IMG/VR virus record: IMGVR_UViG_3300032254_000001
Span: 96,001 to 160,000 of that record
From: a virus
Taxonomy: Duplodnaviria > Caudoviricetes
Reading direction: 5' to 3' (one strand)
Length of the DNA stretch: 64,000 nt
Shown here: positions 1 through 64,000 of the stretch, piece after piece
Numbering within the stretch: position 1 is the first letter of the stretch
Layout: every line of letters begins with the position of its first letter
Notes under the pieces: model-generated
Told to the model about the DNA's origin: nothing
What the model saw: only the letters and a program-made list of their open reading frames with translations
Databases searched by the model: none
Program-made: the position numbers and the translations under genes

Positions 1-467
1 CTACCTGCGTACTGCAAGTATTTCTCAGCACCAAGTTTTGCAACTGCATATGGTGCGTTAGGGTTAGCTTCGGTCTCCGGATCAAACGCAACAAAGTCAA
101 CTGGTCTACCAAACTGTTCAACTTCGTCACTAATTGGCTGATGGCCATATACTTCCATAGTGCTAGCAAATATAAAGTTAACAAAATCATCACAATGCTT
201 GTTAACACTCTCAATGAGATTCACAGTTCCTGTGTAGTTAATTTCACTAAATGTAATTTGCTCGTAAAAGCTTTTCTGTACTTCTGTACGTGCTGCAAGG
301 TGCAATACCATGTTAGGATTAAATTCCTTAACCTCGGCCTCAACATCATCGTAATCTCTAAGATCACTTTTAAGTTCATGTATTACGAACTTATGACTTA
401 GTGACGGTATGATATGAGAACCGAGAAATCCATCTGCTCCTGTTACTAGCAATCGGGTATTAAACAT
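1..467 (-). CDS. NAD-dependent epimerase/dehydratase (partial, runs off window start)
   Basis: Hand-translated, not in ORF track: MFNTRLLVTGADGFLGSH (GxxGxxG), HLAA, ASTMEVYG, catalytic YAVAK. Confidence 0.9.
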   Translation of the reverse strand, partial: MFNTRLLVTGADGFLGSHIIPSLSHKFVIHELKSDLRDYDDVEAEVKEFNPNMVLHLAARTEVQKSFYEQITFSEINYTGTVNLIESVNKHCDDFVNFIFASTMEVYGHQPISDEVEQFGRPVDFVAFDPETEANPNAPYAVAKLGAEKYLQYAG

Positions 468-1098
468 TTATTGTTATCTCTCTAAGGTCAGGGTAGCTCT
501 TGTACCCTTTATCACCAAGGTCGGTGATCTCGTTATTGGCTAATTTGTTTAAGCCAATAACGGCGTCTTCTGGGCGCATCATATAATGATACCCAACAAC
601 GAATTCTTTCTGGTCTATCCATCGATCAAAACTTAAATCACGTCCATCGTATGATGCACGTTTAAGCCACTCGTATGCTTTCTTATCATTAGTAAGTATA
701 GCACCACCGTGGCCAATTTCTAATGGCTTACCGTGTCCAAATGATAAACACACAATCTTCTTTTGATTAGGATTATCTAATTGGAACATATCTTTTTCAA
801 AACGTCTAGCACTATCGTAAACAATAGAACCTTCAATCCTGTAATCTTTATCCCACTCTTCATCTGTCATCATGTACTCAATGCCAAGTTTCTTCAATGT
901 CATTGGAACACTAAGGTAAGTGTGTGCTGGAATTGTTGCGTACAGCTTAGGCATTGTATAACGCAACCCAAGTTCAATTGCATGTGAGCAACTGTCGGTA
1001 GCAATAACACCACTGGCGCCTGTAAACTCAGCTAGCTCTTTTTCAAACTCTGATACTGCATCATATGGGTTACTGTAATCACTTATTTCTTTTTTCAT
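460..1098 (-). CDS. Short DegT/DnrJ/EryC1/StrS-family PLP aminotransferase
   Basis: FEKELAEF..ATDSCSHA, DSAR, SFGHGKPLEIGHGG (PLP Lys); only 212 aa. Confidence 0.8.
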   Translation of the reverse strand: MKKEISDYSNPYDAVSEFEKELAEFTGASGVIATDSCSHAIELGLRYTMPKLYATIPAHTYLSVPMTLKKLGIEYMMTDEEWDKDYRIEGSIVYDSARRFEKDMFQLDNPNQKKIVCLSFGHGKPLEIGHGGAILTNDKKAYEWLKRASYDGRDLSFDRWIDQKEFVVGYHYMMRPEDAVIGLNKLANNEITDLGDKGYKSYPDLREITINV

Positions 1099-2059
1099 AA
1101 TAATCCTTAGTTGACATAATAATGGTTTCTAAATCGCTAAATGCTAATTTCTGGCCTTGCTCTTCTTCAAACTTACTAGCGTCTGCTACTAGTGAATCTG
1201 GATCGCCTGCACGTCGTGGACGATAGCAAATATCAAACGGTGTAACGTACTTAAAGAATGCGTTGACAACTTCTTGGTTACTGTAGCCTGTGCTAGTACC
1301 AAGGTTGTATGTTTTTGATTTGCCACCACTGGATAGAACTTCACAGGCCCTAAGGTGTGCTAAGGCTAAGTCGCATACGTGTATGTAATCTCTTACACAC
1401 GTACCGTCTGGTGTATCGTAATCGTCGCCGTAAATAGAAAACACTTTGCCTTCCATTTGTGCTTCGAATATGCGCGGAATTAAGTGAGTGTCACCTGGCT
1501 CTGGACCGAGCTCATTATCCCAAACGTCCGCACCTGCTGCATTAAAGTATCTGAAACAAAAGTTTCGCATACCGTACGCTGCATCGTAATCACGCAGTAT
1601 ATGTTCAATCATCATCTTTGTATTGCCATATGGATTGACCGGCTTGGTGATCGATGATTCCTTAATAGGTAATTCCGTGGGATTGCCATATACTGCGGCA
1701 CTGCTACTGAATACAATGAATGGTTTATGTTTCCATTTCTTCATGTGGTCCAACATGCGAATAGTTCTGACTACATTGTTATTGTAGTATTCGCTTGGAT
1801 CTAAAACACTCGGACCAACGAGACTTGTTCCAGCACAATGCACAACTCCATCTACTCCGAACTCTTCCATCATATCAAGGATTTCATAGTCGTCGTAGTT
1901 TGACATGTAGAATTTTGTACCTTCTACTTTATTTTGTTCGACATAACGATTGTCGATTGTATAGACCTTTGCTCCTGCTGCTCGCAAAGACTTTGCAGTG
2001 TGGCTACCTACATAGCCACGACCACCTGTTACTAAAATTGTTACACCCTCTAATCTCAT
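1079..2059 (-). CDS. galE: UDP-glucose 4-epimerase
   Basis: TGGRGYVGSH, FSSSAAVYG, YGNTK, RYFNAAGA, DGTCVRDYIHV. Confidence 0.92.
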   Translation of the reverse strand: MRLEGVTILVTGGRGYVGSHTAKSLRAAGAKVYTIDNRYVEQNKVEGTKFYMSNYDDYEILDMMEEFGVDGVVHCAGTSLVGPSVLDPSEYYNNNVVRTIRMLDHMKKWKHKPFIVFSSSAAVYGNPTELPIKESSITKPVNPYGNTKMMIEHILRDYDAAYGMRNFCFRYFNAAGADVWDNELGPEPGDTHLIPRIFEAQMEGKVFSIYGDDYDTPDGTCVRDYIHVCDLALAHLRACEVLSSGGKSKTYNLGTSTGYSNQEVVNAFFKYVTPFDICYRPRRAGDPDSLVADASKFEEEQGQKLAFSDLETIIMSTKDYYEKRNK

Positions 2060-2277
2060 TTCTTACTCGCTATGTTGAATACGCTACAAGTAGCATTATA
2101 GCGCGATTCACGAGTAGATGCATCCGTTATGAGCAAATCTTTTTGTGTCTTTAACCGAAATATAAGGCCACGTAGCTCTTCTGCTGTCCAATTATCCTGT
2201 TCAGCAACTTTAGCCAAAATGTCTATGTCCATGCAGGTTAACGCTGCTACTTGTTGGTACTCATCCATCGTAATCAA
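2056..2277 (-). CDS. Hypothetical protein
   Basis: Overlaps both neighbouring genes in operon style. Confidence 0.6.
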   Translation of the reverse strand: MITMDEYQQVAALTCMDIDILAKVAEQDNWTAEELRGLIFRLKTQKDLLITDASTRESRYNATCSVFNIASKK

Positions 2278-2770
2278 GCTCGTCGATTATAATGCCATTG
2301 CTTTCACTTGCATAGCCACGTACTCTGTCAAATGCATCGCCCCATCGTTCTTCTAATTCTGGAGGACATTTTGGTGCAACAAAACGAGTAATACCAGATT
2401 GCAACATGTGAACATAACATCTGTCACATGACAGGAAAGGGTATGTGTACAGTGTGTAACCTTGCAGTGATTGATCTTGTGCAAAGTTCACAGCATTCAT
2501 TTCGCAATGAATGATACGACTGTACTTTTCTTCTCTATTATTGTAAAACTGATCCGCGTCCGGCATTGCACGTGGAAAACCATTAAAGCCTACTGACGCA
2601 ATACTTTTGTCAGGACGTACAATTACCGCACCTGTTTGTGTGCTCGGATCCTTCGACCAAGTTGATGCTAACTTAGCCATGTCTAGGAATCGTTGATCCC
2701 ATTTATCTAATTTACTCATATCTTTATCATCACTGCCAATGCCAGCCAGTAGTATTCTAGCATCATTCAT
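2261..2770 (-). CDS. dCMP deaminase
   Basis: SKDPSTQTGAVIV, GFNG, HCE and PxxxCxxC zinc motifs. Confidence 0.92.
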   Translation of the reverse strand: MNDARILLAGIGSDDKDMSKLDKWDQRFLDMAKLASTWSKDPSTQTGAVIVRPDKSIASVGFNGFPRAMPDADQFYNNREEKYSRIIHCEMNAVNFAQDQSLQGYTLYTYPFLSCDRCYVHMLQSGITRFVAPKCPPELEERWGDAFDRVRGYASESNGIIIDELDYDG

Positions 2771-2778
2771 GGTAACTC

Positions 2779-3105
2779 CTACGGTGTTTTTGAACGTGTG
2801 ACTGTTGCTTGCTGCACTGCATCGTCTTCACATTCTGCGTACTTAGGCACATCTCTATTATTAGTAAGTGCCATAACTGTTAGCATTTGTTCGTATGCTT
2901 CTTTAACAGCTGGGTCTTGTGATGCACGGACCTTATTCATTACAGTCATATCACTAGCAAACTGTTCCAAGCTTATTGTCGGAGAGTGTGACATTGATAC
3001 AATGTTAACCGTTGTTTTCGTTAGACCAGGAGTAGAGAATTCATCTCGCTCAATGTTTACTGCTTGAATCCAAAGTCCGTAATGAGAAAGGTCCGCGTCA
3101 ATCAT
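2779..3105 (-). CDS. Hypothetical protein; C-terminal DPAVKEAYEQ motif resembles the 9.3-10.5 kb array
   Basis: Start moved to the ATG at 3105 overlapping the upstream stop. Confidence 0.6.
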   Translation of the reverse strand: MIDADLSHYGLWIQAVNIERDEFSTPGLTKTTVNIVSMSHSPTISLEQFASDMTVMNKVRASQDPAVKEAYEQMLTVMALTNNRDVPKYAECEDDAVQQATVTRSKTP

Positions 3106-4274
3106 TTGAATTTCGCTCCTGCTACTTCGTCTCTGTAGCGCATGTCGTTTCGCTTCCATTCTGCACCGTTGCCTTCCATGATGTCAATGCAGCGATCAAT
3201 CGTACCGTTGGTCCAGTCACTAATCTTACCCATGTTCGGATGAGCTTCATCTAACAATGGTAGCATCTTGCTAATAGCATCGTCTATGCTCCAAGGCACG
3301 TATAAACGATCTGCGTCGTTTGCAAACGTTTCAGGAAATGATCTGTATGCTGGGTAAAGTACATTACAACCTAATGCATCAGCTTCACTTACTGTGTTAC
3401 TAACCCAATCCTGCAATGCACAATTGAACATTATACGACTATTGTTTACAATTCCGTAGTACTCGTTCTTCTTTAAGTTTTCGTGTATTTCTAACTTGCC
3501 TTCACGTTCAAGGTGTCTTGCACGAACAACGTACTTTTCGTTATTACTACGTAGCGGACCACCTTGCATAATTGCAAACTTAACAGTTGGATCTATGTCG
3601 TGCATCTTTTCAATTAAGTCCATGTAAAAGTCTGGTTGCTTTTCCTGGTCCCAACGTGCGCCAAATACTACACGGCGTTCGCGATCTTCAAATGATTTTA
3701 TTTGCGGTACACGAATTTGTACTTCGTCTTTACCAAATGCAAGTCCGCTAATGTTATACAGTGGAGCCTTCCAACGTGCTACTTTCATGTTCGCAATCAT
3801 TTCTTCATTGGTTGCAAGTACACTAACGTTAGGCATAGCATTGATCATATCTTCGTAATGATCCATCCAGTCCATACCCCATACGTGAACAAAGTCATCT
3901 GGGTCAACGCGCTGTGCTAATGTACGCACAAATATCTGCGGACGATCACGTTCTGGAATCTGGCACATAATGTAACCTAATGACTCCATGCCAGGACTAA
4001 ACATATCCTCAAAAAAGATACAGTCTTCGCCTGTCACTTCACCACTACGCATCATCTGAACTAAGTTCATCATCTGCGACATACTGAAAAATGATCTGCC
4101 ATGTGCATCGAGAACCTGTCCGACTTGAATGGACTTCGTATTGTCTATTTCCTGACCGGGGACAATTACATAGTCGATCCCACGCTTTTTAAATGCGCGT
4201 TCACTCCAGTCCTGTAATTGTAACGTGTAACGGCCTTCATAGCTCTCCAGGCCCATGTAGATCAATTTTCTCAT
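3102..4274 (-). CDS. GT-B glycosyltransferase
   Basis: RWDQEKQPDF, FNCALQDWVSNTVSEADALG..LYPAYRSFPE (GT1/GT4-type sugar-nucleotide-binding C-domain). Confidence 0.8.
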   Translation of the reverse strand: MRKLIYMGLESYEGRYTLQLQDWSERAFKKRGIDYVIVPGQEIDNTKSIQVGQVLDAHGRSFFSMSQMMNLVQMMRSGEVTGEDCIFFEDMFSPGMESLGYIMCQIPERDRPQIFVRTLAQRVDPDDFVHVWGMDWMDHYEDMINAMPNVSVLATNEEMIANMKVARWKAPLYNISGLAFGKDEVQIRVPQIKSFEDRERRVVFGARWDQEKQPDFYMDLIEKMHDIDPTVKFAIMQGGPLRSNNEKYVVRARHLEREGKLEIHENLKKNEYYGIVNNSRIMFNCALQDWVSNTVSEADALGCNVLYPAYRSFPETFANDADRLYVPWSIDDAISKMLPLLDEAHPNMGKISDWTNGTIDRCIDIMEGNGAEWKRNDMRYRDEVAGAKFK

Positions 4275-5071
4275 GTTTGTTTCCTATTATAATTTTGTAA
4301 TGCACGACCTACTAGATCGTCATTGTCGATATCTGTAGATAGTGTAACATATCTAAAGCTTTCTTGCAAGTCACGGTATTCGCAATATTGCCGTTTCAGT
4401 GCATTAGTATCTGTGATTTCCGTATCTAAAAACTGTGCAATCTCTTGCATAGAATTCATAAAAGTATCAACGTTAACAAAGTCTAAGTAATCTAAATTGA
4501 ATACACGACTATCGTTAATTGGTTCTTTGTATTTGCTGTGGTATTCACTAAACTCTTGTTCAAGTGTTATAGTAATAGCATCAATTATCTGCTCGTCCGT
4601 TAACCCTTTTATAGTGTCATCGTTGAGTATTGAATTTTTATACGTGAACTTATTGTTCTTGCGTTGTACATTATACACTGCCATTAACTCTGCTAACACG
4701 CTAGGAGTATAAACTCTAACTGCTTTAGCATCTGGGTATCTATCTAAGAGCCAGGTAGTGTTATCGTTTCGTGTGCCTTGATCGCATAGTACGACAAGTG
4801 TTTTGTTTAGTACGTCTACGTCTTCTAATAGTTCTAATTGGAAGTCGAAGTCTTTGTATGTTTTGCCTGGATTCTCTCTAAGAAACCTAGGTAGGTGATA
4901 CGTGCGAATGTACTTTGCGCTGTGTGCATTGCCCGTCTCGGCAATGGTTGTTGTTTGTGCATTAACTGTACTGCTGAAGTAATCAGTTAATATTTTGTGC
5001 AAAAAGTGACCAGCACCACCCGACGGGTACATTATTAGTACAATGCCAGGCGATGCTTGATCGAGTGACAC
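4271..5071 (-). CDS. Sulfotransferase-like/P-loop hypothetical protein
   Basis: N-terminal IMYPSGGAGHFL resembles a 5'-PSB loop; similar start to 30340..31050. Confidence 0.4.
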   Translation of the reverse strand: MSLDQASPGIVLIMYPSGGAGHFLHKILTDYFSSTVNAQTTTIAETGNAHSAKYIRTYHLPRFLRENPGKTYKDFDFQLELLEDVDVLNKTLVVLCDQGTRNDNTTWLLDRYPDAKAVRVYTPSVLAELMAVYNVQRKNNKFTYKNSILNDDTIKGLTDEQIIDAITITLEQEFSEYHSKYKEPINDSRVFNLDYLDFVNVDTFMNSMQEIAQFLDTEITDTNALKRQYCEYRDLQESFRYVTLSTDIDNDDLVGRALQNYNRKQT

Positions 5072-5074
5072 TAC

Positions 5075-5332
5075 TTATTTGTTACCACGGTATGGACGAC
5101 CTGTTGGACGTCGGTGGAATCTGTTTAAGTCAAATTCCCATTGATTTTTACAATTCTTTCCATTGCGGAATTTATTGTACTGCTGGAACGGATATGTACG
5201 CATGTTGTACAAATCTTGTTCGTTAAACTTATACCCGTGACTTACGCAGAATGCGCGGTAAGCTTCTAGGTCCTTCCATACCTGTTCAGTGCGTGGGTTC
5301 TTTTTAGTAGTGTTTCTGTATGACTTAGCCAT
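5075..5332 (-). CDS. Hypothetical basic protein
   Basis: ORF with RBS, in operon. Confidence 0.65.
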   Translation of the reverse strand: MAKSYRNTTKKNPRTEQVWKDLEAYRAFCVSHGYKFNEQDLYNMRTYPFQQYNKFRNGKNCKNQWEFDLNRFHRRPTGRPYRGNK

Positions 5333-5359
5333 AGTGTTTCCCTTGTGTAAGGTTTATAG

Positions 5360-5776
5360 TTATAATGTGTATTGTGTTGTTGATCCGTTTTCATTATCTT
5401 CGCTTACGCTAATAATGATCTCACGGCCGGGGTACTTCATTGCAATTTTCTCAAATAGATCATCGCTAATCATCTCGCATGACTTGTTATCAAGCTGCAA
5501 AATTCCTTCTTTAAACAATCCTTCGCAGTATCGTTTAAATTGTATAAATTCAATATCTCGGTCGTCATGCACCACTGCTATGCGTACCTCGAAATGAAAT
5601 ATATGTCTGTGTTCGTTTGCTAAAAAGCTAACGTCTTCTAAGTTTGTATCAGTAGCTGCTGCTGGGTATGCATGTATGCCTTCTCTTTGAAAGCGTACCC
5701 AAATACTTTTTCCTGCACGATTCAATCTCGATGCCACTGTGTCAAACTTTGCTTGTATTCTCTGTTCTGTATCCAT
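5360..5776 (-). CDS. QueD-like T-fold protein (DpdL-like)
   Basis: LANEHRHIF matches LxxxHRHxF; DRDIEFIQFKR; SCEMI; SEDNENG; located beside a TGT-like gene. Confidence 0.75.
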   Translation of the reverse strand: MDTEQRIQAKFDTVASRLNRAGKSIWVRFQREGIHAYPAAATDTNLEDVSFLANEHRHIFHFEVRIAVVHDDRDIEFIQFKRYCEGLFKEGILQLDNKSCEMISDDLFEKIAMKYPGREIIISVSEDNENGSTTQYTL

Positions 5777-5815
5777 AGTATATTATAACATACTCTTAAT
5801 GTAATGTGTTAATGT

Positions 5816-6343
5816 TTAGATGATCTTGTCATCTTTGTATTTCTTCCAGTTAGTGTACTTGGTGTGATCCATTAAGTCGTGTAACTTATGGCACCATACA
5901 CCTGGGTTGCTCGCCTGGAAATCTTTGTCGTCTATCTTAACTGTTGCGTTGTAACCAAGTTGGTTAGCGTAAGGAATCTTAACACTAATCATTGGAATGA
6001 AGTTTGGATGTTCTGATAAACCTGATTCAGCAAATCCTTCAACATGTTTAACATCAAAGTCAAGTGTACACCAAAAGTCATCTGGATGATCTAAAACTTC
6101 TTTTATCATTTTTTCCCAAGGGATCCATGATTCATCGTTGCCAGTTACATCAAAGCTCATGTTAGCACCGAAGTATACTGCCTTGCATCCGAGTGTATTT
6201 GCACGTTTAAGGATTTCACTTACAGGTTGAATGCCAACAACAAATAAAGTCTTTAACTGATATGCTGGAGTGTGTTCGACTTCGTACCCAACAAAGAAAT
6301 CTGTGTTTTCGTTATGGTCTTGATTTTCGTATTCGCGTTTCAT
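5816..6343 (-). CDS. Hypothetical protein within the dpdA-like cluster
   Basis: 175 aa ORF between the TGT-like and QueD-like genes. Confidence 0.7.
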   Translation of the reverse strand: MKREYENQDHNENTDFFVGYEVEHTPAYQLKTLFVVGIQPVSEILKRANTLGCKAVYFGANMSFDVTGNDESWIPWEKMIKEVLDHPDDFWCTLDFDVKHVEGFAESGLSEHPNFIPMISVKIPYANQLGYNATVKIDDKDFQASNPGVWCHKLHDLMDHTKYTNWKKYKDDKII

Positions 6344-6795
6344 TTACTTTCCTCTATTCCTAAGTCTACTAAGCGGAACTCAATATCCCCAGGGCCTATT
6401 TTAAATGCTTCTTCACCTAGTGCTTTGCGTAAAACATCATGTCTTTCATGTGTTAATGCTGTACCGATGTATTCGCCTTTGTGGTATATTTCCCAGTTAA
6501 ACTTTGAATTGTCTAGCTTCTTAGCTTCTTCAATTACCTGTCTGTTCATTTCACGTGCTGTGTTTAATGTTAAGAAATCTTCAGCACACAATGCTGCCTG
6601 CGCCCAGCCAATAAAACGATTTGCCTTAGCGCCAGTAACCTTACCGTAATACACTTGTTCAAGTATATCCTGTATATGACGTGCGCTTAATGCATGTTTG
6701 GTTTCAACGAATTCAGTTGATTCCCAGTCTACTAAGTCTAAGCACTTCTGTGCCATTAATTGTTCTTCAGTCATACAAACCTCATTTTTATCCAA
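6340..6795 (-). CDS. Hypothetical protein
   Basis: ORF in operon. Confidence 0.6.
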   Translation of the reverse strand: MDKNEVCMTEEQLMAQKCLDLVDWESTEFVETKHALSARHIQDILEQVYYGKVTGAKANRFIGWAQAALCAEDFLTLNTAREMNRQVIEEAKKLDNSKFNWEIYHKGEYIGTALTHERHDVLRKALGEEAFKIGPGDIEFRLVDLGIEESK

Positions 6796-6971
6796 GCATT
6801 AGATATCTTACATCTAGTCCACTTTTCTTCCCACGATGCTTCTGTGAGCCATTTTGTTTCAATTATCCTGCTGCCATCTTCTTGTGAACTTTCAATAGTT
6901 AACGGAAACAACAAGAACTTTGTTACTGTCCTGTATGTTCCTAATGGCGGCTCTACTCTTTTGCGTTGCAT
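6771..6971 (-). CDS. Small hypothetical protein
   Basis: Abuts the TGT-like gene stop. Confidence 0.5.
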   Translation of the reverse strand: MQRKRVEPPLGTYRTVTKFLLFPLTIESSQEDGSRIIETKWLTEASWEEKWTRCKISNAWIKMRFV

Positions 6972-8554
6972 TAATCACCAAAGTCAAATAAGTTAGTAGC
7001 TTCTTCCGCAACTTGCGTCTTGGTTTTGCTAGGTTTCATAATTAAGTGAGCTTCTTCTGCAAGCTCTGCTTGTGCCTCATCGAGGTCAAACATAGCATCA
7101 AAGCTGGCTGCGGCATTAATAGCTTTCTTGCCACCCATACCACGCGCACCGCTGATGCCCATAAAGAACTTAGAATACATATCAAGTATTGCTAGGCGTT
7201 CTTCGTATACATTAGTTGAGAATACTGCATCTATTATATTTGTTATTGTGACACCAGTATTCTCGTCTACTAACATTTTAGGCAGACAACCACTATCGTA
7301 TTGGCGGTTCGCTTCCTGTACACTGTTAATGTGGTGCCAAACATTGTGGCCCATCATTAATGCATACGAGAAACTATCCCAAGAAGTCTTCCCTTCCTTA
7401 CCGACCTTATTAAGGTCACCTGGAGCATATACACAGACGTCTTTCATTTGTAGGTGTTCACTAATAGGACTATCTTCAAAGAGGTCGTGTATTCCATCTG
7501 CAACTGTACCATCACTGAATTTGCGTGTATCTTTTGCATACGCCTTGTTATCAGCAGTGGGGTTCATACGATATGACCATTTACCCGATTTATTCTTCTT
7601 AGTTAAGGTTCTATAGTCTGGGGTGACGGTCTCGTGATATATCTGCCCGTTGGCAGTAGCAAGGAACGGGCTTGCACAATCGAAACTAATTGTAAAGTTT
7701 GGATTATGTGTGCGTCGTACAGCTCGTTGCAATGCTGTTAGTAGTACTGCCCACTCTAGTTTACTTGTTCCTAGGAAGTGCATCCAATCCTGTTTGCCTT
7801 CTTCAAGTAAACCATCATGTATCAATGTTACTACTCTTTTAATAGCCAGGTGTGGGTCTGCCATGTTAGCACCACCCATTGCCCAACCTTTAAAATAATT
7901 TTCGTGCTTAGTTGGATCGCTGTATTCTTTCATCTCTTCGTACCAACGATCCGCATCGGAATGATTTGAACCTTGTAATACATTTAAGAACTTAGCATTG
8001 TTCGTTGCATGTTTCATAAAGTATTCGTGGTTGTATTTTGTTGCATCAACTGCATCTTGATAAGTTTTGATGTTTGTCTTTTTAACAGACTCAGCGTTGG
8101 TGCAAGTCCATGTTGGAATATCAAGTGTCATGCTGTAGTCGCTAATGTTACACAACCATTTCAGTACAGTACTTCTGTACTTCTCAGCTTTAGGACAATT
8201 AGGATCTGCCCAGTCTGCTTCCCATACGCCTTTAGCAATCTGGAAACCACCTGAGTCAGCTAGCAATAATGTATCACTGCTACGCTTACGAATCATGTTT
8301 TCCTTTGGTACGTCCTTAGTTAAATCTAAGTTAGCATGACCTGCTGAATACAATCCCCATCTGTACTTAAACAATCCGTCCTTGTTATTAAAGAAGTTCA
8401 TCATTTCCATATCCGGAATGCCTGTTGGCATACGCGAAGGTGGAACATAGTTAGGATCGTCTTGCTGTTTGCCTATGTAAGTTGAGTAAAACGAACTAAT
8501 AGCAGGTAAGAATACTGCATAATCGTTCTGTTCATTTGTTAAATTTTTATTCAT
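6971..8554 (-). CDS. dpdA: tRNA-guanine transglycosylase-fold protein, DpdA-like DNA deazaguanine transglycosylase
   Basis: DSGGFQI, TLDIP, NVLQG, GWAMGG, HFLG, SFDCASPF; no CxCxxC zinc site of tRNA TGT. Confidence 0.8.
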   Translation of the reverse strand: MNKNLTNEQNDYAVFLPAISSFYSTYIGKQQDDPNYVPPSRMPTGIPDMEMMNFFNNKDGLFKYRWGLYSAGHANLDLTKDVPKENMIRKRSSDTLLLADSGGFQIAKGVWEADWADPNCPKAEKYRSTVLKWLCNISDYSMTLDIPTWTCTNAESVKKTNIKTYQDAVDATKYNHEYFMKHATNNAKFLNVLQGSNHSDADRWYEEMKEYSDPTKHENYFKGWAMGGANMADPHLAIKRVVTLIHDGLLEEGKQDWMHFLGTSKLEWAVLLTALQRAVRRTHNPNFTISFDCASPFLATANGQIYHETVTPDYRTLTKKNKSGKWSYRMNPTADNKAYAKDTRKFSDGTVADGIHDLFEDSPISEHLQMKDVCVYAPGDLNKVGKEGKTSWDSFSYALMMGHNVWHHINSVQEANRQYDSGCLPKMLVDENTGVTITNIIDAVFSTNVYEERLAILDMYSKFFMGISGARGMGGKKAINAAASFDAMFDLDEAQAELAEEAHLIMKPSKTKTQVAEEATNLFDFGD

Positions 8555-8756
8555 CGTTACCTGTGTCTTTTAATCTGTTATACGTTTGCAACATACAAAA
8601 CTGTTCAAACGCTGCCTTTATATCTGGAAAGGCTTCGTGTACACTTACACGATCATATCCGCGTGTATCTGGATGTTGGTCCAAAGTCCATTCGTATATG
8701 TCCCAGGTTTCTTGTTCTAATTTAGTAAGTGGTCTGCCGTCTGTGTACTTGCTCAT
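8547..8756 (-). CDS. Small hypothetical protein
   Basis: Ends in EAFPDIKAAFEQF, resembling the array motif. Confidence 0.55.
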   Translation of the reverse strand: MSKYTDGRPLTKLEQETWDIYEWTLDQHPDTRGYDRVSVHEAFPDIKAAFEQFCMLQTYNRLKDTGNDE

Positions 8757-8983
8757 AGTTTGTATTTTAACATAAACATAGTTTTATTACTATCATTATG
8801 GAACACTACATCCTTAATGCCGTAGCCTGTAATATCTTTTACAAGCTTGCAGCCGTACTCTTTTTCAAAGTCTTCTGTTGTCTTGTCATCAGCTGTAAAA
8901 CTTTTTAGAGCTTTAGCTAGTACTATCAACTCTTCCCTGTCTAGCTTGATGTCAAGTTGACCGTGATATTGTGCGCGTTCCAT
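8753..8983 (-). CDS. Small hypothetical protein
   Basis: Overlapping operon gene. Confidence 0.55.
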   Translation of the reverse strand: MERAQYHGQLDIKLDREELIVLAKALKSFTADDKTTEDFEKEYGCKLVKDITGYGIKDVVFHNDSNKTMFMLKYKL

Positions 8984-9282
8984 TATCTAAAGAACAACCG
9001 TTTCATTGCTTGCTTGGTATAAAACCAGCCGCCGAAGTTATGTATACTAGAGTACACAATAAGGCCACCGCCTGCAATTGATAATATAGAACCAAAGAAG
9101 CCATAAAAGAATAAGTTGAATGCACCGTATATAACAAATATCACACCAAGTATAAACCAGGCATGCTGTACACTAAAGTTATGCACTAAACGGTTCTTTG
9201 AATTATAAAGACCATTTACAATGCGTTGCATAAAACTAGGTCTGCGGTTCTGCCTAAAACGATTTTCATGTTCGTATTTCAT
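8983..9282 (-). CDS. Small two-TM membrane protein
   Basis: Two hydrophobic segments; start at MKYEHE overlaps the upstream stop. Confidence 0.6.
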   Translation of the reverse strand: MKYEHENRFRQNRRPSFMQRIVNGLYNSKNRLVHNFSVQHAWFILGVIFVIYGAFNLFFYGFFGSILSIAGGGLIVYSSIHNFGGWFYTKQAMKRLFFR

Positions 9283-10492
9283 GATTTGTTTCCTGTTGTT
9301 AAAAGTGATTTTAGCACGTAGTATGCATTCCATGCTTCTTTTAGTGCCTGGTTGTCTGTTTCGACACCTTCAAGTAATTCAAAGTAATGCCTTTCCCACG
9401 ATGGTCTGCGGTCAACTGCTTCCTGCTGTGTTTCTGTTAATGCACGAATAGTTTTAATCTGTTCCCATGCATCGTTTAATGTTGGATTGTCTCTGCGAAG
9501 TTTTTCCATTGCCGACAAAGAGTTTTCTTCAATCTCAGCTTGAATTTTAGCTTCAATTTCTTCTTCAGTTAATCCTTCAAGTGAATCTATTTCTGCCATT
9601 ACTTTTTCACCAATTGTTTTATTGCCTGATACTTATCCCATGCATCCTTTAATGCTGGATGGTTCTCGTGTAGTATCTTTTCTTCGAGCTGTTCAATTTG
9701 TATAGTTTGAAGCGCGACTTTAAGTTGCATTAACTCTCGCTTCTCTTCGTCAATTGCACTTTCAACAGGTACGTTGTTCAACCAAGGTTCGTAGTCAGAC
9801 ATATCAGGCATTTTCCACAGTCCTTAAAATGATTTGGTACTTCTCCCAAGCATCTTGTAACGCTGGGTACTCTTCACGTAACTTGCGTTCTTTGATTTCT
9901 TGTTGTTTGTACGCTTTGTTTTTACGTTTCGCAGACCTAAGTAAGTCTGTACGCTTATCAATAAGATCGCCATCAATGCTGTACATAAAACCTTCCTCTA
10001 GAAACTCATCATTCATCTGCTTTTGTCAACTTCTTAGTTAATTGGTATTTGTCGTATAAATCCTGCAATGCAGGGTTCTGCTTACGTAACTCTTTTTCAA
10101 ACTCTAATTGTTCTTCTAATGCTTCAATACGAGATTCTAACATTTCAAATACGCTCTCATATGATGAGCCTCGTGGAACGTCAGCTATTCTCATAAAGTC
10201 AACCGCCACCGTCATTGCCTACGTTGTCGTCAGCTGTCTTTACTAATGTATAAACAACTTTGTACTGATCGTATAATTGCTGCAAAGCAGGGTTCTGCTT
10301 GCGTAACTCTTCTTCTCTCTTCTGCTGAGCTAGTAAATCGTTGAGCTGGGTCTTCATTAACATAAGGTCAGACTGCATATCAATAAGCTCGTAATTACCT
10401 TGAACCATAACCTGAACCTCAGGCTGACCCATGTTGTTGTAACCTTGGGTGGTGGTTATGTCTATCATTGGGCCAGGCTGAATCTTCAACAT
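9279..10492 (-). repeat. Five tandem paralogous small CDS (9279-9599, 9599-9811, 9804-10016, 10009-10215, 10199-10492)
   Basis: Shared LRxxNP(A/T)LxDAW/LY(D/E)KY motif, two copies in the first gene. Confidence 0.85.
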
Positions 10493-10493
10493 G

Positions 10494-11216
10494 TTATTTG
10501 CTCTGCGCTGGTAAGATGTATGTGTATTCTGCTATGCCGCTATCAACAATAATCTGTGCTGCACCGTCATCGCTGATGCGAAGTACTTTATCGCCTGGTA
10601 AGCTAAGAATGTTAATAACATGTGCAATTGGCCAATGCCAGCTACGCTTTAAGTCGCCTGATACGTCAGGTGTAAATACAAAGTTACCTGCGTGAGTGCT
10701 GTGATCGCCAAAGTAAAATACTAAATCGCCGTCTTCTGTTTTGGCAATGAATGTGCTTTCTGTTGGGTTAGCTGCTGCCTGGAACTTCAAACGCTGAATG
10801 CTTGCCATTGATGGTTCAAGCTCAACATGCCATGACACGCCTTTAAACTTAACCGTCTTAAGTTGGTCTTCAACGATTTCTTTAGTCATAAACCTGTAAT
10901 CGTTTGTGAAGTCACCAGTGGTATTTAAGAAGTTCATACTAACTGGACCTTTAACTGCATCCTGCTTTACTGTAATAACAGCATCGTTTAAATACTCATC
11001 GATACCAAGAATAGTTTTCAATGTTGACATGTTTGGCATACCAAACGTGCCCTTAAACTCAGCAATCGGTTTATGAAACGTTGCTTGGATAACTACACTT
11101 TTATCTTCTGCTAGACCTTCAATTGAAGTTTCTGTGTCTGTACCAGTAACCTTAACTAAGTCAATGCACCCTAAATCATGTGTATGTGCAATTAAATCTT
11201 TTAAATTATCAATCAT
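10494..11216 (-). CDS. Sliding clamp (T4 gp45-like)
   Basis: 240 aa; FG+PN+STL..IL, Y++PA C-terminus; next to polB. Confidence 0.75.
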   Translation of the reverse strand: MIDNLKDLIAHTHDLGCIDLVKVTGTDTETSIEGLAEDKSVVIQATFHKPIAEFKGTFGMPNMSTLKTILGIDEYLNDAVITVKQDAVKGPVSMNFLNTTGDFTNDYRFMTKEIVEDQLKTVKFKGVSWHVELEPSMASIQRLKFQAAANPTESTFIAKTEDGDLVFYFGDHSTHAGNFVFTPDVSGDLKRSWHWPIAHVINILSLPGDKVLRISDDGAAQIIVDSGIAEYTYILPAQSK

Positions 11217-11239
11217 TTTTATTCCTCTATTGTTTTACA

Positions 11240-11268
11240 ATTATACTTGAACTAGTAATAAAAATCAA
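11240..11268 (-). promoter_or_regulatory. Sigma70-type promoter
   Basis: TTGATT-17 bp-TATAAT upstream of the clamp gene. Confidence 0.7.
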
Positions 11269-11280
11269 GTATTTCGGTGG

Positions 11281-12228
11281 CTATTCGTCTACAATTTGTC
11301 CTAACGTCTTGCCACCTTTAAGTGATGTGAGTGTGCCTGGCTTCTTAAGCGCAAACCAAGAGACTCGATCTGTTGTTACTGACTCGACAATTTCGAAGCC
11401 AGCGCATTCGCATACCCTTCCTAACATAACTCCAGGTGTGTAACAGTACAAACCTTCTTCAAAGTTTCTTGCTCCAGCTGGTAAGTCACAATTGTTATAC
11501 GTAAACAATAAGTGACCGCCCGGCTTTAACAGCTCAAACGATTCTGCTAGGTACTGCCTAATAACATCCATTGGCTTGAAATTTATAAAGTGCTCCATGA
11601 CAATTAACCCAATCTGTCCTTTCGGAACTAAGTTAGTTAAGAACTGTTCTTTATTCTCATTAATCTGTTTGAATCGAATTGTTTCGTACAGACTTCCGGG
11701 TAAGTTTTCTTTAAGCCAACCAGTAACATCGCATTGTTCCATAACATAAAAGACATCACTCGCTTTAAGTGCATTAAAGAACCTAAGAGAGTTAGGCCTA
11801 ACATATACTGTTGCATGATGCCAAGACGAAAACTGTCGGATTGTTGAAACAAACTTATGTTCGCTCTCCTCGTTGTCAACAAACTGATCAAGCGATCTGT
11901 ACTTTGCTGCTTCCTCTAGATTGAACCAATCCTTGCGTTCGTCATACATGTCGTAGCTAGTGTTAAGTGGTTCCTTAGATAACTGTTGCATTAATGTATT
12001 TGCAGTAATTTTTATTTTATCTATGTCTTCGACTAATGATGTGGTATCGTTCAGTATTGCAAAGATGTCCTCATCAATTTCGTCTAAGTCAATTGCTAAG
12101 TCACTGTCTTTCAAGTCGCGTATATTATCCCTAATATCAGAAAGTTTTTTGTCAAGAGCTATTAGCTCTGGAGTGATATTCCAATTATCGATTGTTAACT
12201 TCTGTGTTAGTAAGTCGCTTAATTTCAT
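11281..12228 (-). CDS. Coiled-coil + class I SAM methyltransferase-like protein
   Basis: LLKPGGHLLFTYN and AGFEIV C-terminal strands; motif I degenerate. Confidence 0.55.
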   Translation of the reverse strand: MKLSDLLTQKLTIDNWNITPELIALDKKLSDIRDNIRDLKDSDLAIDLDEIDEDIFAILNDTTSLVEDIDKIKITANTLMQQLSKEPLNTSYDMYDERKDWFNLEEAAKYRSLDQFVDNEESEHKFVSTIRQFSSWHHATVYVRPNSLRFFNALKASDVFYVMEQCDVTGWLKENLPGSLYETIRFKQINENKEQFLTNLVPKGQIGLIVMEHFINFKPMDVIRQYLAESFELLKPGGHLLFTYNNCDLPAGARNFEEGLYCYTPGVMLGRVCECAGFEIVESVTTDRVSWFALKKPGTLTSLKGGKTLGQIVDE

Positions 12229-14985
12229 TTAAAACTCAAATAGGTTACCGAATGTACTACTCGTATCAGTATGTGCTTTTAAATCCCAATCCAGCACACC
12301 AAGCAAGTTGTCAACCTTTTGGTCAATAACTGTTGCTTCCATTGTTGCATCATCAAATGGTAAATCCTTAAACCACTGCGGAATATTATTCTCATCCGTA
12401 GGACGAGCGACACTTGTAATGTTCAGCGGGTTGTCTTTTAACCTACAAATAATTGCCTTACTACCGTCAGTTATTGCCATAGTAAAGTTATCATTGTACA
12501 AGTTGCGAAGATTATTGTAGTTATAACCAGCACGTACATGACCGGGCAACCTTGCCTTTTCACCTTTCTTCTGTGCTGCTCTTTCCTGTGCGCTGTACAT
12601 TGTTAGGTTGTTAATACGCTTAGGAGATCCTTTCTCCCATGATGGTAATGCACCAAACTCTTTCTTAAACTCAAGTATTTGATCAATTACTTTCTCTTTA
12701 CCAAGTTCGTTAAGTGTAGAGTCAAGTATGTCCTTTAAGAACTCTTGTACTACAGGCGGAGTATCAGAACGTTTTAAGTCTAATCCCATTGCCTTAACTT
12801 TACCTGGCTTACCATCAACATCAAGTCGCTTGCCTTCATTATCAACAACCATAATTGCATAACGTTTCTTGGTTATAAACAAACCATTCACGCCAACAAC
12901 TTCTCGTCCGCACTTAATAAGTTCGCCGTAGTGGGTAGGACAATTAAATGCCCTGTGCATGTACGGTGGAAAACTTATATTACACTCTTCTGCTAAACTG
13001 TCGTAGAGTGCAATAGCGATGTCTACGTCCCATTCCTGCTGTCCTGATTCTACTGCGTCTTTAACTACAGGCCATGCTGTAAAGTAAGCTGAGTCAGTAT
13101 CACCGTAAACAATGCATTCACCAACATGATCATATTCGCCGGTAAGACATTGGTTAACTTGTGCATCCATGTGCTGTGCAATTGCTCGTCCTGTAAGTGT
13201 TGTAGACTGCCCGATACGTTTATCAAAGAAACGACAATGCTCGTTTAAGATAGCGCCGTACAGTGAGTTCAAGTTGATCTTTTTAACTAACTGTCGCTTA
13301 TCCCAGTACTCAACATCTGCATCTAAGCCTGCTGCAATAGCTTGCTTTAACTTGGCCTGCATTTCTTTACGCTCTGCGTACCAACGTTTTAACAGGTTTG
13401 GAATAATACCGGGATTCTTTAAACTAAAGATAGTACCGTTCGCAGATACAATCCAAGGTTGATCACTATTGAATATTAAATCATGTGCATCCTTAGCAGT
13501 CATTGTTGAATCGCCTGCTAGTTTAGCAAACGTAGATAGGTCATCAGATGTCTTTGGTTCCCAGTCAATGGTAACTTGTACGTCATCGCGACGTTCCATG
13601 ACTGCTGTGTATTCTAGACTACCGAACAAACCTTCCCAAGCTGCTGCAAATGAACAACCCTTTTTCTTTTTAGACTTACCGTTAGCTGCCTGTATAACCT
13701 TGTCGGCCATTTTATCAGCAATGTACTTGTCTGTTTCAATTGGTCGTAACTGTCCAACAATAGTTTCAGGAGCCATGTTACATGCTTGAATAGCAGATGG
13801 ATATAGACTGTTAATATCGACTGAGCCAATCCACTTATGTAAACCCTTCTTAGGATATGCTACATATGCGCCTGCTGCCTGTGTATTTTCATCTTCTCCG
13901 TAACGTACTTTGTCTGGCACAACAAAACCTTGTTCATGCGCTTCGTTGATAATTGCTTGCTCTGTTACTGCAACCGCACCCATAGTCTTAGGAATAAGAA
14001 CTGTGTTTTCGTGTGCAACTGAGTTAGCTAAGTCAATGAACTTTAACTTCTGATCCAGTTTATGCAGTAGCATGGTATCTTGTTGGTTGTATTCAATGAA
14101 CTTCGGAAAGTCCCTGTTGTACAATGCATCAAGCGAACCTTCGTATGCAACCTTAGTTTCGTTAAGTTCGTATTCGCCTATTGAATCTAAGCTGTACGAT
14201 GGCATTTCGTGATATGTGTACTTGCGATATAGCTGCATGTAATCCATATGGATACGACCAGTTAAATCGTACGTAATATTCTCGCCACCAAAGCGTTCAA
14301 ACGTGCGCTTCTTGGGAAGTTTATCCCACAAACAAAAACGTCTTGTATCATCCTTAGACAGCACTCGTGCAATACGATTAACCATGTACGGAATATCGTA
14401 GCCTTCACTGTTCCATCCACTTAGTACATCTGCATCTTCGATAATATCAAGGAAGTCTTTAAGCATTTCCTTTTCGTCTGTGTACAGGATTGTATTTTCG
14501 TATCTGCTACATATCTCTTTTGCTTCAAGCGGAGACATGTGCTGTGGTGCGATAACCTGTGTAACAAGTTGATCAGTCCAGTTAAGGTACGTTGAAATAG
14601 CTGTTACTTTGTTGAACGGATCAGTTACGGGACTAAATCCTTTTTCAGTATCAAAGTCTACCTCGATATCGAAAAATGCTGTTTGTAAGTCTGGAAACTC
14701 TGCGCCTCTGTAATTCCGTTCAAGGCAACGTGCAATAGGTTGGAAGTCGCTTTCGAACAACTGCGAGCCGCCGTGCATACGCTTTTCTTTTTGATACTCT
14801 TTATGTGAGTTTGATGTAAACTTATTAAGTTTATTGCCGTACACTGACTTATGCTTGCCGCGTGGATCGCTATAGAAAAACGTGTACTCTGCCGGGTACT
14901 CGACAAAGACACGCTTACCGTGTACTCTTTCTACAACAAATACCGTGTCTTTATCTTTATCGTATCTAGCGTCTACGAAACTCAT
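12229..14985 (-). CDS. Family B DNA polymerase (gp43-like)
   Basis: ExoI FFDIEV, ExoII GWNSEGYDIPY, DINSLYPS, KINLNSLYG, YGDTDS, KKRY. Confidence 0.97.
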   Translation of the reverse strand: MSFVDARYDKDKDTVFVVERVHGKRVFVEYPAEYTFFYSDPRGKHKSVYGNKLNKFTSNSHKEYQKEKRMHGGSQLFESDFQPIARCLERNYRGAEFPDLQTAFFDIEVDFDTEKGFSPVTDPFNKVTAISTYLNWTDQLVTQVIAPQHMSPLEAKEICSRYENTILYTDEKEMLKDFLDIIEDADVLSGWNSEGYDIPYMVNRIARVLSKDDTRRFCLWDKLPKKRTFERFGGENITYDLTGRIHMDYMQLYRKYTYHEMPSYSLDSIGEYELNETKVAYEGSLDALYNRDFPKFIEYNQQDTMLLHKLDQKLKFIDLANSVAHENTVLIPKTMGAVAVTEQAIINEAHEQGFVVPDKVRYGEDENTQAAGAYVAYPKKGLHKWIGSVDINSLYPSAIQACNMAPETIVGQLRPIETDKYIADKMADKVIQAANGKSKKKKGCSFAAAWEGLFGSLEYTAVMERRDDVQVTIDWEPKTSDDLSTFAKLAGDSTMTAKDAHDLIFNSDQPWIVSANGTIFSLKNPGIIPNLLKRWYAERKEMQAKLKQAIAAGLDADVEYWDKRQLVKKINLNSLYGAILNEHCRFFDKRIGQSTTLTGRAIAQHMDAQVNQCLTGEYDHVGECIVYGDTDSAYFTAWPVVKDAVESGQQEWDVDIAIALYDSLAEECNISFPPYMHRAFNCPTHYGELIKCGREVVGVNGLFITKKRYAIMVVDNEGKRLDVDGKPGKVKAMGLDLKRSDTPPVVQEFLKDILDSTLNELGKEKVIDQILEFKKEFGALPSWEKGSPKRINNLTMYSAQERAAQKKGEKARLPGHVRAGYNYNNLRNLYNDNFTMAITDGSKAIICRLKDNPLNITSVARPTDENNIPQWFKDLPFDDATMEATVIDQKVDNLLGVLDWDLKAHTDTSSTFGNLFEF

Positions 14986-15248
14986 TATTCAGTGCGGCCC
15001 ACTGATTCTAAGATGTTTTCCAATAGCTCAAAGTCTGTAGTAGCTTGATGGAATGTTGACTTGTGTGCTGTCTTAATAGCTTTGTTAAGTACAGCTGGCT
15101 TGATATCCATTTCTTCTGCGATTGCTTTTACGGTGTCTTTTAGACCACCGTTTAGTACTTCAATTTCTGATAGTACTGATAGACCTTCACTCATTAAGTG
15201 CTTTAGTTTGGCCTTTTCTTCTGAATTAAAAACTTTATTGTCTGACAT
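14985..15248 (-). CDS. dsDNA-binding protein (T4 DsbA/GapR-like)
   Basis: 87 aa helical protein, LKDTVKAIAEEMDIKPAVLNKAIK. Confidence 0.65.
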   Translation of the reverse strand: MSDNKVFNSEEKAKLKHLMSEGLSVLSEIEVLNGGLKDTVKAIAEEMDIKPAVLNKAIKTAHKSTFHQATTDFELLENILESVGRTE

Positions 15249-15271
15249 TTATTATTCTCCTATGAATGTGT

Positions 15272-15300
15272 ATTATAGTGTAGTACTTAATAAATGTCAA
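15272..15300 (-). promoter_or_regulatory. Consensus sigma70 promoter of the replication operon
   Basis: TTGACA-17 bp-TATAAT. Confidence 0.85.
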
Positions 15301-15310
15301 TGCAATAGGC

Positions 15311-15336
15311 AAAAAAATAGGTCCCTAAGGACCTAT
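15311..15336 (-). terminator. Rho-independent terminator
   Basis: ATAGGTCC-TTAG-GGACCTAT followed by T7 on minus strand. Confidence 0.85.
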
Positions 15337-15359
15337 AAATTTATTCTGTTATTTGGAGG

Positions 15360-15737
15360 TTATAAGCCTAGTACTTTACTCGGCGCCGGACTTAATTCAA
15401 AGCCACGTTTTTCTGCTGCGGCAACTACTTGCTTCAGGTAGACTTGTAACTTAGCTTTTCCGTGCGGATCTAAAGTGCGTAACTTTTGGAGAAGCTTCTG
15501 CCACGTTGCGTTTAACTTTTGGTTTGCTTGCTGATGTTTTGCATCAGCTGCGGCTTTGTTGCCTACGCCAGTGTCGCGATTGATACCTTTAACGCCCGCA
15601 AATGCTGGGTCTGGCTCAAAGTCAAAACCACCGTCTGCTTCAAGTAGTGCAACGACTGACTTACATAGCTTAATAGATTCATTAAGCATTTTATTTTCGC
15701 GTAACGGTTGTTTGTCGAATAATTCAAATAATTTCAT
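15360..15737 (-). CDS. Putative internal head protein
   Basis: MKLFELF leader, LRE/LNE sites, TAAATA at 15743-15748. Confidence 0.6.
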   Translation of the reverse strand: MKLFELFDKQPLRENKMLNESIKLCKSVVALLEADGGFDFEPDPAFAGVKGINRDTGVGNKAAADAKHQQANQKLNATWQKLLQKLRTLDPHGKAKLQVYLKQVVAAAEKRGFELSPAPSKVLGL

Positions 15738-15764
15738 AATAATATTTATCTCTGTTTTAGCGTA

Positions 15765-16877
15765 TTAACTGAAACTTCGAGCCCAGTCGTTTGCGTTCTT
15801 AAAGCCCTGATCACGTGCTAACATATTAATTTCCTTCATGCTCATGTTATGCATAACCATTAAATGGTCAATTGGGTCTCCGCCGCCTGCTGCAATATCA
15901 CCAAACATGCTAATAGCATTATGGTCAATTCTTTTCTTAGGCTTTTTCATTTTCATTTCTAATTCCCAACCGTTCTTTTGGAAATCAATAAATTCTTTTG
16001 CTCTGTCGAACTTGCCATTTGGATATATTGCAAATCTAACGTTGCCGTTGCGACCTAATAAAGCTACTTCGTCACCTTTCACTAATGTAACATCGCTGTA
16101 TAAGTGACCGCCGGACTTTTCTAAACGTGATACTGTGTTGTTCTGTTGTTCTGTCGGGCCTGCTGGAGCTGCTTCGCTCATGTATTTTTCAAAATCCCTG
16201 TATCCACGACGCCTTAATTCACGGTTAATTATTTTGATTTGAAATTCACGTGGAGTACCTTCGCCTGGTGATTGTTGATCGTCTATACCTTTGCCCTGAA
16301 GCCTAAGTAATGTTTCGTCATCCATATCTTTAACGGCTGCCATCATGTCTTGTGGCTGACGGTAACCATCCCACCAAAATGCTTTATTCCATCTTTTGCC
16401 TAGGCTATCGGATTTTGCTTCTTCGACACTTTCATTCTTTTCATTGTGCTGTTTCCAAGCTGTAGCATAAAGCACTTCTTCCCACTTATCGCCGTACTGG
16501 TCTTTAAAGTCCGCTTTGCGATCTTTAATCCATCCTTCCATGCCCGGTGGTGCTTTCTCGTTAATCTCAGCTTCGCCTAAAATGTCAATTGGTTCTACTG
16601 CCCCGGCTCTATTTCGTTTACCCATATAACCTGTAAATTCCGTTTTATTTGCTAGTGGAAAGTACTGGTCGCTGTCGTCTGTTTCAACAGGTGTTTCATT
16701 TGATAACCAATGATAAGCACCTGCTGGAGTTTGCCCAACGTGTGTTGCCCATCGCGGTGCTTGGCTAGCTTTTGGTGCGCCGGGTGTTGTCTTGACTCCC
16801 ATCTTGCGGCCAATTGTATCGATTACGGACCCTTCGTGGATACGTCGTGGTGTTTCAAATAATTCAAATAGTCTCAT
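15765..16877 (-). CDS. Putative modular internal head protein
   Basis: MRLFELFE leader; IHE, INE, MSE junctions. Confidence 0.6.
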   Translation of the reverse strand: MRLFELFETPRRIHEGSVIDTIGRKMGVKTTPGAPKASQAPRWATHVGQTPAGAYHWLSNETPVETDDSDQYFPLANKTEFTGYMGKRNRAGAVEPIDILGEAEINEKAPPGMEGWIKDRKADFKDQYGDKWEEVLYATAWKQHNEKNESVEEAKSDSLGKRWNKAFWWDGYRQPQDMMAAVKDMDDETLLRLQGKGIDDQQSPGEGTPREFQIKIINRELRRRGYRDFEKYMSEAAPAGPTEQQNNTVSRLEKSGGHLYSDVTLVKGDEVALLGRNGNVRFAIYPNGKFDRAKEFIDFQKNGWELEMKMKKPKKRIDHNAISMFGDIAAGGGDPIDHLMVMHNMSMKEINMLARDQGFKNANDWARSFS

Positions 16878-17743
16878 TCGCCGTCTTCTATTGTTAATTG
16901 GTAGTCAAAGATATCACCTTTGTACTTGTCGCTTACGTGTGATTCCTTTGCAACAAGTTTAATCGTTTTGCCTTGGCTCATTAAACGTTTCATATCATCA
17001 GCCATACTATCAAAGTTTGATGTTGACATGCCTTCGTTAATTGGTTCTTCAGCTAAGTTAAACTTGCCGTTATCGCCTTTGCTTAACTCACGTGCTTTGC
17101 GTTCGTCGTGTAATTCTTTCTTAAATTGGGTTGCTTTGTCTTCTTCTGTCTCGTCCATTGAACGGAAAAGGTCTGCTAGTGATTGCTTCTTGTTCATTTC
17201 AGTACGCGGTGCTTCTGGTTGGGTAACTGTGTCTTCAAGTATTTCTGCGTGTGCTACTGTAGCCATTCTATCGCCACCTGCACCATCACCTAAATTAAAA
17301 CGCTTGCCAACTGCATAGTAATCAAGCATCTGCTCGTCGGATAGCCCAGCTGCCATGTTAGTTGACATTTCTTCGCCTGTGTCAAATGTAACTTTGATTG
17401 CACGTAAACCGCCTTCTGTAACTGCGCTTTCGCCTACGTTAATCTTTTCAAGTTCATCAACTACTTCTTTACCAGCTTCTGGTTCACCCTCTTCGCCGCC
17501 TACCAGGAAGTTACTTGCTGGGTGTTTAGTATCTGTATTCTTTGCCATTGTATGTGTACTTGGCATTTGGTTAACGCTCTTTTGCTGTGCGTCTAACCCT
17601 TCTAACAATGATCTCATTGCATTCTTTTCAGCGGCAGCGGTACTTTCTTTCTGCTCACCTGTGTTTGCATCCGTTACTATTCCAGTGCCGCCTTCAGCAT
17701 TAGAAAAGTTCTTTAGGATGTTTGTCATATCATTGTCAATCAT
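16874..17743 (-). CDS. Acidic putative head/core protein
   Basis: Glu-rich with VTE/INE junctions, in late cluster. Confidence 0.55.
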   Translation of the reverse strand: MIDNDMTNILKNFSNAEGGTGIVTDANTGEQKESTAAAEKNAMRSLLEGLDAQQKSVNQMPSTHTMAKNTDTKHPASNFLVGGEEGEPEAGKEVVDELEKINVGESAVTEGGLRAIKVTFDTGEEMSTNMAAGLSDEQMLDYYAVGKRFNLGDGAGGDRMATVAHAEILEDTVTQPEAPRTEMNKKQSLADLFRSMDETEEDKATQFKKELHDERKARELSKGDNGKFNLAEEPINEGMSTSNFDSMADDMKRLMSQGKTIKLVAKESHVSDKYKGDIFDYQLTIEDGE

Positions 17744-17745
17744 AA

Positions 17746-18210
17746 TTAGTCCTTGCTATTAGCGTATTTACCTGTTTTCTTGGCTTTTTTCTTTGTTTTT
17801 GGCGCACGTTGTACAGGTGCACCAAGTGGTGCTACTACTGTTGCCATACCGCCTGCACACGTTGTTTCGTTCAGGCTATTCTTTTCAAGTTCAATATAAG
17901 ATGCAGTAACATGACTTAATCGGTAATCGCCAAACTCTGCTCTACGTAGCTCATCAATTAGGTCTGCTGCTGTTTCACGCCACTCAACGTCCTGTCCTTC
18001 GTAATCCCAACGTTGTCCTGGCTTACGATTCTTGTTCCTAGGAACTGATACAATAACGTCCATATTTCTTTTAGCAGATGCTTTGTGTGGCTCGCCTAAT
18101 TCATTAGCAACATAGTTGTCCATGAAATGCTGTAGTTCTTCTTCGGTGCGGCTGTAGTCAGTGTCCTGTGGATAGTAATCATCCTCAGTTATAAATTCTG
18201 TTGCTCTCAT
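17746..18210 (-). CDS. Putative internal head protein
   Basis: MRATEFITE leader. Confidence 0.6.
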   Translation of the reverse strand: MRATEFITEDDYYPQDTDYSRTEEELQHFMDNYVANELGEPHKASAKRNMDVIVSVPRNKNRKPGQRWDYEGQDVEWRETAADLIDELRRAEFGDYRLSHVTASYIELEKNSLNETTCAGGMATVVAPLGAPVQRAPKTKKKAKKTGKYANSKD

Positions 18211-18497
18211 GGTAATATCTCAAATTTGTAGTTGTCTATCATTTTAGCATCACCTAATTCAATATGCGGGTTGCTAACTGTGAACTCACCAATGCTAGGT
18301 TCTAACCTTTCAAGGCAAAATTCATATACACCTGGTACCGCTTTTACCTGGAGCATTTCTTTAATATATGTGTTGTCGTTGTACTTAAATGTGCGTTCGG
18401 TGAACAATTCATCGTTTAAATAGATTCTGTACTGCGGCGGAAAGGCTTCCCACTTGCATCTAACTTCAAATCTAACTTTGACAAATTTTGGTTCCAT
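18207..18497 (-). CDS. Beta-rich hypothetical protein
   Basis: ORF with TAAATA at 18503-18508. Confidence 0.6.
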   Translation of the reverse strand: MEPKFVKVRFEVRCKWEAFPPQYRIYLNDELFTERTFKYNDNTYIKEMLQVKAVPGVYEFCLERLEPSIGEFTVSNPHIELGDAKMIDNYKFEILP

Positions 18498-18505
18498 AAC
18501 ACTAT

Positions 18506-18742
18506 TTAGCGTTCCATCTTAGCTAGTCTAGTATAATAGTCCGGCAACTCATTTAAATGATCTAGCGCAATTTCTCTTGCCGCTGCTCTGTTTGTTATGT
18601 GCTCTAATTCAACACCCGTACCCTTATCTAACTGCGCGTTGATTTCGTCGACAGTTACACCGTGCTTTGCAGCAATCTGCTCAACTGATGGTGTGTCAAC
18701 ACTTGGCATTATTTCTTCTGTTATAAATTCTGTTGATTTCAT
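18506..18742 (-). CDS. DUF5661-like protein with CTS-like leader
   Basis: MKSTEFITEE; GxxVELEH..AREIALDHLxExPDYYTRL. Confidence 0.75.
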   Translation of the reverse strand: MKSTEFITEEIMPSVDTPSVEQIAAKHGVTVDEINAQLDKGTGVELEHITNRAAAREIALDHLNELPDYYTRLAKMER

Positions 18743-18745
18743 ATG

Positions 18746-19345
18746 TTATCCGTATATCCAATCGTTAACTAGCTTGAATCGGATGTTAAATGCATTCATA
18801 AACAACTGCATTTCTTTAAGACATTCGTGCTGTCCTCCGCCACCAAGTAACGATCCACTAAGTGATTTTAAATCACCAATGCTGATGTCTGGAATGTAAA
18901 TCCCATCATCGTACATCCACTCGCCGCCATCATCGCCAACAAGTTCTTTGAATATTTCTTCGCCGTTTTCTTGTCGCTCGATAATATCTCTACTATCGGT
19001 CATGTCATTCATAACCATGTAACGTACTACTTTAATAATAGTGCTGTCATCTACACCTTGGTCCATCCATGAACGTAACCAAGCATATGACTTCTCTTTA
19101 AAATTTATGTTGTGTGCTAGATCTTCATCTAGGCCGTGTTCCATATAATGATAAGCTACTTCAGACGGTGTGTCTTCAATGCCAACATCTTCGCCGTTAA
19201 AAAATGCAGTAACGTTTGGACGTTTTGCATTTATGTAGGCAATGGCTTCTTCTATAGCATCATTGTATCCAAAGTCGTCGGATTGATATGCTGGTTGAAA
19301 GTCTATTAAAATAACACTATTGCCACGCGCTTCAAATAATTCCAT
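18746..19345 (-). CDS. Isochorismatase/cysteine-hydrolase-fold protein
   Basis: ILIDFQ (Asp), EKSY (Lys), GGGQHEC (Cys) triad. Confidence 0.65.
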   Translation of the reverse strand: MELFEARGNSVILIDFQPAYQSDDFGYNDAIEEAIAYINAKRPNVTAFFNGEDVGIEDTPSEVAYHYMEHGLDEDLAHNINFKEKSYAWLRSWMDQGVDDSTIIKVVRYMVMNDMTDSRDIIERQENGEEIFKELVGDDGGEWMYDDGIYIPDISIGDLKSLSGSLLGGGGQHECLKEMQLFMNAFNIRFKLVNDWIYG

Positions 19346-20928
19346 TAGTCTGTCGCCTTAACTATTAAAACTGGTACTTCTGATACACCAGCTTGTATTG
19401 CTGCCATTGAGCGATGCAACCCTTCTTGTGATATGCGTGGTCCTTTTGAATAGTCTAAAGTAAGAATTGGAAACTTCTCTCCACTCTGCATTTTCTCTGC
19501 ATAACTAGCAGCTAATTCTGGATCACGTTGGCTGACAATTTCGTCTGGTGTTTTACCAAAGCCTTTTGCTGCACGTTTTATATATTCTTGCGGCGACATT
19601 TTAATTAATTCAGTCGCTATCCCTTTTGCACGTTCAAAGTATTCTGGGTTCTGCATCATATTATCGTAGTACGGCATGTCTGTTGTATCCGCATGAAATG
19701 CGTCTATGCTTTCATTCAAACCCTTGGGTACACCGTTTGTTTGTAACATAGGCGGTATACCATCGTCAGTTGTTTTAAAGCCTAACTTTTCAGCTTCGAT
19801 ACGTGTTTGTGCTTCGCCTACGTCAGGAGTAACATTACTGCCTTTACGTATTAAGCCAACACCTTCTGAAGCGAATTGCTTGCCTTTTAATCTTGTATTT
19901 GTAACTTTCTGTATTAGCTGCCATGCTTCTTTATTCTTATTAGCTGCTATTAAACGGGTAAGTAAATCAACTTGTTTCTTTGGTGCTATTTCATAGAACT
20001 TCATAACTTCCATTACACCAATGTTGCCATTGTACGATGCTTCAAACACAGATAAGTTACCTGCTGCTTCATGTATGTAATCGTAATCAAAATCATCAAA
20101 CAAGCTGCTACGTGCTGCAAACAAACGCTTAATCATACCTTCAGTTGCATGTGTTGACTTGCCTGTTTCGAACTCTGCTTTTAATTCTTGTGCCAATGCC
20201 TCTGGCTTTTCCTTAGTGTGTTCTAAGCTTAAGTCGCGATCGTCATGTGCGCGTTTCTTTGCCCAAAGCTTTGCAAAATATCCATCTGTACGTAACATCT
20301 TAAATGCTAAGTTCTCTGGTCCGAATTCACCGTGCTTGTCTAGGCCTGCTTGTCTGTACTTCTTAACTAGATCCAAAACATCGTTTAAGTATTTACGGTT
20401 GTCTGATGCTAATGCACGGATAGCCAGGTTCTTTAAATTTTCGTATTTTAATAGCGTTGCTGTATCGTTAAGGTTTGCACGTTGCTTCGTTGGAATTCTA
20501 TTCCAATCGTCCTTCATAACACTATAACTACCTAGCGAATGATGTGCTTGTACTGCATCTTGTACGTACAATTCAACATCGTAGCCTTTGATTTTAATGT
20601 CGTGCATATCGTTGTATTGATACTTCTTAGAATCAAATAACTCTCTGTATATGTCGCTGTCTGGAAGTTGTGTGAAGTCCACTATTAAGTGTAAGTCGAT
20701 GTCTGAATGTGGTGTGTAGCTGTACGCTGCATTGGAACCACTTACTTCGATATCAACAAGTGCAATGTCCTGTACACCAAGGAACTCGCGGAAGTGATCG
20801 GCAATCTCCATTAGCTTATTACGGACCATCGGACGCATCTTATTGCCCATAAAGACTTGTGGGTTTAAATCAGTATTAAAGTCAATAGCTTTTGCTAATT
20901 GAAAGTTGTCTAATTCTGCTAAGTTCAT
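19345..20928 (-). CDS. Pol-beta-type nucleotidyltransferase fused to a C-terminal ParB/Srx-like domain
   Basis: GSNAAYSYTPHSDIDLHL; C-terminal FPILTL..QEGLHRSMAAIQAGVSEVPV. Confidence 0.75.
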   Translation of the reverse strand: MNLAELDNFQLAKAIDFNTDLNPQVFMGNKMRPMVRNKLMEIADHFREFLGVQDIALVDIEVSGSNAAYSYTPHSDIDLHLIVDFTQLPDSDIYRELFDSKKYQYNDMHDIKIKGYDVELYVQDAVQAHHSLGSYSVMKDDWNRIPTKQRANLNDTATLLKYENLKNLAIRALASDNRKYLNDVLDLVKKYRQAGLDKHGEFGPENLAFKMLRTDGYFAKLWAKKRAHDDRDLSLEHTKEKPEALAQELKAEFETGKSTHATEGMIKRLFAARSSLFDDFDYDYIHEAAGNLSVFEASYNGNIGVMEVMKFYEIAPKKQVDLLTRLIAANKNKEAWQLIQKVTNTRLKGKQFASEGVGLIRKGSNVTPDVGEAQTRIEAEKLGFKTTDDGIPPMLQTNGVPKGLNESIDAFHADTTDMPYYDNMMQNPEYFERAKGIATELIKMSPQEYIKRAAKGFGKTPDEIVSQRDPELAASYAEKMQSGEKFPILTLDYSKGPRISQEGLHRSMAAIQAGVSEVPVLIVKATD

Positions 20929-20946
20929 GACAGTATTTATGATGAA

Positions 20947-21534
20947 CTACGGACGCACTGGCTGAACGAGCTTGTGCGACCATACATGGCCGCCAATATC
21001 TTGCCAACGTTGTGTAAATTCCCATTCCTCTTCGCAGTATGTTCCGTTACGTACACCAGTATCAAAGTAAGTCCTCAAAAATGGGTCTTCGCCTATTTGT
21101 ACAATCTTCTCGTGATCCTGTAAATGTATCAGTGCCTCACGACTTACTAGCATAAAGCCATTGTTTATTCTACCAACCTCTTCAATATCGCCTTCGCTCG
21201 CCATAATATCGCTATGGTATCCGCCGCTGCCGATTATATGTTTCTTAGATGATAGTAGTGCTAGTATATGGAATGGTTCAAACAATACGTCTCCGTCAAT
21301 TAATAACATGTGGGTAGTGCCTGGTGAATTCATAAAGCCAGACGTTAGGATGTTACGTGCTGTTGCACCTTCATCTATTGCTGATGCTGTACTTGCTATG
21401 CCCATTTGCATTGCAAGTTCGTTCCATTTTTTAAAGCTTTGGAATGTGCCAACAGATACGCCAGCACGACATGCTATACAAACATGTACGCTTTGATCTT
21501 TAAGGTAGTCTAGTGGTGCTAAGTTTATGTTCAT
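20947..21534 (-). CDS. GT-A-like glycosyltransferase
   Basis: HMLLIDGDVLF (DxD), GFMLVSR, EEWEFTQRWQDIGG. Confidence 0.6.
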   Translation of the reverse strand: MNINLAPLDYLKDQSVHVCIACRAGVSVGTFQSFKKWNELAMQMGIASTASAIDEGATARNILTSGFMNSPGTTHMLLIDGDVLFEPFHILALLSSKKHIIGSGGYHSDIMASEGDIEEVGRINNGFMLVSREALIHLQDHEKIVQIGEDPFLRTYFDTGVRNGTYCEEEWEFTQRWQDIGGHVWSHKLVQPVRP

Positions 21535-21557
21535 GTTCGTGTTCGTATTTAATACGA

Positions 21558-22229
21558 TTATGAACGTAGATTAAAATTATTCAGGAATTCTGCAAATTCG
21601 CGGACTAGGTCTTCTGTTTGTACCATACCCATTGATTTATCAAACTGCTTACGGACTTTGCTTCCTACCTCTTCGCCATAAAGGTCGGTAAGGATTCTGT
21701 TACGTGTCTTACTGTCTGCTACTGCATACATATCACGTATCTCAGTTGCGCCAGTAATCTTTTTGCCAGCTACAGGGAAAGTAACTGTTGGAGTTGCATA
21801 TGCATACATATGCCCTGATGATACAGGTTGTGCATCTTTACGCAACCATTGTATAGCTGCTCGCTCACCATTCTTTTTAAGTGCATACCCTTCTTCGTCA
21901 GTGTTAGTACTAACTAAACGATCGCCGTCCTTTTGACTTAGTGCAAGAATAAGAACAGTGTCTGCGGGATTGAATGGAATAGCATCTTTAATGAACTTAT
22001 CAACGTATACATTCTTAACTTGAACAAACTTTCCAGTAGGTACGCCCATTGCTACTGCAATACGCTTCTTCTCTTCCCACGTAAATGGATCCTTTGGCCC
22101 TGGTGCTTTATCAGCAGATGCCATGTACACACTATTACCACCAAACTTGTTAACTAACCAATCAAACGATGCCTTGTGGCCTTTATGTGGTGGCTGAAAT
22201 CTCCCTCCAAAAACTACAATTTCTTTCAT
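21558..22229 (-). CDS. HxGH nucleotidyltransferase (cytidylyltransferase/NMNAT-like)
   Basis: GGRFQPPHKGH, DPFTWEEK, ITGATEIR. Confidence 0.8.
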   Translation of the reverse strand: MKEIVVFGGRFQPPHKGHKASFDWLVNKFGGNSVYMASADKAPGPKDPFTWEEKKRIAVAMGVPTGKFVQVKNVYVDKFIKDAIPFNPADTVLILALSQKDGDRLVSTNTDEEGYALKKNGERAAIQWLRKDAQPVSSGHMYAYATPTVTFPVAGKKITGATEIRDMYAVADSKTRNRILTDLYGEEVGSKVRKQFDKSMGMVQTEDLVREFAEFLNNFNLRS

Positions 22230-22606
22230 TTCTTAATTCTTCCTTTGACCCACCCGGCTGGCACATCATCTTTTTTAAAATACTTATACTGTCCTGTAAC
22301 AGGGTTATGGTAACCAACTGTTCCTGTAAACATCTTAGATTCTTTTCTTTTCTGAGCCTTAATAACTGGATCATCTTGCTTTTGTATATTTATCAGTCTA
22401 AGTTTTTCTTTTGTCTCTTCGGTTATTATCTGTTTAGCTCTTGTTTCTTTCATTAACGTTCTTGTTTCTTTAGAGTGTTTGTACCCTGTCATTCCTGATG
22501 TTTTGCCTCGTTTAATTATTGCTGCTTTGTGCCTCTTTCTTACTTCTGGGTTATGCATAGGATTATTTTTGGTAGCCATCGATTTTACGTATTTTAGCAC
22601 GATCAA
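22226..22606 (-). mobile_element. NUMOD3-repeat protein without a nuclease domain (homing endonuclease remnant)
   Basis: GYKHSKETR..MKE, TEETKEKLR, GWVKGR; no GIY-YIG or HNH motif. Confidence 0.6.
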
Positions 22607-22681
22607 CTATTGAATTATAAACTTTAGTATATTTGTTATTATTAAACATACTGATATTTAGTTGGAATCGGCCGCCGTAAA

Positions 22682-23005
22682 TTACTTTTTGGGAAAGTTT
22701 AAAATATTTGAATTTTGTTTAGCTTCTGATAATACTTGCTGGAGTTCTACAGCATTTTGGAATTCAGAGACTTGGCTCCAAAATATACTGACTATAGCAT
22801 TGTACCTTGCTATTGGGTCTTTGAATTTGTTAAGTTGTTGTTCTAACTGCCATTGAAATTGCAAACAACGTTCTAATCTATCTGGACAATCAGCGCATAA
22901 GTCTGTGATGTGTTTCTCGATGGTTTCCTTACGATAGGTTTCGTAAGCTTCTGGATCTGCTTTGTACAGTTCCATTAATTCGTCAAACGATTTCTCGTCG
23001 CACAT
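22682..23005 (-). CDS. DUF3135-like protein
   Basis: SFDELMELYKADPEAYE..R; QFQWQLEQ..KDPIAR. Confidence 0.7.
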   Translation of the reverse strand: MCDEKSFDELMELYKADPEAYETYRKETIEKHITDLCADCPDRLERCLQFQWQLEQQLNKFKDPIARYNAIVSIFWSQVSEFQNAVELQQVLSEAKQNSNILNFPKK

Positions 23006-23145
23006 TTAGTCACCTTTATTTGTACTTGTCATAGTACGGATTAGCATTTTGTCTTTTCATGGCGTTTACTGACCATGTATAGATTGTCTTTGCTAAGCCA
23101 GCAATATCTGCTCGCGTAAATTCTTTGCCTTTTCATTTACTGTCC

Positions 23146-23511
23146 TTAGTATCCGATTGATACTTTGTTTATAGTTCCAGCTGTAAAGCTCGATACTGTG
23201 ACACGTAGCCATGTATAATTGCCTTCCAGGTTAACAAAGTCATTTTCAGTTAACGGGTTAATACCGTCACCTACAGTTTGGATTGGAAAATAGTTGCTGG
23301 TGTCGCTTGATTCGTCAAGCGTAGCTTCTATAGTTAGTACTCCAACAAATCCAGTTAAGTACCAAGATGTAGTTTGTACACTCTTGTCCTTGCTGTAGTA
23401 TGCTGCTGCCTTCTGTGGGATTCCACTAAAGGTTGCGGCACTGCCATCATAATTCTCAATAGCAGTGCCGAACGTAGTAGACGGTAATAAATTATACGAT
23501 GATGTTTTCAT
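23146..23511 (-). CDS. Beta-sandwich putative virion protein
   Basis: Start MKTSS lies just after TAAATA (23517-23522); FxGxxxIEATL..GNYTWLRV. Confidence 0.55.
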   Translation of the reverse strand: MKTSSYNLLPSTTFGTAIENYDGSAATFSGIPQKAAAYYSKDKSVQTTSWYLTGFVGVLTIEATLDESSDTSNYFPIQTVGDGINPLTENDFVNLEGNYTWLRVTVSSFTAGTINKVSIGY

Positions 23512-23522
23512 ACCTGTATTTA

Positions 23523-25850
23523 TCAATCTTTAGGCTTGAACTGATCAAGTACAATGTAACCGTCATCGCCTACTTTACCTGGCTCTGCAGGAACGATTGG
23601 ACTTGGCAGTGATGGCATCGGATGTGACTTGCCTTCCTGGTCAAGGAACACCACTTCATCGTTTACATAATCAGCTGTGATTGTGCAATTGCTTAACGCT
23701 TCAAACAAGATACGCTTACTAAGTGGTTTCTTAAATACTTCAGAAATCTCACGTTTAATAGGTCTTGCGCCAAGTGTTGCATCGTAGCCTGTATCCGCAA
23801 TATGGTTAATTGCTGCTTCGGTTACTTCGAGTGTAATGTTCTTAGACTTTAAGCTATCCTTAAGTTCGTTAACAAACTTAACAACAATCTTCTTAACGTT
23901 AATGTCTTCAAGCTTGTTGAACTTAGCAATACCATCAAGTCTGTTACGGAACTCAGGCTTGAAGAAGTCTTTAACTGCTTTGTCTTCTTCGCCGGTACGT
24001 TCTAATGGAGTACCAAAGCCGATGTTGTTGTTTTCGTTAGCTGATGCACCTAAGTTAGATGTTAATATAACAATGCAGTTTCGTAAGCTAACTGACTTAC
24101 CTGAACGACTAGTAATCTTACCTTCGTCAAGTACCTGTAGTAATACATTCATTACATCAGGGTGAGCCTTTTCAACTTCGTCTAACAATAGTACAGAGAA
24201 TGGGTGTTTGCTAACATCCGATATTAGCTTACCGCCACCGCCTGACTCTTCAAAGCCAACATAGCCTGGTGGTGCACCAATTAATGATGCTACTGTGTGC
24301 TTCTCCATGTACTCAGACATGTCATAACGTAACAGTTCCATATCTAAGTTTTCACTAATTAACTTAGCAAGTTCAGTTTTACCTGTACCTGTTGGGCCTA
24401 AGAATAAGAAGCTAGCAACCGGCTTGTTTTCTTCTGCAAGTCCACTGAAGTTAACATAGATTTTATCAAGTACTTCGTCAACTGCTGTTTCCTGGCCGTA
24501 CAGTTTGTCATCAATGTTATGTCTAAGTGACATAAGAGTCTTGCTCTTTTCATTGCTTAAACGTTCTGGCGGAACACCTGTTACTTTGCTTAACTGTAAG
24601 ATAACTTTTTCTTCAGTTACAATTGCATTCTCGTTATCGCTTGCACGTTCTTTAGCGCATGCCGCATCAAGTATGTCAATTGATTTGTCTGGATTGTGTC
24701 TGTCGTGGATGTAACGTATGCTTAGATCAACTGCTGTTTTAATAGCTTCTTTGTTGATTAGCACTTTGTGGAATTCTGATAAACGATCTGCAACCCCTGT
24801 TAAAATCTTAACAGTAGTTTCCTGATCCGGCTCATCAACTGTTAGTTTGTAGAACCTGCGCATTAACGCTTTATCTTTTTCAAAGGACTCGTAGTACTCG
24901 TCCCAAGTTGTGTTTGCAACAACCTTAATCTTACCACGTGTAATTACTGGCTTAAGCATGTTTGCAAAGTCTAACGAAGTTCCACTGCCGGCGCCTGCGC
25001 CTTTCATAGTGTGTGCTTCATCAATAAACAGGATGCCTTTACCTGAGGATTCAAGTGCCGATATAACTTTCTTGAACTTCTCTTCAAAGTCACCGCGGTA
25101 CTTACTACCAGCTAACATGTCGCTGATGTTTAGTTCCCATACTGTGTGGTCTTCTAAGAATTTAGGTACTAGGTTATTAATGATGTTTTGTGCAAGGCCT
25201 TCAACAATTGCTGTCTTACCAACACCGGGCTCACCTATCATTAATACGTTAGACTTGAACTTTTTAGCAAGTATTTCAATTGCATCTTTGATTTCTTCGT
25301 CACGTCCAATAAGTGGTTCTAAGTCACCAGCAAGTGCCTTAGCTGTAACGTTGGTGCAATGTTCTTCAAGTAGTTCTGCAGACTGTGCGTCTGTTAAGCC
25401 ACCTTTGTTATCGCTGTAATGATCATTCCAGTATTCAGCAAATGCTTCTTTATCATCAATGCCGTACTTTAAAATGAAGTAATGTGCATGACTATTTGTT
25501 TCACTTGAAATGCTTAGGAATAAATCGATGGTAGTAACAAAGCGTCTACCGCTGAATAAAACTTGTGTAACTGCGCGGTTGAACACACGCTCTAAGCTGT
25601 TTGTACGTCTTGGTACATCGCTCGATGCAGTTTTTGTGGTTGGTCCTGGTAACAATCCGTCAATATAATCTTCAATATCTTTGATCATATCATCTGCATT
25701 GACACCATAACCCTTGAGACATAAATAGAATGGTTCATAACTTACTAAGGCGACAAGCAAGTGTTCAAGGAGTACGTATTCGTGTCCTTTCTTTTTCGCT
25801 AGTGCAATCGCATAGTCGGTTATTTGTTCAATCTCTGGATTAATTTGCAT
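23523..25850 (-). CDS. clpA: ClpA-like Hsp100 AAA+ chaperone
   Basis: ClpN domain, GEPGVGKT, FIDEAH, GPTGTGKT, DMSEY, GAPPGYVG, LLDEVEKAH, GARP. Confidence 0.92.
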   Translation of the reverse strand: MQINPEIEQITDYAIALAKKKGHEYVLLEHLLVALVSYEPFYLCLKGYGVNADDMIKDIEDYIDGLLPGPTTKTASSDVPRRTNSLERVFNRAVTQVLFSGRRFVTTIDLFLSISSETNSHAHYFILKYGIDDKEAFAEYWNDHYSDNKGGLTDAQSAELLEEHCTNVTAKALAGDLEPLIGRDEEIKDAIEILAKKFKSNVLMIGEPGVGKTAIVEGLAQNIINNLVPKFLEDHTVWELNISDMLAGSKYRGDFEEKFKKVISALESSGKGILFIDEAHTMKGAGAGSGTSLDFANMLKPVITRGKIKVVANTTWDEYYESFEKDKALMRRFYKLTVDEPDQETTVKILTGVADRLSEFHKVLINKEAIKTAVDLSIRYIHDRHNPDKSIDILDAACAKERASDNENAIVTEEKVILQLSKVTGVPPERLSNEKSKTLMSLRHNIDDKLYGQETAVDEVLDKIYVNFSGLAEENKPVASFLFLGPTGTGKTELAKLISENLDMELLRYDMSEYMEKHTVASLIGAPPGYVGFEESGGGGKLISDVSKHPFSVLLLDEVEKAHPDVMNVLLQVLDEGKITSRSGKSVSLRNCIVILTSNLGASANENNNIGFGTPLERTGEEDKAVKDFFKPEFRNRLDGIAKFNKLEDINVKKIVVKFVNELKDSLKSKNITLEVTEAAINHIADTGYDATLGARPIKREISEVFKKPLSKRILFEALSNCTITADYVNDEVVFLDQEGKSHPMPSLPSPIVPAEPGKVGDDGYIVLDQFKPKD

Positions 25851-25856
25851 ATTATT

Positions 25857-26240
25857 CTATCCCTTCTTTTGTCGTTGGGCACGGTCAATGCCATTATGTA
25901 GCCGATCAATAGCTTTTTTAATCTCGCCATCCTCGTCTATTAGTGTAATTTCTTTAGTGCTACCTAAGTAATTGGTATAACTTAAGTGTATTGTACTGGG
26001 TTCTGGGTCCGTTTGCAAGTCTTTTGGCTCAGTTATGGTTGGATTGAAGTAAAAATGTGGCTTTGCTTTGGTAACCAGTATCTTTGAGTCTAGTCCAACA
26101 TCTGGGCCAGTTACTAGTGTTCTGGTTGTTAGATTTAGGGCAATTAACATTTCGATACCTTGTTTTTGGTTAGTAGCTGGTACTTCGAATGTTACATCGC
26201 TTGCGGGTTTCTTTAGTGGATTATCTTTTATACGTAGCAT
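25857..26240 (-). CDS. Peptide deformylase-like protein lacking catalytic motifs
   Basis: Collinear with PDF (DNPLKKPASDV, FNPTI, YTNYLG, IDRLHNG) but no GxGxAAxQ, EGCLS or HExxH. Confidence 0.6.
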   Translation of the reverse strand: MLRIKDNPLKKPASDVTFEVPATNQKQGIEMLIALNLTTRTLVTGPDVGLDSKILVTKAKPHFYFNPTITEPKDLQTDPEPSTIHLSYTNYLGSTKEITLIDEDGEIKKAIDRLHNGIDRAQRQKKG

Positions 26241-26248
26241 TAAAATAT

Positions 26249-27004
26249 TTAGCCTTTATTGCTGCGAATCAAAGATAAAAGTGCCTCCGGAATGTCTTTA
26301 GGAATTTTGCCAATAAGGTTGACTAGCATGTCACCTCTTGAATTAGGGTCAATTCTTGATTGTATACCTTTGCCCTTAACGCGCATAAAGGTACCTGGTT
26401 GTGTTCTTGCTGGGACTCTAATTCGAATTATGCTACCGTCAATGGTTGCAACATCCAATTCTGTACCTGTAATTAAATCCCAGATACTAATGTCCTGCTT
26501 CCTTATTAAATTTCGTTCGTCTACGTCCCAATTTGGGTCAGGTTGTAGTTTGAAAGTAATAACAACATCGACACCTTTAGCTAGCTTTTTGTACTTAACT
26601 GATTCACCGTGTTTAACACCATATGGTATTGCTACCCGAACTGTTTCAGTAGTACCATGCACAGGAATCTGTAACACCTGGTTTCCACCAAGCATTGCAT
26701 CCTTAAAGGATATCGTTGCTGTTAGGCTTACTTGCATTTGATGGCGATATCTAGACTCACGTAGAAAGTCTTCTATATCATTTTTTGACTTAAAATTGAA
26801 ATCAAAGTCCGGTGCCTTCCACCTTTCGGGTTCAGGTTCACCGTCTTTAATCTTTTCGTACGCTGCTTGTATTTCTTTGAATTTATCATCCTTTCCATCA
26901 TTACGGTCTGGATGAAATTTCATTGCAAGTTTCTTATACGCTTTCTTGATGTCGTCTTCGGAGGCACCCCTCTTTACGCCAAGAGTAGTATATGGATCAC
27001 TCAC
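26249..27004 (-). CDS. DnaJ/CbpA-type J-domain co-chaperone
   Basis: [13 protein letters not shown], DnaJ C-domain, no zinc finger; GTG start. Confidence 0.9.
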
Positions 27005-27623
27005 GACAGGCTCCCCTAGCTTCCTTATCGAAGTCACCTTCGTCGATTTGGCTTATGTACGCTTTATTAGAATTGATACTAAAGATCTTTTCGTAGTGCT
27101 CTGATACTAAGTTAATGGGAATTCCCATTAACTTACCAATTGCCTCAACGTAATCGAGTTGGTATATCATTGCAGTTTCAAAGCTTAAAAATGTATGCGG
27201 TAACGATGTTAAGTACTCTAGCGCATTGTGAAAATGTTCTGAGGTAGGTTCACCTCGTAACCTGGTTTGCTGCAATTCAAGAATGTTTTTATCTCTGCTA
27301 ATAATGCCAATTTGCACATTAAAACCTTTTGACAAAAACTTATCAACAACGGCTTTGTAATCAGGAATTAGTACTGTTCCTTTATTGAGATATGGACACG
27401 AAATACTAATGACATGATGGTCATAGCCCCATTCCATGGTATCAATTAAATCTGGATTGCCCCAAATTTCGTTATATGGTTCTTTACTATGTCCCATATA
27501 GGCATCACCATTGATTCCATCCCATCCTTTAACGTCCGGGTGTAAATCAAATATTTTAGAAAACAGGTGATTGCCACTTCCTTGCGGCCCTGATAAGATT
27601 GTTATAGTTTTAGATTTTAACAT
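26997..27623 (-). CDS. Sulfotransferase-like P-loop protein
   Basis: [17 protein letters not shown]; LSFE. Confidence 0.5.
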
Positions 27624-27695
27624 TTAACTCTCTAGCAATAACCTCTTCGATTATCGATTTGAATTCATAGGTCTATAGCACAACCCATCTTTCTA

Positions 27696-28763
27696 TTACT
27701 TCACCATTTCTGGCTTATAAATTGAACGTAACCCAAGTGCTTCTTTGTTAAACTTAACAAGAGCTTTAAGTGCTGGTTCAGTAACCATACCTTTTAATAT
27801 AGATACAGTTTTGTTACCATCTGCGCCTGTTACCCATTTGTACTTGCCAATTTTCTTTTCAAGAATTGCAACTGATTCTGGGTTCTGTGTCATTTGCTTA
27901 CATGCTAAACGTAAACGATCTGTGTTGGGATTGCCTTTGTTTACCCATAGTGCTTTCTGTATACTATCGCGCCATGTGTGAACCATTGTATATGCATCAT
28001 ATAACTCACCGCTTGGATATACACCGTGTTTCGCTTTAAATACATCTTCAAAACGCTTACCTAAGTAGTTGACATCGTCTACAGACTTACCAGTTTCGAG
28101 GTCAAGTACACCGTGATGCATCCAAGTAATAACCTTGCCTTCGTCAACTAACGGCTGTATCTTTGAAATGTACTGTGGTGGGTTGGCACGAGTAGCAAGG
28201 GTTTCACCACGTGTGAATGCAAGATAACGTTCGCTGCCTTCAAGACCGTTTACCCAAGTAACCTTGTCTTTAAAGATTGCAATATATTCATCTACCGTTT
28301 TACCAGGTCCACCAATTATCAATGCTAATGCTAAACCTTCTGGAACTACGCCTGGACCACCTACGTGGCTAATGCCGTTATCTTCATTTACACCAACGTG
28401 CTTAGACATGATAATATTTAGGTTCTGATGACAAACTGAATCATAGGCTTCGTAATCGTACTTAACTTTTTCCTGGAGGTAGCTAATGCCGTTACCACCA
28501 TGTGATATTACTACGGTACCATCTTTAAAACGTTCTGATCTATGGAACCTATTAAGGGCTGCCATTTCACGTGCGCCTGGGTTATAAGAGATGCGAATCT
28601 TCTCTCCATTCATTGCTGGAGTTTTTTCAAATTCTTTAGCAACGATTTCAGCCCATACACTTGTGCCTTGACCTGGTTTCTGTGGAACCATAAATGTAAT
28701 ATTAGCGAATGCCGAAGTTGTTACTGCTAATGATGCAGCAAGTAATAAAGTTTTTAGTTTCAT
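27696..28763 (-). CDS. Tripartite tricarboxylate transporter solute-binding protein (TctC-like)
   Basis: Signal peptide, VPQKPGQGT..WA, NPGA; adjacent to tctA. Confidence 0.75.
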   Translation of the reverse strand: MKLKTLLLAASLAVTTSAFANITFMVPQKPGQGTSVWAEIVAKEFEKTPAMNGEKIRISYNPGAREMAALNRFHRSERFKDGTVVISHGGNGISYLQEKVKYDYEAYDSVCHQNLNIIMSKHVGVNEDNGISHVGGPGVVPEGLALALIIGGPGKTVDEYIAIFKDKVTWVNGLEGSERYLAFTRGETLATRANPPQYISKIQPLVDEGKVITWMHHGVLDLETGKSVDDVNYLGKRFEDVFKAKHGVYPSGELYDAYTMVHTWRDSIQKALWVNKGNPNTDRLRLACKQMTQNPESVAILEKKIGKYKWVTGADGNKTVSILKGMVTEPALKALVKFNKEALGLRSIYKPEMVK

Positions 28764-28771
28764 TTTCTCTC

Positions 28772-30343
28772 CTATGAATAACTAACGCGGCCCTTGTTCT
28801 TATAACCCCAATAAATTATTAGTACAGTTATAAGCACAATGCCAACGAATGTTGGGTGCATGAGCAAGTTATTGCCTTCTTTCAATGCAAGGTCTATTTT
28901 GCCCTGCCCAACATGATAACCGAAAAGTTCTTTCAGTTTTATTAATGGATAGCCACCGACATTAAATAATTGAAATGTCTGTGTAGCTAGCCCTTCTATT
29001 TTGTATCCTAACATGAATCCAATCATCATTGCTGGTCTACTAAACTCAAATTTCTTCATAAACAGGCCTAAGGCCGTAAATATGAATAACAGTATAACAT
29101 TTTCTACTCCAAATGTCGAGTAGCTACTGTTGTAGGTTGCCCAAACTATTGCCAATAGTATAAAGGGAAAGTAGTATTTAAACGGTACGTAGGCAATGCG
29201 GGAAATATACTTGATCAAAAACAAACACAATACGCCTGTGAGTGCTGTTGCTGCTATAAATCCAAAGCTTAATGCAGTAAAGAACTGACCATCAGCTAGT
29301 ACGCTGTCGCTGTCTAGTGTAAGCTCAAAACCTATTGCACCAAACAATCCTACAATAACCGCAGCAAACGGAGCACCCGGAATACCAAATAATACAGTGG
29401 GTATCATACTCGTTGCTTTCTGTGCGTTGTTACTGCCTTCTGGTCCAATAACACCTTTAATGTTACCGTTGCCAAATTTCTCTTTTGGGTTAGCTGCCAC
29501 AGTTGCACCATATGACAACCAGTCACTGACACTACCACCTATGCCGGGTAGGAACCCAACTACACTTCCTATTATGCCTCCGCGCAACGACGACTTCCAT
29601 TCCTTAAACGATACTTTAATCCCGTCTATCACTTGTTGTCTATTATCTGCTGCATATTGTTTGCTAACGGTCGAAGCCCTGAACAGCATAAGGATCATCT
29701 CTGGCATTGCAAATAAGCCTGCCATTATGGGCACCATTGGTATGCCACGTCCCCCGTCACCTTCTAGAAATTCAAAACCTAATGTAAAGCGCGGTGCGGC
29801 TGTAATAGGATCTGTTCCTACTAAGCTAAGGAATATACCTCCACACAATGCAGCGAGTGAGAAGAACCATTTACCATTTGCAACAAAGGTAACAGTTACG
29901 AATGCCATTATACAAAATGCAAATAACTCTGCTTGTCCTACTCCACCTTGCGTTGCTGGAAGCAGTAAGAAGTCTTTGTAGAACGGTAGCAATAAAAATG
30001 TTAAGCTACCGAATATTAATCCATTAACTGTAGACGTTGTTATTGCTGCCGATAATGCATAGCTTGACTTGCCTTGCTGTGCTAACGGGAACCCGTCTAC
30101 CATTGTTGCTGCCGAACTGTTAGCACCTGGTATTCCGAGTAACACAGATGCAAATGTATCACCTGTTGTACTTGCTGCTACTACTGCCATTACGAATACA
30201 ACACCAAGGTATGGGTCTACAGCTTGCAACATCACTATAAAAGGAAACAATGCTACCAGACCAGTAGTCGCTCCAGCAGCTGGTATAACTCCTATTATTA
30301 ATCCGTATAATGTGCCAACGAATAAAGCTAATAAGTACATCAT
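28772..30343 (-). CDS. tctA: Tripartite tricarboxylate transporter large membrane subunit
   Basis: About 12 TM; LLGIPGANSSAATMVDGFPLA, PGIGG, GPEGSNNA, LFGIPG. Confidence 0.88.
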   Translation of the reverse strand: MMYLLALFVGTLYGLIIGVIPAAGATTGLVALFPFIVMLQAVDPYLGVVFVMAVVAASTTGDTFASVLLGIPGANSSAATMVDGFPLAQQGKSSYALSAAITTSTVNGLIFGSLTFLLLPFYKDFLLLPATQGGVGQAELFAFCIMAFVTVTFVANGKWFFSLAALCGGIFLSLVGTDPITAAPRFTLGFEFLEGDGGRGIPMVPIMAGLFAMPEMILMLFRASTVSKQYAADNRQQVIDGIKVSFKEWKSSLRGGIIGSVVGFLPGIGGSVSDWLSYGATVAANPKEKFGNGNIKGVIGPEGSNNAQKATSMIPTVLFGIPGAPFAAVIVGLFGAIGFELTLDSDSVLADGQFFTALSFGFIAATALTGVLCLFLIKYISRIAYVPFKYYFPFILLAIVWATYNSSYSTFGVENVILLFIFTALGLFMKKFEFSRPAMMIGFMLGYKIEGLATQTFQLFNVGGYPLIKLKELFGYHVGQGKIDLALKEGNNLLMHPTFVGIVLITVLIIYWGYKNKGRVSYS

Positions 30344-31050
30344 TGTAATTTCTCCTGCAACCAAATTGGGTGTTTGTCTAACCAGAATTTTACAAAATCT
30401 CTGACTTTATCGGTTGTTTTGTATCCCAGTGGTTCTAGCAATGCAGCTCCTTCTGTTCTAATTATGTCTTTAAGATCTACTGCTAAGTCAGCAGTAATAA
30501 GCTTATCGGGTACACCACACCACAGTCCATTGACATTCATTGAATTCATTGCATCGTCGATGTATGTCTCTGGATTAATGTCTAGTTCTTCTTGTATGTA
30601 CTCTGGCAATGTACTATAATCATCAAAGCCTGTAACATCAGGCCAGGACTTATCTTTGATATTATTATACATTATGTTGAAACATCTATCGGCATGTTCT
30701 TTAAGCCAATACGGTTTATTAAATACAAATGCATGTTTAAATTCTGCTAAGGCCATATGTGTGTCGAAGTCTGTGTAAATTAATATTTGGGGATTAGGGT
30801 TATTATCCCATTCGTCATCGGTGGGACTACATACGAAAAGTACTTTGTTATTTATGTTGGATTTCTCAGTAGCATCATTATCGGGCCAACACTCGGACGA
30901 CTTCCACCTATCTTTAATATCCCAGTGCTTGTCCATTGTAGTAGATTTGTCTTCCTCAAATACACATTCGTAATCTGAGCCTAATATTAGAACCCAGAGA
31001 GCAAAGAAGCCACCGCTTCCACCGTAATAGTTTAATGAAATTGTGCTCAT
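30340..31050 (-). CDS. Hypothetical protein (sulfotransferase-like start, KDxSWP motif)
   Basis: YYGGSGGFF; IKDKSWPD. Confidence 0.45.
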   Translation of the reverse strand: MSTISLNYYGGSGGFFALWVLILGSDYECVFEEDKSTTMDKHWDIKDRWKSSECWPDNDATEKSNINNKVLFVCSPTDDEWDNNPNPQILIYTDFDTHMALAEFKHAFVFNKPYWLKEHADRCFNIMYNNIKDKSWPDVTGFDDYSTLPEYIQEELDINPETYIDDAMNSMNVNGLWCGVPDKLITADLAVDLKDIIRTEGAALLEPLGYKTTDKVRDFVKFWLDKHPIWLQEKLQ

Positions 31051-31655
31051 GGTTTGAACACCGTTACTAGTATATCAGTCCAGTTTTTGATTTCAACATT
31101 GCATTCCTGTCCAAACGTTTCTTGAATCCACTCAGCATTAAACGATGACCACTTTAAGTTTTCTTGGTTTGCGAAACGTAGCATGTGTGAATTCTGCCTT
31201 TGAATTTCAGCTAACATTTTACCAGGGCCTTTGTATGCAGTGTAGTCAGGATAGGTAATATTAAAGCCGCCAGCTTGATGCCACCATTCTAGGCTCGGTA
31301 AGTCTGGTCTGTACACAAGCATGATCCAATCGCCCTGCTTGTAAGATTGGTATAGTTGCACACCTATTAAGTCTGTTGCCCACTCGTGGCTTTTAACTAT
31401 CATGCACCCTGCTTCTGGGTTTGTGTACGCTTCATCTGTGAATGCGCAATTAGCTTCAAACTCCATACCTTCGCCGAAGTACGCGCCCCTGTGTCCGCTG
31501 AAACCACTGTGAGTGTACTCCCTGTGATTCCGTCTGTCTGTAGTGTTCATACCTTCTAACGACTCTATTACCTGTGCAATGCCGCTCCAACGTGAGCCTG
31601 GCACACCTGTGAAAAATATTCTCTTAGGGAGTTTAACCGAAGATTCGTCTGACAT
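31047..31655 (-). CDS. Sulfotransferase-like hypothetical protein
   Basis: FFTGVPGSRWS, VKSH, LVYR pattern. Confidence 0.5.
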   Translation of the reverse strand: MSDESSVKLPKRIFFTGVPGSRWSGIAQVIESLEGMNTTDRRNHREYTHSGFSGHRGAYFGEGMEFEANCAFTDEAYTNPEAGCMIVKSHEWATDLIGVQLYQSYKQGDWIMLVYRPDLPSLEWWHQAGGFNITYPDYTAYKGPGKMLAEIQRQNSHMLRFANQENLKWSSFNAEWIQETFGQECNVEIKNWTDILVTVFKP

Positions 31656-32349
31656 GTTCTGTACCTTTAATGTATTCTAATGCTGCTTTGTGTGCATCTT
31701 CCAATGGATGCCACATAGGGCTAATTTCAAAATCATTTTGTTTGCTCCACTCATGGAAGCCTATCCCATCAAACCAAGTAATATCATCCTTGTGTTGTTT
31801 CTGCAACTGATGTATCAATGGTGTGCTGTGATGCATATCTTTGTAAATGTTTTCATCAATGCATGTTGCGATGTACTGTATATTGTTTAGCTTTAAGTAA
31901 TCTATAATAAGATTAATTGCTTTAAGCGATTCAACTTGATCCCATATAGTGTTGTGTAAGTGTTTATAATACAGCTCATGGTATTCTACATCTTCTGTTC
32001 CTGACGGACGAACAGTGTGCCACTCGTCATTTAAGTCGTTATAAAAATCGTATCTGTTACGCCATGTAAAGTTTACACTTACAATATCGTCTGGGCGTAT
32101 ACGTTGAACATTTTCAAAGAAAGTTCTAACTATAGTTTGATTGCTGCATCCTTGTACAGCAACACATTCGTAATTCAATTCGTGTTCTGCCGCTAGCATT
32201 GCCTGCCATGTACGGCGAGAATATAAATTTGTAAACCTGTTGTGTTTGCGCCATTCGCCTGGCTGAGCCCACCACTCAAAGTCACGCATGGTATCTCCCA
32301 TGTCGGAGCCCCATGTAAAGCTATCGCCAAATGCTATCAGTTTAGCCAT
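31633..32349 (-). CDS. SGNH/GDSL-fold hydrolase or acyltransferase-like protein
   Basis: AFGDSFTWG, GCSN, WHPLEDAH. Confidence 0.7.
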   Translation of the reverse strand: MAKLIAFGDSFTWGSDMGDTMRDFEWWAQPGEWRKHNRFTNLYSRRTWQAMLAAEHELNYECVAVQGCSNQTIVRTFFENVQRIRPDDIVSVNFTWRNRYDFYNDLNDEWHTVRPSGTEDVEYHELYYKHLHNTIWDQVESLKAINLIIDYLKLNNIQYIATCIDENIYKDMHHSTPLIHQLQKQHKDDITWFDGIGFHEWSKQNDFEISPMWHPLEDAHKAALEYIKGTEHVRRIFG

Positions 32350-32573
32350 AAATAAATTAGTCCCGGTATAATAATAAAAAACTGCGGTAAGAAGTTCAGA
32401 AGCAATGCTTTCTGATTCCACCTATATCCTACGTAACACCACCCTGTCGCTCCGATTAGTTGCAAATAACTATTGTAAGGAACAATTCCTAAGACATGGA
32501 AGACCATAGCGATAAGTATAACAACGGCAGAAAGCCACTTAACATAAAAGGTAATTTTATCTTCATCATGCAT
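32337..32573 (-). CDS. Small three-TM membrane protein (DUF6552-like)
   Basis: VKWLS..PYNSYL..GW..VG..W..ALLLN. Confidence 0.6.
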   Translation of the reverse strand: MHDEDKITFYVKWLSAVVILIAMVFHVLGIVPYNSYLQLIGATGWCYVGYRWNQKALLLNFLPQFFIIIPGLIYLWLN

Positions 32574-33101
32574 AATCAACAATTCCTAAACGAGTATTTC
32601 ACTAATACTTGGTGCCCAAGTACAAGCAAGTATATTTACAGTGGTTACGCCATCCTAGATAAAATATCTGAATCGGATACTGTAATTGATGTCGGCTGTG
32701 GAGCGAATCCATTTAAAGGTAAAATCAAAAACCTAACTGGCATTGATCCTACTGATCATGGCGCCGACGTAGTTACCACAATCGAAAACTTTGAAACCCA
32801 AAACACGTACGATGTAGCACTATGCTTAGGTTCTATCAACTTTGGTGACCAGACTATTATAGCAAAACAAATAGAAAAGGTCAATAGTTTACTATCGCCA
32901 AATGCTAAAGTGTTTTGGAGACTTAACCCCGGACAACACGATCACAATAACGAACTATGTCAGCAAATCGACTTCTACCCTTGGTCATTTGCTGAACTAA
33001 ATGAATTCGCTGAACAATACGGATTCGAGCAAATCAATTGCGCCCATGATACAAACGGTAAACATATGCGTTTATATGCTGAATGGACACGAGGAGAATA
33101 A
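32568..33101 (+). CDS. Class I SAM methyltransferase
   Basis: VIDVGCG, YDVALCLGSINFG. Confidence 0.8.
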   Translation: MHNQQFLNEYFTNTWCPSTSKYIYSGYAILDKISESDTVIDVGCGANPFKGKIKNLTGIDPTDHGADVVTTIENFETQNTYDVALCLGSINFGDQTIIAKQIEKVNSLLSPNAKVFWRLNPGQHDHNNELCQQIDFYPWSFAELNEFAEQYGFEQINCAHDTNGKHMRLYAEWTRGE

Positions 33102-33103
33102 CC

Positions 33104-33676
33104 ATGACTGACGACAAACACAAAGAACTTATTAAAACAATATTTGGCACAGACGGGTCTGACAGAGTTAGACGCTGGCAAGGACGCGGTTCATACAAGT
33201 ACAGTCATTATGCTATACTAGATAGAATTAACCCTGACACCGATTCTGTCTTAGACATCGGCTGTGGATCTAATATGTTTTACGGCAAGGTCAAAAACTT
33301 AGTTGCAATTGATCCAGTGCCTTGCTTCGATCCTGCTATTGCTCCATTTGAAGTAACTACACTAGAAGACTTTACAACTACTGAAAAGTTCGATGTTATA
33401 TTATGTCTCGGCTCAATACAGTTCGGATCTCTCGAAACAATAACTGCACAACTTGAAAAAATAAATGCATTAGCAAAACCATCAGCTAAAGTATTTTGGA
33501 GATTCCAACTGCCAAGATCTAATGTTGGACAACCTGAACTTTACTATAACTGGACGTTAGAAAAACTGCAAGAATTTGCAGACTTATACGGATTCACCCA
33601 ACAGGAAGAACATGTTGATGTCCGCTCTGATCCCAACGGGCAACACCCTCGACAGTACGTCGAGTGGGTTAGATAA
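33104..33676 (+). CDS. Class I SAM methyltransferase (paralog of the previous gene)
   Basis: VLDIGCG, FDVILCLGSIQFG, KVFWR; RBS GAGGAG. Confidence 0.8.
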   Translation: MTDDKHKELIKTIFGTDGSDRVRRWQGRGSYKYSHYAILDRINPDTDSVLDIGCGSNMFYGKVKNLVAIDPVPCFDPAIAPFEVTTLEDFTTTEKFDVILCLGSIQFGSLETITAQLEKINALAKPSAKVFWRFQLPRSNVGQPELYYNWTLEKLQEFADLYGFTQQEEHVDVRSDPNGQHPRQYVEWVR

Positions 33677-34225
33677 TTATTTTTTAATTGGTAAGTGTGC
33701 TAGCGTACGAAATGCATTCATTTCGTCGTCAGTACTGTTATAGATATTCTTGTGTGGAATTCCAGAAGCCATACGCATTTCATTTAATCCCATATCGTTA
33801 ATTTCACGATACGTCTGTGGACTAAGAATTAACTCTCTTGCTAGTACTTCTTCATCGAATGCATAATCATTATCGTTGTACGTGATAGTCCAGTCTGCTA
33901 ATTCAAGATCTGTTAGTGTTGCAAAGTCTTCTAACATTTCTTTAAGTTGTTCAATAATCTGTGTGCGGCGTTTAACTTCAACAAATACTAGGTACCTGTT
34001 TGGTTCAATTTCACCTGGTGAACGATCTGCATCTATTACCCAAGGGTAGCCAGTTTCAAACCACTTAACTAAATCTTCTGCTACGACAATATTATGTACG
34101 TAAAAGCTTAACACAATGTACGCATCGTCTTCGCCGACTTTGCTTTTAAACTCGTCAACGTATACAGTTGGCTTAATCATGTCAACACAATCCTTGTACT
34201 CAAGCCCTTCATTTAACTTATTCAT
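33677..34225 (-). CDS. Hypothetical protein
   Basis: 182 aa ORF with LNE-type leader in late operon. Confidence 0.7.
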   Translation of the reverse strand: MNKLNEGLEYKDCVDMIKPTVYVDEFKSKVGEDDAYIVLSFYVHNIVVAEDLVKWFETGYPWVIDADRSPGEIEPNRYLVFVEVKRRTQIIEQLKEMLEDFATLTDLELADWTITYNDNDYAFDEEVLARELILSPQTYREINDMGLNEMRMASGIPHKNIYNSTDDEMNAFRTLAHLPIKK

Positions 34226-34653
34226 TAAAGTTCACCTGTGTGACACCAGTCACCTTTCTTTAAAATTTTAGCAATTTGGTCAACTGACATTGCTTCTGCT
34301 TTATCACCGTAATTGTCTCTTAACCAATCTTCTACGTCGTCGACATATACTTCGCAATTTAAGTACTCGGTACCTGCATTATAAATCTTCTTACGTAAGT
34401 CTGTAGGTTCAGGAGCATCGTACGTCCATTCTATGTGTTGTAACCAACGATTAGCATCCATATCTGAAATCATATGCAAGAACTGTGGTGAATTCTTTTT
34501 AAAATCATTAAGAACTTGTTCAGGACTCAATTCATACCCTGCTAACTCTATTGCCCGGGCAATAAGTCTGAGAGTCCACTCTTCACTTGAATAATCAAGT
34601 GCTTCGGTTAATTTTCTTAATTGTTCTACTTCATTAAGCGAATGGGTTTTCAT
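34225..34653 (-). CDS. Hypothetical protein with KTHSLNEV leader
   Basis: Shares leader with the neighbouring gene. Confidence 0.6.
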   Translation of the reverse strand: MKTHSLNEVEQLRKLTEALDYSSEEWTLRLIARAIELAGYELSPEQVLNDFKKNSPQFLHMISDMDANRWLQHIEWTYDAPEPTDLRKKIYNAGTEYLNCEVYVDDVEDWLRDNYGDKAEAMSVDQIAKILKKGDWCHTGEL

Positions 34654-34982
34654 TTAATAATACCTAAGTCATATGCATAATCAATTAATTCGTCTATTGC
34701 ACTATCATCTTCTCTTTCCAATGCAGACCAATCTTCTACATTGTATCTATCTAGGATATTTTCAGCTTGTAAGTGCCATTTCCTAGCATTACTTTTATTT
34801 GAATTGTCCATACACCAGTCATCGATCTTAGCAATTTGCTCTAGCTCACTTGAATCATCTTCGATATCAGTCATGTGCCTTTGATCAAAACCTGGACCAC
34901 CAATGCCCATTGATTCGTCAACTCGGCTCATTAAGTTTCTTAATTGTGAAACTTCATTAAGCGAATGGGTCTTCTTCAGCAT
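34650..34982 (-). CDS. Hypothetical protein with KTHSLNEV leader
   Basis: 20-bp exact repeat 34628-34647 / 34951-34970. Confidence 0.55.
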   Translation of the reverse strand: MLKKTHSLNEVSQLRNLMSRVDESMGIGGPGFDQRHMTDIEDDSSELEQIAKIDDWCMDNSNKSNARKWHLQAENILDRYNVEDWSALEREDDSAIDELIDYAYDLGIIK

Positions 34983-35550
34983 CTGCTTCTCCTTGGTCTT
35001 CTACTTCAGCGTCAAGCTCTTCTTCGTCGTTGTCAACGTTTGCGTCTTGATCTAAGTCTTCTTCATATCCAAGGTCTAAGTCTTCAAGATCAATTTCTTG
35101 TCCTTCAAGCTCGATACTACCGCTACGTATATCAGCGATAAGATCCTTTGGCATTGTGATTTCAACTAACCATATTGGCATTTCGTCTAGCTTAGGCTTA
35201 TTCATGCCAGGACGGAAATCATCCTCTTCTTCAACTTTACGAGGTACTTTCATTTTAGTCTTTTTGAATTTAACTTTGCAATCAAATGGTAGTAAGCGCC
35301 TAGCACCCTTTGGGTCTGGCATTAAGTGAGCTGGCCACATAAATGTACATGATACAGTGTAGCGAGCAACTTCAGGACCTTCAACTAATTCTCCTAGTAT
35401 CCAGTTCTTAAATGCATACAAGTCGATTTCGTCAAGTACGCCTTCAAAGTCTAATAAGGTGGTTAAGCTACCATCACTCAAGTATATCGTTTTGATAGTA
35501 TCGGCTATCGCCCAGTAATCTGTGTTGTTTGAAAAGAGTTCTTCGTTCAT
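34957..35550 (-). CDS. Hypothetical late protein with acidic tail
   Basis: TAAATA at 35556-35561. Confidence 0.7.
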   Translation of the reverse strand: MNEELFSNNTDYWAIADTIKTIYLSDGSLTTLLDFEGVLDEIDLYAFKNWILGELVEGPEVARYTVSCTFMWPAHLMPDPKGARRLLPFDCKVKFKKTKMKVPRKVEEEDDFRPGMNKPKLDEMPIWLVEITMPKDLIADIRSGSIELEGQEIDLEDLDLGYEEDLDQDANVDNDEEELDAEVEDQGEADAEEDPFA

Positions 35551-35689
35551 AGTGTTATTTATGACTACTTTAAAGGATGTTGAAAATTGAATTCATGTAT
35601 ATTTACCGCCAAAACTAGTCATAATATGTACATATAATCAGTAACCTGACGATCTGGTTAAATAATTTAGTACATAGGAGACAATTACC

Positions 35690-36412
35690 TTGGCAAAACA
35701 AAAGAAAATGGCAAAGAAAAAAGCAGGCAGTGTAGTTAATTTTAACGAAGCTGTGAAGAGTAAAGCAAGGGAAACACAATTAGTACCCAAATCAGTAAAT
35801 CAAGAAAAGTACATATTAAGTTTATTGGACGACCAGCAAGATATAGTTATTGCATACGGTCCAGCCGGAACAGGTAAAACTTACTTAGCAATGCAAGCCG
35901 CTATCAAGAGCTTGCGATCAGGCTTATGCGATCGCATAGTTTTAACAAGACCAGCAGTGGGAGTAGAAGATGAGAAACATGGATTCCTGCCAGGAACTCT
36001 CGAAGAGAAAATGGCGCCATGGACCCGTCCATTACTAGATGTAATGAGAGAATATTATACACCATTTGAAATAACGAGAATGCTAGAAAACCAAACAGTC
36101 GAGATAGCACCCCTAGCGTTTATGCGTGGTCGTACGTTTAAAAACTCGTGGATTATTGGCGATGAGATGCAGAATGCAACTCCAGGCCAAATGAAGATGC
36201 TACTAACCCGCATAGGCGAAGGGAGTAAAATTATAATTACAGGTGATGTCGAGCAGACAGATAAGCGCAAGAAAGAAAATGGGCTTATTGATTTGTGTGC
36301 AAGGCTTCATAATCCAGTAGGTGGAATTTCAACTTGTGAGTTGAATGCTAAAGATATACAGCGCCACAGAATTATTCAAGCTGTGTTAGGAATGTATAGC
36401 GATATAGTTTAA
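35690..36412 (+). CDS. phoH: PhoH family ATPase
   Basis: GPAGTGKT, RPAV, GFLPG, LAFMRGRTF, DEMQN, TGDVEQTD. Confidence 0.95.
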   Translation: MAKQKKMAKKKAGSVVNFNEAVKSKARETQLVPKSVNQEKYILSLLDDQQDIVIAYGPAGTGKTYLAMQAAIKSLRSGLCDRIVLTRPAVGVEDEKHGFLPGTLEEKMAPWTRPLLDVMREYYTPFEITRMLENQTVEIAPLAFMRGRTFKNSWIIGDEMQNATPGQMKMLLTRIGEGSKIIITGDVEQTDKRKKENGLIDLCARLHNPVGGISTCELNAKDIQRHRIIQAVLGMYSDIV

Positions 36413-36445
36413 GTAGTTCGCAGATTTCTAATTAGATAAGTGGAC

Positions 36446-36475
36446 TGGACTAGCATTTAAATTGATGCTAGTCCA
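36446..36475. terminator. Hairpin between convergent genes
   Basis: Perfect 11-bp stem TGGACTAGCAT/ATGCTAGTCCA. Confidence 0.65.
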
Positions 36476-36484
36476 TCTTCTGCG

Positions 36485-36748
36485 TTAAGAGTCTTTTTGG
36501 ATATATTTCTTATGTGCATACATTGCAAATGTTACACCTAGTGCGCCACCTGTGCCAACCCACCAAAACGCAGGCCAACCTATCTGAACTACATATAAAA
36601 TTAATGCAATTTCAGAAAATGCGATTCCGTAACTTGTTATTATTGCCCACCAATAATATTTGTGAATAACATTCTGTTGCTGGAACGATCGCAATGCCAC
36701 TAAACAAAATATAGCGAGCATTGTTAATAAGCCGCTACTCAGACTCAT
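36485..36748 (-). CDS. Small three-TM membrane protein
   Basis: Three hydrophobic helices. Confidence 0.65.
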   Translation of the reverse strand: MSLSSGLLTMLAIFCLVALRSFQQQNVIHKYYWWAIITSYGIAFSEIALILYVVQIGWPAFWWVGTGGALGVTFAMYAHKKYIQKDS

Positions 36749-37064
36749 TTACATCTTCTTTAGCATCGTTAATAATAGTGCCTACCATTTCCTTTGCTGC
36801 TTCAAGCACTTCGTACTTTGCTTCTAGTTGGGCAATCATTTCTGGATAATGGCCTTTGTAGAAGTTATTAATTGTGTCGAAGTCTCTGCCCTTTTCGTTA
36901 CCCAATTCACCTTGGAACCTTGACTTAACTATTTTACGAGTCTCGTAGTCAATGATAACTGATGCTGACTCGCTATCTCTTTTTCTAATCTTAGTGTCAA
37001 GCTTAACGCTTTCGTTATACTTGCCGCCTGGTTGTTGGAAATAAGTTACTAAAAAATATCTCAT
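36735..37064 (-). CDS. Hypothetical protein
   Basis: Directly downstream of the clamp loader gene. Confidence 0.65.
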   Translation of the reverse strand: MRYFLVTYFQQPGGKYNESVKLDTKIRKRDSESASVIIDYETRKIVKSRFQGELGNEKGRDFDTINNFYKGHYPEMIAQLEAKYEVLEAAKEMVGTIINDAKEDVNESE

Positions 37065-37987
37065 GATTGTCCTTGTACTAACTCTATTAATGTAGCTGCT
37101 AAGTTTATTTCTGGATCAGCAACTAATGTATGATTTACTAAACCTGTGCGAATAGTTAAGATAGCTGCATCCTGCTGCTCAGCTGTTTCGCCCCATAAGT
37201 CAAGTGATTCATACATCCATCTGTACACGCCTTCTATTTCTTCTGGACGTATACTTGCACATACTACTTCACGTGCTTTTGTGTACTGCTGTTTCTTTAA
37301 CAAATCAATTACAGCAACTTTCCAATCATCGCCTGCGCCTTCGTCGCCAGCGTGTGGCTGTGCTAGTGTATTAGTAGTACTGTTCATCTGTACTAGATTT
37401 AAACACTTACGGAGGTCTGGGTATGTTGCCTTAACATAGTTGTCAAGTGTATCGATATCAAATTCAATTGTTTCTGTAATTAATATCTCAGCAACCCTTG
37501 CAGTGAATTCAGTTTGGTCAATCTTATCAATATGGAAACCCTGGCAACGTGAATGCAATGGTCCGATAATCTTGTTTGGGAAGTTACACGTCATTATGAA
37601 ACGTGCTGTCTGTGCGTACTTCTCCATTAACCCACGCAATACTGCCTGTGCGCTCGGTGTAAGATAATCAGCTTCGTCTAGCAATACAACTTTAAAGTCA
37701 CCAAATGGCATTGTCTGTACAAAGCCTTCAATCGTAGTACGAATGTATTCAACGTTATTGTCGCGACTAGCATTGATTTCTTTTACATCGTAGCTGTCAA
37801 CACCGCATTGGTTAATTAGAATTTTTGCAAGTGTAGTCTTACCAGTACCAGCAGGTCCACTGAATAGTAAATGTGGAATAGCTTTTTCATCAATCCACGT
37901 TTGGATTTGCTTCTTTTGTTCTTGATCCCTAAACACATATCCTTCGACTGTGTCTGGTCTATATTTTTCTGTCCAAAGTTCTTTCAT
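37061..37987 (-). CDS. Clamp loader AAA+ subunit (gp44/RFC-small-like)
   Basis: WTEKYRP, GPAGTGKTT, EINASRD, DEAD, HSRC. Confidence 0.93.
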   Translation of the reverse strand: MKELWTEKYRPDTVEGYVFRDQEQKKQIQTWIDEKAIPHLLFSGPAGTGKTTLAKILINQCGVDSYDVKEINASRDNNVEYIRTTIEGFVQTMPFGDFKVVLLDEADYLTPSAQAVLRGLMEKYAQTARFIMTCNFPNKIIGPLHSRCQGFHIDKIDQTEFTARVAEILITETIEFDIDTLDNYVKATYPDLRKCLNLVQMNSTTNTLAQPHAGDEGAGDDWKVAVIDLLKKQQYTKAREVVCASIRPEEIEGVYRWMYESLDLWGETAEQQDAAILTIRTGLVNHTLVADPEINLAATLIELVQGQS

Positions 37988-38010
37988 TTATATTATTCTC
38001 TCTATGATAT

Positions 38011-38039
38011 ATTATACTATAACTTATTAAATAAGTCTA
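38011..38039 (-). promoter_or_regulatory. Sigma70-type promoter
   Basis: TAGACT-17 bp-TATAAT. Confidence 0.65.
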
Positions 38040-38077
38040 CGTCTTTTGAATCTATTGTGTCAACATTCTACAGCCGT

Positions 38078-38122
38078 AAAAAACCTCCGCGTGAATAATT
38101 ATACATTTATTCACTGCGAAGG
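38078..38122 (-). terminator. Rho-independent terminator
   Basis: Long stem including GTGAATAA/TTATTCAC, followed by a T-tract on minus strand. Confidence 0.65.
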
Positions 38123-38135
38123 TCAAACTGTTAGG

Positions 38136-38804
38136 TTATTGCTGTTCTTGGAATCCTGGCTGCCAAACTTGTGGCTCTCTTCCGCCTGATGTTTGAACTC
38201 TGATCGGACCTGGTGCTTCTCTGTGATAGTAGCGTGTCCATGTAGTATCGTAATCGTCCGGACCATAACGTTCGGTGTGATAGTCTTTAGTCATCCAACC
38301 TAGTGCTTCAACGTCACCCATTGTGTAAACTGGCTCTGCTGAGCTTGATGTGTTATGTACAACTGGTGCATAGCCTGCTTCGATTTCTGCCTTTAAACGT
38401 GCTTGACGTTTTGTAGTATTCTGCATATCGCTTTCAACGTTATCTTCGTCTAAGCCCATAGCATATTCTTTTGCTTTAGGACCTGCGTGTACAGCAAGGA
38501 ACAAAGTCCTAGGACCTTGCTTCTCTATCGTAAAGCCTGGACCTCTAATCTCAAAGCCTGCATTATTTGGTTCGTCGTCGTCATCGTCTATTCTAGTGCC
38601 CGGAAACTTTGCTGCTAATGCAGTTACCATGGCAGTTGAACTTACATTGTTAACTCCGCCGCCATGTCGCAACCACGTTTTAAGTGCGCCTGCGCTTTGT
38701 TCTCTCTCGTCTACTTTGCACCCAAGACTGACTAGGATGGATACAATTTCTTTATTCTTAGATCGAACGTTTACTGCTTCTGTGATAAATTCTGATGATT
38801 TCAT
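38136..38804 (-). CDS. Putative modular internal head protein
   Basis: MKSSEFITE leader, TAAATA at 38810-38815. Confidence 0.6.
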   Translation of the reverse strand: MKSSEFITEAVNVRSKNKEIVSILVSLGCKVDEREQSAGALKTWLRHGGGVNNVSSTAMVTALAAKFPGTRIDDDDDEPNNAGFEIRGPGFTIEKQGPRTLFLAVHAGPKAKEYAMGLDEDNVESDMQNTTKRQARLKAEIEAGYAPVVHNTSSSAEPVYTMGDVEALGWMTKDYHTERYGPDDYDTTWTRYYHREAPGPIRVQTSGGREPQVWQPGFQEQQ

Positions 38805-38808
38805 ATTA

Positions 38809-39234
38809 CTATTTAGCTATACTATCTCTATCAGTACCGTCGTTGTGTAATGAACCTTCAATACGATGACGATCAGAGTGTGCTACCATTGCAGTTGACC
38901 AAGTCTCATCAGTTTGTTGCTCGTCGCTTACTGCTAAGATATCGTTAGGATCAACACGACGTAAATCAATTTCTTCGTCTTCAACTTGAACTTTTAAACC
39001 ACGTGTCCAACGACCGTGCTTAACAAGTATCCATTCACCAACTTTAACATCCTTCTGCTTAGGTCCAACAGCAAGTACCTCGCCCCAACGTGGTCTAATA
39101 CCTTCAGACTTACCATTGTCAGACTGCATAATAATACCGCCTGTTGTAAGCCTCTCGTTGAATTCCATATTTTTAATTAATATATGATCGCTAACGGCTT
39201 GTATACCGTTAGCTTTGTATGTTACTAGTGACAT
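38809..39234 (-). CDS. Divergent GroES-like co-chaperonin
   Basis: TTGGII, GEVLAVGP, VKVGEWILV, DILAV. Confidence 0.85.
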   Translation of the reverse strand: MSLVTYKANGIQAVSDHILIKNMEFNERLTTGGIIMQSDNGKSEGIRPRWGEVLAVGPKQKDVKVGEWILVKHGRWTRGLKVQVEDEEIDLRRVDPNDILAVSDEQQTDETWSTAMVAHSDRHRIEGSLHNDGTDRDSIAK

Positions 39235-39246
39235 CTTTGTTCCTGT

Positions 39247-39759
39247 TTAAATTTTCTTAACACCTGAACCACTGCGTTCTTCTTCGCGTGGCGTAGGTAG
39301 TGGTTTTTGTTCAATCTCTCTAGCTTTTGCTAATGCTGCGGCTAGTCCACCCGATGGTGCCTTTTCAAGTGCTACTGTTTCATCTGGAAGTGTAACTAGC
39401 TCTTCATCAACTTCAATGCTTACTTCATCATCCAGGCCTGCTATCATTTCATCAACTGTTACTTCTGCTGGTGCTTCTGGCTCAGGATGTGACTGCACAT
39501 ATTTTTCTGCGATAAGCTGTGCTGCTTTTTTGCTGTTAACAACTGGTACATCTTGTGCAACATTACCGATCTGTTTGCGATAGTTTTTGTTAACTTGTGA
39601 CGAACGTGTAGCTGTAGCTGTATTATTACTGTTAAGCACATCTCCACGAGCGTTAACATTCATATTACCGACCGCACGAACATTCTCATTCTTTAATATA
39701 AGCTTCTGGAGATCAACTTCCTGTCCACCTGCTGATTTGTAAATTTTGTTTCCTGACAT
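39247..39759 (-). CDS. Hypothetical late protein
   Basis: TAAATA at 39785-39790. Confidence 0.65.
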   Translation of the reverse strand: MSGNKIYKSAGGQEVDLQKLILKNENVRAVGNMNVNARGDVLNSNNTATATRSSQVNKNYRKQIGNVAQDVPVVNSKKAAQLIAEKYVQSHPEPEAPAEVTVDEMIAGLDDEVSIEVDEELVTLPDETVALEKAPSGGLAAALAKAREIEQKPLPTPREEERSGSGVKKI

Positions 39760-39787
39760 TTTCTTACCTCTAATTATATACGTATAT

Positions 39788-40315
39788 TTATCTCAAGAAT
39801 TCGCTTGGGTCAAGTTTATAAAACATACTGTCGATTCTATGGACTTTTAATTTATACAATACATAACTAGACACGCTAGATCCACGTCCTACGCCCCAGA
39901 CTACGTTGTTTAATTCCATTATATCTACAAGATATACCATGTACCTTAGTAGATCAAATAGGTCTCGTTCCATGTACATTAATAGCTCTTCACCACATCT
40001 CTGCAACTCTGGCTCTGTGTTGCATAGACTTAATATGTGCGCGGCGATATCCATTTCTTTGTAGCTATCAGGCATGTACCATTGTTCTTGATTTTGTTTA
40101 TCAAAGTCTGTTACAGATAAATCCTCGTTCTCAGCGTACTCAACTAACGCTTGATATCCGGCCACTTTGTTTGTTTTACGTATGTCTGTGCTTGTACCGT
40201 CCATCATAAATGGGCCGGGCTGGTACTCAGGATCAGACGGATTAATATCGTGCATGAGTATATCAAACACTTCGTCTGCATCGTAAATCATTTGGCCGAA
40301 TTTATCTGTTTTCAT
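39788..40315 (-). CDS. DnaE (Pol III alpha) mid-domain fragment
   Basis: WGVGRGSSVSSYVLY..HRID..EFLR; ends before the PDxDxD catalytic motif. Confidence 0.75.
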   Translation of the reverse strand: MKTDKFGQMIYDADEVFDILMHDINPSDPEYQPGPFMMDGTSTDIRKTNKVAGYQALVEYAENEDLSVTDFDKQNQEQWYMPDSYKEMDIAAHILSLCNTEPELQRCGEELLMYMERDLFDLLRYMVYLVDIMELNNVVWGVGRGSSVSSYVLYKLKVHRIDSMFYKLDPSEFLR

Positions 40316-40986
40316 TTCTCAGGTTTTTTGGGCTTTGCTGGGTTAAAGTCAGCTTTAATAACTGTGCTGTCTTTCTTCTTAGACGATTTTACAACTACCG
40401 TTTCTTCCTCGCCTTCACTTTCGCTAGGCCAATCCAGTCCTAACATTTCCCATGTTACTTGCAATGGCTTAGATTTCTCATATTCTGCGACTGATGTTCC
40501 TGCTGGATATGATGTAGTACGAGTTGATGGTGATGCCCACCACTTTGCTTCGTCCTCTGCATTTACTATTAAATGCACTTCATCTTCATCGTCGCTTGAA
40601 TCCCACACGTACTTAAGCCTTCCGCTAATATCAGTCAATAGATCAGCGTCCGATATCTCAAGTGTTTCTTCAAGGATAGCATTCATCTTTGTAACTAATA
40701 CGGCCAGCACTATCGGATCAAACGGACCCGGCGATGGAACTGTTAGTACAGGAACACCTGCGCTTGCGAATGCTTTAATTGATTTAACATCTTCTTCCTG
40801 GACAAAGACACTACGCGCGGCCACTTCATATATAAAATATGTTAGTCTGTCAATGCCGATATTCTGGTCCAGTAGTTCATCACCCAGTGTATAAAAATCT
40901 ATCGTTAAATTAAATCTGTTAAAATATAATTCACCGTCGACATGTACACCTGCCATGAACTCGTATTCATTCTTTAGTCTAGCCAT
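40312..40986 (-). CDS. Hypothetical protein
   Basis: 224 aa ORF in operon. Confidence 0.65.
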   Translation of the reverse strand: MARLKNEYEFMAGVHVDGELYFNRFNLTIDFYTLGDELLDQNIGIDRLTYFIYEVAARSVFVQEEDVKSIKAFASAGVPVLTVPSPGPFDPIVLAVLVTKMNAILEETLEISDADLLTDISGRLKYVWDSSDDEDEVHLIVNAEDEAKWWASPSTRTTSYPAGTSVAEYEKSKPLQVTWEMLGLDWPSESEGEEETVVVKSSKKKDSTVIKADFNPAKPKKPEK

Positions 40987-40996
40987 TTAATTCCTC

Positions 40997-41476
40997 TTAA
41001 TGCAGCTCAATTATAACGCCTGCAACAAATGCTTCTTTAATGTGTTCGTAAATATCCTGACGGATCATACTAGTTTGGTCAAATATTATAAACGGTCTAT
41101 CTTCAACAGGGCGAACATGTAACAACGCCCCCTCAGTTAAAACTACAATAGATGATTTTATCCGCTCATGCGTTTCTGGATTGCTTGTGTATTCGTACAG
41201 CAAATTGAGCATTTCGTTCTTGTACTCTTGTCGCAACACAAAACACAACGATGTCGGATGATCATTAAGTAGCTGGAGTGCTGCTGTTGTATGCCCTGAT
41301 TGTCTCGGTAGTGATATCTTTACAGTGCCAAACTCTTTGCGGAACCCATGGTCATCCATGTGCTTTCGCTCGTGCTTTAACTGCGGTGTACTTAGATTCT
41401 CTAATGCTTGTTCAGCAAGCTGTACAATCAATTCAGAGTTTCTTTTTATGCACTTTGTATCAAACTGTTCAAGCAT
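40997..41476 (-). CDS. Degenerate P-loop protein
   Basis: PRQSGHTT, terminase-type Walker A with Lys replaced by His. Confidence 0.45.
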   Translation of the reverse strand: MLEQFDTKCIKRNSELIVQLAEQALENLSTPQLKHERKHMDDHGFRKEFGTVKISLPRQSGHTTAALQLLNDHPTSLCFVLRQEYKNEMLNLLYEYTSNPETHERIKSSIVVLTEGALLHVRPVEDRPFIIFDQTSMIRQDIYEHIKEAFVAGVIIELH

Positions 41477-41721
41477 TATGTGATATCAATCTTACTGTCA
41501 AGATCTACGTCGTCGCCACCGCCACCAAACTTCTCTTCGAGAATCTCTTGCTGTGCTCTTATATAAACTTCGAGCACCATACTAAGTTGATTCATAAGTG
41601 ATTGGTTAGCAGTTTTGTAAGCAAAGGTTAGACGATTGTTTAGATCGCCTATCTTTGCTTGGATCTCTTCTAACGAGTGATCCTCTTTTATTTGTCTTAT
41701 ATCTAGTCCTGGATGTTCCAT
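41476..41721 (-). CDS. Small coiled-coil protein
   Basis: ORF in operon. Confidence 0.6.
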   Translation of the reverse strand: MEHPGLDIRQIKEDHSLEEIQAKIGDLNNRLTFAYKTANQSLMNQLSMVLEVYIRAQQEILEEKFGGGGDDVDLDSKIDIT

Positions 41722-41733
41722 ATTCTTACTTAG

Positions 41734-42144
41734 TTATAGATCGTCCGCAGCACGATTTTCAGACTCGTCAACAGTAAAGCCTGCCTTGTATCTACCAGTT
41801 AGCTTGTCTTTGTTCATTTCGATTATTTCGTTACCTGTGACACCTAATGCCATACATGCAACCATAACGTAGAACATTAAATCGCCAAGTTCTTTCTTAA
41901 GGTGTAATGTGTTTGCTTCGTCAAGAGGTTTGCCCTGGAAGATCATTTTCTTAACAATCTCGTCAAACTCGCCTGCTTCTGCTGTAAGGCCAACACCTGC
42001 TGTTAGTAACTCTGGGATTGATACTCCAACACTGCTGCCTGCTTCTTTAAGAGCATTTAAGCTCTCGATCATTTTATCAAAGTCTTTGCTCTGTTCAGAT
42101 AGTTTGCCTTGCACAAACATTTCGTATTCATTTAAATCGGTCAT
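41734..42144 (-). CDS. MazG-like NTP pyrophosphohydrolase
   Basis: EAGEFDEIVKK, KELGDL, NxxKLxxRY. Confidence 0.88.
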   Translation of the reverse strand: MTDLNEYEMFVQGKLSEQSKDFDKMIESLNALKEAGSSVGVSIPELLTAGVGLTAEAGEFDEIVKKMIFQGKPLDEANTLHLKKELGDLMFYVMVACMALGVTGNEIIEMNKDKLTGRYKAGFTVDESENRAADDL

Positions 42145-42164
42145 TAATCCTCCTTAGGATCTTA

Positions 42165-42566
42165 TTATTGAGGGAACCACAACTCAAGGGCTGCTTCCAA
42201 AACTACTTCATTTAGTTTGTGTCCGTGCGCTAGTGGCGGCTCAGTTTCGGGGCCAAGAACCCAACGGTAAATGAAGAACTCATTTATGCCGTCGTCGTAG
42301 AACAACTTGCAATCGCCTTTGGCAATTACCGCTGCTAGTAGTTGATGGTTTTGGTGTAGACGTTCACCTGGATTCCAATGTTCATTACTGTAATCTAAAA
42401 TTACAACTTTGTCATTGCGGTCGGCATTTGGGTATGCTGCTAATGCAGTTACTATAGATGATTCGTGTCCACATTGTTCGGCCAGAAATACAAGTTGGCC
42501 CAGAGTAGGTACTCTGAGCTTATATAGTTCTGCTGTTTCTGCTTTGGTGAGAGTTCGTGTTTCCAT
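42165..42566 (-). CDS. Hypothetical protein
   Basis: Preceded by TTGATT-17-TATACT at 42574-42602. Confidence 0.6.
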   Translation of the reverse strand: METRTLTKAETAELYKLRVPTLGQLVFLAEQCGHESSIVTALAAYPNADRNDKVVILDYSNEHWNPGERLHQNHQLLAAVIAKGDCKLFYDDGINEFFIYRWVLGPETEPPLAHGHKLNEVVLEAALELWFPQ

Positions 42567-42615
42567 ACTGGCTAGTATACACGAAGTAAATTAAAAAATC
42601 AAGTAGTTTTGGCTA

Positions 42616-43362
42616 CTATGCACCACCCCATGTGCCTGTGTTTGCACTTCGGATCCATATGTCTGATACACTATCGTAATCTGCTATACACAAATATATG
42701 TAAGAAGAATCGCCCGACATCATACCTGCTTTGTCGCCACTGCTTCCAACTGATTCCAATGGTACCGGAGATAAAACTTGTATACGTGACTGAGTTAGAT
42801 CATCAATTGAAATTGTTGCACCGTTATCTGTAGATGCAAATTCAAGGATGTAAGTGCCAGCAGTTGGAAACGTAATTGCACCTAGTGCAACATTGCGGAT
42901 ACCGTCGATACCAATTGACACAGCACCGGGTAATGTAACTGTAAAGGCTGTATTGGTAATTTCAATCTCTACCTGTACCGCGCTGTGTGTGCTTGCTGCG
43001 GAAAAGTTAGCAAATGATAAGGTAATTGCTGCTGTTGGTGTTATCTTTTGGTATGGTGCAACTGACACATCAATTGCAACTGCTCCACTAACTGTGCCAG
43101 TATTTAAAACTGTGCCACGGAAGTTACGTATTTGAGCTGAATGTAATCCAGTTGATGAAAGATCGTTGTCTGCTGATATACCACCTAAAACCAATGCACC
43201 CTTAACAACTACATTATCTTGCAGCTCTTCTATTTCATCTTTTGCTGCTACGAAGTTGGTATTCGTATTAGTGAAATTATCACGGAAACCTTGACTATCG
43301 TTATCCTGTCCTGCTATTGGAAACTCTGTATCAATGTTCGTTGTATTAATTGTGCTAGCCAT
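42616..43362 (-). CDS. Virion structural (tail/baseplate) protein
   Basis: PIAGQDNDSQGFRDNF; C-terminal G+AGM++D++Y+Y+C++YD module also in 45828..46415. Confidence 0.7.
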   Translation of the reverse strand: MASTINTTNIDTEFPIAGQDNDSQGFRDNFTNTNTNFVAAKDEIEELQDNVVVKGALVLGGISADNDLSSTGLHSAQIRNFRGTVLNTGTVSGAVAIDVSVAPYQKITPTAAITLSFANFSAASTHSAVQVEIEITNTAFTVTLPGAVSIGIDGIRNVALGAITFPTAGTYILEFASTDNGATISIDDLTQSRIQVLSPVPLESVGSSGDKAGMMSGDSSYIYLCIADYDSVSDIWIRSANTGTWGGA

Positions 43363-43394
43363 ATTATTATAATCCTATTTGCTGTATTTATTAC

Positions 43395-45815
43395 TTACTG
43401 TTCGTTATTTATAATCATTACTTGTGGGAACTTAATATATTGATCGTTGCTGTCAGAGCTATCGTAGTTGTCAATCGGTGATGCAAATCGGCAACTGCCG
43501 CCATCGAACAATGTTTCGTATTGGTTACCATATAGTCCTGGATCACGCGGTACATACCCAACCGGCAATGGCGGTAGGTCTACTGTTGTGAACGTATCAA
43601 TATTATAACGATCATCATCTGCTGTAACCTGTGTGGTATCTGCTGTTGTTTGTGTTCTATCAAACGTTGTAGTTCCACCAGGTACCCACTGTTGTAAATT
43701 CAAATCCCAATGTTCAGATAACTGTGAATCTAATGTATAACGGTCAATTTCAAAATCAACTAAATTAAGTTGTGTTCCGAAAAACTCTGTGATGTTGTAT
43801 TGTAGTAGCTTTGACTTACCTGGCTTAGTATATGCAATAACCCAAGCTGGTGTAAATCCTAGTACTGCACCATCCTCTTGCTTTGAAAGCATCCAACGAG
43901 GTAGTACTTTTGATTCCTGTCCAATCTGATCAACAACTTCTTCTCGCATATTTTCTAAGCTGTTTGGGTATACTGTTGTAACTGGTACACCATTATCAAT
44001 TGCTGGATACTTAATAGGAACAGATGGTGGTACGCTTTCACCTTGTGCATTAACAAGATTATCTACAACCTGACTATACACAACTTCGTATATAACATTA
44101 TCATTTTCGTCTAATGCTCTTGCTGTTTTAAATTCACCAAGTACTAGTTGCTTATTATAATGATTCAGTTCTAGTGCTGCAAAGTAATCTTCAATAGATG
44201 CTGGTGTTAAACCAAAGGCATGTTGATATATAACTCTGTTCGCAGACCCAAAGTTTGGATCGTCTGGTCTGTATACAATGTCTGGAGTGATAACATCCTG
44301 GTTCAATAGTAATGTGTCAAGTAATAATCTATCTTCACGCGGTGGCATTGCCTTACAGTACAATACATTATGCGGACCATTGAATTCTTTATTAATTAAA
44401 ATTGTAAATTGTTTTGTAACCGATACAATACCGTTTGCACTATATGCTTCAACTATGAATACATATGTTAAATCAAACGTAGTTGGATCTGCGTCAAGTC
44501 TGGTTGCAAAGTCTGCATCGAACGTAGTTGTATCACCGTCTAAGCTGAATGTTTTAAAGCTTACCTGTCCAGCTATGTTACCACTCGGCAACAAAGTTAA
44601 TCCCTGTGGTAGTTTACTATTCGATCCACCTGCTTGTAATCTATATTGTAGTACAGCGTTACCGTGTGTTGCTTCCACTGACAACGTACTGATAGTACCA
44701 TTGTCGATTGTGCCTAAGTCTTCATCTGTTATCCACTGGACTCCAGTTTCAATATCTCCAACTACTGTCATTGATGTTATGTATAACAATGATTGAATGC
44801 TTGGGTCTATTGCTTTGTATACTTTTACGCCGAACTCAAATTCTTCTTCAGTTAATCCAACGTATGGTAGGTTGCCCGACAGCCAACCTGTGTCTGCATC
44901 CAGTGATAGTCCTGCAGGTAAACTGCCTGAGCTAATTGTATACTGAACTTGATCACCATCTGGATCCTTGCCTTCAAACTTATACGCAAAGTAATTATCG
45001 TGGCGGTAACTGCCTATGTCATCAACGTTATTTGTAATGTACGGGGCGCGGATTGCAATGCTGTCTGCTGTAATGTTGCCGCTGTCTGCTGTGAATTCAA
45101 CTGTGTCAGCCGTCATACCATTGCGACTGTACACGAACATTTCAAATGTTCTTAATACAACATCTTTACCATCTGTTAATTGGATTGTAAATTGGTAGTT
45201 CTGACTGATAGAAGTTGTGCTAAAATCAAACGGGTTCTCATCAAAGAATGTACCGTCTCTATCCCAACCTGCTTGGGCAGCTCCTAAGTCGATAATTGGC
45301 TCAGCGAAACCGCTTAATAGGCCATCAGTAGTAAGTGTTATACCATCCGGTAATTCACCAGCTACTACTGTCATAGAAATTATATCTTCAGGATCTAAAT
45401 CTGTCGCTTCAAACTGGAATTCAATTTCGCTACCGTCAAACCATTCACCTATTCGACCTGCTGGAGTTATCCACTCTGGTCTATCCTGCCCGGATACTGT
45501 AAGCGTAAAGGTTCTGTCGGCTATGCGATCTTCATCATCGACTACTCGGATTGCAAACTTTGAGGTTGTGTTTTCCGATACAGCCGATGGCACACCCTTG
45601 AAGTCTGCTACTGAGACTGGAATGCCTTCTATGGTACCGTTTGTGTTTACTTGCACACCAGCTGGTAATGTGCCAGCAATTAACGAATAGGTTACTTTAG
45701 ATGGGTCACCTGGAAAATCTGGATCTTCTGCTTCGAGCGCGATCCTGTAAAACTTTCCTTCCGGTACGACCCCTAAACTACCAGGCTCTGTTTTCCATAC
45801 TGGTGCTTGCGACAT
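43395..45815 (-). CDS. Baseplate wedge-like protein with putative-Ig repeats
   Basis: Repeated Y..+.G.LP.G+.L...G.+.G units; late promoter context. Confidence 0.75.
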   Translation of the reverse strand: MSQAPVWKTEPGSLGVVPEGKFYRIALEAEDPDFPGDPSKVTYSLIAGTLPAGVQVNTNGTIEGIPVSVADFKGVPSAVSENTTSKFAIRVVDDEDRIADRTFTLTVSGQDRPEWITPAGRIGEWFDGSEIEFQFEATDLDPEDIISMTVVAGELPDGITLTTDGLLSGFAEPIIDLGAAQAGWDRDGTFFDENPFDFSTTSISQNYQFTIQLTDGKDVVLRTFEMFVYSRNGMTADTVEFTADSGNITADSIAIRAPYITNNVDDIGSYRHDNYFAYKFEGKDPDGDQVQYTISSGSLPAGLSLDADTGWLSGNLPYVGLTEEEFEFGVKVYKAIDPSIQSLLYITSMTVVGDIETGVQWITDEDLGTIDNGTISTLSVEATHGNAVLQYRLQAGGSNSKLPQGLTLLPSGNIAGQVSFKTFSLDGDTTTFDADFATRLDADPTTFDLTYVFIVEAYSANGIVSVTKQFTILINKEFNGPHNVLYCKAMPPREDRLLLDTLLLNQDVITPDIVYRPDDPNFGSANRVIYQHAFGLTPASIEDYFAALELNHYNKQLVLGEFKTARALDENDNVIYEVVYSQVVDNLVNAQGESVPPSVPIKYPAIDNGVPVTTVYPNSLENMREEVVDQIGQESKVLPRWMLSKQEDGAVLGFTPAWVIAYTKPGKSKLLQYNITEFFGTQLNLVDFEIDRYTLDSQLSEHWDLNLQQWVPGGTTTFDRTQTTADTTQVTADDDRYNIDTFTTVDLPPLPVGYVPRDPGLYGNQYETLFDGGSCRFASPIDNYDSSDSNDQYIKFPQVMIINNEQ

Positions 45816-45827
45816 AGTTAGCCCCTA

Positions 45828-46415
45828 TTAAACGCCAGCTGCTAAGTTGCCTGTTAAACTCCATTCATCAGCTGCTAGTTTCAAAAGCGTAGCTTTGCCG
45901 AACTGATCTTCGATTTGGGCATTACCGTTTATACTTTCAACTGTTACTGTAAACGCGGCTTCGATATCAACTGTTCCATCCCACTGAACGATTTCAATGC
46001 GTGTACCGATTGGAAATGCTACTGATGCATTCGTCGGAACTGTTACTGTTGCTAAGCCTGCATTAGTCATTTTGATAATGCTATTAGCATCGCCTAATGC
46101 TAAGTCAAAAGAAGCTGATTGTGTGCTAACTGTTGTACCGCTGCTGCCGCCGGCTGCTTCATTCTGTTGCCAAATTGTAGCAATGCCGTCGTAGTCTGCT
46201 AGACAAACATAAATGTTAGTGCTATCATAGGCAAGCATACCAGCAACATCACCAGTTTCGCCAACTAAAGTTGGTGGAGCTGTCTGACGTACTACTGGTG
46301 CTACACCTGTGTACAGTTCATTGAAATTGTCATTGGTTTTATCAAACGCGTCACGAAGCTGATCGCCTGTGCCATCGTTTGCTGTTGCACCAATATTGAT
46401 TGTTTGTTGTGACAT
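45828..46415 (-). CDS. Baseplate/tail protein (gp9/gp10-like N-terminus)
   Basis: INIGATANDGTGDQLRDAFDKTNDNFNELY. Confidence 0.8.
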   Translation of the reverse strand: MSQQTINIGATANDGTGDQLRDAFDKTNDNFNELYTGVAPVVRQTAPPTLVGETGDVAGMLAYDSTNIYVCLADYDGIATIWQQNEAAGGSSGTTVSTQSASFDLALGDANSIIKMTNAGLATVTVPTNASVAFPIGTRIEIVQWDGTVDIEAAFTVTVESINGNAQIEDQFGKATLLKLAADEWSLTGNLAAGV

Positions 46416-46469
46416 AATATACTGTTCCTCTGTAAGTTACAGTATATTTATGATGATTGTAGTGACTAC

Positions 46470-46766
46470 TTAAACAAGAACAGCTATGATTTCTTCTTCA
46501 TTTAGAACTAATAGATCTTCGCCGTCGACTGTAACTTCGGTTCCTACGTATTTACCGAACATTATCTTGTCGCCAACTTGTACATCAAGTGGTACAACTT
46601 CACCAGATGGTAATGTTTTACCTTTTCCTGTTGCTAGTACTAAGCCTTCTGCTGGCTTTTCTGCTGCTGACCCTGGTATAACAATACCGCCAGCTGACAC
46701 AGCTTCTGCTTCGACCTGACGTATAACGACGCGATCGTGTAATGGACGAATGCTTAATTCAGACAT
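46470..46766 (-). CDS. groES: Canonical GroES co-chaperonin
   Basis: [29 protein letters not shown]. Confidence 0.95.
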
Positions 46767-46791
46767 TTATTTTTCCTGTTTATATTTCTTA

Positions 46792-47067
46792 CTATCCGAG
46801 TGCAACAATGAAACCTACTATATTAATGACTACGAAGTAGCCAGTTAATCCAATAGACCAAACCATTTGCCTGCGATAATAAGCGTACATGAGTGTCACA
46901 GATCCAACTTCATATATTGGAAATACGACCAGCATGTTTGGGTCATTTGCGGTCAATGCTAAAAGCAATGAACCTGCAATAGTAAAAACTGTACCAATCA
47001 TTTCAAATATAAATGCTATATGATCATGTTGCCAGCTTCGAACTAATGCATTTTTTACTCGTTCCAT
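46792..47067 (-). CDS. Small membrane protein
   Basis: Three hydrophobic segments. Confidence 0.6.
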   Translation of the reverse strand: MERVKNALVRSWQHDHIAFIFEMIGTVFTIAGSLLLALTANDPNMLVVFPIYEVGSVTLMYAYYRRQMVWSIGLTGYFVVINIVGFIVALG

Positions 47068-47090
47068 CTATTTATTGCCTACTGTTGGGC

Positions 47091-47474
47091 TTAGTGTAAT
47101 TTTCTGTCCGGACTTAGATCGTTCGCGTCAGTAAACTCTTTAAGCTCTTCAGACTGATCTTCAACATCGAAGCCTTTAGCTTCAAGCTGTGCCTTAAGAG
47201 TGTCTATAAATGAAGCATCAGAGTCGTCAAGCTCTACTACTGTTACACGGTCATCTGAGTTGATAAACTCTTTGAATTCTAAATATGATTGCACCCATTC
47301 AGAGTCTCGAAAACTAAAAATAGGATCAATATCATCAGGTGCAGTATCAGGGGAAACCCCGAACAACCGCATCACATCGCGTAAATCGACCTTATCGACC
47401 GTTCCACTTTCGTAGAGGCCCGATAGGATTGTCATTACAGCGGTGCGGACGGTTGGCTCAAGATTGTCGAACAT
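47091..47474 (-). CDS. Acidic hypothetical protein
   Basis: ORF in operon. Confidence 0.55.
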   Translation of the reverse strand: MFDNLEPTVRTAVMTILSGLYESGTVDKVDLRDVMRLFGVSPDTAPDDIDPIFSFRDSEWVQSYLEFKEFINSDDRVTVVELDDSDASFIDTLKAQLEAKGFDVEDQSEELKEFTDANDLSPDRKLH

Positions 47475-47857
47475 TACTCAGCTTCGACTTTAGTGTTGGC
47501 TTCGATGAACTTTTCAACTGCTGGATCAGTCGGTGCTTTGTCTTTGATGCGAGTCTTAACATTCTTAGTTAAGGTAGTTTTCATGTCTGCGCGTTTTGAT
47601 ACACGTGACTTCTCGGCAATTTTAACTTCCAAGATTTCTTTCTGTGCATCGTTAAGACCTTGCTTGTTAGCCAGGAAGAACTCAGCTGCTTCAAGCTTAG
47701 TCATGCCCTTATCAAGTTCAATAAGGTCAATTTCAGTACAGCCAGCTTTATCAAGAATTTTGATGCGCGATACTAAATCGTTCGCCCAACGTACTTTAAT
47801 TGTGCCATCTGCATTGATTGCCGTGCCTACGATTGTAAATGTTTTTTCAGTGCTCAT
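47474..47857 (-). CDS. Hypothetical protein
   Basis: Good RBS (GGAGG). Confidence 0.65.
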   Translation of the reverse strand: MSTEKTFTIVGTAINADGTIKVRWANDLVSRIKILDKAGCTEIDLIELDKGMTKLEAAEFFLANKQGLNDAQKEILEVKIAEKSRVSKRADMKTTLTKNVKTRIKDKAPTDPAVEKFIEANTKVEAE

Positions 47858-47900
47858 GTGTTAATCCTCCAAGGGATCGTTTAGTTTAAAGTTAAGGTTT

Positions 47901-48134
47901 TTAGTTTAGCTTTTCACAGCTAGTTAGATTAGTTGATTCTGCAAACTGTTCAAAATTGGATTCACCGTCAATTAAGTCAATAACTGAGTCGAGTTGCGAA
48001 CACATATCATCAACTGATAGTTCTGTGTCGCTTTCCCAAACTTGCCCTACTAGTGCTAAGGATCTAGTTACCTCAGCAATGTGGAGTTCATCTGCTTCGT
48101 CCGTTTTTGGTGTCATATTATCATCACTAATCAT
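47901..48134 (-). CDS. Small acidic hypothetical protein
   Basis: Behind TTGACT-17-TACAAT at 48148-48176. Confidence 0.55.
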   Translation of the reverse strand: MISDDNMTPKTDEADELHIAEVTRSLALVGQVWESDTELSVDDMCSQLDSVIDLIDGESNFEQFAESTNLTSCEKLN

Positions 48135-48194
48135 ATTAACAGCTCTAATTGTACGTTAAGATTGATTGGAAGTCAACCGATATTTTACTTCGGT

Positions 48195-48891
48195 TTAACC
48201 GATTTTAATCATCCATGGTGCTGGATTGTACCCAGTTGATCCTTTAACTTCAACTGGAACTGATATAACATTTGCGGATCCATATTGTGCCTGCACCATT
48301 TGTTGGGCTGCAAAGCTGGATTCTGCGTTAAATTGAACGGTATGTGGTACACGGGCATTCCCATTTTTCACATATACTTTGGCTTGGAAGGTTTTCATAA
48401 TAGTATTTATTCCGGATAAACCAAACGTTTAATTGTATCTTTAGTTAACTTGGTAAACTTGCGCCCAGTACGGCTAAAATGTACTGAAGGCTTTTTAAAC
48501 ATCTGGATGTCGTGTGTACCGCTTTTGATGTAACCAACACATTGTTTATTCTCATTGAATATGTATGTGTGGTTTGGTATGGAACATTCAACATTGCTCC
48601 AATCAGTTACTTCTTGTAAGAATTCAACGCTCATTCGTATGTTACCGTTTTGATTTCATCTTTTGCGTACAGGTCTTCCGAAAAGCGTATTACCATGCCC
48701 TTACCAAAAAGGACATAACCTGCGGCTATGATGCGTTTGATAAAATTGCTGTAATACGGAGTTTTCTTTCTACCGTCTATATCACGTGCAATATAAGGAG
48801 TACCGTTGATTACAATAGTACGAAACTGCTTTGCATTTACACGGCTAACAATTTCGTCAAATGTTGGAACTGATGGTTTGAACTGGCTCAA
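48195..48891 (-). CDS. Three small hypothetical CDS (48195-48398, 48407-48634, 48631-48891)
   Basis: Contiguous ORFs downstream of the strong promoter at 48923. Confidence 0.55.
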
Positions 48892-48922
48892 TGTCTTATA
48901 CCTTTTATCTAACTATGTACTA

Positions 48923-48951
48923 ATTATACTGGGTTCTGGGCATAAGGTCAA
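48923..48951 (-). promoter_or_regulatory. Strong early sigma70 promoter, copy 1
   Basis: TTGACC-17 bp-TATAAT-TAGTACATAG. Confidence 0.9.
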
Positions 48952-48976
48952 CCTTTTTATTAATTTATTTGCGGCT

Positions 48977-49168
48977 TATAAATCAATGACTTACAAGCAT
49001 GTTAAAATAAGGCGTTTTAAGGCGGTTTTACGCGGTTATATGCGTATTGATACGTGATTTAACATTACATGCAAAGTTTTTTCCACTATTGCTATATAAA
49101 TCAACGACTTAGCGAATATTAGCTTTTCGCAGAATACGGTTTTAACTCTATATAAATCAATGACTTAC
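48977..49168 (+). repeat. Three IHF-consensus sites
   Basis: TATAAATCAA(T/C)GACTTA at 48977, 49095, 49151, matching WATCAANNNNTTR. Confidence 0.75.
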
Positions 49169-49177
49169 AATGCCGCC

Positions 49178-49204
49178 ATAAAAAGCCCGCATTGCGCGGG
49201 CTTT
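49178..49204 (-). terminator. Rho-independent terminator
   Basis: AAAGCCCGC..GCGGGCTTTTT hairpin. Confidence 0.8.
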
Positions 49205-49254
49205 ATATTTCCTTATGCACTTATTAGATATAAGTGATCCATCTATTTCCAGGG

Positions 49255-49482
49255 TTAACTAATTGCTTTAGCTCGGCTACCAGTAACATCACGTGATGTC
49301 ATTGAATACTTACCTGCTGTAACTTTAACATTCAAACCTAACTGGCGTAAGTCGAAAACGCGAGCTGTTAAGTTCATGATTCCGTATTGCTTTGCTGCTT
49401 GGCTTGCTGTAAGTGTGCGCCCTGTACCACGTAAATGGTTTTCCAAGAATCGAGCTTGGCCTTTTACTTTATAGTATGACAT
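49255..49482 (-). CDS. Winged helix-turn-helix protein
   Basis: LTASQAAKQYGIMNLTARVFDLRQLG; own promoter TTGACA-17-TATACT at 49541-49569. Confidence 0.7.
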   Translation of the reverse strand: MSYYKVKGQARFLENHLRGTGRTLTASQAAKQYGIMNLTARVFDLRQLGLNVKVTAGKYSMTSRDVTGSRAKAIS

Positions 49483-49587
49483 TTTATATTCCTCTAAATA
49501 TTACACTGTACAGGTCTTACTCTGTACAACGCATACCACAAGTATACGCTCTTCCCTGTAAAATGTCAACGGGCAATTTATCCAAAG

Positions 49588-50172
49588 CTATCGCTTTAGG
49601 ATAATCTCATCAGCTAAACCGTAAGCTACAGATTCTGGTGCGTCCATAAAGTTGTCACGGTTGGTATCCTTTTCAATTGTTGCATAAGGCTTACCAGTGT
49701 TAGTAACATAAACTTCATTCAACGCTTTCTTCCAACGAAGTGTTTCAGCTGTATGGATTTCGATATCCGATGCTTGACCACTGTATCCTGCTAGAACCTG
49801 GTGAATCATATGTGTAGCATGTTTCAGCATCATACGTTTACCTTTGGTACCGCTTGACGCTATCAATGAACCCATGCTTGCCGCTTGGCCTGCAACGATA
49901 GTTCGAACATCACATTTGATAAAATTCATTGTGTCAATAACTGACATACCTGCTGTAACCGATCCGCCCGGGCTATCGATGTAAAGTAGGATTTCGGCAT
50001 CTGGATTTTCACTTTCCAAATATAACATTTGAGCAACAATCACATTTGAGCTAACCTGGTCAACCGGACCATTAAGCATGATAATTCGTTCTTTAAGTAA
50101 ACGACTGTAGATATCATAACTACGTTCGCCTTGTGCTGTTTTTTCAACAACCATTGGTATTAGACCAGACAT
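49588..50172 (-). CDS. clpP: ClpP protease
   Basis: True start [10 protein letters not shown] with RBS; [28 protein letters not shown]. Confidence 0.95.
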
Positions 50173-50266
50173 ACAAACTCCTCTTATTAAGTATGAATAC
50201 ATAATAGCATAAATAGTACATACAATGCAATGACAAATTGTACCAAAACTAATACAGGATACCAAA

Positions 50267-51811
50267 ATGCGTTTTACCGAATTTAACCAAATTGACGAGG
50301 CCATTCTTTTAGAATCTCGTGGACTAGCTAGTCGTAAAGTTGGTGATGTTTTTACTTCCAATGGTGGCGAAGACATGACCTTTCAGGGTATTGAGTTTTA
50401 CCCACAGACTGGTAAATTTGAAGACCCAGAAGAACTTGCTGCTGAAATTGATAACGCAGAAAACGAATTTGGTATAATTACATGGTTAAACAATCCTCCC
50501 AAGACAGGTGGCTTTGGTGTTGTTAGCTTCGAAACTAAAAAGGGCGACATTAAACACTACGGTCGTTTCTTTAAAGTAGTTAAGGCAATGCACGATCAAA
50601 TGTCTTGGAGCAATAAAGATATCCCAGGATACGGACTTGCTAGTAAAGCAGGCGTAAAAGAAACTGCTGGCATGCAACCATCCGATGTACTAACACAAAA
50701 CGATAACAACACTCCAGCAACTATTGTAAAACAAATTGGTGCTAAGTTCGGCAAGGACCATATCCTAACTAAGGTTGCCGCTGCTGTTGCACGTGGTAAG
50801 AAATTCCCAATTAAAATTCCTGCACAAGAAGGTTTAAGCTTTGAAGCTTACCGTGATTACTTCTCTGAGATGTTACATCCAATTGCACTTATGAAACATA
50901 CAACTAGCGGCAATGCATCTGAAGCAGAGCAGCAATTCCTACCTGGCAGTAGCTTTGCAGAATGCTCTATTAGCTTTAGTACTTCAAAGACAGAAGGCCT
51001 AAGTGATAGTATCCTAGTTAACCCAGAAGGCCAGAACATTAAGGTTAGCAGTAAAGGTAAGTCAGGCGGCGCTCAAGCAAGTATTAAAAACTTAACAGAT
51101 GCTATACACGAATTAAAGAATCCGAAGCTAATTAAAAAGCACAAAGAAATTATCGACCTTATTGATACTGTAACAAGTGCTGGCGCTAAGGAAGCTCCTA
51201 GCGAACTTGCAATACATTACAAAATGATTAATCCAAAGGAAGCAGGATTAATTACGCGCATGGCAACACTAGTAGACAGTGGCAAGCTTAATCACAAGAA
51301 GGTCCTTAAAGGTGGTTACCTAACTAAGAGATTACAAAAGATATATGAAAATCGTGTAGCTAAAGATGCTTCTAAAGTAAATCCACATGCACATATGGTT
51401 GCCGCTCTTGCGTTCTTAGTAAGTGATCATATCAACAATAAATCTACATTTAGTAAGTCAGCATCAGAAATACTTAACCACGCAGGTTTAGTTACTGTTG
51501 ACACTAAAGCAAAGGAAACTAGCAAGGAATGGATCATAGAAGATTTCGAATCTAAATTCCCAGGTGAATCAATCACCGGTGTATTATTATCAGCACAAAA
51601 GAACTATTCAAGCACAATGTTCCGTGGTAACTTTACATTTAAGATTCTTAAGAACAATGCAAATCCAAAAGTATTTGCTGATGTGAAACCTGACGATGCG
51701 CCAGATAAGAAGAAAGCACCTAAGAAGAAGGCTGCTAAAAAGAGTTTGTCTGCTGCGAGTGGTGGTACTAAGAAACCTGCTAAAGGTACAACACAAAGAT
51801 CGAAACGTTAG
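50267..51811 (+). CDS. Putative head-packaged protein, possible PD-(D/E)xK nuclease fold
   Basis: MRFTEF..LLE leader; LSDSIL..IKVSSKG; Lys-rich tail. Confidence 0.5.
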
Positions 51812-52047
51812 TACATGCTGTCGTACGCGGCTTCGTAAACTATTTCCGACTCTTCATTAAGTTCATCTAGTTCGTTATCTGATAACGGTGTTCCATTATT
51901 AAATTCTGCATAACCAATAAATGCATCACAAAAATCTGGATAGTCTTTTCTGTCAACGTCTTCTACTTCAAACGTATCAAAATTAACTAGGTTGATATCA
52001 AGCGGTACGCGCTTTAATGCTTCGAATGTATCTTCTGCTGTAGGCAT
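51808..52047 (-). CDS. Small acidic protein
   Basis: DRKDYPDFCDAFI..AE..LSDNELDELNE. Confidence 0.65.
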   Translation of the reverse strand: MPTAEDTFEALKRVPLDINLVNFDTFEVEDVDRKDYPDFCDAFIGYAEFNNGTPLSDNELDELNEESEIVYEAAYDSMY

Positions 52048-52355
52048 TGTTGCTCCGGTGTTGAATTGTTTAAAGCTGCAAGCAACCTTCCGTGGTTGCT
52101 GTCAGTGGGATTGTGAAACTCATATAGCTATTGTCATCCCCATCTATTTTCTCTTGGTTTTATATTTTATTATTTAAGTTGTCAACATGGTTTGACACGC
52201 ATAGGCCTTCTCCTAGTTAAGTTAAGTCCGGAACCCTTGTGGAGCGAGTAAGGGTTCTACGGGGTACTGCTTCTCTATTATATAGTCTCTATGTGGCTAA
52301 AAGGCCTTTATCAGTTTATTTCATCTGTACCTGACGGCTCCGCGTATGGCAAAAA

Positions 52356-53710
52356 TTATGCCAATTCTTTTTCGTACTCTTCAACATTACTTACCGCTTG
52401 CGGATAGAAGCACGAACCTTCTTTGTTCGCTACCATTATCTTAGATGCGTAGTACATCGCTTCCTTAATGATCTCACTTTCGAAATCACCAATTGGCTTA
52501 ATGTTTATAGTAGTAAACGAATTGCCAGTCACAGGATCCTTAAGGTCCGACAGAACCAACGAACCTGCGATGTAGTAACATCCGCCTAGCTCATCCATTC
52601 TCTTTAAGGCCGGGATTGCGTTCTTGTATTTCTCAACAAGTCTTACATTATGAATTAAATCTTCAGACATTATTCTGCACTCGGGTTAGTTTCTGCGGGT
52701 GCTGCTTTGCCTTTAACAATTTCTAGGCATACGGCAGCGGATTCATCATCCCAACCTTCAACTGCACATCTGGCAGCAAGTGGGTCAACTTTCTCTTTAC
52801 TAATTAATTCTTCAACTAATTTTAAGCGAGCCATTTCAGCTGTGTGCTTTGCTTCTTGCACTTCAATCTTAGCTTTTGTTGCCGCTGCTTCAGCTTTTGC
52901 TTCTTCAGGATTATAACTGTTCATGTGCATGGTGCAGGTTGTTATTGATAAAAATATAACAACAACTACCGCAGCAATTGTTCTAGTTATTAATCTGTTG
53001 AGCATAAACTCTCTTTCGTCTTTACTAATTTGTTCCATTGTTTTTCCTTATCCGCCTTTGTAGCCTTTGAGTACTGCCATAGTCAGTGATTGCTCAATAT
53101 CATCTGGCGGTATTGTGAATGTTTCATTAATGCTATCGAACTTGAACTCTCTAGATTTGTCATCTAATTCTGCGCCTGGTGTAACCGCCCAAACATTACT
53201 GTTAGTCCAACGTGAGATTCGACCGATACCAAGTGACTTACCTGGCTTAACACCAATCACCCAATCACCGCGTTGAAGTTCTTGTTTGTACTTGTTAACA
53301 GGATTTTTAATTTCTGCCTTATCGTGCTTTTTTACATTGCGGACATAATTAGTTTTATGTTCGCCTAGGAGTACTTTTGCATAGGCTTCGTTAATACGCC
53401 CTTTTTGCTTGCGACCATCTACTTCGTAAATAATCGTACCACCGTAAGTTACAAGCTTATTCGGTTCATCATTCTTGCTGTTTTTATAACGCTCGGCATG
53501 TGTTTCAACTTCAACATCAACTATCCTAGCAATAGTACCGATGGTTGCTGTGCATGTGATTTCAATATAGACATTCTTAGGAACAACAATGTCGCTAGTT
53601 TTATAAAATGTGTAAACAGTATGATTCCGACCTTGCCAGTTCCTTTTTTCTTCGGACCTGACTTTAACGCCTTCGCAACTTCGTAAGATGGCTTCCATTG
53701 CTGCTGACAT
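52356..53710 (-). CDS. Three early hypothetical CDS (52356-52670; 52670-53038 with TM anchor; 53048-53710)
   Basis: Abutting ORFs. Confidence 0.6.
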
Positions 53711-54198
53711 TAGCTTGCCTCCGAAATGTCTCTAAGGTAAGCATAAGCGACATAATACTTTGCTAACCGAGCTGCTGCCTTTGGAGCAATCGTTCCGTCT
53801 GCTAAAATGTCTTCTGGCTTCATTCTGTGGATGTCACTGTTGTGACGTAAGTCAGCCATCTTAATTGCGATAGCAATAACTGATACAGACAGCTTGCGTA
53901 CATAATCCATGTATGGCACACCCTTAAGGTGCGTCATTAGCACAACGATTTCAACTGTACGTGGGTCAAAGCCTTCATCTATTAGCTTTTGAGCAGACCA
54001 CAGTTTTGGACGGTCTTCAAGCAGATCATGAAATACTGCGGCTATCATTGCTTCGGTGCCCAAGTGAGCAACACCACGCATCACATGCAAGCAATGCTCA
54101 ATATAAGGGACACCGCCCTTATCAAATTCGCCCTCGAACGCTGCTGATGTTATTGCAATCGCTTTGTCGAGTCCTGCGTATTTCACCTTATCTGCCAT
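53710..54198 (-). CDS. HD-domain RelA/SpoT-type hydrolase (small alarmone hydrolase-like)
   Basis: PYIEHCLHV, AAVFHDLLED, IKMADLRHN. Confidence 0.8.
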   Translation of the reverse strand: MADKVKYAGLDKAIAITSAAFEGEFDKGGVPYIEHCLHVMRGVAHLGTEAMIAAVFHDLLEDRPKLWSAQKLIDEGFDPRTVEIVVLMTHLKGVPYMDYVRKLSVSVIAIAIKMADLRHNSDIHRMKPEDILADGTIAPKAAARLAKYYVAYAYLRDISEAS

Positions 54199-54239
54199 AT
54201 TAGTCCTCTCTTATGTGCCTTTTATCTAACTATGTACTA

Positions 54240-54268
54240 ATTATACGGTACATCTACCCAAAGGTCAA
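54240..54268 (-). promoter_or_regulatory. Strong early sigma70 promoter, copy 2
   Basis: TTGACC-17-TATAAT; 28 bp identical to copy 1. Confidence 0.9.
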
Positions 54269-54271
54269 CCT

Positions 54272-57200
54272 TTATCTTTGCTGAAAACGGTGGTTTAAGT
54301 CGTCAATATAGCAGTAAGATGTGGCTGGTTTATCGCCCTGTGCTGCTACATGCTGTACCATAACGTTGACTTTCTGCTCTGCGATCAGCACATTTAGCTC
54401 TTCTGTGGTTATTTCACTTTGGTGCTCAAGCCCAGTTATACCATCTAGGTTGGTCCTCCAATAATATACTACGTACTTCATTCTAAATCTTCTCCAAGTT
54501 CTAAATATTCACCAGCAATTAAACCATTAACGGTGTGTACCAAGTTCCAAGTTTCTGGATGTGAATGGCCATAATTGCTAGTTACACTAACCTCAAGTTC
54601 GTTAGTGTCTTCTTTGACTTCCTTAATTGTACAGAACCAATTGAACTCCGGACTAGACATTTCTCGTCTGTACATATGTTCAATCTGCATACCAACAAAT
54701 ACTTCACCGCGTTTACGCTTTGTCATCATTCATCTCCTGCAATACTTCTGCTAATAGTTCTTCATGCAATGCCATAACTTCTGCATCACGTTTAATATCG
54801 GCTTCTGTCTTTAGCATCTTCATTACTTTCTGACAGATGATATAGTTTTCTTTTGCACGTGGATCCTTAATGCGATCAACATCCGGTTCAGTTGCGCCAT
54901 CTTCATTCCAGCAACCGTACGCACCATTTACCTTAGGTAAAAACCAGTGTATGAATTCATGTATGCCTGCGCGCCATTCATCAGCTATTTCGTTTGGCAT
55001 ATCTGCTGCCTTGCCCATGTTGCAATAATTCCAACTCATTGGGTAGACACTTGTGTATGATAGCTCGTTGCCAGCAATACTTGAATGTGGAGTGCTGCAA
55101 AGATAATCAATGTGCTTCTCACGGAAGCCACGTACCACACCTTCGTACTCTAAGCGTACTGATTCACTGTCGGACATTTGATCCTGACACTTGCCAAAGT
55201 CATATGGTTCAGCTTCTTTAATATGTTCAGGCATTGGGCGATTAGGATCATCCAATACATTTGATAGTCTGCCTTTGTCGTTCCAATCGTATCCTGTTCC
55301 GTTTGTACAAAACAAAGTTTCAAGGCAATGTATACGAGTTGGATACAAACTTGGGTATTCAAGCATCATACGCTTAACTTCAAGATCTAAGCTGTTTAAT
55401 TCTCTAGTCATTATCCGTGATCCTCATCTGAGATATAGCCAATGCGAATACCATCTTCTGGCTTTTGGTCTTTAAAGTGTAGGTACAGCATTTCGTCTGG
55501 TTGAATAAAGCAACCTTCAACAATGGAAATTGTCATGCCCATCATCTTCATGCCTTTGCGCTTGCCGGAATCTAATATCATGTCTTCAACTGATATCCAT
55601 ACATCAGACTTGCGCATCTCACCATTCTTATTATGGTACATAGGCGTTAAGTAGTGTAACCATCTCATGACTGCTGACTCTTTAATTTGTTTAGGATCAT
55701 GTTCTTTGGAACATCACGCACTGCCTTGCCTGCGTATATTGACACAATATAGAACAATGCCAGTATATAATGACCGAACCAAATAAAGGTACATGTCAGA
55801 GCAAGATCAAATGCTAGGTCAATTGGGAATGGTATAACAGACTGCGGCATTCGCGCAAATGTTTCTCGAAGATCGCCTTTGTTATCGTTATTATCAAGAT
55901 CATCGATGAACAGGCCAAACATTATCAGTACACCAAGTAAACCAGTAATCCAGGCCATAAACAAGGCAACATTTTTTGCACCTTCAACCTGTTCAAAGAA
56001 ACCGTAATATAAACACGCTGCAAAGATCGTATTAACTACGATGTATCGCGCATAAAGATATGCTGGATGTTCTCCTATAGCTTTCCAGCTCATGCAAATA
56101 CTCCTAACTTGTTAGACCAAAACCAAACTTGAAACATTACAGATGGATACATAATGATATAGTGAGTTGGTGTTATTTCAGTAAATGGAATGATAGCTGG
56201 TAACGTAACCCCGTTGCCAATCATCGCCCCAAACATCTTAAAAAATCCGGTAATTATGGCACAAGCCGTAAAAATAAATGCTATTTCTATAATCATAAGT
56301 CTTCCACTAGTTCGTATGAGTTATTATACACGTATTCTAGGAACACGTCTTCCACTGTTTTGCCAATTTGTGCTGCAAACCATGCAATGATATAACCGTT
56401 TTTCCAGTTCTTACCAGTCTCATAACCATCTTTATAAAAGTTGCGGTTGTTACCCATTTTCACTGCCTGCTTCGTAACCTTGTTCGTAACCTTCGTCATT
56501 GCCATCTGAGTAGCAAGACTCGCCATATGATTCTAAAGAGCTAACCTTCCAGCGATCTGTTTTAAATGTCTGGTTGTCTTTGTACTGATCACATGCTACT
56601 TTTGGTCCTGAGAACAGAACGCTTGTGCCAATATGAACTACGTATACTTCAAACATTATATCGATGCTCCTGCTGCGTCTTCGTGCATGCCTTCAATCTC
56701 TTCGCGTAAACGTTCAATCTCATCAGCTGCTTCATTGCAGTAATCTGGAGACCAATAATCGCCAACACTGTTCTTTCTCTCAGCAGCTATGTCTCGCATG
56801 ATTTCTGTGATATCAATGTCTGCCACGGAACGCTCCAGTGATGCTACGGCTACGGTCACTAGCTAATGACTTAACAAGCTCTGACCGTAGCTGTTTACGT
56901 TTATGATAAATCATATCGCGACCTAGTTTACATTCACACATATCCATGTCGCCGCCCATTGCGTTGATTCGTACTGCTAGTGAGTTTGAAGTTTGCATTC
57001 TGTGATCTCCTAATCGTTAAATACAATTGCCGTAATATTCTTCAGTGCTGAATCACGTGTGTATGCTTTAAAGTGCCAAGCTTGCAATTCACCTTCGTTG
57101 CTCTTTTCTTCATGATCTAAATAAAAAGTAAGTTCCTTGCCTGTGCGAGCACTTACCATCTTAAAACCTGCGTCAGCCGAGTCTGGGAAAATACGCTCCA

Positions 57201-57613
57201 GACGAAAATCAATATCTGATGCTTCTGCGACAAACTCGTTGTCGTCTTTGTAGTACGTAAAACCTGTAGAGTTAATAACCATCTTATGAACACCAATAGT
57301 TTTCTGAAGCTGGGCTAGTTGAATAGTTTGCATTAATGCTTTCCTGGAACTCTTCTCCAGTCATTGCATTTTTGCGAGTAACTGTCTTTTCAATGTTCTT
57401 GTTAAACTCACCTAGTTCAGCAATTGCAAAATCTTCTTTTACATATGGTGTCTCAGTGTCATACTGGTAACCAAGCTTGCCTTTCTTGTCTAAACGTGTA
57501 AGAGCTGCTTTTGCTGCACTTTCACTTTTATAACGTTCTATGTAACATCCAACTGAGCGAGCTGGAGCACTTAGTATCTTAGTAGTTTCTTTGTTGTATA
57601 TTACGTATGGCAT
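54272..57613 (-). CDS. Run of about 12 small early hypothetical CDS (including 54713-55411, membrane protein 55665-56093, 57010-57282, 57284-57613)
   Basis: Contiguous minus-strand ORFs downstream of the promoter at 57647. Confidence 0.55.
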
Positions 57614-57646
57614 GTTCTTGCTCCTGTTTATTAACTCTATGTACTA

Positions 57647-57675
57647 ATTATATGGCTTTTTGGGCAAAAGGTCAA
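57647..57675 (-). promoter_or_regulatory. Strong early sigma70 promoter, copy 3
   Basis: TTGACC-17-TATAAT-TAGTACATAG. Confidence 0.9.
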
Positions 57676-57700
57676 CCTTTTTGTTACTTTATTTGCACTA

Positions 57701-57788
57701 TATAAATCAATGACTTACAAATTAGTTGCAAATTAATTACATTAGCAAAATCAATGACTTACGTTAGCTAGCAAAATCAATGACTTAC
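57701..57788 (+). repeat. Three IHF-consensus sites
   Basis: AAATCAATGACTTAC in motif copies starting at 57701, 57745 and 57771. Confidence 0.75.
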
Positions 57789-57832
57789 ATGCCCTACATT
57801 AACATGCACTAATTTAATGCATAAATACTACA

Positions 57833-58657
57833 ATGAACGAAGACACAAAGCAGTACATCCGGGATGCGATAACCAATGATACGCTTGAAATAAAATACCA
57901 ACCGCAATTTTCCGTGATAGAGGGCAGTGGCACCAGGGCAATATCTAACCCAGGGCAAGTTCTAGAGCGACTTAAGATATCAGGTGTCGAGGCACTAGTC
58001 CGCCCAGACACTAACGTATGTCACATTGAGACACTGCTTAAAGTAGCCGTAACATCAAATCAAATAATCGACTTAGGCTATCACATAATGAGAAAGGCTG
58101 TCGAACAACTTAAAGAGTGGATAGATGACAACGTAGTTTGTAATTCATTCTCAATGTCAGTTAATGTGTCAGCTGAGCAATTACACGATAAGCACTTTTG
58201 CGCAAATGTATGTGGTATCGTAAACGATGCAGGAATTAGTCCACACCAGCTAACAATAGAACTTACTGAGACCTCAATGATTAGCGATGTGAATGTCGCA
58301 AAGATGTACCAGCTTTCGACGCATGGTATTAATATTTCAATTGACGATTTCGGAACAGGTTACAGCTCATTGGGTAGATTAAAAATGATGCCGTTTAATG
58401 AACTTAAAATAGACAAGATGTTTATAGACGATATCGGAAAGTCGTTCGAAGACGTTGCTCTTGTTACTGCGATATATCAGTTAACTACTGCGCTTGATAA
58501 ATTTACTATTGTTGAGGGAGTAGAAAACGGAGCTCAATTTTCACTACTGCGAACAATCGGGTTTACATCTTTCCAAGGTTATTATTTTAGTGCTTCTGAG
58601 ACTGCTACGGAGATGACTGATATTCTTAGCCTAACAAACTCTTTACACTCTCAATAG
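57833..58657 (+). CDS. Stand-alone EAL-domain c-di-GMP phosphodiesterase
   Basis: YQPQ, EALVR, SVNVS, IELTE, DDFGTGYSSL, KID, EGVE, QGYYF all intact; TAAATA at 57822. Confidence 0.93.
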   Translation: MNEDTKQYIRDAITNDTLEIKYQPQFSVIEGSGTRAISNPGQVLERLKISGVEALVRPDTNVCHIETLLKVAVTSNQIIDLGYHIMRKAVEQLKEWIDDNVVCNSFSMSVNVSAEQLHDKHFCANVCGIVNDAGISPHQLTIELTETSMISDVNVAKMYQLSTHGINISIDDFGTGYSSLGRLKMMPFNELKIDKMFIDDIGKSFEDVALVTAIYQLTTALDKFTIVEGVENGAQFSLLRTIGFTSFQGYYFSASETATEMTDILSLTNSLHSQ

Positions 58658-59180
58658 TATCTAGTGTTACATTGTCAAGCTCACGTGCCCAGCTAGCTAG
58701 TTCGTGAGTGTAATCAACTAATACAAATTGAGTCATAGGATTTGTTTTTATTATTTCGCGTACATTAAAATAGTATTCTTCTCGTAGTACTCGTTCAGCT
58801 TCGTCGTCTGTGTTTAGTATAGGACTAAAATTAAAACCTGCCATTAGTACAATATCAAACTGTGGTACTGCAAGATTCATTGCAACGATGTCATCTTTGT
58901 TAACAATCGCTTCGTTCTTAAACTGACCATTGAACAACTTTACACCCAACGGGCTGCCAACTTTTGTGTAGCTTTCTTGCATGATGTGTAGAGTGCAAAC
59001 TGCATGGAATGCACGTTGGATTAAATTCTTAGCGTCAGCAGTTACCGAGCAGATACAGTTATCTGGTCTGTACTCTTTCCATGTCTTCCAACTACCCCAG
59101 GATATTGCTGTTTCTTTAATAACACTTGGATCTAGTACGCCGGTTGGAATGTCTTCGCTAATTATCCAACATACTTTCAT
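58626..59180 (-). CDS. Hypothetical protein
   Basis: 184 aa ORF. Confidence 0.6.
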   Translation of the reverse strand: MKVCWIISEDIPTGVLDPSVIKETAISWGSWKTWKEYRPDNCICSVTADAKNLIQRAFHAVCTLHIMQESYTKVGSPLGVKLFNGQFKNEAIVNKDDIVAMNLAVPQFDIVLMAGFNFSPILNTDDEAERVLREEYYFNVREIIKTNPMTQFVLVDYTHELASWARELDNVTLDTIESVKSLLG

Positions 59181-60409
59181 ATTACAGCCTTAAGAGGTAC
59201 CCAACTAAAGTCATGTAAACAATACCATGCAAAGATAGGATTGTCTAATGTCATTTGTGTGTTTAGTACTAAGTCGCCTGGTATGCCTGAATAACCCGGA
59301 ACAGATGTTCCTTGTGCTATGCTACGTGAACCTAGTTTAAGTTTCTTAATTGTTGTTACACCGCTTGTATCAATTGTTAAATCTGCACTTCGGTTAACAC
59401 CAATTACCAAATCCTGTGCTCTGTTTGTACCAAAGAATGCTGTGTTCTCTTTGAGTTTACCAGCTGTGATTTCAACTTCGTCTTCCCAAACGTCTAATGC
59501 TGCGTTTGGAGTTTTGGTATTAATACCGACACGCTTGCCTTCTACATGCAATGCATCTATTGTGGATGTGCCGGAAACTGTTAGCCCGTCTAACTTGCCT
59601 ACTGTTGTTAGAGATGACTTTGTAATTTGTCTGCCTAGTGTATCGTCCGATAATACTACATCGCCGTTGAGCTGTACTTCTTTAAAGTTTAAAACATTAA
59701 CTTGATCAATAACTCCGTCAATCATTTCCTGCTTAACTGAGTCAACAACATCAAGCTTGATACTAGATGCTAGTCCGTCCCATGCGCCGCCTGTTGTATC
59801 TACTGTGCCGTGTACAATAAGCTTGCCGCTTATCGTTGCATTCTTAGTCGCAAGCTGATCAATTACACTAACGTTTCTAGAGGTTAATGTATTTTCAACA
59901 ACAACCGCATCGTCCATAATAGTTACTTCACGTTGTGTTGCTTCATTATGAATACCTACGCCGTTGAACTCAGCTGCAAACTGCTCTGCAATTTTATCAG
60001 CAATGATTGATTCAACATCGTTGCCAATGGTAATCTTACGTACTAATTCTGTGATTGCGTGTGTTTTAAGTTGACCTAGTAATGCTGCATCGTTTTTGAT
60101 TATGTCGGTTACTGACTCAGACGTTGCATCAGCGACATTGTTAGCTACTGTGTCATTAATAACGTTAGCATCTAGTAATGTACCATCACCTTCAACTATT
60201 AACTCAGCTACCTTGCCTGCTACCTGCTCGGACATACCTTGTTTAACTACTGCATCAAGATTAAAATTACGCACTAAGAGTGAAACAGCCTGGCTTCGCA
60301 GACTTGCTATTAACTGGTCGTCGTTCTTAAAAATCTCTGTAACTTGTTCGTTAACCGCTTCTGTAACTTTACTAAGTATTGCGGCATTAATTTCATCTGA
60401 ATTGATCAT
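59177..60409 (-). CDS. Fibre-like structural protein
   Basis: Coiled N-terminus, RVGINTKTPNAALDV motif; TAAATA at 60434. Confidence 0.55.
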   Translation of the reverse strand: MINSDEINAAILSKVTEAVNEQVTEIFKNDDQLIASLRSQAVSLLVRNFNLDAVVKQGMSEQVAGKVAELIVEGDGTLLDANVINDTVANNVADATSESVTDIIKNDAALLGQLKTHAITELVRKITIGNDVESIIADKIAEQFAAEFNGVGIHNEATQREVTIMDDAVVVENTLTSRNVSVIDQLATKNATISGKLIVHGTVDTTGGAWDGLASSIKLDVVDSVKQEMIDGVIDQVNVLNFKEVQLNGDVVLSDDTLGRQITKSSLTTVGKLDGLTVSGTSTIDALHVEGKRVGINTKTPNAALDVWEDEVEITAGKLKENTAFFGTNRAQDLVIGVNRSADLTIDTSGVTTIKKLKLGSRSIAQGTSVPGYSGIPGDLVLNTQMTLDNPIFAWYCLHDFSWVPLKAVI

Positions 60410-60447
60410 GATATCTCCGGTTTCAACTTAGTGTATTTATGACTAGT

Positions 60448-61437
60448 TTACTCCCGTAACAAATCAAGTGTCACACAATGGAAGCCGCCGCCTAATGTAC
60501 GTGAATGGCGTAGCTCAAGCGGTATTACTTTAAACCCGTGCTTCTCTAGCTCTGCATGTATTAGCGGCTGATTCGCGTCGCAGATTACTGTCTTGTTGCC
60601 AATTGATAGCATGTTAATCGCTATCCATTTACTTGCATACGGATATCCTTCGAATCCTTGTGGATCAATCATATCGTCTGTAATGTAGATCTTAGTGTAG
60701 TCCTTTAAGAACTCAGGTAGATTATCGTCATTTACACGGTTTGCATTTAGCACAATACAGTCTGAATCAATGGGTACAATTGTGCTGTCAATATGTGAGG
60801 AGTTATACACGTCAGTCGTGTGAACTGTGTATTCATCACCTAGTGCTCGTTGCAACCACTTCGCACCGCATTCGTTACCTGAACTACTAATAAGATATAA
60901 TAGATCGTTTCCGAACCTGGCTATGTTTGCTGCATCAAAAATAGGCTCTTTATTTGTAAGCTCGTACCGTCCTTCGTAGTCTACGTTCTCATGTGTCATG
61001 AGATCTGGAACTGGAGCTGCCAGCCAATTTGCGCCTGTGTTTATGGCTTGACGTTTAACGTCACGGAAGCATGTCATTTCAGCTTGCCTGGACTTAGTTG
61101 ACATCGGAGCTTCAATTACTGTGTCGCCAACAACTAACAAATTATCGCGCGGGCAATAAGCATACTGTCCATCTATAAATTGAAAGTTAACTGGGTCTGG
61201 TCTGTACACCTTAACTCCGCGATTGTGTAATACCCTCGCTAACTTGTCCAGGTCCGCGTTAGTTTCATCTATTATTTTTTGCGACACAGGACCTGACGGC
61301 GGAGGTGTTTCATCCCAGCCTGCTTGTGACATCTGTATTTGAAACAGTTTGTCTGTAGCTGGAAAATTTGCATGTGTTGCTGTACCTATTATTACTTCTT
61401 TAAGAGGACCCCATTCATTCGTGCTATGTACTGTCAT
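60448..61437 (-). CDS. Amidinotransferase (glycine/inosamine-phosphate family)
   Basis: NEWGPLKEVIIG, CPRD, FDAA, HID, GGFHCVT. Confidence 0.9.
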   Translation of the reverse strand: MTVHSTNEWGPLKEVIIGTATHANFPATDKLFQIQMSQAGWDETPPPSGPVSQKIIDETNADLDKLARVLHNRGVKVYRPDPVNFQFIDGQYAYCPRDNLLVVGDTVIEAPMSTKSRQAEMTCFRDVKRQAINTGANWLAAPVPDLMTHENVDYEGRYELTNKEPIFDAANIARFGNDLLYLISSSGNECGAKWLQRALGDEYTVHTTDVYNSSHIDSTIVPIDSDCIVLNANRVNDDNLPEFLKDYTKIYITDDMIDPQGFEGYPYASKWIAINMLSIGNKTVICDANQPLIHAELEKHGFKVIPLELRHSRTLGGGFHCVTLDLLRE

Positions 61438-62020
61438 TCTTAAACCCTGTTAATTGCAATGTGTATCTGTTATCGTAACCTATGTTAGCTGCAAGATGTG
61501 GAACATCGTGTTCCCACCAAATACAATCACCTGCTTTCCATTGTGGCATCTGTTCGTTTGCAATAGTTAATACATGCCCTGGCTTCCAGTCTTCGAGTAA
61601 TACAAGTCCACGGTGTATTGTGCCTGGATGATCCTTGTGCAATTCCTGGAAACGTTTAAATGTATCAACGTGCTCTGGTAATATTGTACCTGTTGTCATT
61701 TGATAAAACGACCAACTCAAGTGCTGCCAATTAAACTCTGCCTGGAACGGTTCCATATCAAACCACTCAGGCCATTCATTGCGCATGTCATACATGTTAC
61801 CTGTGTAATCCCTGTGGGTGTATCCCGATTGTTGCCACCTTTCTACATCGTCTGGATTATTAAATGGTTCGTGCGTGTACGACAAATCCCTGTGCTGGTT
61901 GTCAGTCCAGGGCAAATCAATATGGCCGAAGCCGTAACTGTATTTAGATGTCACGTGTGTCACCGTAGTGAACAATTGTATACTTGTCATTGTCACGTAA
62001 GATTCTGCGCCACGGATCAA
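61424..62020 (-). CDS. 2OG-Fe(II) oxygenase-like protein (start uncertain)
   Basis: PEHVD, distal PH, RYTLQLTG. Confidence 0.7.
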   Translation of the reverse strand: MIRGAESYVTMTSIQLFTTVTHVTSKYSYGFGHIDLPWTDNQHRDLSYTHEPFNNPDDVERWQQSGYTHRDYTGNMYDMRNEWPEWFDMEPFQAEFNWQHLSWSFYQMTTGTILPEHVDTFKRFQELHKDHPGTIHRGLVLLEDWKPGHVLTIANEQMPQWKAGDCIWWEHDVPHLAANIGYDNRYTLQLTGFKNDST

Positions 62021-63179
62021 TTATAACACTGCCTGGTTCCATTTCAAAGTAAGCTGGTGTGTTAGCAGTCTCGCCCATGTAGCCGTATGTAATAGCTTTG
62101 TTATGTGCCCATAACACTACAGCCTTCATCTTAGGACATTCGTGTCCTGTCATAGGATCTGCATAGTACATTTCACGGTCGGTTAGTTCTTCAATGTAAT
62201 GTCCAACTAAAATACTATAGCTACCTTCTTCGTAAGCTACATCTGGCTTGTATGCTCTTCCGTGTATTACAATTGGCAGATCATGTTCGTCTGCTTGATC
62301 AACAATAAACTGAGCCATGTTCTTAGCTTGCACTTCACGCGCTCCCATTATGGTATCGAACATATCATAACCAATTTCATATTCATCTGATAACCAACGT
62401 AACGCAATGTTATCACGTGGATGACAAGCACCTGCATCGCCCATGCCCGGTACCATGTACTGCGGTCCCATAATGCGCTTTGTGCTACGTGCTAATGCAC
62501 CTGCAACAACATCTGAATTCATGTTGCCAATTTTCATTGAGAAGTCTTGTATCATATTAACAAGTCCAATCTTAGCACTAATAAATGTATTGTAGAAAAT
62601 CTTAATGCCTTCTGCTTCTTCCCATGTGCCAAGTTCTGCACGAGTCTCTGGTTGCTGCATTAACTTACTGTATATGTTAACTAAGTCTTCAACCCGAGGA
62701 TCGTTGCCGTCTTTACTACCAATGATTAGCATTTCAGGATTAACCATATCCCACTTAGTGGTGCCCATTGCAATTAAGTACGGATTGTAAATTAACGTAT
62801 GGTTGTCTAGTAATGGATCAAATTCGCGGCGGGTTGTTCCTGGTAGTACTGTGCTGATTAGTACAATGTTCTTTTCTTTCTTGGCATGCTTATTAATTTC
62901 ACGTAAGATACCTTTTACAATATCGTAATTAAAGTCTTTTGGCTCTAAATGACATGATGGTAGTTCGCCACCATATTCTTTATTGTGTGGCGTTGGTGCT
63001 GCAATAAAGATCCAATCACTTTTAGAAACTAACGTCTTTATGCTTTTAACAATTTTAACAGAGTCTGATTTTCTCTTCTCTACATCATATCCAAATGTAG
63101 TGTAATGCTCTGCAAATACCTCTGCACATTCAAGGCCTAGTTTTCCTAGTCCTATGAACCCTATTTTTTCTTCTTTCAT
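61944..63179 (-). CDS. UDP-glucose/GDP-mannose dehydrogenase family
   Basis: GFIGLGKLG, PTP, STVLPGT, KIFYNTF, GDAGACHPRD, YKP. Confidence 0.9.
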   Translation of the reverse strand: MKEEKIGFIGLGKLGLECAEVFAEHYTTFGYDVEKRKSDSVKIVKSIKTLVSKSDWIFIAAPTPHNKEYGGELPSCHLEPKDFNYDIVKGILREINKHAKKEKNIVLISTVLPGTTRREFDPLLDNHTLIYNPYLIAMGTTKWDMVNPEMLIIGSKDGNDPRVEDLVNIYSKLMQQPETRAELGTWEEAEGIKIFYNTFISAKIGLVNMIQDFSMKIGNMNSDVVAGALARSTKRIMGPQYMVPGMGDAGACHPRDNIALRWLSDEYEIGYDMFDTIMGAREVQAKNMAQFIVDQADEHDLPIVIHGRAYKPDVAYEEGSYSILVGHYIEELTDREMYYADPMTGHECPKMKAVVLWAHNKAITYGYMGETANTPAYFEMEPGSVIIDPWRRILRDNDKYTIVHYGDTRDI

Positions 63180-63202
63180 TATTCTCTCCACTAAGTAGTA
63201 AT

Positions 63203-64000
63203 ATGTTTTCCGTTGACAACTTTTACAGCTATTTAAACCAATATTGTTCAGGCCCTAAGAAAGATACAAACATCCAATCATTTAATGTACACGGTTCTCG
63301 TTTACTTAAAGATATTATTGTGCCTGCGTTTAAACCTGACGAATCAAAACCAGCACGTCTAACCGGCCAAGCTGCAATGTTTGATCAGGAGCCAATTGAG
63401 CTGCAATATTTCGAAGATTGGATTAACTTCAGTCCTGCTTCGTTTCCTGACCATTTTGAGTACAAACTAACTAACAATCTTTATAAAAATTTAACACCAC
63501 AGGAGTTCATCTTTAGACACTTCTCCGGTGTGCATAATCCTATTCTGTGTCATTCAGAACGTAACAGTCCAGAAGTAGAATTATTTAAACAAAATCATTT
63601 TCACACTGTGCATTATTTTTATCACGGTTTAATCGCTCGTGATTGGTATAGGCACTGGAAACATTATAGCATGGAACAGGGCACGAAGTCAAAACGTCTG
63701 GGCATGTATTGCCGTGATGCTACCGGTAGTAGGGAATACCGTTTAGACTTATTGCATAAGCTGATCCCGTTTAAAGATGATTTGTATTACAATTTACAGG
63801 ATCCGATTTTTAATATTGATCCACAGCTTAATGTTCATTACAGTGCTGAAGCTGATCAATATGCTAGCGATGCAAGTGCAACTATTGTACCGGACGATTG
63901 CAAAAAGTTCGACATACAACTTGTGCCTGAAACATTATTTGATTCGCAAAAAACACATCTAACCGAAAAGATATTTAAACCTATTGTAATGAAACAACCG
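63203..64000 (+). CDS. Glycosyltransferase-like protein (partial, runs off window end)
   Basis: Hand-translated MFSVDNFY..FDQEP..HSERNS..HGLIARDWYR..HLTEKIFKPI (GT10-like tail). Confidence 0.55.
   Translation, partial: MFSVDNFYSYLNQYCSGPKKDTNIQSFNVHGSRLLKDIIVPAFKPDESKPARLTGQAAMFDQEPIELQYFEDWINFSPASFPDHFEYKLTNNLYKNLTPQEFIFRHFSGVHNPILCHSERNSPEVELFKQNHFHTVHYFYHGLIARDWYRHWKHYSMEQGTKSKRLGMYCRDATGSREYRLDLLHKLIPFKDDLYYNLQDPIFNIDPQLNVHYSAEADQYASDASATIVPDDCKKFDIQLVPETLFDSQKTHLTEKIFKPIVMKQP

What the first reader, a model, noticed from the sequence alone, without database searches (positions are those of the whole stretch)
3102..8554. DpdA-like + DpdL-like + GT-B glycosyltransferase cluster: candidate new 7-deazaguanine DNA hypermodification
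Seen: a TGT-fold gene (DSGGFQ, no zinc site), a QueD-like gene with LxxxHRHxF, an unknown 175-aa gene and a GT-B glycosyltransferase are co-transcribed. FolE, canonical QueD, QueE and QueC are not in this window. Established: phage DpdA proteins insert 7-deazaguanines into DNA; from recall, QueD-like DpdL proteins are linked to CDG decarboxylation. Inference: the linked glycosyltransferase and unknown gene could add a sugar or a new substituent, giving a derivative outside the known preQ0/preQ1/G+/ADG/CDG/DG set.
Basis: partly seen in the sequence, partly recalled or inferred. Interest (0 to 1): 0.78.

Follow-up and report, generated by a model that had tools for sequence, protein, structure and literature searches.

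The report
Sugar transferase inside phage deazaguanine genes
A 344-kb uncultured phage carries the known gene set for swapping guanine in its DNA for 7-deazaguanine, and a sugar-transferring enzyme with its own sugar-activating gene sits inside that set here and in many other phages, which predicts a sugar-bearing purine in DNA that no paper I could find describes.

Summary
On the minus strand of 3102-8554 lie a very divergent TGT-fold gene (DSGGFQ, FDC, no CxCxxC), a DpdL-type QueD paralogue (LANEHRHIF), a conserved 175-aa unknown gene and a GT-B glycosyltransferase.

The "missing" pathway genes are just outside the window. FolE lies 0.5 kb before its start, QueD 5 kb and a QueE-like gene 10 kb. 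No QueC is linked. This is the phiST-type 7-deazaguanine (dDG) gene set.

- GT homologues lie beside DpdL in six further cultured phage lineages: PA5oct, ACP17, X1/BUDD, BCSR5, Phosso and BUCT-ZZ01.
- Of 80 GT-anchored viral contigs, 78 carry DpdL.
- Every DpdL-anchored contig with enough downstream sequence (61) carries the GT.
- A true GalE follows the GT in 73 of 80 contigs.

Six DpdL lineages have no GT, including phiST, whose DNA holds plain dDG. The GT is therefore an optional add-on.

My best reading (about 0.5) is a glycosylated 7-deazaguanine-type base in DNA. The acceptor atom is unknown and nothing chemical was tested. The GT's fold neighbours act on small molecules, which keeps a rival alive.

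The scan had already flagged this module on other DNA (151 notes in at least 104 genomes). I class it as a new variant of a known kind.

The parts
6971..8554 (-). DpdA-like, very divergent TGT-fold base-exchange enzyme (527 aa)
   Evidence: DSGGFQ and FDC motifs. D100, D145 and D292 are invariant in 27 homologues. The AF2 model has pLDDT 86.5. The best fold matches are tRNA-guanine transglycosylases: Foldseek probability 1.0; VIA Z 18.5, rmsd 4.1, 299 residues aligned. There is no Pfam TGT hit, and NCBIfam tgt_general scores only 19 bits. Homologues are PA5oct EST35_0316 (37% identity) and Vibrio phage 2.275.O gp468, both beside deazaguanine genes.
6771..6971 (-). 66-aa ORF, not conserved; a doubtful gene
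   Evidence: No homologue in 160 related loci and no family hit.
6340..6795 (-). 151-aa lineage-specific ORF (phrog_7775, unknown function); a passenger
   Evidence: Matches phrog_7775 at 1.3e-10. Found only in the closest relative, L025.
5816..6343 (-). Conserved 175-aa protein of unknown family; a core member of the module
   Evidence: Present in 70 of 80 GT-anchored loci and 47 of 80 DpdL-anchored loci, with 117 ORF hits in all. An ACP17 homologue scores 3.5e-18. It has 17 invariant columns, including ExE, KxDD and NxGVW. There is no Pfam, NCBIfam, PHROG or PDB sequence match.
5360..5776 (-). DpdL (QueD/PTPS paralogue, proposed 7-carboxy-7-deazaguanine decarboxylase)
   Evidence: LANEHRHIF matches LxxxHRHxF. 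It aligns with phiST CGPG_00067 and ACP17 DpdL. H56, H58, H70, E101 and E126 are invariant. It matches phrog_17812 at 1.8e-32.
5075..5332 (-). 85-aa very basic protein (pI 10.1) often found between dpdL and the GT
   Evidence: Present in 59 of 80 DpdL-anchored loci and 30 of 80 GT-anchored loci, at the same position. pI.
4271..5071 (-). 266-aa lineage-specific ORF, unknown; a passenger
   Evidence: Found only in L025, at 31% identity. No family hit.
3102..4274 (-). GT-B (GT4-like) glycosyltransferase of a small phage family tied to dpdL
   Evidence: The AF2 model has pLDDT 93.9. The best fold matches are retaining GT4 enzymes, at Z 24-27 with 320-340 residues aligned. R207, K212 and E297 are conserved. 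The family has 778 representatives among 1.84 billion proteins. Synteny with dpdL.
1079..2059 (-). UDP-glucose 4-epimerase GalE, the likely supplier of the GT's donor sugar
   Evidence: TIGR01179 galE scores 318.5 bits against a cut-off of 262.3. It lies directly downstream of the GT in 73 of 80 GT-anchored loci.
460..1098 (-). Short DegT/LegC-type aminotransferase-like ORF (212 aa); an optional sugar-tailoring gene, possibly decayed
   Evidence: Pfam DegT_DnrJ_EryC1 at 2.1e-16, covering only parts of the model. Present in 17 of 80 loci.
1..467 (-). 3' part of a second SDR sugar-nucleotide dehydratase/epimerase gene (genome 95535-96467, 310 aa)
   Evidence: Pfam Epimerase at 2.3e-40; the best NCBIfam hits are dTDP-glucose 4,6-dehydratase and LegB, both below their cut-offs.

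Best explanation
The region is the core of a phage DNA-modification module of the DpdL type.

**Proposed pathway**
1. FolE, QueD and a QueE-like radical-SAM enzyme, all just before the window's start, make 7-carboxy-7-deazaguanine from GTP.
2. DpdL processes it. The published proposal is decarboxylation to 7-deazaguanine.
3. The divergent TGT-fold DpdA-like enzyme exchanges guanine in phage DNA for the deazapurine.
4. A GT4-type glycosyltransferase then adds a hexose to the deazaguanine-derived base. GalE sits beside it, so the donor is probably UDP-galactose or UDP-glucose. The 175-aa protein and the small basic protein may assist.

The sugar could be added on DNA, or on the free base before insertion. 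Either way the DNA would carry a sugar-bearing purine that shields it from host nucleases.

**Shown here**
- The folds, motifs, homologies and gene linkage.

**Inferred**
- Every enzymatic step.
- DNA rather than RNA as the target.
- The donor sugar.
- That the sugar reaches DNA at all.

The acceptor atom is unknown.
For: **Pathway set.** FolE scores 206 bits and QueD 91 bits with CxxxHGH. The QueE-like gene hits five QueE models. DpdL carries its signature. The DpdA-like protein has a TGT fold. No linked QueC was found.

**Precedent.** The same gene set in phiST gives complete dDG replacement by mass spectrometry (PMC10516641).

**Modified G in a GT-bearing relative.** PA5oct has homologues of the DpdA-like, GT, DpdL and QueE genes in one row. 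Its DNA resists several G-containing restriction sites. It is hit by modification-dependent END nucleases, including one reported to target only phages with modified G (PMC12191111).

**GT linkage.**
- A GT homologue lies beside dpdL in BUCT-ZZ01 (68% identity). At 20-24% identity it does so in X1/BUDD, BCSR5, PA5oct, Phosso and ACP17. Gene order differs among these phages.
- Of 80 GT-anchored viral contigs, 78 carry DpdL and 76 the DpdA-like gene.
- All 61 DpdL-anchored contigs with enough downstream sequence carry the GT, at a median 250 bp after dpdL.
- GT relatives at about 30% identity still sit with DpdL, QueD or QueE-like genes.

**The GT looks functional.** The model is a confident GT-B fold, the Arg/Lys/Glu positions are conserved, and thousands of homologues are 65-85% identical.

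**Donor supply.** A true GalE lies directly downstream in 73 of 80 loci.

**Location.** The module sits in the replication gene block, just after the family B DNA polymerase. The same holds in PA5oct, X1, ACP17 and Phosso.
Against: - No chemistry was tested, and no run with raw reads holds this phage.
- 7-Deazaguanine has no hydroxyl or similar handle at C7, so the acceptor is unexplained.
- DpdL's decarboxylase activity has never been shown. The authors could not detect dDG with phiST or ACP17 dpdL plus dpdA in E. coli.
- The GT's nearest structures all act on small molecules or sugars: BshA, MshA, sucrose-phosphate synthase, SenB and tetrahydrobiopterin glucosyltransferase. It is also acidic, with pI 5.1.
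- Six DpdL lineages have no GT anywhere in their genomes: phiST, RHph_I1_18, Ahp1, Bakedbeans, D479 and MA9V-3. The GT is therefore not needed for the basic modification.
- Most of the 160 viral contigs are relatives of this phage, so they are not independent observations.
Confidence: 0.5

Rival explanations
1. The DNA carries plain 7-deazaguanine (dDG), as in phiST. The GT works on a small molecule of the same pathway that never enters DNA. Examples are a pterin or deazapurine intermediate or by-product, in the way cyanobacterial BGluT glucosylates tetrahydrobiopterin. Its role would be to trap, detoxify or store that molecule.
For: - The GT's structural neighbours are small-molecule GT4 enzymes. 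Two tetrahydrobiopterin glucosyltransferases are among them, at Z 24.6 and 23.7.
- FolE and T-fold (PTPS-like) enzymes are also the first steps of pterin synthesis (established knowledge).
- The GT is acidic.
- dDG offers no obvious acceptor.
- Phages without the GT still carry DpdL.
Against: - The GT is only about 10% identical to BGluT, and Z values across many GT4 enzymes are tied within 2-3 units. The fold therefore does not single out pterins.
- DpdL lacks the catalytic Cys of QueD and PTPS.
- Tight linkage to a DNA or RNA base-exchange enzyme, inside the replication block, is hard to explain for a metabolite side-reaction.
- High conservation of the GT argues for an important role.
Confidence: 0.25
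2. The TGT-like enzyme acts on tRNA, from the phage or the host, not on DNA. The GT then glycosylates the inserted 7-deazaguanine derivative, as vertebrate cells galactosylate or mannosylate queuosine in tRNA.
For: - All solved structures that match the DpdA-like model are tRNA enzymes.
- Sugar-bearing queuosine in tRNA is established knowledge, recalled from memory.
Against: - The homologous DpdL gene set in phiST modifies DNA completely.
- PA5oct DNA itself is restriction-resistant at G-containing sites.
- The protein misses the Pfam TGT model and the NCBIfam Tgt cut-offs, and has no zinc motif.
- A full private GTP-to-CDG pathway plus a phosphoribosyltransferase-like gene suits bulk DNA modification better than a few tRNA positions.
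Confidence: 0.07
3. The GT and the sugar genes are unrelated to the deazaguanine genes. They would serve, for example, virion protein or host surface glycan modification, and lie there only by shared ancestry of the contigs sampled.
For: - This genome has other sugar genes nearby: a UGDH-like gene, a second SDR and a DegT-like gene.
- Most sampled contigs are related phages.
Against: - Linkage to dpdL persists at 20-30% GT identity in unrelated phage lineages with rearranged gene order.
- GT-anchored sampling recovers DpdL in 78 of 80 contigs.
- Among the 14 phage genomes I searched, the GT occurs only in those that also carry DpdL.
Confidence: 0.08

Closest known systems
DpdL-type dDG system of Cellulophaga phage phiST (FolE, QueD, QueE, DpdL, DpdA3; Cui, Hutinet et al., NAR 2023, PMC10516641)
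   Same: - The same precursor genes, with no linked QueC.
- A DpdL with the LxxxHRHxF signature.
- A very divergent TGT-like base-exchange enzyme next to it.
- Placement near the DNA polymerase.
   Different: - phiST has no GT, no GalE and no 175-aa gene.
- Its DpdA3 is 259 aa and shows no significant profile match to the 527-aa protein here (hhalign probability 1.3%).
- phiST DNA holds unsubstituted dDG.
PA5oct-like Pseudomonas jumbo phages (Wroclawvirus), modified G of unknown chemistry (PMC12191111)
   Same: - Closest cultured homologue of the DpdA-like protein (37% identity).
- The same row of DpdA-like, GT, DpdL and QueE genes.
- DNA reported as resistant at G-containing sites.
   Different: - The GT is only about 21% identical.
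- The DpdL motif reads HFH rather than HRH.
- No adjacent GalE and no 175-aa homologue were detected.
- The preprint names QueE and a PTPS homologue but not the GT or the DpdA-like gene.
T-even phage hydroxymethylcytosine glucosylation (T4 alpha- and beta-glucosyltransferases)
   Same: The same two-layer logic: a replaced base is then decorated with a UDP-hexose-derived sugar by a GT-B enzyme. The sugar layer is optional and varies among relatives (established knowledge).
   Different: - In T4 the base is a pyrimidine with a hydroxymethyl acceptor, made at the nucleotide level before replication.
- Here the base is a purine analogue, put in by base exchange, with no known acceptor group.
- The T4 enzymes were not among the 50 best structural matches that were listed (see Tried and rejected).
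Glycosylated queuosine in vertebrate tRNA (galactosyl- and mannosyl-queuosine)
   Same: A sugar is placed on a 7-deazaguanine derivative that a TGT-family enzyme has inserted into a nucleic acid (established knowledge, from memory).
   Different: - That target is RNA, not DNA.
- The acceptor there is the cyclopentenediol of queuosine, and no gene here could make it.
- The enzymes are unrelated cellular ones.
UDP-glucose:tetrahydrobiopterin glucosyltransferase BGluT (PDB 5zes, 9v0l)
   Same: A GT4-like fold, at Z 23.7-24.6 over about 320 residues. Its acceptor derives from the FolE and PTPS-type pathway.
   Different: - About 10% identity.
- Its score is tied with many other GT4 enzymes.
- BGluT is a cellular enzyme for a free pterin and has no link to TGT-like or QueE genes.

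Membership tests
DpdA (DNA 7-deazaguanine transglycosylases, TGT superfamily) | TGT-type (beta/alpha)8 barrel fold | tested here: met
   AF2 pLDDT 86.5. Foldseek gives probability 1.0 to Z. mobilis TGT, with 180 matches at E<=0.001. VIA gives Z 18.5, rmsd 4.1 and 299 aligned residues over 9-429.
DpdA (DNA 7-deazaguanine transglycosylases, TGT superfamily) | Catalytic aspartates in the DSGGxQ and xDC/xDS motifs | tested here: met
   D100 (DSGGFQ), D145 and D292 (FDC) are invariant in 27 homologues. The motifs align with DSGGLQ, D-IP, HxLG and YDS of the X1/ACP17/BCSR5/BUCT-ZZ01 DpdA group (hhalign E 1.1e-4, probability 56%). Equivalence to TGT Asp102 and Asp280 rests on the motifs, not on a residue-level superposition.
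DpdA (DNA 7-deazaguanine transglycosylases, TGT superfamily) | Encoded with 7-deazaguanine synthesis genes | tested here: met
   FolE, QueD and a QueE-like gene lie 7.5-17 kb downstream of the DpdA-like gene on the same strand. The same holds in PA5oct (QueE) and in Vibrio phage 2.275.O (QueF, QueC, FolE). The DpdA-like gene is present in 76 of 80 and 77 of 80 related loci.
DpdA (DNA 7-deazaguanine transglycosylases, TGT superfamily) | Exchanges guanine in DNA for a 7-deazaguanine base | not testable with these tools
   Needs an enzyme assay or nucleoside mass spectrometry.
DpdA3 subfamily (phiST CGPG_00065 type) | Detectable sequence relationship to phiST DpdA3 | tested here: inconclusive
   hhalign of the 27-row profile against phiST DpdA3 gives probability 1.3% and E 0.042, with only a short stretch around the HFLG motif aligned. 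The template was a single sequence, so the test is weak. The lengths are 527 aa against 259 aa.
tRNA-guanine transglycosylase Tgt (Pfam PF01702, NCBIfam TIGR00430/TIGR00449) | Reaches the family's curated score | tested here: not met
   No Pfam hit at E<=0.01, and none in the whole genome at E<=10. tgt_general scores 19.1 bits against a cut-off of 47.6. Q_tRNA_tgt scores 15.6 against 306.75. There is no PDB sequence hit even with the profile.
tRNA-guanine transglycosylase Tgt (Pfam PF01702, NCBIfam TIGR00430/TIGR00449) | CxCxxC...H zinc site | tested here: not met
   No CxCxxC is present anywhere in the 527-aa sequence. After D292 the only nearly invariant Cys is C374.
DpdL (QueD paralogue, proposed CDG decarboxylase) | LxxxHRHxF in place of QueD's CxxxHGH | tested here: met
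   LANEHRHIF at residues 52-60. The motif definition comes from PMC10516641. This genome's canonical QueD keeps C-RHL-HGH.
DpdL (QueD paralogue, proposed CDG decarboxylase) | Homology to the named DpdL proteins of phiST and ACP17 | tested here: met
   blastp gives 2.2e-41 to ACP17 and 6e-12 to phiST; tblastn hits are. The alignment shows invariant H56, H58, H70, E101 and E126.
DpdL (QueD paralogue, proposed CDG decarboxylase) | Genome encodes FolE, QueD, QueE and a DpdA, but no QueC | tested here: met
   Caveat: one divergent QueC-like PP-loop ORF lies 70 kb away. It scores 28 bits against the equivalog cut-off of 150, and it is never linked to the module in 160 related loci.
DpdL (QueD paralogue, proposed CDG decarboxylase) | Decarboxylates 7-carboxy-7-deazaguanine | not testable with these tools
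   This activity has not been shown for any DpdL. The authors' heterologous test gave no dDG.
GT4-type retaining GT-B glycosyltransferases | Two-Rossmann-domain GT-B fold | tested here: met
   AF2 pLDDT 93.9 and pTM 0.91. VIA gives Z 26.6 to sucrose-phosphate synthase (341 aligned) and Z 26.2 to BshA (324 aligned). In all, 959 chains score Z>=8.
GT4-type retaining GT-B glycosyltransferases | Reaches the Pfam Glycos_transf_1 / Glyco_trans_1_2 gathering score | tested here: not met
   17.1 bits against 26.4, and 23 bits against 25. Many homologues at 70-85% identity do carry a precomputed PF00534 hit.
GT4-type retaining GT-B glycosyltransferases | Conserved donor-binding Arg/Lys and Glu in the C-terminal domain | tested here: met
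   R207, E211, K212 and P214 are invariant, and E297 is invariant or nearly so, in alignments that reach down to 20-30% identity. Assigning them to nucleotide-sugar binding is an inference from the GT4 pattern.
Phage DNA glucosyltransferases (T4 AGT/BGT) | Closest structural similarity, DNA base-flipping acceptor site | tested here: inconclusive
   These enzymes are not among the 50 rows listed by Foldseek or VIA. Absence from a list does not exclude the family.
UDP-glucose 4-epimerase GalE | Reaches the NCBIfam equivalog cut-off | tested here: met
   TIGR01179 scores 318.5 bits against 262.3 over residues 8-324.

The most novel reading that the evidence does not exclude
The virion DNA of this phage carries a hexosylated (galactose- or glucose-type) 7-deazaguanine derivative. 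The same would hold for thousands of related environmental phages and for cultured phages such as PA5oct, ACP17, X1, BCSR5, Phosso and BUCT-ZZ01. I could find no paper describing a sugar-bearing purine in natural DNA. The base would be made by a DpdL + GT + 175-aa protein sub-module added to the deazaguanine pathway. It may require an as yet unknown acceptor chemistry at the pyrrole ring or the exocyclic amine.
Probability: 0.4. Interest if true: 0.9.

Novelty: new variant of a known kind. Interest (0 to 1): 0.72.

Why it matters
Known phage DNA sugars sit on hydroxymethyl-pyrimidines, and all eight described deazaguanine DNA bases are sugar-free. A glycosyltransferase locked into the DpdL-type pathway would add a second layer to purine modification.

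- The GT and the DpdA-like family each have about 8,000 or more sequence clusters in public metagenomes, so the module is very common in aquatic phages.
- It may explain why dpdL plus dpdA alone gave no product in E. coli.
- It offers a candidate chemistry for the still unidentified modified G of the therapy-relevant phage PA5oct.
- Several GT-bearing phages are already in culture, so the prediction can be tested with routine nucleoside mass spectrometry.
- New sugar-on-purine enzymes would also be useful tools for DNA labelling.

Tried and rejected
- **Nucleotide search.** megablast of the region against the phage collection gave no match.
- **PDB sequence searches.** The DpdA-like protein and its profile gave none. 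The 175-aa profile gave only chance-level hits.
- **175-aa protein.** It has no Pfam family. The ESM Atlas feature search scored 0.83-0.87, in the range the tool says chance hits often reach, so I did not use it.
- **Complex prediction of the GT with the 175-aa protein.** No verdict. This is not evidence either way.
- **T4 alpha- and beta-glucosyltransferases.** They did not appear among the 50 rows listed by Foldseek or VIA for the GT model. This does not exclude a relationship.
- **Hydroxymethyl-pyrimidine as the GT's acceptor.** The only thymidylate-synthase-family gene is a strong match to Thymidylat_synt (345 bits) and lies 230 kb away. The neighbouring dCMP deaminase is kept in only 1 of 80 related loci. 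I judged this acceptor unlikely, but did not examine the active site.
- **QueC.** The single QueC-like ORF scores far below the QueC cut-off and is never linked to the module.
- **Promoter and terminator scans.** Nothing above shuffles.
- **Sequencing runs.** Only two microbial-mat DNA runs, kept as contigs, hold the stretch. No RNA holder is listed and there are no raw reads, so neither expression nor base-calling errors at G could be examined.
- **Bacterial genomes.** The GT profile found only 7 MAG contigs, 5 of them with DpdL.
- **Supplementary tables of PMC10516641.** Not held, so I could not see which DpdA subfamily the authors assign to ACP17 or PA5oct.

Full report
**Where the window lies**

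The window is bases 96001-160000 of a 344,483-bp viral record with direct terminal repeats. Two microbial-mat metagenome runs hold the stretch. All genes in the first 15 kb are on the minus strand and tightly packed. A family B DNA polymerase gene (12229-14985) lies 3.7 kb upstream of the DpdA-like gene in the direction of transcription.

**Checking the observation**

- The 527-aa ORF at 6971-8554 carries DSGGFQ and FDC and has no CxCxxC motif.
- The 138-aa ORF at 5360-5776 carries LANEHRHIF. This fits the DpdL signature LxxxHRHxF given in Cui, Hutinet et al. 2023 (PMC10516641).
- A 175-aa ORF lies at 5816-6343.
- A 390-aa ORF at 3102-4274 gives weak hits to glycosyltransferase group 1 models.

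Four further ORFs of 266, 85, 151 and 66 aa lie between them. Neighbouring genes overlap, or are separated by gaps of at most 39 bases, and there is no excess of terminator-like sites. This fits one transcript, but no RNA data exist.

**The pathway genes are just outside the window**

Searching the whole phage genome gave the following (genome coordinates), all on the same strand as the finding:
- FolE at 94773-95453, 206 bits.
- A canonical QueD with CxxxHGH at 90198-90758.
- A QueE-like radical-SAM gene at 85199-86074, which hits five different QueE models at its N-terminus and one over its core.

The only QueC-like ORF is 70 kb away and far below the QueC cut-off. It has no counterpart in any of 160 related loci.

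This is the FolE + QueD + QueE + DpdL + DpdA, no-QueC configuration. In Cellulophaga phage phiST that configuration goes with complete replacement of dG by 2'-deoxy-7-deazaguanosine.

**The TGT-like protein**

Sequence models barely see it. Pfam TGT gives nothing, even genome-wide. NCBIfam tgt_general gives 19 bits. The PDB sequence searches give nothing.

An AlphaFold2 model built on 27 homologues is confident (pLDDT 86.5). It matches tRNA-guanine transglycosylases of bacteria, archaea and mammals. Foldseek gives probability 1.0. VIA-align gives Z about 18 over about 300 residues at 16% identity.

D100, D145 and D292 are invariant. They sit in motifs that align with the DSGGLQ, D-IP, HxLG and YDS motifs of the DpdA proteins of X1, ACP17, BCSR5 and BUCT-ZZ01 (hhalign E 1.1e-4).

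Its closest cultured relatives are PA5oct EST35_0316 (37% identity) and Vibrio phage 2.275.O gp468 (32%). The first lies beside a QueE gene. The second lies beside QueF, a YhhQ-type transporter, QueC and FolE.

I could not tie it to the DpdA3 of phiST (hhalign probability 1.3%). I therefore file it as a DpdA-superfamily member of unassigned subfamily. The family is large, with at least 7,965 clusters in public metagenomes, none carrying a Pfam domain.

**DpdL**

The 138-aa protein aligns along its length with the DpdL proteins of phiST and ACP17, which the 2023 paper names, and with homologues in twelve further phage groups. The His and Glu positions are invariant, and Leu replaces QueD's catalytic Cys. 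The proposed decarboxylase activity is unproven for any member.

**The glycosyltransferase**

The model is very confident (pLDDT 93.9) and is a GT-B fold. It is closest to retaining GT4 enzymes, all tied within about 3 Z units:
- sucrose-phosphate synthase, Z 26.6
- BshA, Z 26.2
- MshA, Z 25.5
- SenB, Z 24.7
- tetrahydrobiopterin glucosyltransferases, Z 24.6 and 23.7

R207, K212 and E297 are conserved down to 20% identity.

The family is small and distinct, with 778 representatives at E<=0.001 among 1.84 billion proteins. It is nevertheless abundant, with about 8,000 clusters, many at 65-85% identity.

**The synteny test**

The test is passed.

*Cultured phages.* A GT homologue lies beside dpdL in six further lineages, with different gene orders in different lineages:

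| Phage | GT identity | Position |
|---|---|---|
| Synechococcus phage BUCT-ZZ01 | 68% | immediately after dpdL |
| Xanthomonas phages X1 and BUDD | about 22% | before dpdA |
| Burkholderia phage BCSR5 | about 23% | just before its DpdA gene, 2.7 kb after dpdL |
| PA5oct-like phages | about 21% | between dpdA and dpdL |
| Acidovorax phage ACP17 | about 20% | between dpdA and dpdL |
| Sinorhizobium phage Phosso | about 24% | immediately after dpdL |

A profile built without these sequences finds all six at E 1e-33 to 1e-160.

*Viral contigs anchored on the GT* (80 loci):

| Gene | Loci with it | Note |
|---|---|---|
| DpdL | 78 | |
| DpdA-like | 76 | |
| GalE | 73 | directly downstream of the GT |
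| 175-aa gene | 70 | |
| FolE | 62 | |
| Phosphoribosyltransferase-like gene | 53 | |
| QueE-like gene | 39 | many contigs end before it |

*Viral contigs anchored on DpdL* (80 loci). The DpdA-like gene is in 77 and the GT, by profile, in 61. All 17 loci that have a called DpdL ORF but no GT end within 2 kb after dpdL. The GT starts a median 250 bp after dpdL.

These contigs are mostly relatives of this phage, so the lineage count above is the independent evidence.

*More distant GT relatives* (about 30% identity) still sit with DpdL, DpdA-like, QueD or QueE-like genes. Of seven GT-bearing contigs in 185,579 prokaryotic genomes (all MAGs), five carry DpdL.

**The GT is optional**

Whole-genome profile searches find no GT in phiST, RHph_I1_18, Ahp1, Bakedbeans, D479 or MA9V-3, all of which have DpdL. 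They find none in Vibrio phage 2.275.O either, which has the DpdA-like gene with a QueC/QueF pathway.

RHph_I1_18 has the DpdL closest to ours (60% identity) and no GT. The GT therefore behaves as a facultative extra layer on DpdL-type systems, much as the sugar layer on hydroxymethylcytosine varies among T-even phages.

**Donor supply**

The gene that follows the GT in most relatives is a true GalE here (318.5 bits, above the equivalog cut-off of 262.3). This points to UDP-galactose or UDP-glucose as donor.

This phage also has a second SDR dehydratase/epimerase, a short DegT-like ORF and a short UDP-glucose-dehydrogenase-like ORF. Only a minority of relatives keep them. The sugar may therefore differ between lineages.

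**Best explanation**

The module most likely replaces guanine in phage DNA by a 7-deazaguanine-type base and adds a hexose to it. The sugar could go on after insertion, or on the free base before the DpdA-like enzyme inserts it.

Support beyond synteny:
- The module sits in the replication block here and in PA5oct, X1, ACP17 and Phosso.
- PA5oct DNA is reported to resist G-containing restriction sites. It is also reported to be attacked by modification-dependent END nucleases, including one that hit only G-modified phages (PMC12191111). That preprint does not give the chemistry.
- The conserved phosphoribosyltransferase-like gene could recycle the guanine that base exchange releases. This is inference.

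Weak points:
- No chemistry has been done.
- dDG has no obvious acceptor atom.
- The GT's fold neighbours act on small molecules, and the GT is acidic (pI 5.1).

I put about 0.5 on a sugar reaching DNA.

**Rivals**

- About 0.25: plain dDG in DNA, with the GT acting on a pathway metabolite, as a pterin glycosyltransferase does.
- About 0.07: tRNA rather than DNA is the target.
- About 0.08: the linkage has no functional meaning.

**Novelty**

Searches of the held literature found no paper that links a glycosyltransferase to DpdL or to deazaguanine DNA. The searches combined deazaguanine with glycosyltransferase, glycosylated, galactos- and dDG. The 2023 paper does not mention one, and its text holds no word beginning with 'glycosyl'.

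Within this scan the same module was already noted on other DNA, in 151 notes across at least 104 genomes, with the same reading. Those are AI notes, not independent evidence. All the tests above are my own.

I class it as a new variant of a known kind of system.

Noticed in passing
window 2261-2770 (-): A dCMP deaminase gene (Pfam 3.7e-15, phrog_174) sits between GalE and the GT. It is kept at this place in only 1 of 80 related loci, so it looks like a passenger, not part of the module.
   Followed up: partly
window 460-1098 (-) and genome 91414-92202 (-): Two sugar-pathway ORFs are much shorter than their families. The DegT/LegC-like ORF has 212 aa against about 360. The UDP-glucose-dehydrogenase-like ORF has 262 aa and covers only positions 70-296 of 413. 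They may be decayed or minimal versions.
   Followed up: no
genome 26883-27440 (-), locus L002:1501-2058: A divergent QueC-like PP-loop ORF with SGGFDS and a C-terminal CGECASC motif. It scores 28 bits against the QueC equivalog cut-off of 150. It lies far from the module and is absent from related module loci. Its role is unknown.
   Followed up: partly
genome 86834-87373 (-), locus L003:2834-3373: A phosphoribosyltransferase-like gene (Pfam Pribosyltran 45 bits; xanthine PRTase 36 bits, below cut-off). It is kept in 53 of 80 GT loci, in BUCT-ZZ01 and in PA5oct. It might salvage the guanine released by base exchange, or make a deazapurine nucleotide.
   Followed up: partly
genome 87379-88695 (-), locus L003:3379-4695: A 438-aa FG-GAP repeat protein with a PliI-like stretch lies among the deazaguanine genes. 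It has no counterpart in related loci.
   Followed up: no
L191:8215-9366 (Vibrio phage Bakedbeans gp176) and L193:8443-9324 (Chryseobacterium phage MA9V-3): In these phages DpdL is the C-terminal part of a longer annotated protein (383 and 293 aa). This suggests a fusion with an N-terminal domain that I did not identify.
   Followed up: no
L187 (Logan SRR12203296, 7.9-kb contig): The DpdA-like, DpdL, GT and QueE-like genes lie next to a resolvase and a RES-domain gene. The module may also travel on a non-phage mobile element.
   Followed up: partly
L188-L190, L198, L200: GT relatives at about 27-30% identity lie beside a distant relative of the 175-aa protein, with no detectable DpdL. L188 and L190 also show QueD and QueE-like genes; L189 shows QueD. 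The GT and the 175-aa family may be the tighter pair.
   Followed up: partly
genome 316-326 kb: Thirteen radical-SAM matches occur in the genome, seven of them in one block at 316-326 kb.
   Followed up: no
window 11281-12228 (-): A 315-aa ORF with a weak methyltransferase-domain hit (22.8 bits, below cut-off) lies between the DNA polymerase and the module.
   Followed up: no

What the first reader, a model, noticed from the sequence alone, without database searches (positions are those of the whole stretch)
15360..22229. Family of late proteins with T4 CTS-like leaders and L/I-x-E junctions: a large injected-cargo system
Seen: N-termini MKLFELF, MRLFELFE, MRATEFITE, MKSTEFITEE, MELFE, plus MKSSEFITE (38136) and MRFTEF (50267), usually near TAAATA. 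The longer proteins look like unrelated modules separated by IHE/INE/VTE/LNE. Established: T4 IPII/IPIII use MKTYQEFIAE as capsid-targeting sequence and gp21 cleaves after L/I-x-E. Inference: these are packaged polyproteins processed in the head and delivered with the DNA, i.e. a large pool of uncharacterised first-minute effectors.
Basis: partly seen in the sequence, partly recalled or inferred. Interest (0 to 1): 0.75.

Follow-up and report, generated by a model that had tools for sequence, protein, structure and literature searches.

The report
Capsid-targeting-like leader tags on phage proteins
About ten otherwise unrelated proteins of this uncultured 344-kb T4-related phage start with the same nine-residue tag, which closely resembles the tag phage T4 uses to load proteins into its head and then cut them free, so they are probably packaged and injected with the DNA, though no experiment shows this.

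Summary
The window lies in a complete 344,483-bp uncultured T4-related jumbo phage that has a gp21-type prohead protease, a scaffold, a portal and a gp23-type capsid protein.

- **Leader family.** Seven proteins start M[KR][AS][STQ]EF[IV]xE, with no internal occurrence in about 102,600 residues. Two start M[KR]LFELF[DE], and a conserved 514-aa protein carries a variant.
- **Resemblance to T4.** T4 IPII/IPIII start MKTYQEFIAE and Alt starts MELITELFDE.
- **The tag is a separate unit.** The bodies are unrelated, conservation stops at the final Glu, codons vary synonymously and flanking DNA is unrelated.
- **Spread.** The leader occurs at ORF starts in at least 119 IMG/VR stretches on about 32 cargo families, at 1-8 copies per related jumbo genome. 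It is absent from the eight cultured phages searched.
- **Timing.** The cluster has three TAAATA-N5-ATG late-type promoters. It ends at a terminator, followed by a perfect sigma-70 promoter for DNA polymerase.
- **Modularity.** Relatives fuse these modules into polyproteins of up to 1,140 aa or more, holding a Cu/Zn SOD, DUF5661 and a cytidylyltransferase. Several junctions are clean (L/I)xE sites, but the junction statistics are weak.
- **Limits.** Only about five of the ten genes in the interval carry a leader. Packaging, cleavage and injection are unproven.
- **Earlier reports.** The scan has reported similar leader families on other DNA at least eight times.

Verdict: a new variant of a known kind.

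The parts
15360..15737 (-). 125-aa protein with class B leader MKLFELFD; basic (pI 9.6). Last gene of the cluster.
   Evidence: TAAATA-N5-ATG box at 15743-15748. The ortholog in L009 (264 aa, MKLFELYN) has an extra module inserted in the middle.
15765..16877 (-). 370-aa modular protein with class B leader MRLFELFE. Holds IHE15, INE107 and VEE153.
   Evidence: The L009 ortholog is 755 aa (MKLYEMFEE) with further modules inserted. L010 joins one of its modules to the 125-aa body in a single 277-aa protein. The single-sequence AF2 model is poor; only residues 110-148, just behind INE107, are confident.
16874..17743 (-). 289-aa acidic protein without a class A or B leader (MIDNDMTNIL). Translationally coupled inside the operon.
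   Evidence: Aligned with L010 and L009 orthologs: the E170-D171 junction is invariant, with ILE|D, VDE|D and TNE|D before it.
17746..18210 (-). 154-aa protein with class A leader MRATEFITE (codons at 18184-18210) and a basic C-terminal tail.
   Evidence: Its only homolog, P0122 (248 aa), starts MKINEILNE and aligns from DDYYP. P0122 adds a module after ANSLTE| exactly where this protein stops.
18207..18497 (-). 96-aa protein with no leader. Heads the 96/154/289/370 operon behind a CTAAATA-N5-ATG box.
   Evidence: Conserved at the same locus in at least 14 related contigs. Function unknown.
18506..18742 (-). 78-aa protein: class A leader MKSTEFITE (codons at 18716-18742) followed by a DUF5661 domain.
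   Evidence: Pfam DUF5661, E 2.7e-15. The same domain lies inside the 1,140-aa polyprotein of L056. It also lies inside the head maturation protease of Vibrio phage VPs20.
18746..19345 (-). 199-aa acidic protein starting MELFEA. Leader status doubtful.
   Evidence: The ortholog in L010 (MKIFEARR, 60% identity) aligns from residue 1, so the N-terminus may belong to the fold. No family match.
19345..20928 (-). 527-aa multi-module protein starting MNLAELDNF, possibly a degenerate class B leader. N-terminal Pol-beta-type nucleotidyltransferase-like domain, then modules that relatives share.
   Evidence: PHROG 36119 covers residues 14-235, and a GS...DxD signature is visible in the sequence. The Atlas lead to NTP_transf_2 scores only 0.78. 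Residues 294-396 match two modules of the L056 polyprotein. TAAATA-N5-ATG box at 20934-20939. Pfam finds nothing in either half.
20947..21534 (-). 195-aa protein with no leader. Probably not part of the tagged set.
   Evidence: PHROG 1574, function unknown. Homologs in relatives are longer and have no leader.
21558..22229 (-). 223-aa HxGH nucleotidyltransferase (cytidylyltransferase/NMNAT-like). No leader in this phage.
   Evidence: Pfam CTP_transf_like, E 3.3e-5. Weak match to the NMN adenylyltransferase 2qjt. Homologs in relatives start MFIAEMFTE, MFIADMFTE, MFINELLE or MRIHE and carry extra modules, reaching 429-1,140 aa in three of the four.
38136..38804 (-). 222-aa protein: class A leader MKSSEFITE plus module A (10-120) plus module B (121-222).
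   Evidence: CTAAATA-N5-ATG box. Relatives L011, L012 and L123 encode 110- to 111-aa proteins made of the leader plus module B only. The junction GLDE|DNVESDM here aligns with FITE|DVDSDM there.
50267..51811 (+). 514-aa conserved protein with variant leader [16 protein letters not shown]|SRGL and a basic disordered tail.
   Evidence: At least 134 homologs. Their N-terminal peptides vary in length but always end (L/I/V/M)xE before [SAG][RKV]GL, and E16 is invariant. AF2 with an alignment gives pLDDT 83.5, with residues 1-17 and 476-514 floppy. No PDB fold match.
15317..15336 (-). Intrinsic terminator that closes the leader-gene cluster.
   Evidence: 8-bp stem, 4-nt loop, T7 tail.
15272..15300 (-). 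Perfect sigma-70 promoter (TTGACA-17-TATAAT) for the 87-aa gene and DNA polymerase. It separates the early replication unit from the cluster.
   Evidence: 12 of 12 matches.

Best explanation
The shared N-termini are capsid-targeting-like propeptides. The proposed steps are as follows.

1. The genes are transcribed late, from TAAATA boxes.
2. The nine-residue leader M[KR][AS][ST]EF[IV]xE, or the Alt-like variant M[KR]LFELF[DE], docks the protein onto the gp22/gp67/gp68-type scaffolding core while the prohead assembles.
3. The gp21-type prohead protease cuts after the final Glu of the (I/V/L)-x-E site and frees the body inside the head.
4. The body leaves with the DNA at infection.
5. Multi-module proteins may also be cut at internal (L/I/V)-x-E junctions, so one leader could load several modules.

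Shown here: the leader family and its sharp boundary; selection at the protein level; the presence of the head machinery; late-type promoters; the modular make-up.

Inferred: docking, cleavage, packaging, ejection, and any function in the host.
For: 1. **Enrichment.** Seven N-terminal matches and none internal in about 102,600 residues.
2. **Likeness to T4.** Sequences read from NC_000866 are IPII/IPIII MKTYQEFIAE, IPI MKTFKEF...ITE and Alt MELITELFDE. In T4 the first 10 residues suffice for packaging. Residues 4 and 7 matter for targeting and residues 8 and 10 for processing, and gp21 cuts after L/I-x-E (PMC9026906). The Phe, the Ile/Val and the final Glu are kept here.
3. **Unrelated bodies.** No BLAST hit below E 0.05 between bodies.
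4. **Sharp boundary.** Across 32 cargo clusters from IMG/VR, conservation stops after E9.
5. **Protein-level selection.** Leader DNA is 73% identical against 29-33% in the flanks. Of 125 codon pairs encoding the same residue, 34 use different codons, and Ser appears as both TCA and AGT/AGC.
6. **Machinery.** Peptidase_S77 protease aligns to T4 gp21 (5JBL) at E 2e-14, with the GEIDHP and SSRG motifs present. There is also a gp23 capsid protein with LAE|S before its conserved mature N-terminus, a scaffold with 22 (L/I/V)xE sites, a portal, and gp67- and gp68-like proteins.
7. **Late-type promoters.** TAAATA-N5-ATG occurs 36 times in the genome, against about 5 at other spacings. The genes behind it include large terminase, the gp67-like protein and two virion structural PHROGs. 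A terminator and a perfect sigma-70 promoter separate the cluster from DNA polymerase.
8. **The leader swaps while the body stays.** The 154-aa ortholog carries MKINEILNE, also nine residues. The 514-aa family keeps a floppy peptide of variable length that always ends (L/I/V/M)xE.
9. **One cargo domain sits in a head protein elsewhere.** DUF5661 lies inside the head maturation protease of Vibrio phage VPs20.
10. **Clean junctions.** Examples are GLDE|D (222 aa), ANSLTE|G (P0122), SQINE|RATD (L056), and INE|, IDE| and LSE| in Synechococcus phage S-SRM01 before modules that follow the leader directly elsewhere.
11. **Charge.** Five of ten bodies are basic (pI 8.1-9.8), against a genome median of 5.65.
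Against: - No virion proteome, N-terminal sequence or expression data exist for this phage or any carrier of the leader. No cultured phage I searched has the leader.
- T4's Tyr4, which matters for targeting, has no counterpart. The leader is one residue shorter.
- MKLFELFD ends in Asp. In T4, Asp at that position blocks processing (PMC9026906).
- Two leader genes (genome 190628 and 218698) have no TAAATA within 60 nt.
- Junction statistics are weak. Glu at P1 is seen in 16 of 56 cases, but Glu is about as frequent at P3, P4' and P7'. (L/I/V/M/F)xE ends exactly at the junction in only 6 of 56 cases.
- (L/I)NE enrichment in the leader proteins rests on 5-6 sites.
Confidence: 0.65

Rival explanations
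1. The leader is an address or recognition tag for something other than the head. It could be a degron or adaptor signal read by the phage's own ClpA/B-like unfoldase (23523-25850) and its neighbours. It could also direct the proteins to another assembly or compartment.
For: The window encodes a ClpA/B-type AAA+ protein and a DnaJ-like protein close to the cluster. A first-stage note (e1-5342517) points to a catalytically dead peptide-deformylase-like gene beside them as a possible reader of N-terminal peptides; I did not test that. The sharp nine-residue boundary fits any short recognition tag.
Against: Nothing links the tag to Clp. The tag ends in the exact site type cut by gp21-type proteases, and it resembles two different T4 head-targeting N-termini. 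One cargo domain lies inside a head protease in another phage. The genes carry late-type promoters, like the head genes.
Confidence: 0.08
2. The shared start is a nucleic-acid-level feature. It could be a translation-initiation or mRNA-stability element for messages with little or no leader, or a recombination cassette that shuffles gene bodies. It would then have no role as a peptide.
For: Many genes here begin 5 nt after a promoter box and probably lack a ribosome-binding site, so the first codons could matter for initiation. Module shuffling is common at this locus.
Against: Synonymous variation is abundant. Ser is coded by TCA and by AGT/AGC, and Arg/Lys by AGA, CGA and AAA. Most TAAATA-N5-ATG genes, such as terminase, lack the leader. 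Only three of the seven class A leader genes have that promoter layout. Flanking DNA is unrelated, which argues against recent cassette copying.
Confidence: 0.07
3. The leaders do target the head, but the proteins are structural or scaffolding helpers, or DNA-condensing internal proteins. They would stay whole and would not act in the host. There would then be no polyprotein processing and no effector role.
For: Half of the bodies are basic, and some have Lys-rich tails, as DNA-binding internal proteins do. DUF5661 lies in a protease-scaffold protein. Evidence for internal cleavage is weak. No body matches a known effector family.
Against: Relatives fuse the same modules to enzymes: Cu/Zn superoxide dismutase, GNAT acetyltransferases, a deaminase and a nucleotidyltransferase. 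DUF5661 also travels with ART-PolyVal and Zeta_toxin domains. These are typical of injected 'polyvalent' proteins (PMC5512222).
Confidence: 0.15

Closest known systems
[quoted passage not shown]
   Same: Both are short tags that start at Met1 on otherwise unrelated proteins and end in (I/L/V)-x-Glu. The EF-I-x-E core is the same (T4 MKTYQEFIAE; here MRATEFITE). A second class resembles Alt (MELITELFDE; here MRLFELFE). The genome has a gp21-family protease, a gp22-type scaffold and a gp23 capsid protein. The genes carry late-type promoters.
   Different: The tag is nine residues, not ten, and has no counterpart of Tyr4. About ten carriers per genome compare with four in T4. The bodies are unrelated to IPI-III or Alt. 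Several carriers are multi-module proteins, and relatives have polyproteins of up to 1,140 aa or more. The leader was absent from T4 and the seven other cultured phages searched, and nothing has been tested at the bench.
Polyvalent proteins of phages and conjugative elements (Iyer, Burroughs, Anand, de Souza and Aravind 2017, PMC5512222)
   Same: One polypeptide strings together unrelated small domains and enzymes. Here and in relatives these include a Pol-beta-type NTase, GNAT, a deaminase and a nucleotidyltransferase. DUF5661 co-occurs with ART-PolyVal and Zeta_toxin. Architectures are highly mosaic, and the proteins are predicted to be packaged and delivered with the DNA.
   Different: Pfam found none of the usual anchor or processing domains (MuF, portal fusion, zincin-like MPTase). 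Loading would instead depend on an N-terminal CTS-like leader, and release on the prohead protease at (L/I)xE junctions. In this window most of the genes are short single- or two-module proteins rather than giants.
Inner-body and ejection proteins of phiKZ, 201phi2-1 and SPN3US, processed by a diverged gp21 homolog (reviewed in PMC9026906; PMC5694885, PMC7411985)
   Same: These are giant phages with many head-internal proteins. The proteins are cut after Glu at a three-residue motif, some at several sites, and are then ejected into the host.
   Different: Those phages cut at (S/A/G)-x-E, and no short N-terminal tag shared across cargo proteins has been described for them. This phage belongs to a different lineage, with T4-type core genes.

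Membership tests
T4-type CTS-bearing head-internal proteins | Short tag at the extreme N-terminus, starting at Met1 and shared by proteins whose bodies are unrelated | tested here: met
   Seven class A and two class B N-termini; no internal matches. Bodies are unrelated by BLAST. 32 cargo clusters in IMG/VR.
T4-type CTS-bearing head-internal proteins | Tag ends in a gp21-type cleavage site, L/I-x-Glu | tested here: met
   Class A ends I/V-x-E at residues 7-9. The 370-aa protein has LFE at residues 6-8. The 514-aa family ends (L/I/V/M)xE with an invariant Glu. Exception: the 125-aa protein has LFD at 6-8, with LFE at 3-5.
T4-type CTS-bearing head-internal proteins | Targeting residues of the T4 CTS (positions 4 and 7, Tyr and Phe; PMC9026906) | tested here: inconclusive
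   Phe is invariant (F6 here). There is no aromatic counterpart of Tyr4, and the tag is one residue shorter.
T4-type CTS-bearing head-internal proteins | Genome encodes a gp21-family prohead protease and a scaffolding core | tested here: met
   Peptidase_S77, 86.7 bits. Aligns to T4 gp21 5JBL at E 2e-14 with the His and Ser motifs present. Scaffold, gp67- and gp68-like proteins, portal and gp23 are present.
T4-type CTS-bearing head-internal proteins | Late expression together with head genes | tested here: inconclusive
   TAAATA boxes lie in front of, or upstream in the operon of, most leader genes. The same box precedes terminase, the capsid protein and the gp67-like gene. No RNA data exist, and two leader genes have no box within 60 nt.
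T4-type CTS-bearing head-internal proteins | Protein present in the mature head with the tag removed | not testable with these tools
   The phage is uncultured. No cultured phage searched carries the leader. No proteome data are available.
T4-type CTS-bearing head-internal proteins | Sequence homology of the body to IPI, IPII, IPIII or Alt | tested here: not met
   No Pfam or PHROG hit to internal-protein or Alt families. Homology of the body is not required for the mechanism, since T4-even internal proteins are themselves diverse.
Polyvalent proteins (Iyer et al. 2017) | Two or more unrelated effector-type domains in one polypeptide | tested here: met
   Relatives: L056 has a cytidylyltransferase, DUF5661 and a Cu/Zn SOD; L086 has two GNAT domains; L172 has a deaminase and a GNAT. 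In the window the 527-aa, 370-aa and 222-aa proteins are modular by comparison with relatives, but their modules are unnamed.
Polyvalent proteins (Iyer et al. 2017) | Typical anchor or processing domains (MuF, portal fusion, zincin-like MPTase) | tested here: not met
   Pfam reported none in the window proteins or in eight polyproteins of relatives.
Polyvalent proteins (Iyer et al. 2017) | Gene context of late or virion genes | tested here: inconclusive
   Late-type promoters are present, but the cluster lies next to DNA polymerase, not in the head module about 150 kb away.

The most novel reading that the evidence does not exclude
In a large clade of uncultured T4-related jumbo phages, one nine-residue leader plus the prohead protease may serve as a general loading and release system for mosaic 'polyvalent' cargo. 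Unrelated modules and enzymes would be strung together behind one leader and joined by (L/I)xE sites. In relatives these include a Cu/Zn superoxide dismutase, an NMNAT-like nucleotidyltransferase, GNATs and a deaminase. The protease would cut them apart in the head, and they would be injected with the DNA. That would join two concepts so far treated separately, the T4 CTS and polyvalent proteins. It would also mark hundreds of orphan proteins as injected factors from their first nine residues alone.
Probability: 0.35. Interest if true: 0.75.

Novelty: new variant of a known kind. Interest (0 to 1): 0.55.

Why it matters
If the leader works as in T4, nine residues would pick out the packaged and injected proteins of a large, uncultured group of giant phages. 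In this genome that is about ten proteins. Across IMG/VR it is dozens of cargo families, nearly all of unknown function. Proteins that enter the cell with the DNA are the natural place to look for counter-defence and take-over functions. A short portable loading tag is also useful for engineering, as the T4 CTS already is. The link between the leader, (L/I)xE junctions and mosaic multi-enzyme proteins suggests how polyvalent phage proteins might be loaded and released without a peptidase of their own. All of this is inference until a virion proteome or a cleavage assay exists. The scan has also flagged comparable leader families on other DNA several times, so this is one more instance rather than a first.

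Tried and rejected
- **Megablast of the interval against cultured phages.** No match.
- **blastn of 30 nt of leader DNA against cultured phages.** Only noise-level hits.
- **Leader codon pattern in cultured phages.** No hits in Sinorhizobium phage Phosso, Agrobacterium phage Atu_ph07, Vibrio phage 2.275.O, Escherichia phage A4, T4, Pelagibacter phage HTVC008M, Synechococcus phage S-SRM01 or Caulobacter phage Cr30. No published virion proteome can therefore be used.
- **Literature search for the leader strings and for DUF5661.** Nothing relevant.
- **Complex prediction of the prohead protease with the 78-aa leader protein.** No verdict (score 0.00, controls not run). This counts neither for nor against binding.
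- **Single-sequence AF2 of the 370-aa protein.** pLDDT 41, too poor to place sites in linkers.
- **Foldseek of the 514-aa model against the PDB.** No match. Against BFVD, only uncharacterised phage proteins. tblastn of the 514-aa protein against cultured phages gave no match.
- **Sequence search of the 527-aa and 199-aa proteins against PDB chains.** Nothing useful.
- **Pfam on both halves of the 527-aa protein.** Nothing, so the ParB/Srx-like C-terminus suggested by eye and by a first-stage note stays unconfirmed.
- **Statistical test that module starts follow Glu.** Significant against background (16 of 56; p 2e-7). I discount it, because neighbouring positions are equally acidic and the cases are not independent.
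- **Small protein in L127, considered and dropped.** It has the leader followed by ASGGATAAGNVAT, which looks like the mature capsid N-terminus. I considered it as evidence that E9 aligns with the capsid cleavage Glu. The similarity covers only about 12 residues.

Full report
**Setting.** The window is bases 96,001-160,000 of a 344,483-bp IMG/VR virus record with direct terminal repeats, rated 100% complete. Its family-B DNA polymerase is at most 47% identical to that of any cultured phage. The best matches are Sinorhizobium phage Phosso, Agrobacterium phage Atu_ph07, Vibrio phage 2.275.O and the Rak2-like coliphages. At least 600 IMG/VR stretches encode the N-terminal 300 residues of the polymerase at about 61-67% identity (best 80), so the phage belongs to a large uncultured clade. 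Outside the window the genome has a T4-type head module:
- a portal;
- a 79-aa gp67-like protein and an acidic 255-aa gp68-like protein;
- a Peptidase_S77 prohead protease;
- a 366-aa scaffold with 22 (L/I/V)xE sites;
- a gp23-type capsid protein with NHLAE|SASSG before its conserved mature N-terminus.

The protease aligns to T4 gp21 (PDB 5JBL) at E 2e-14. It keeps the GE(I/L)xHP and SRG motifs, which I recall as holding the catalytic His and Ser (that assignment is from memory).

**The observation.** I made a crude genome-wide gene call of 537 ORFs.
- **Class A.** Seven proteins begin M[KR][AS][STQ]EF[IV]xE. They are the 154-, 78- and 222-aa proteins in the window and four more at genome 69852, 73754, 190628 and 218698. 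The motif occurs at no internal position in about 102,600 residues.
- **Class B.** Two proteins begin M[KR]LFELF[DE] (125 and 370 aa).
- **Variant.** The 514-aa protein begins [16 protein letters not shown].
- **Wider pattern.** A looser pattern adds only one likely false positive.

That gives about ten confident carriers, some 2,000 residues in all. MELFEA (199 aa) is doubtful, because its 60%-identical ortholog starts MKIFEARR and aligns from residue 1. MNLAELDNF (527 aa) could be a worn class B leader, since relatives have MNLYELFES and MKLAELFEA, but I do not count it. Five of the ten genes in 15360-22229 have no class A or class B leader.

**Why the tag is a separate unit.**
- The bodies behind the leaders are mutually unrelated; no BLAST hit falls below E 0.05.
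- The 27 nt of leader DNA are 73% identical between copies, while the 30 nt on either side are 29-33% identical.
- Of 125 codon pairs that encode the same residue, 34 use different codons, and Ser is coded by both TCA and AGT/AGC. Selection therefore acts on the peptide, and the copies are not recent DNA duplications.
Almost every match is the first ATG after a stop codon. The 118 proteins fall into 32 cargo clusters, position 8 (left free by the pattern) is mostly Thr, and conservation vanishes after Glu9.
- Ten other large IMG/VR genomes that had a leader match in that scan carry 1-8 copies each, with none for the reversed control pattern. Four polymerase relatives carry 0 or 1 copy of this dialect, and the class B-type leaders are also found on polymerase-relative contigs.
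- The only homolog of the 154-aa protein starts MKINEILNE, also nine residues. Its body then aligns from the shared DDYYP.
- In the 514-aa family (at least 134 members), the N-terminal peptide varies in length and sequence but always ends (L/I/V/M)xE before [SAG][RKV]GL, and the Glu is invariant. Only the closest relatives have the MRF[RS]EF form that matches the other leaders of this genome.
- In the AF2 model built from 38 sequences (pLDDT 83.5), residues 1-17 are not packed against the fold.

**Likeness to T4.** From the T4 record, IPII and IPIII start MKTYQEFIAE, IPI starts MKTFKEF...ITE, and Alt starts MELITELFDE. The review PMC9026906 states four points:
- the first ten residues of IPIII suffice for packaging;
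- residues 4 and 7 matter for targeting, and residues 8 and 10 for processing;
- Asp at position 10 blocks cutting but not targeting;
- gp21 cuts after L/I-x-E.

Class A keeps the E-F-I-x-E core, with one residue fewer and no Tyr4. Class B looks like the Alt N-terminus. The same review notes that T-even phages carry varied basic proteins with CTS-like starts, so the principle is known. What differs here is the dialect, the number of carriers and the type of cargo.

**Transcription layout.** All ten genes run on the minus strand from 22229 down to 15360. TAAATA lies exactly 5 nt before the ATG of the 527-, 96- and 125-aa genes, and also before the 222-aa gene. The window has 11 such sites against 1.4 expected. 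The genome has 36, against about 5 at any other spacing. Genes behind such boxes include large terminase, the gp67-like protein and two PHROG 'virion structural proteins'. The capsid and gp68-like genes have the box further upstream with a Shine-Dalgarno sequence. This fits a T4-type late promoter. The other leader genes are coupled inside these operons. The cluster ends at a strong terminator (15336-15317). A perfect TTGACA-17-TATAAT promoter follows, for a weakly DsbA-like 87-aa gene and DNA polymerase. The cluster is therefore a transcription unit of its own. Timing is predicted, not measured.

**Modules and junctions.** Comparison with relatives shows that the longer proteins are mosaics.
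- **222-aa protein.** It is the leader plus module A plus module B. Three relatives encode the leader plus module B only, and GLDE|DNVESDM here lines up with FITE|DVDSDM there.
- **370-aa protein.** Its L009 ortholog has 755 residues, with modules inserted between the shared ones. L010 joins one of its modules to the body of the 125-aa protein.
- **L056.** One 1,140-aa protein starts MRIHE|. It strings together the cytidylyltransferase-like enzyme (a separate, leaderless gene here), DUF5661 (the 78-aa protein here), a Cu/Zn superoxide dismutase (Pfam E 2e-45) and two modules of the 527-aa protein. Three of its junctions read INE|.
- **Other relatives.** They carry GNAT acetyltransferases and a deaminase in such chains. 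Their cytidylyltransferase homologs start MFIAEMFTE, MFIADMFTE or MFINELLE.
- **P0122.** An extra module begins after ANSLTE| exactly where the 154-aa protein of this phage stops.
- **Synechococcus phage S-SRM01 (cultured).** A protein of at least 599 aa chains the same small modules. INE|, IDE| and LSE| come directly before modules that in IMG/VR contigs follow the leader Glu.

These single cases are clean, but the statistics are not. Over 56 junctions, Glu is at P1 in 16, yet it is about as common at P3, P4' and P7'. A hydrophobic-x-Glu triplet ends exactly at the junction in only 6. (L/I)NE is three times enriched in the leader proteins and seven times in the head-core proteins, on 5-7 sites each. 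I therefore hold internal processing to be plausible, not established.

**Hints on cargo.**
- No body in the window has a named function, apart from DUF5661.
- That domain lies inside the head maturation protease (DUF2213, PHROG 530) of Vibrio phage VPs20, directly upstream of its major head protein. This is independent circumstantial support for a location inside the head.
- In long metagenomic proteins DUF5661 travels with ART-PolyVal, Zeta_toxin and Amidoligase_2 domains. The Atlas neighbours of the 527-aa protein are viral NTP_transf_2 proteins fused to varied partners, though these are leads only, at score 0.78.
- This is the domain vocabulary of 'polyvalent proteins', which Iyer et al. 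predicted to be packaged and injected (PMC5512222).
- Five of the ten bodies are basic, and two have Lys-rich tails.

**Verdict.** The best reading is a CTS-like loading tag that the gp21-type protease removes (confidence 0.65). I give processing of multi-module cargo at internal sites about 0.35-0.45, and delivery into the host a similar figure. The rivals are a tag for another reader such as the phage Clp system, a nucleic-acid-level signal, and packaged but unprocessed structural or DNA-binding proteins. They are less well supported, for the reasons given under each. The mechanism is known from T4. The scan has already reported comparable leader families on other DNA, so I rate this a new variant of a known kind, of moderate interest. 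The points specific to this case are:
- the two leader classes, which mirror T4 IPIII and Alt;
- the leader 'dialect' swap on orthologous bodies;
- the DUF5661-in-protease link;
- the tie to polyvalent-type enzyme chains.

Noticed in passing
window 15735-15748, 18495-18508, 20926-20939, 22647-22660, 23509-23522, 26238-26251, 28407-28420, 35548-35561, 38802-38815, 48396-48409 (all -), 57822-57835 (+): TAAATA sits exactly 5 nt before an ATG 11 times in the window (1.4 expected) and 36 times in the genome, against about 5 at other spacings. These late messages probably start at or next to the start codon, with no ribosome-binding site. The scan has reported this layout in related phages.
   Followed up: partly
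window 15272-15336 (-): A strong intrinsic terminator is followed at once by a 12-of-12 sigma-70 consensus promoter. The promoter stands in front of an 87-aa gene (weakly T4 DsbA-like, below Pfam's cut-off) and DNA polymerase. This is a sharp boundary between a late and an early unit on one strand.
   Followed up: partly
window 23523-25850 (-) and 26249-27037 (-): The phage encodes a full-length ClpA/B-type double AAA+ protein with a Clp_N domain, and a DnaJ-like protein with J and C-terminal domains. A DUF3135 protein lies nearby at 22682-23005.
   Followed up: partly
L233:3404-4672 (Vibrio phage vB_VpaM_VPs20, OP056089.1): The head maturation protease (DUF2213, residues 31-191) carries a DUF5661 domain at residues 206-263. 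A coiled-coil-like tail follows. The gene lies just upstream of the major head protein.
   Followed up: yes
L235:1381-3177 (Synechococcus phage S-SRM01, MW015081.1): Right after the small terminase gene, a protein of at least 599 aa strings together many small Cys- and Lys-rich modules (WSEKYKKSI..., DUF5661, LRAWFGK..., KCWDGYKK..., DWQSVNRKDKT..., DUF6321). Several of them begin just after INE, IDE or LSE. No virion proteome is reported in its genome paper (PMC8557907).
   Followed up: partly
window 50267-51811 (+): The 514-aa protein belongs to a family of at least 134 members of constant length. Its confident predicted fold has no match among solved structures. The only fold matches are uncharacterised phage proteins, including ones from S-PM2 and Atu_ph07.
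   Followed up: partly
L127:1201-1446 (-): A small leader-bearing protein starts MKASEFIKE and continues NASGGATAAGNVAT. That resembles the mature N-terminus of this phage's capsid protein (SASSGATAAGNVAT). It may belong with the 'mini-proteins carrying capsid fragments' noted elsewhere in this genome.
   Followed up: no
window 18207-18497 (-): A 96-aa protein without a leader heads the 96/154/289/370 operon. It is conserved at the same locus upstream of DNA polymerase in at least 14 related contigs. It has no family match.
   Followed up: no
L022:2082-5516, L033:3106-5802, L042:6034-8550, L058:690-2912 (all +): In many relatives the locus upstream of DNA polymerase holds one giant gene of 740-1,144 aa starting MNLFDLFE, MNLYDLFK or MIIFDLFE. 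In this phage the same locus is split into several shorter genes.
   Followed up: partly

What the first reader, a model, noticed from the sequence alone, without database searches (positions are those of the whole stretch)
57822..58657. Phage-encoded, apparently active stand-alone EAL phosphodiesterase under a late-type promoter
Seen: all EAL catalytic motifs are intact, there is no sensor or GGDEF domain, it lies on the opposite strand to its neighbours, and TAAATA sits 6 bp upstream. Established: EAL domains hydrolyse c-di-GMP, which controls biofilm, motility and some phage receptors. Inference: the phage drains c-di-GMP (biofilm dispersal, receptor shut-off for superinfection exclusion) or a related cyclic dinucleotide immune signal.
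Basis: partly seen in the sequence, partly recalled or inferred. Interest (0 to 1): 0.7.

Follow-up and report, generated by a model that had tools for sequence, protein, structure and literature searches.

The report
Jumbo-phage stand-alone c-di-GMP phosphodiesterase gene
A 344-kb uncultured T4-related giant phage from a microbial mat carries a real, conserved, sensor-less EAL enzyme that very probably destroys the bacterial signal c-di-GMP late in infection. The same phage also encodes two enzymes that make this signal, so it appears to bring its own make-and-break set for a host lifestyle signal.

Summary
Window 57833-58657 (+) encodes a 274-aa protein that is one EAL domain and nothing else (Pfam 4.9e-51). 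All catalytic motifs are intact and invariant in 15 relatives. The AlphaFold model matches solved EAL phosphodiesterases (TM 0.84).

It is not contamination. Base composition and codon usage equal the phage's. Contig depth is the same on both sides. Position, strand and the 3' overlap with the next gene recur in every related contig examined.

The relatives form one clade of stand-alone EALs (49-60% identity) on a long stem. No bacterial EAL exceeds 41% identity.

CATAAATA lies 5 nt (not 6) before the ATG and there is no Shine-Dalgarno. Genome-wide, TAAATA-N5-ATG marks 30 ORFs against about 2 at other spacings. These include large terminase, virion proteins and a spanin, so late, probably leaderless expression is well supported, but no RNA data exist.

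New context: the phage also has two intact PAS-GGDEF cyclases. One has the same promoter layout and is conserved in a 293-kb relative. A simple "drain" model is therefore incomplete.

The same stretch was noted before in an overlapping window of this scan. Verdict: a new member of a known enzyme kind in an unusual setting; moderate interest.

The parts
57833..58657 (+). Coding sequence of the stand-alone EAL-domain protein (274 aa, stop included)
   Evidence: ORF list. Pfam EAL 4.9e-51. Sequence matches to solved EAL phosphodiesterases: DosP 3.7e-32, BifA, MorA, MucR. AlphaFold2 model pLDDT 85.2. Foldseek match to TBD1265 EAL bound to c-di-GMP, TM 0.84.
57820..57827 (+). CATAAATA, a T4-late-type promoter box, followed by a 5-nt spacer (57828-57832) and the ATG. 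No Shine-Dalgarno sequence, so the mRNA is predicted to be leaderless.
   Evidence: Sequence. Genome-wide peak of 30 TAAATA-N5-ATG ORFs. (C/G)ATAAATA-N5/6-ATG is kept in 6 distinct related loci although the rest of the spacer has diverged. The same layout precedes large terminase, two virion proteins and a spanin.
57923..57964 (+). 14-residue insertion (G31-L44) unique to this phage's EAL, in the hairpin loop between strands 1 and 2
   Evidence: Absent from all 15 clade relatives. Residues 32-42 have pLDDT under 50 in the model. No variant in the contigs of the source sample.
58626..58657 (.). 32-nt convergent overlap of the 3' end of the EAL gene with the 3' end of the minus-strand 184-aa gene
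   Evidence: The same overlap (32-44 nt) is present in L004, L006, L007 and L008. No terminator-like site on either strand between 57246 and 59400.
57647..57675 (-). Neighbouring leftward consensus sigma-70 promoter (TTGACC-17-TATAAT). It drives the minus-strand operon that starts at 57613 and is not part of the EAL unit.
   Evidence: 11 of 12 matches to consensus. Conserved in relatives.
57705..57788 (+). Three copies of AATCAATGACTTAC (57705-57718, 57749-57762, 57775-57788), which fit the IHF consensus WATCAANNNNTTR. They are assigned to the leftward early promoter, not to the EAL gene.
   Evidence: The 14-mer occurs 20 times in the genome, in clusters beside similar promoters. In relatives the first site lies 23 or 34-36 nt from the leftward -35, that is one helical turn apart. 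Its distance to the EAL TAAATA varies from 8 to more than 140 nt.
60434..60441 (-). Identical CATAAATA box, 25 nt and a GGAG before the start of the convergent 410-aa/184-aa operon
   Evidence: Sequence. It shows that the box also occurs with an ordinary leader, as expected of a promoter rather than a translation signal.

Best explanation
The gene encodes a catalytically competent, sensor-less class I EAL phosphodiesterase. It very probably hydrolyses 3'3'-c-di-GMP to linear pGpG with Mg2+ or Mn2+, as its solved relatives do. It was acquired once, long ago, by a lineage of T4-related jumbo phages and has since been inherited with the phage backbone. It is its own one-gene transcription unit on the plus strand. 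The phage's gp55-type late machinery most likely reads the CATAAATA box. By the T4 rule, that box places the transcription start on the A of the AUG, so the message would be leaderless. The enzyme would then be made together with packaging, virion and lysis proteins. In the infected cell it acts against the phage's own PAS-GGDEF cyclases, at least one of which has the same promoter layout. The phage would thus override the host's c-di-GMP network with its own make-and-break pair. The EAL, having no sensor, would be the constant sink. The PAS cyclases would be the gated source. What is shown: gene, domain, intact motifs, fold, conservation, synteny, the promoter-box statistics and the late functions that share the layout. 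What is inferred: enzymatic activity and substrate, timing, leaderless start, and any effect on host matrix, motility or receptors.
For: Enzyme: Pfam EAL 4.9e-51. All metal-binding and substrate-binding motifs are identical to active DosP and invariant across 16 clade members. The model has pLDDT 85.2 and superposes on TBD1265-EAL/c-di-GMP, BifA, MorA, MucR, PdeA and RocR at TM 0.78-0.84. dN/dS is at most 0.21 where computable.

Phage gene: the genome is a 344,483-bp record with terminal repeats and T4-type capsid and portal genes. EAL GC is 39.9% against 40.0% for the genome, and codon-usage distance lies at the median of same-size genes. Contig depth is 378.7 against 398.7 on the two sides, and one 7-kb contig joins the EAL to the downstream phage genes. 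Synteny, strand and 3' overlap are conserved in L004, L006, L007 and L008. All 5 IMG/VR contigs that carry the neighbouring gene also carry the EAL. The clade is monophyletic (SH-aLRT 100, stem 1.33).

Late expression: the TAAATA-N5-ATG peak is 30 against about 2. The class includes large terminase (1.9e-115), two virion structural proteins and an Rz-like spanin. The genome has a gp55-like sigma. The box and its spacing are kept in 6 distinct relatives.

Module: two intact PAS-GGDEF genes with RxxD and GGDEF. One lies behind TAAATA-N5-ATG in this genome and in the 293-kb relative.
Against: There is no biochemical or RNA evidence, and timing rests on a motif only. The gp55 match is weak (E 5.8e-6, 31% over 94 residues). 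A T4 gp45 homologue was not found by sequence. A cyclase and a phosphodiesterase under the same promoter class would form a futile cycle unless the PAS domain gates the cyclase, which is not shown. The clade has EALxRP where most EALs have EALxRW. Two members have K for R57. This phage alone has a 14-residue loop insertion of unknown effect. Convergent late transcription with no predicted terminator could lower expression. The host is unknown, so it is not shown that the host uses c-di-GMP at all. The phage has no PilZ receptor of its own.
Confidence: 0.7

Rival explanations
1. Anti-defence enzyme. The EAL removes 3'3'-c-di-GMP (or another cyclic dinucleotide) that a host CBASS system, such as CdnE with TIR-STING, uses as its alarm. 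This would fill the gap left by the phage's Acb1.
For: The phage carries an Acb1 homologue (Pfam Acb1 7.5e-36). Acb1 is reported not to cleave 3'3'-cGG, and Acb2 not to bind it (PMC10312549). TIR-STING effectors respond to c-di-GMP (PMC10419184). The 2021 jumbo-phage survey lists six phosphodiesterase families as counter-nucleotide defences, and EAL is not among them (PMC7824862). No EAL fold is present in the BFVD viral structure library.
Against: The phage itself encodes two intact diguanylate cyclases, which would trigger such a system. Late expression is a poor fit for blocking an alarm raised early in infection. The early promoters are TTGACC-17-TATAAT with IHF-type sites. From my own knowledge, this does not fit the Bacteroidota in which c-di-GMP STING systems were described. 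EAL enzymes are in general specific for c-di-GMP, so a broad anti-CBASS role is unlikely.
Confidence: 0.12
2. The protein is not mainly a hydrolase. It would be a c-di-GMP-binding sensor or 'trigger' protein, as degenerate or bifunctional EAL proteins such as FimX, LapD, YcgF and PdeR are, which controls a phage or host partner.
For: The clade-specific invariant residues C63 and H64 and the P58 that replaces the usual W have no assigned catalytic role. There is a conserved tight linkage with the 184-aa neighbour.
Against: Every catalytic residue and the loop-6 DFGTGYSS motif are invariant, unlike FimX, LapD or YcgF. FimX, FimX-like and YkuI structures are the weakest matches. There is no extra domain for output. 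The 184-aa neighbour belongs to viral families with hundreds of members, far wider than the EAL clade, so it is backbone and not a dedicated partner.
Confidence: 0.06
3. Active phosphodiesterase as above, but not a late gene. The TAAATA box would be a translation-start context or coincidence, and the gene would be expressed early or constitutively from another signal in the 57676-57832 spacer.
For: No transcription data exist. No RNA run is listed (this blank is no evidence either way). The spacer holds three IHF-type sites and a TATAAAT word at about 57700.
Against: No sigma-70-like plus-strand promoter was found in the spacer. The IHF-type sites keep phase with the leftward promoter, not with the EAL start. 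The same 8-mer CATAAATA also stands 25 nt before an SD-led neighbouring operon. The N5 class holds terminase, virion and lysis genes.
Confidence: 0.15
4. Host gene or assembly chimera, not a phage gene.
For: Most other EAL hits in viral-contig collections are C-terminal domains of 350-940-aa bacterial-type sensor proteins, often at contig ends. Records labelled as phage that carry EAL are largely bacterial contigs.
Against: Depth is equal on both sides and contigs join the gene to phage genes. A second microbial-mat study holds identical pieces. Composition matches the phage. Synteny is conserved in several independent metagenomes. The clade is monophyletic and separate from bacterial EALs.
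Confidence: 0.01

Closest known systems
Class I (catalytically active) EAL-domain c-di-GMP phosphodiesterases, such as TBD1265 (PDB 3n3t), P. aeruginosa BifA, MorA, MucR and RocR, and E. coli DosP/PdeO
   Same: Same Pfam family, same fold (TM 0.78-0.84) and the same full set of catalytic and loop-6 residues.
   Different: These enzymes are bacterial and nearly all are fused to sensor, GGDEF or receiver domains. This one is a bare domain, encoded by a lytic-type jumbo phage. It has at most 41% identity to any bacterial EAL, EALxRP in place of EALxRW, and a private 14-residue loop.
Stand-alone or minimal EAL proteins: PA3825-EAL, E. coli PdeL (YahA) EAL domain, V. cholerae VcEAL (PDB 6ifq)
   Same: Small EAL enzymes whose activity does not need an attached sensor. 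They match at E 1e-11 to 1e-16.
   Different: They are much more distant in sequence than the multi-domain proteobacterial EALs. PdeL carries a DNA-binding domain. None is under a phage late promoter.
Phage interference with c-di-GMP by YIP peptides of Pseudomonas phages (De Smet et al. 2021, PMC8085984)
   Same: A phage product that changes the host's c-di-GMP level during infection.
   Different: YIPs are small early peptides that bind the host cyclase YfiN and raise c-di-GMP. Here the phage brings the enzymes themselves, and the EAL would lower the level.
Phage nucleotide-signal nucleases Acb1 (2H fold) and Apyc1, and the six phosphodiesterase families listed for jumbo phages (Iyer et al. 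2021, PMC7824862)
   Same: Phage-encoded enzymes that destroy cyclic nucleotide signals. This phage also has an Acb1.
   Different: Different fold and family. EAL is not among the listed families. Acb1 does not cleave c-di-GMP. An immune role for the EAL is not supported here.
Bacteriophage T4 late promoters (TATAAATA at -13 to -6, read by gp55 with gp33 and the gp45 clamp)
   Same: The core TAAATA is at the expected distance from the predicted start. A gp55-like sigma is present. The box precedes terminase, virion and lysis genes.
   Different: The consensus here is (G/C)(A/C)TAAATA rather than TATAAATA. In about 30 genes it is fused to the start codon, so the mRNA would have no leader. gp45 was not found by sequence.

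Membership tests
EAL domain (Pfam PF00563), class I active c-di-GMP phosphodiesterase | Match to the family profile above the curated cut-off | tested here: met
   173.8 bits against a cut-off of 31.3, E 4.9e-51, residues 9-254 on profile positions 4-235 of 236.
EAL domain (Pfam PF00563), class I active c-di-GMP phosphodiesterase | Metal-binding and general-base residues: Glu of EAL, Asn, Glu of ExxE, the DD pair, the catalytic Lys, and Glu of EGVE | tested here: met
   E53, N111, E143 and E146, D171 and D172, K192, E228 and E231 are present. They align with the same residues of DosP and are invariant in 16 clade members.
EAL domain (Pfam PF00563), class I active c-di-GMP phosphodiesterase | Conserved loop 6, DFG(T/A)GYSS, needed for dimer-coupled activity | tested here: met
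   D172-F-G-T-G-Y-S-S179 is invariant.
EAL domain (Pfam PF00563), class I active c-di-GMP phosphodiesterase | Substrate-contact residues: Gln of YQP, Arg of EALxR, Gln of QGxxF | tested here: met
   Q23, R57 and Q248 are present. R57 is K in 2 of 16 relatives.
EAL domain (Pfam PF00563), class I active c-di-GMP phosphodiesterase | Modified TIM-barrel EAL fold | tested here: met
   AlphaFold2 pLDDT 85.2, pTM 0.84. Foldseek E 3e-21 and TM 0.84 to 3n3t. The 50 matches listed, out of 106 at E <= 0.001, are all EAL structures.
EAL domain (Pfam PF00563), class I active c-di-GMP phosphodiesterase | Mg2+/Mn2+-dependent hydrolysis of c-di-GMP to pGpG | not testable with these tools
   Needs purified protein and HPLC or LC-MS.
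T4-type late transcription unit | TATAAATA-like box ending 6 nt before the transcription start | tested here: inconclusive
   CATAAATA (7 of 8) is followed by N5 and the ATG. The box class is strongly enriched and conserved in relatives. The start site is not mapped.
T4-type late transcription unit | Phage late sigma (gp55) and its co-factors gp33 and gp45 | tested here: inconclusive
   A gp55-like ORF was found at E 5.8e-6. T4 gp45 gave no match. gp33 was not searched.
T4-type late transcription unit | The same signal precedes known late functions | tested here: met
   Large terminase, two virion structural proteins and an Rz-like spanin carry TAAATA-N5-ATG. The capsid gene has TAAATA 10 nt before its start and again about 75 nt upstream.
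Acb1-type anti-CBASS nuclease | 2H phosphoesterase fold with two HxT/S motifs | tested here: not met
   The protein has the EAL fold. The phage's Acb1 is a different gene at genome 33940-34458.

The most novel reading that the evidence does not exclude
The phage runs a self-contained c-di-GMP circuit late in infection. A constant sink (this sensor-less EAL) is set against PAS-gated cyclases under the same late promoter type. The c-di-GMP level of the infected mat bacterium would then follow a cue sensed by the phage (oxygen, redox or light) rather than the host's own inputs. This would time matrix shut-down, detachment or receptor loss around lysis. This would be a virus-owned second-messenger switch, not a single anti-host enzyme.
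Probability: 0.25. Interest if true: 0.7.

Novelty: new member of a known kind. Interest (0 to 1): 0.5.

Why it matters
c-di-GMP decides whether most bacteria stay in a biofilm or swim, and it controls several surface structures that phages use as receptors. Known phage interference with this signal is indirect: small peptides that bind a host cyclase.

I found no paper describing a natural lytic-phage EAL enzyme. The 2021 jumbo-phage survey of phosphodiesterases does not list EAL. The viral structure library holds no EAL fold.

A conserved phage lineage that carries both the maker and the breaker of the signal offers a compact, testable case of a virus taking over a bacterial lifestyle switch in a biofilm habitat. 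It also supplies a minimal EAL enzyme of 260-274 aa, with no sensor domain, that may be useful as a tool.

Tried and rejected
- Megablast of the region against GenBank phages gave no match.
- tblastn against that collection gave only hits of at most 35% identity. Many were bacterial contigs filed as phage.
- A single-sequence scan of IMG/VR found nothing. The alignment-based scan worked.
- RNA evidence: no RNA holder is listed for this stretch. The two runs laid are DNA contigs only, so nothing can be said on expression.
- The T4 gp45 protein search of the genome gave no match.
- A PilZ search of the genome gave no match.
- BFVD fold search gave no EAL-fold viral protein at E <= 0.001, only distant glycerophosphodiester phosphodiesterase barrels.
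- Pfam and PHROGs gave nothing for the flanking 184-, 410-, 109- and 107-aa proteins.
- The attempt to find relatives that have the neighbouring gene but lack the EAL returned only contigs that also have the EAL. Loss or gain within the wider group could therefore not be assessed.
- dS is saturated for all pairs, so dN/dS values are rough.
- The careful tree search did not finish, so the quick IQ-TREE tree is reported.
- A capsid-targeting (injected protein) reading was considered. The N-terminus shows no (L/I)xE cleavage motif and is part of the EAL fold, so I dropped it.
- Host identification was not achieved.
- I did not run a homodimer or complex prediction because no binding claim is made.

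Full report
**What is there.** The window is bases 96001-160000 of a 344,483-bp viral record with direct terminal repeats, rated complete. It encodes a T4-type major capsid protein (Pfam Gp23, 1.1e-96) and a T4-type portal (1.2e-101). It also has a gp55-like late sigma (E 5.8e-6 to T4 gp55). Public runs place it in microbial-mat metagenomes.

At 57833-58657 on the plus strand lies a 274-codon ORF. Its product matches Pfam EAL over residues 9-254 (E 4.9e-51, 173.8 bits, cut-off 31.3) and nothing else. All called genes between 52356 and 63179 except this one are on the minus strand. The box CATAAATA is at 57820-57827. Five bases (CTACA) separate it from the ATG, and no Shine-Dalgarno sequence precedes the start.

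**Is it an intact enzyme?** phmmer against PDB sequences gives 42 EAL proteins. The best are the EAL domains of DosP (3.7e-32), BifA, MorA and MucR. In the printed alignment with DosP, an active phosphodiesterase, every catalytic motif is identical:
- E53-A-L-x-R57
- N111
- E143-x-x-E146
- D171-D172-F-G-T-G-Y-S-S
- K192-x-D194
- E228-G-V-E231
- Q248-G

In an alignment of the protein with its 15 closest relatives, all of these are invariant, except that R57 is K in two. An AlphaFold2 model built on that alignment has mean pLDDT 85.2 and pTM 0.84. It superposes on TBD1265-EAL with bound c-di-GMP (3n3t) at TM 0.84, and on BifA, MorA, MucR, PdeA, RocR, YahA and PA3825. By the accepted sequence criteria for active EAL domains, which I state from my own knowledge of the family, this is a class I enzyme. 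Activity itself cannot be tested here.

This phage's protein alone carries a 14-residue insertion (G31-L44). It lies in the hairpin between the first two strands and is disordered in the model. From the barrel topology I infer that it lies on the face away from the active site.

**Is it a phage gene?** Yes, on four lines of evidence.
- Composition: gene GC is 39.9% against 40.0% for the genome. GC3 is within 0.55 sd of the gene mean. Codon-usage distance is at the median of same-size genes.
- Assembly: in the probable source run, Logan contigs break only at the repeated promoter element at about 57625-57650. Depth is 378.7 on one side and 398.7 on the other. A 7-kb contig joins the EAL gene to the downstream phage genes. 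A second mat study holds identical fragments, including two inside the gene.
- Relatives: the protein database holds 15 stand-alone EALs of 260-283 aa at 49-60% identity. The next hit drops to 41% or less, also among longer proteins.
- Synteny: the four contexts fetched (L004 from a 78-kb contig, L006 from a 185-kb contig, L007, L008) show the same layout. The EAL is on the plus strand between minus-strand genes. An HD_4 gene lies in the upstream operon in L004, L006 and L007 (faint in L007); no Pfam hit is recorded in L008. The 3' end overlaps the next gene convergently by 32-44 nt.

IMG/VR holds six contigs of this clade, including one of 293 kb. All five IMG/VR contigs that carry the neighbouring 184-aa gene also carry the EAL. 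In a quick maximum-likelihood tree of 90 sequences the 16 clade members form one group (SH-aLRT 100) on a stem of 1.33 changes per site. No bacterial sequence lies inside or next to it. dN/dS is at most 0.21 where it can be computed, with dS saturated. Of the other 26 of the 79 distinct IMG/VR loci that I inspected, 25 are C-terminal domains of 350-940-aa multi-domain ORFs of bacterial type; L073 is a 272-aa ORF cut by the contig end. PHROGs matches are likewise to 690-780-residue profiles.

**The promoter.** In this genome TAAATA followed by exactly five bases and an ATG opens 30 ORFs of at least 60 codons. Every other spacing from 0 to 30 gives 0-6. The two bases before the box are mostly G/C then A/C, so the consensus is (G/C)(A/C)TAAATA rather than T4's TATAAATA.

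Members of this class that could be named:
- large terminase (1.9e-115)
- two virion structural proteins
- an Rz-like spanin
- several homing endonucleases
- one of the phage's PAS-GGDEF genes

These are late functions. The identical 8-mer CATAAATA also stands 25 nt and a GGAG before the neighbouring 410-aa gene. The capsid gene has TAAATA boxes upstream too. The box is therefore not tied to the start codon as such, which fits a promoter.

Across six distinct related loci the spacer upstream of the EAL has diverged, but (C/G)ATAAATA is kept 5 nt (three loci) or 6 nt (three loci) before the ATG. In T4, from my own knowledge, the box occupies -13 to -6. Transcription would then begin on the A of the AUG or one base before it, giving a leaderless message. 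This agrees with earlier notes of this scan on the same genome, which I re-tested here. No RNA data exist, so the timing and the start site remain inferences.

**What the upstream repeats are.** The spacer also holds three copies of AATCAATGACTTAC. This 14-mer occurs 20 times in the genome, in clusters next to near-consensus sigma-70 promoters, and fits the IHF consensus. Here the promoter is TTGACC-17-TATAAT on the minus strand (57675-57647, 11 of 12). It drives the leftward operon. In the relatives the first repeat lies 23 or 34-36 nt from that -35 hexamer, one helical turn apart. Its distance to the EAL box varies from 8 to more than 140 nt. The repeats therefore belong to the leftward early promoter, not to the EAL gene. 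No sigma-70-like plus-strand promoter and no terminator on either strand were found around the gene. The EAL unit and the 410/184-aa operon are thus convergent late units that overlap at their 3' ends.

**The wider c-di-GMP set.** The genome has one EAL and two GGDEF genes.
- The first is a 322-aa PAS-GGDEF with RKTD-x5-GGDEF. It overlaps the start of an Acb1 homologue (Pfam Acb1 7.5e-36).
- The second is a 258-aa PAS-GGDEF with RETD-x5-GGDEF. It abuts a calcineurin-like phosphoesterase.

The first sits behind TAAATA-N5-ATG. Its orthologue in the 293-kb relative does too. No PilZ receptor gene was found in the phage. The lineage thus conserves both a maker and a breaker of c-di-GMP, apparently in the same temporal class.

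**Mechanism proposed.** The EAL has no sensor, so it would be a constant sink converting c-di-GMP to pGpG. The PAS cyclases would be the regulated source. Together they would replace the host's control of the signal late in infection. Lower c-di-GMP generally means less matrix and more motility. Some phage receptors depend on high c-di-GMP, for example the N4 glycan receptor (PMC8669472; PMC8085984). A role in release or spread from a mat, or in removing receptors around lysis, is therefore plausible, but it is not shown.

**The immune-signal alternative.** This has one real argument in its favour. Acb1 does not cleave 3'3'-cGG and Acb2 does not bind it (PMC10312549), while TIR-STING effectors respond to c-di-GMP (PMC10419184). 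Against it stand the phage's own cyclases, the late promoter, and the sigma-70/IHF-type early promoters.

**Comparison and novelty.** The protein is a member of the EAL family; all features testable here are met. What is unusual is the setting:
- it is a bare EAL domain;
- it has been vertically inherited in T4-related jumbo phages, on a long separate branch;
- it sits under a late, probably leaderless promoter;
- it is paired with phage cyclases.

I found no paper describing a natural phage EAL enzyme. The jumbo-phage survey lists six phosphodiesterase families without EAL. BFVD has no EAL fold. I rate it a new member of a known kind, interest 0.5. The same stretch was already noted in an overlapping window of this scan.

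Noticed in passing
window 57647-57788; genome-wide list: AATCAATGACTTAC (fits the IHF consensus) occurs 20 times in the genome, in clusters of 1-3 beside near-consensus TTGACC-17-TATAAT promoters. In relatives the first site is phased 23 or 34-36 nt from the -35 hexamer. It looks like a conserved early-promoter module that depends on a host DNA-bending protein.
   Followed up: partly
genome 33940-35417 (L002) and 6910-8465 (L003): Each of the two PAS-GGDEF cyclase genes is joined, by overlap or abutment, to a phosphoesterase of a different family: an Acb1 2H enzyme and a calcineurin-like metallophosphoesterase. Why a cyclase is coupled to a nucleotide-signal nuclease is unexplained.
   Followed up: partly
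window 58626-59180 (-): The 184-aa neighbour has no Pfam or PHROG match. It belongs to viral protein clusters with hundreds of members and a Rossmann-like predicted fold, with faint MptE-like and YpsA-like leads. Its 3' end overlaps the EAL gene's 3' end in every relative examined.
   Followed up: partly
window 53710-54198 (-); L004 3249-3677, L006 3788-4249, L007 66-527: An HD_4 (small alarmone hydrolase-like) gene lies in the leftward operon upstream of the EAL and is kept in the relatives. Together with the EAL, the cyclases and Acb1, the phage carries a broad nucleotide-signal toolkit.
   Followed up: partly
window 59177-60409 (-) and 60434-60441: A 410-aa protein with internal repeats and no family match lies behind a CATAAATA box with an ordinary GGAG leader. 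In relatives this position holds DUF1353, C1q/BclA-like and PTR-like genes, suggesting a fibre or decoration module.
   Followed up: no
L095 900-990 (293-kb relative): In the relative a tRNA-like sequence lies directly upstream of the PAS-GGDEF gene. The Acb1 gene that follows the cyclase in this genome is replaced there by a 272-aa protein with a signal-peptide-like N-terminus.
   Followed up: no
genome 256048-256266 and 256662-257284: Short ORFs match fragments of gp55 and of the capsid protein gp23, away from the full-length genes. This is the mini-protein array already noted by the scan.
   Followed up: no
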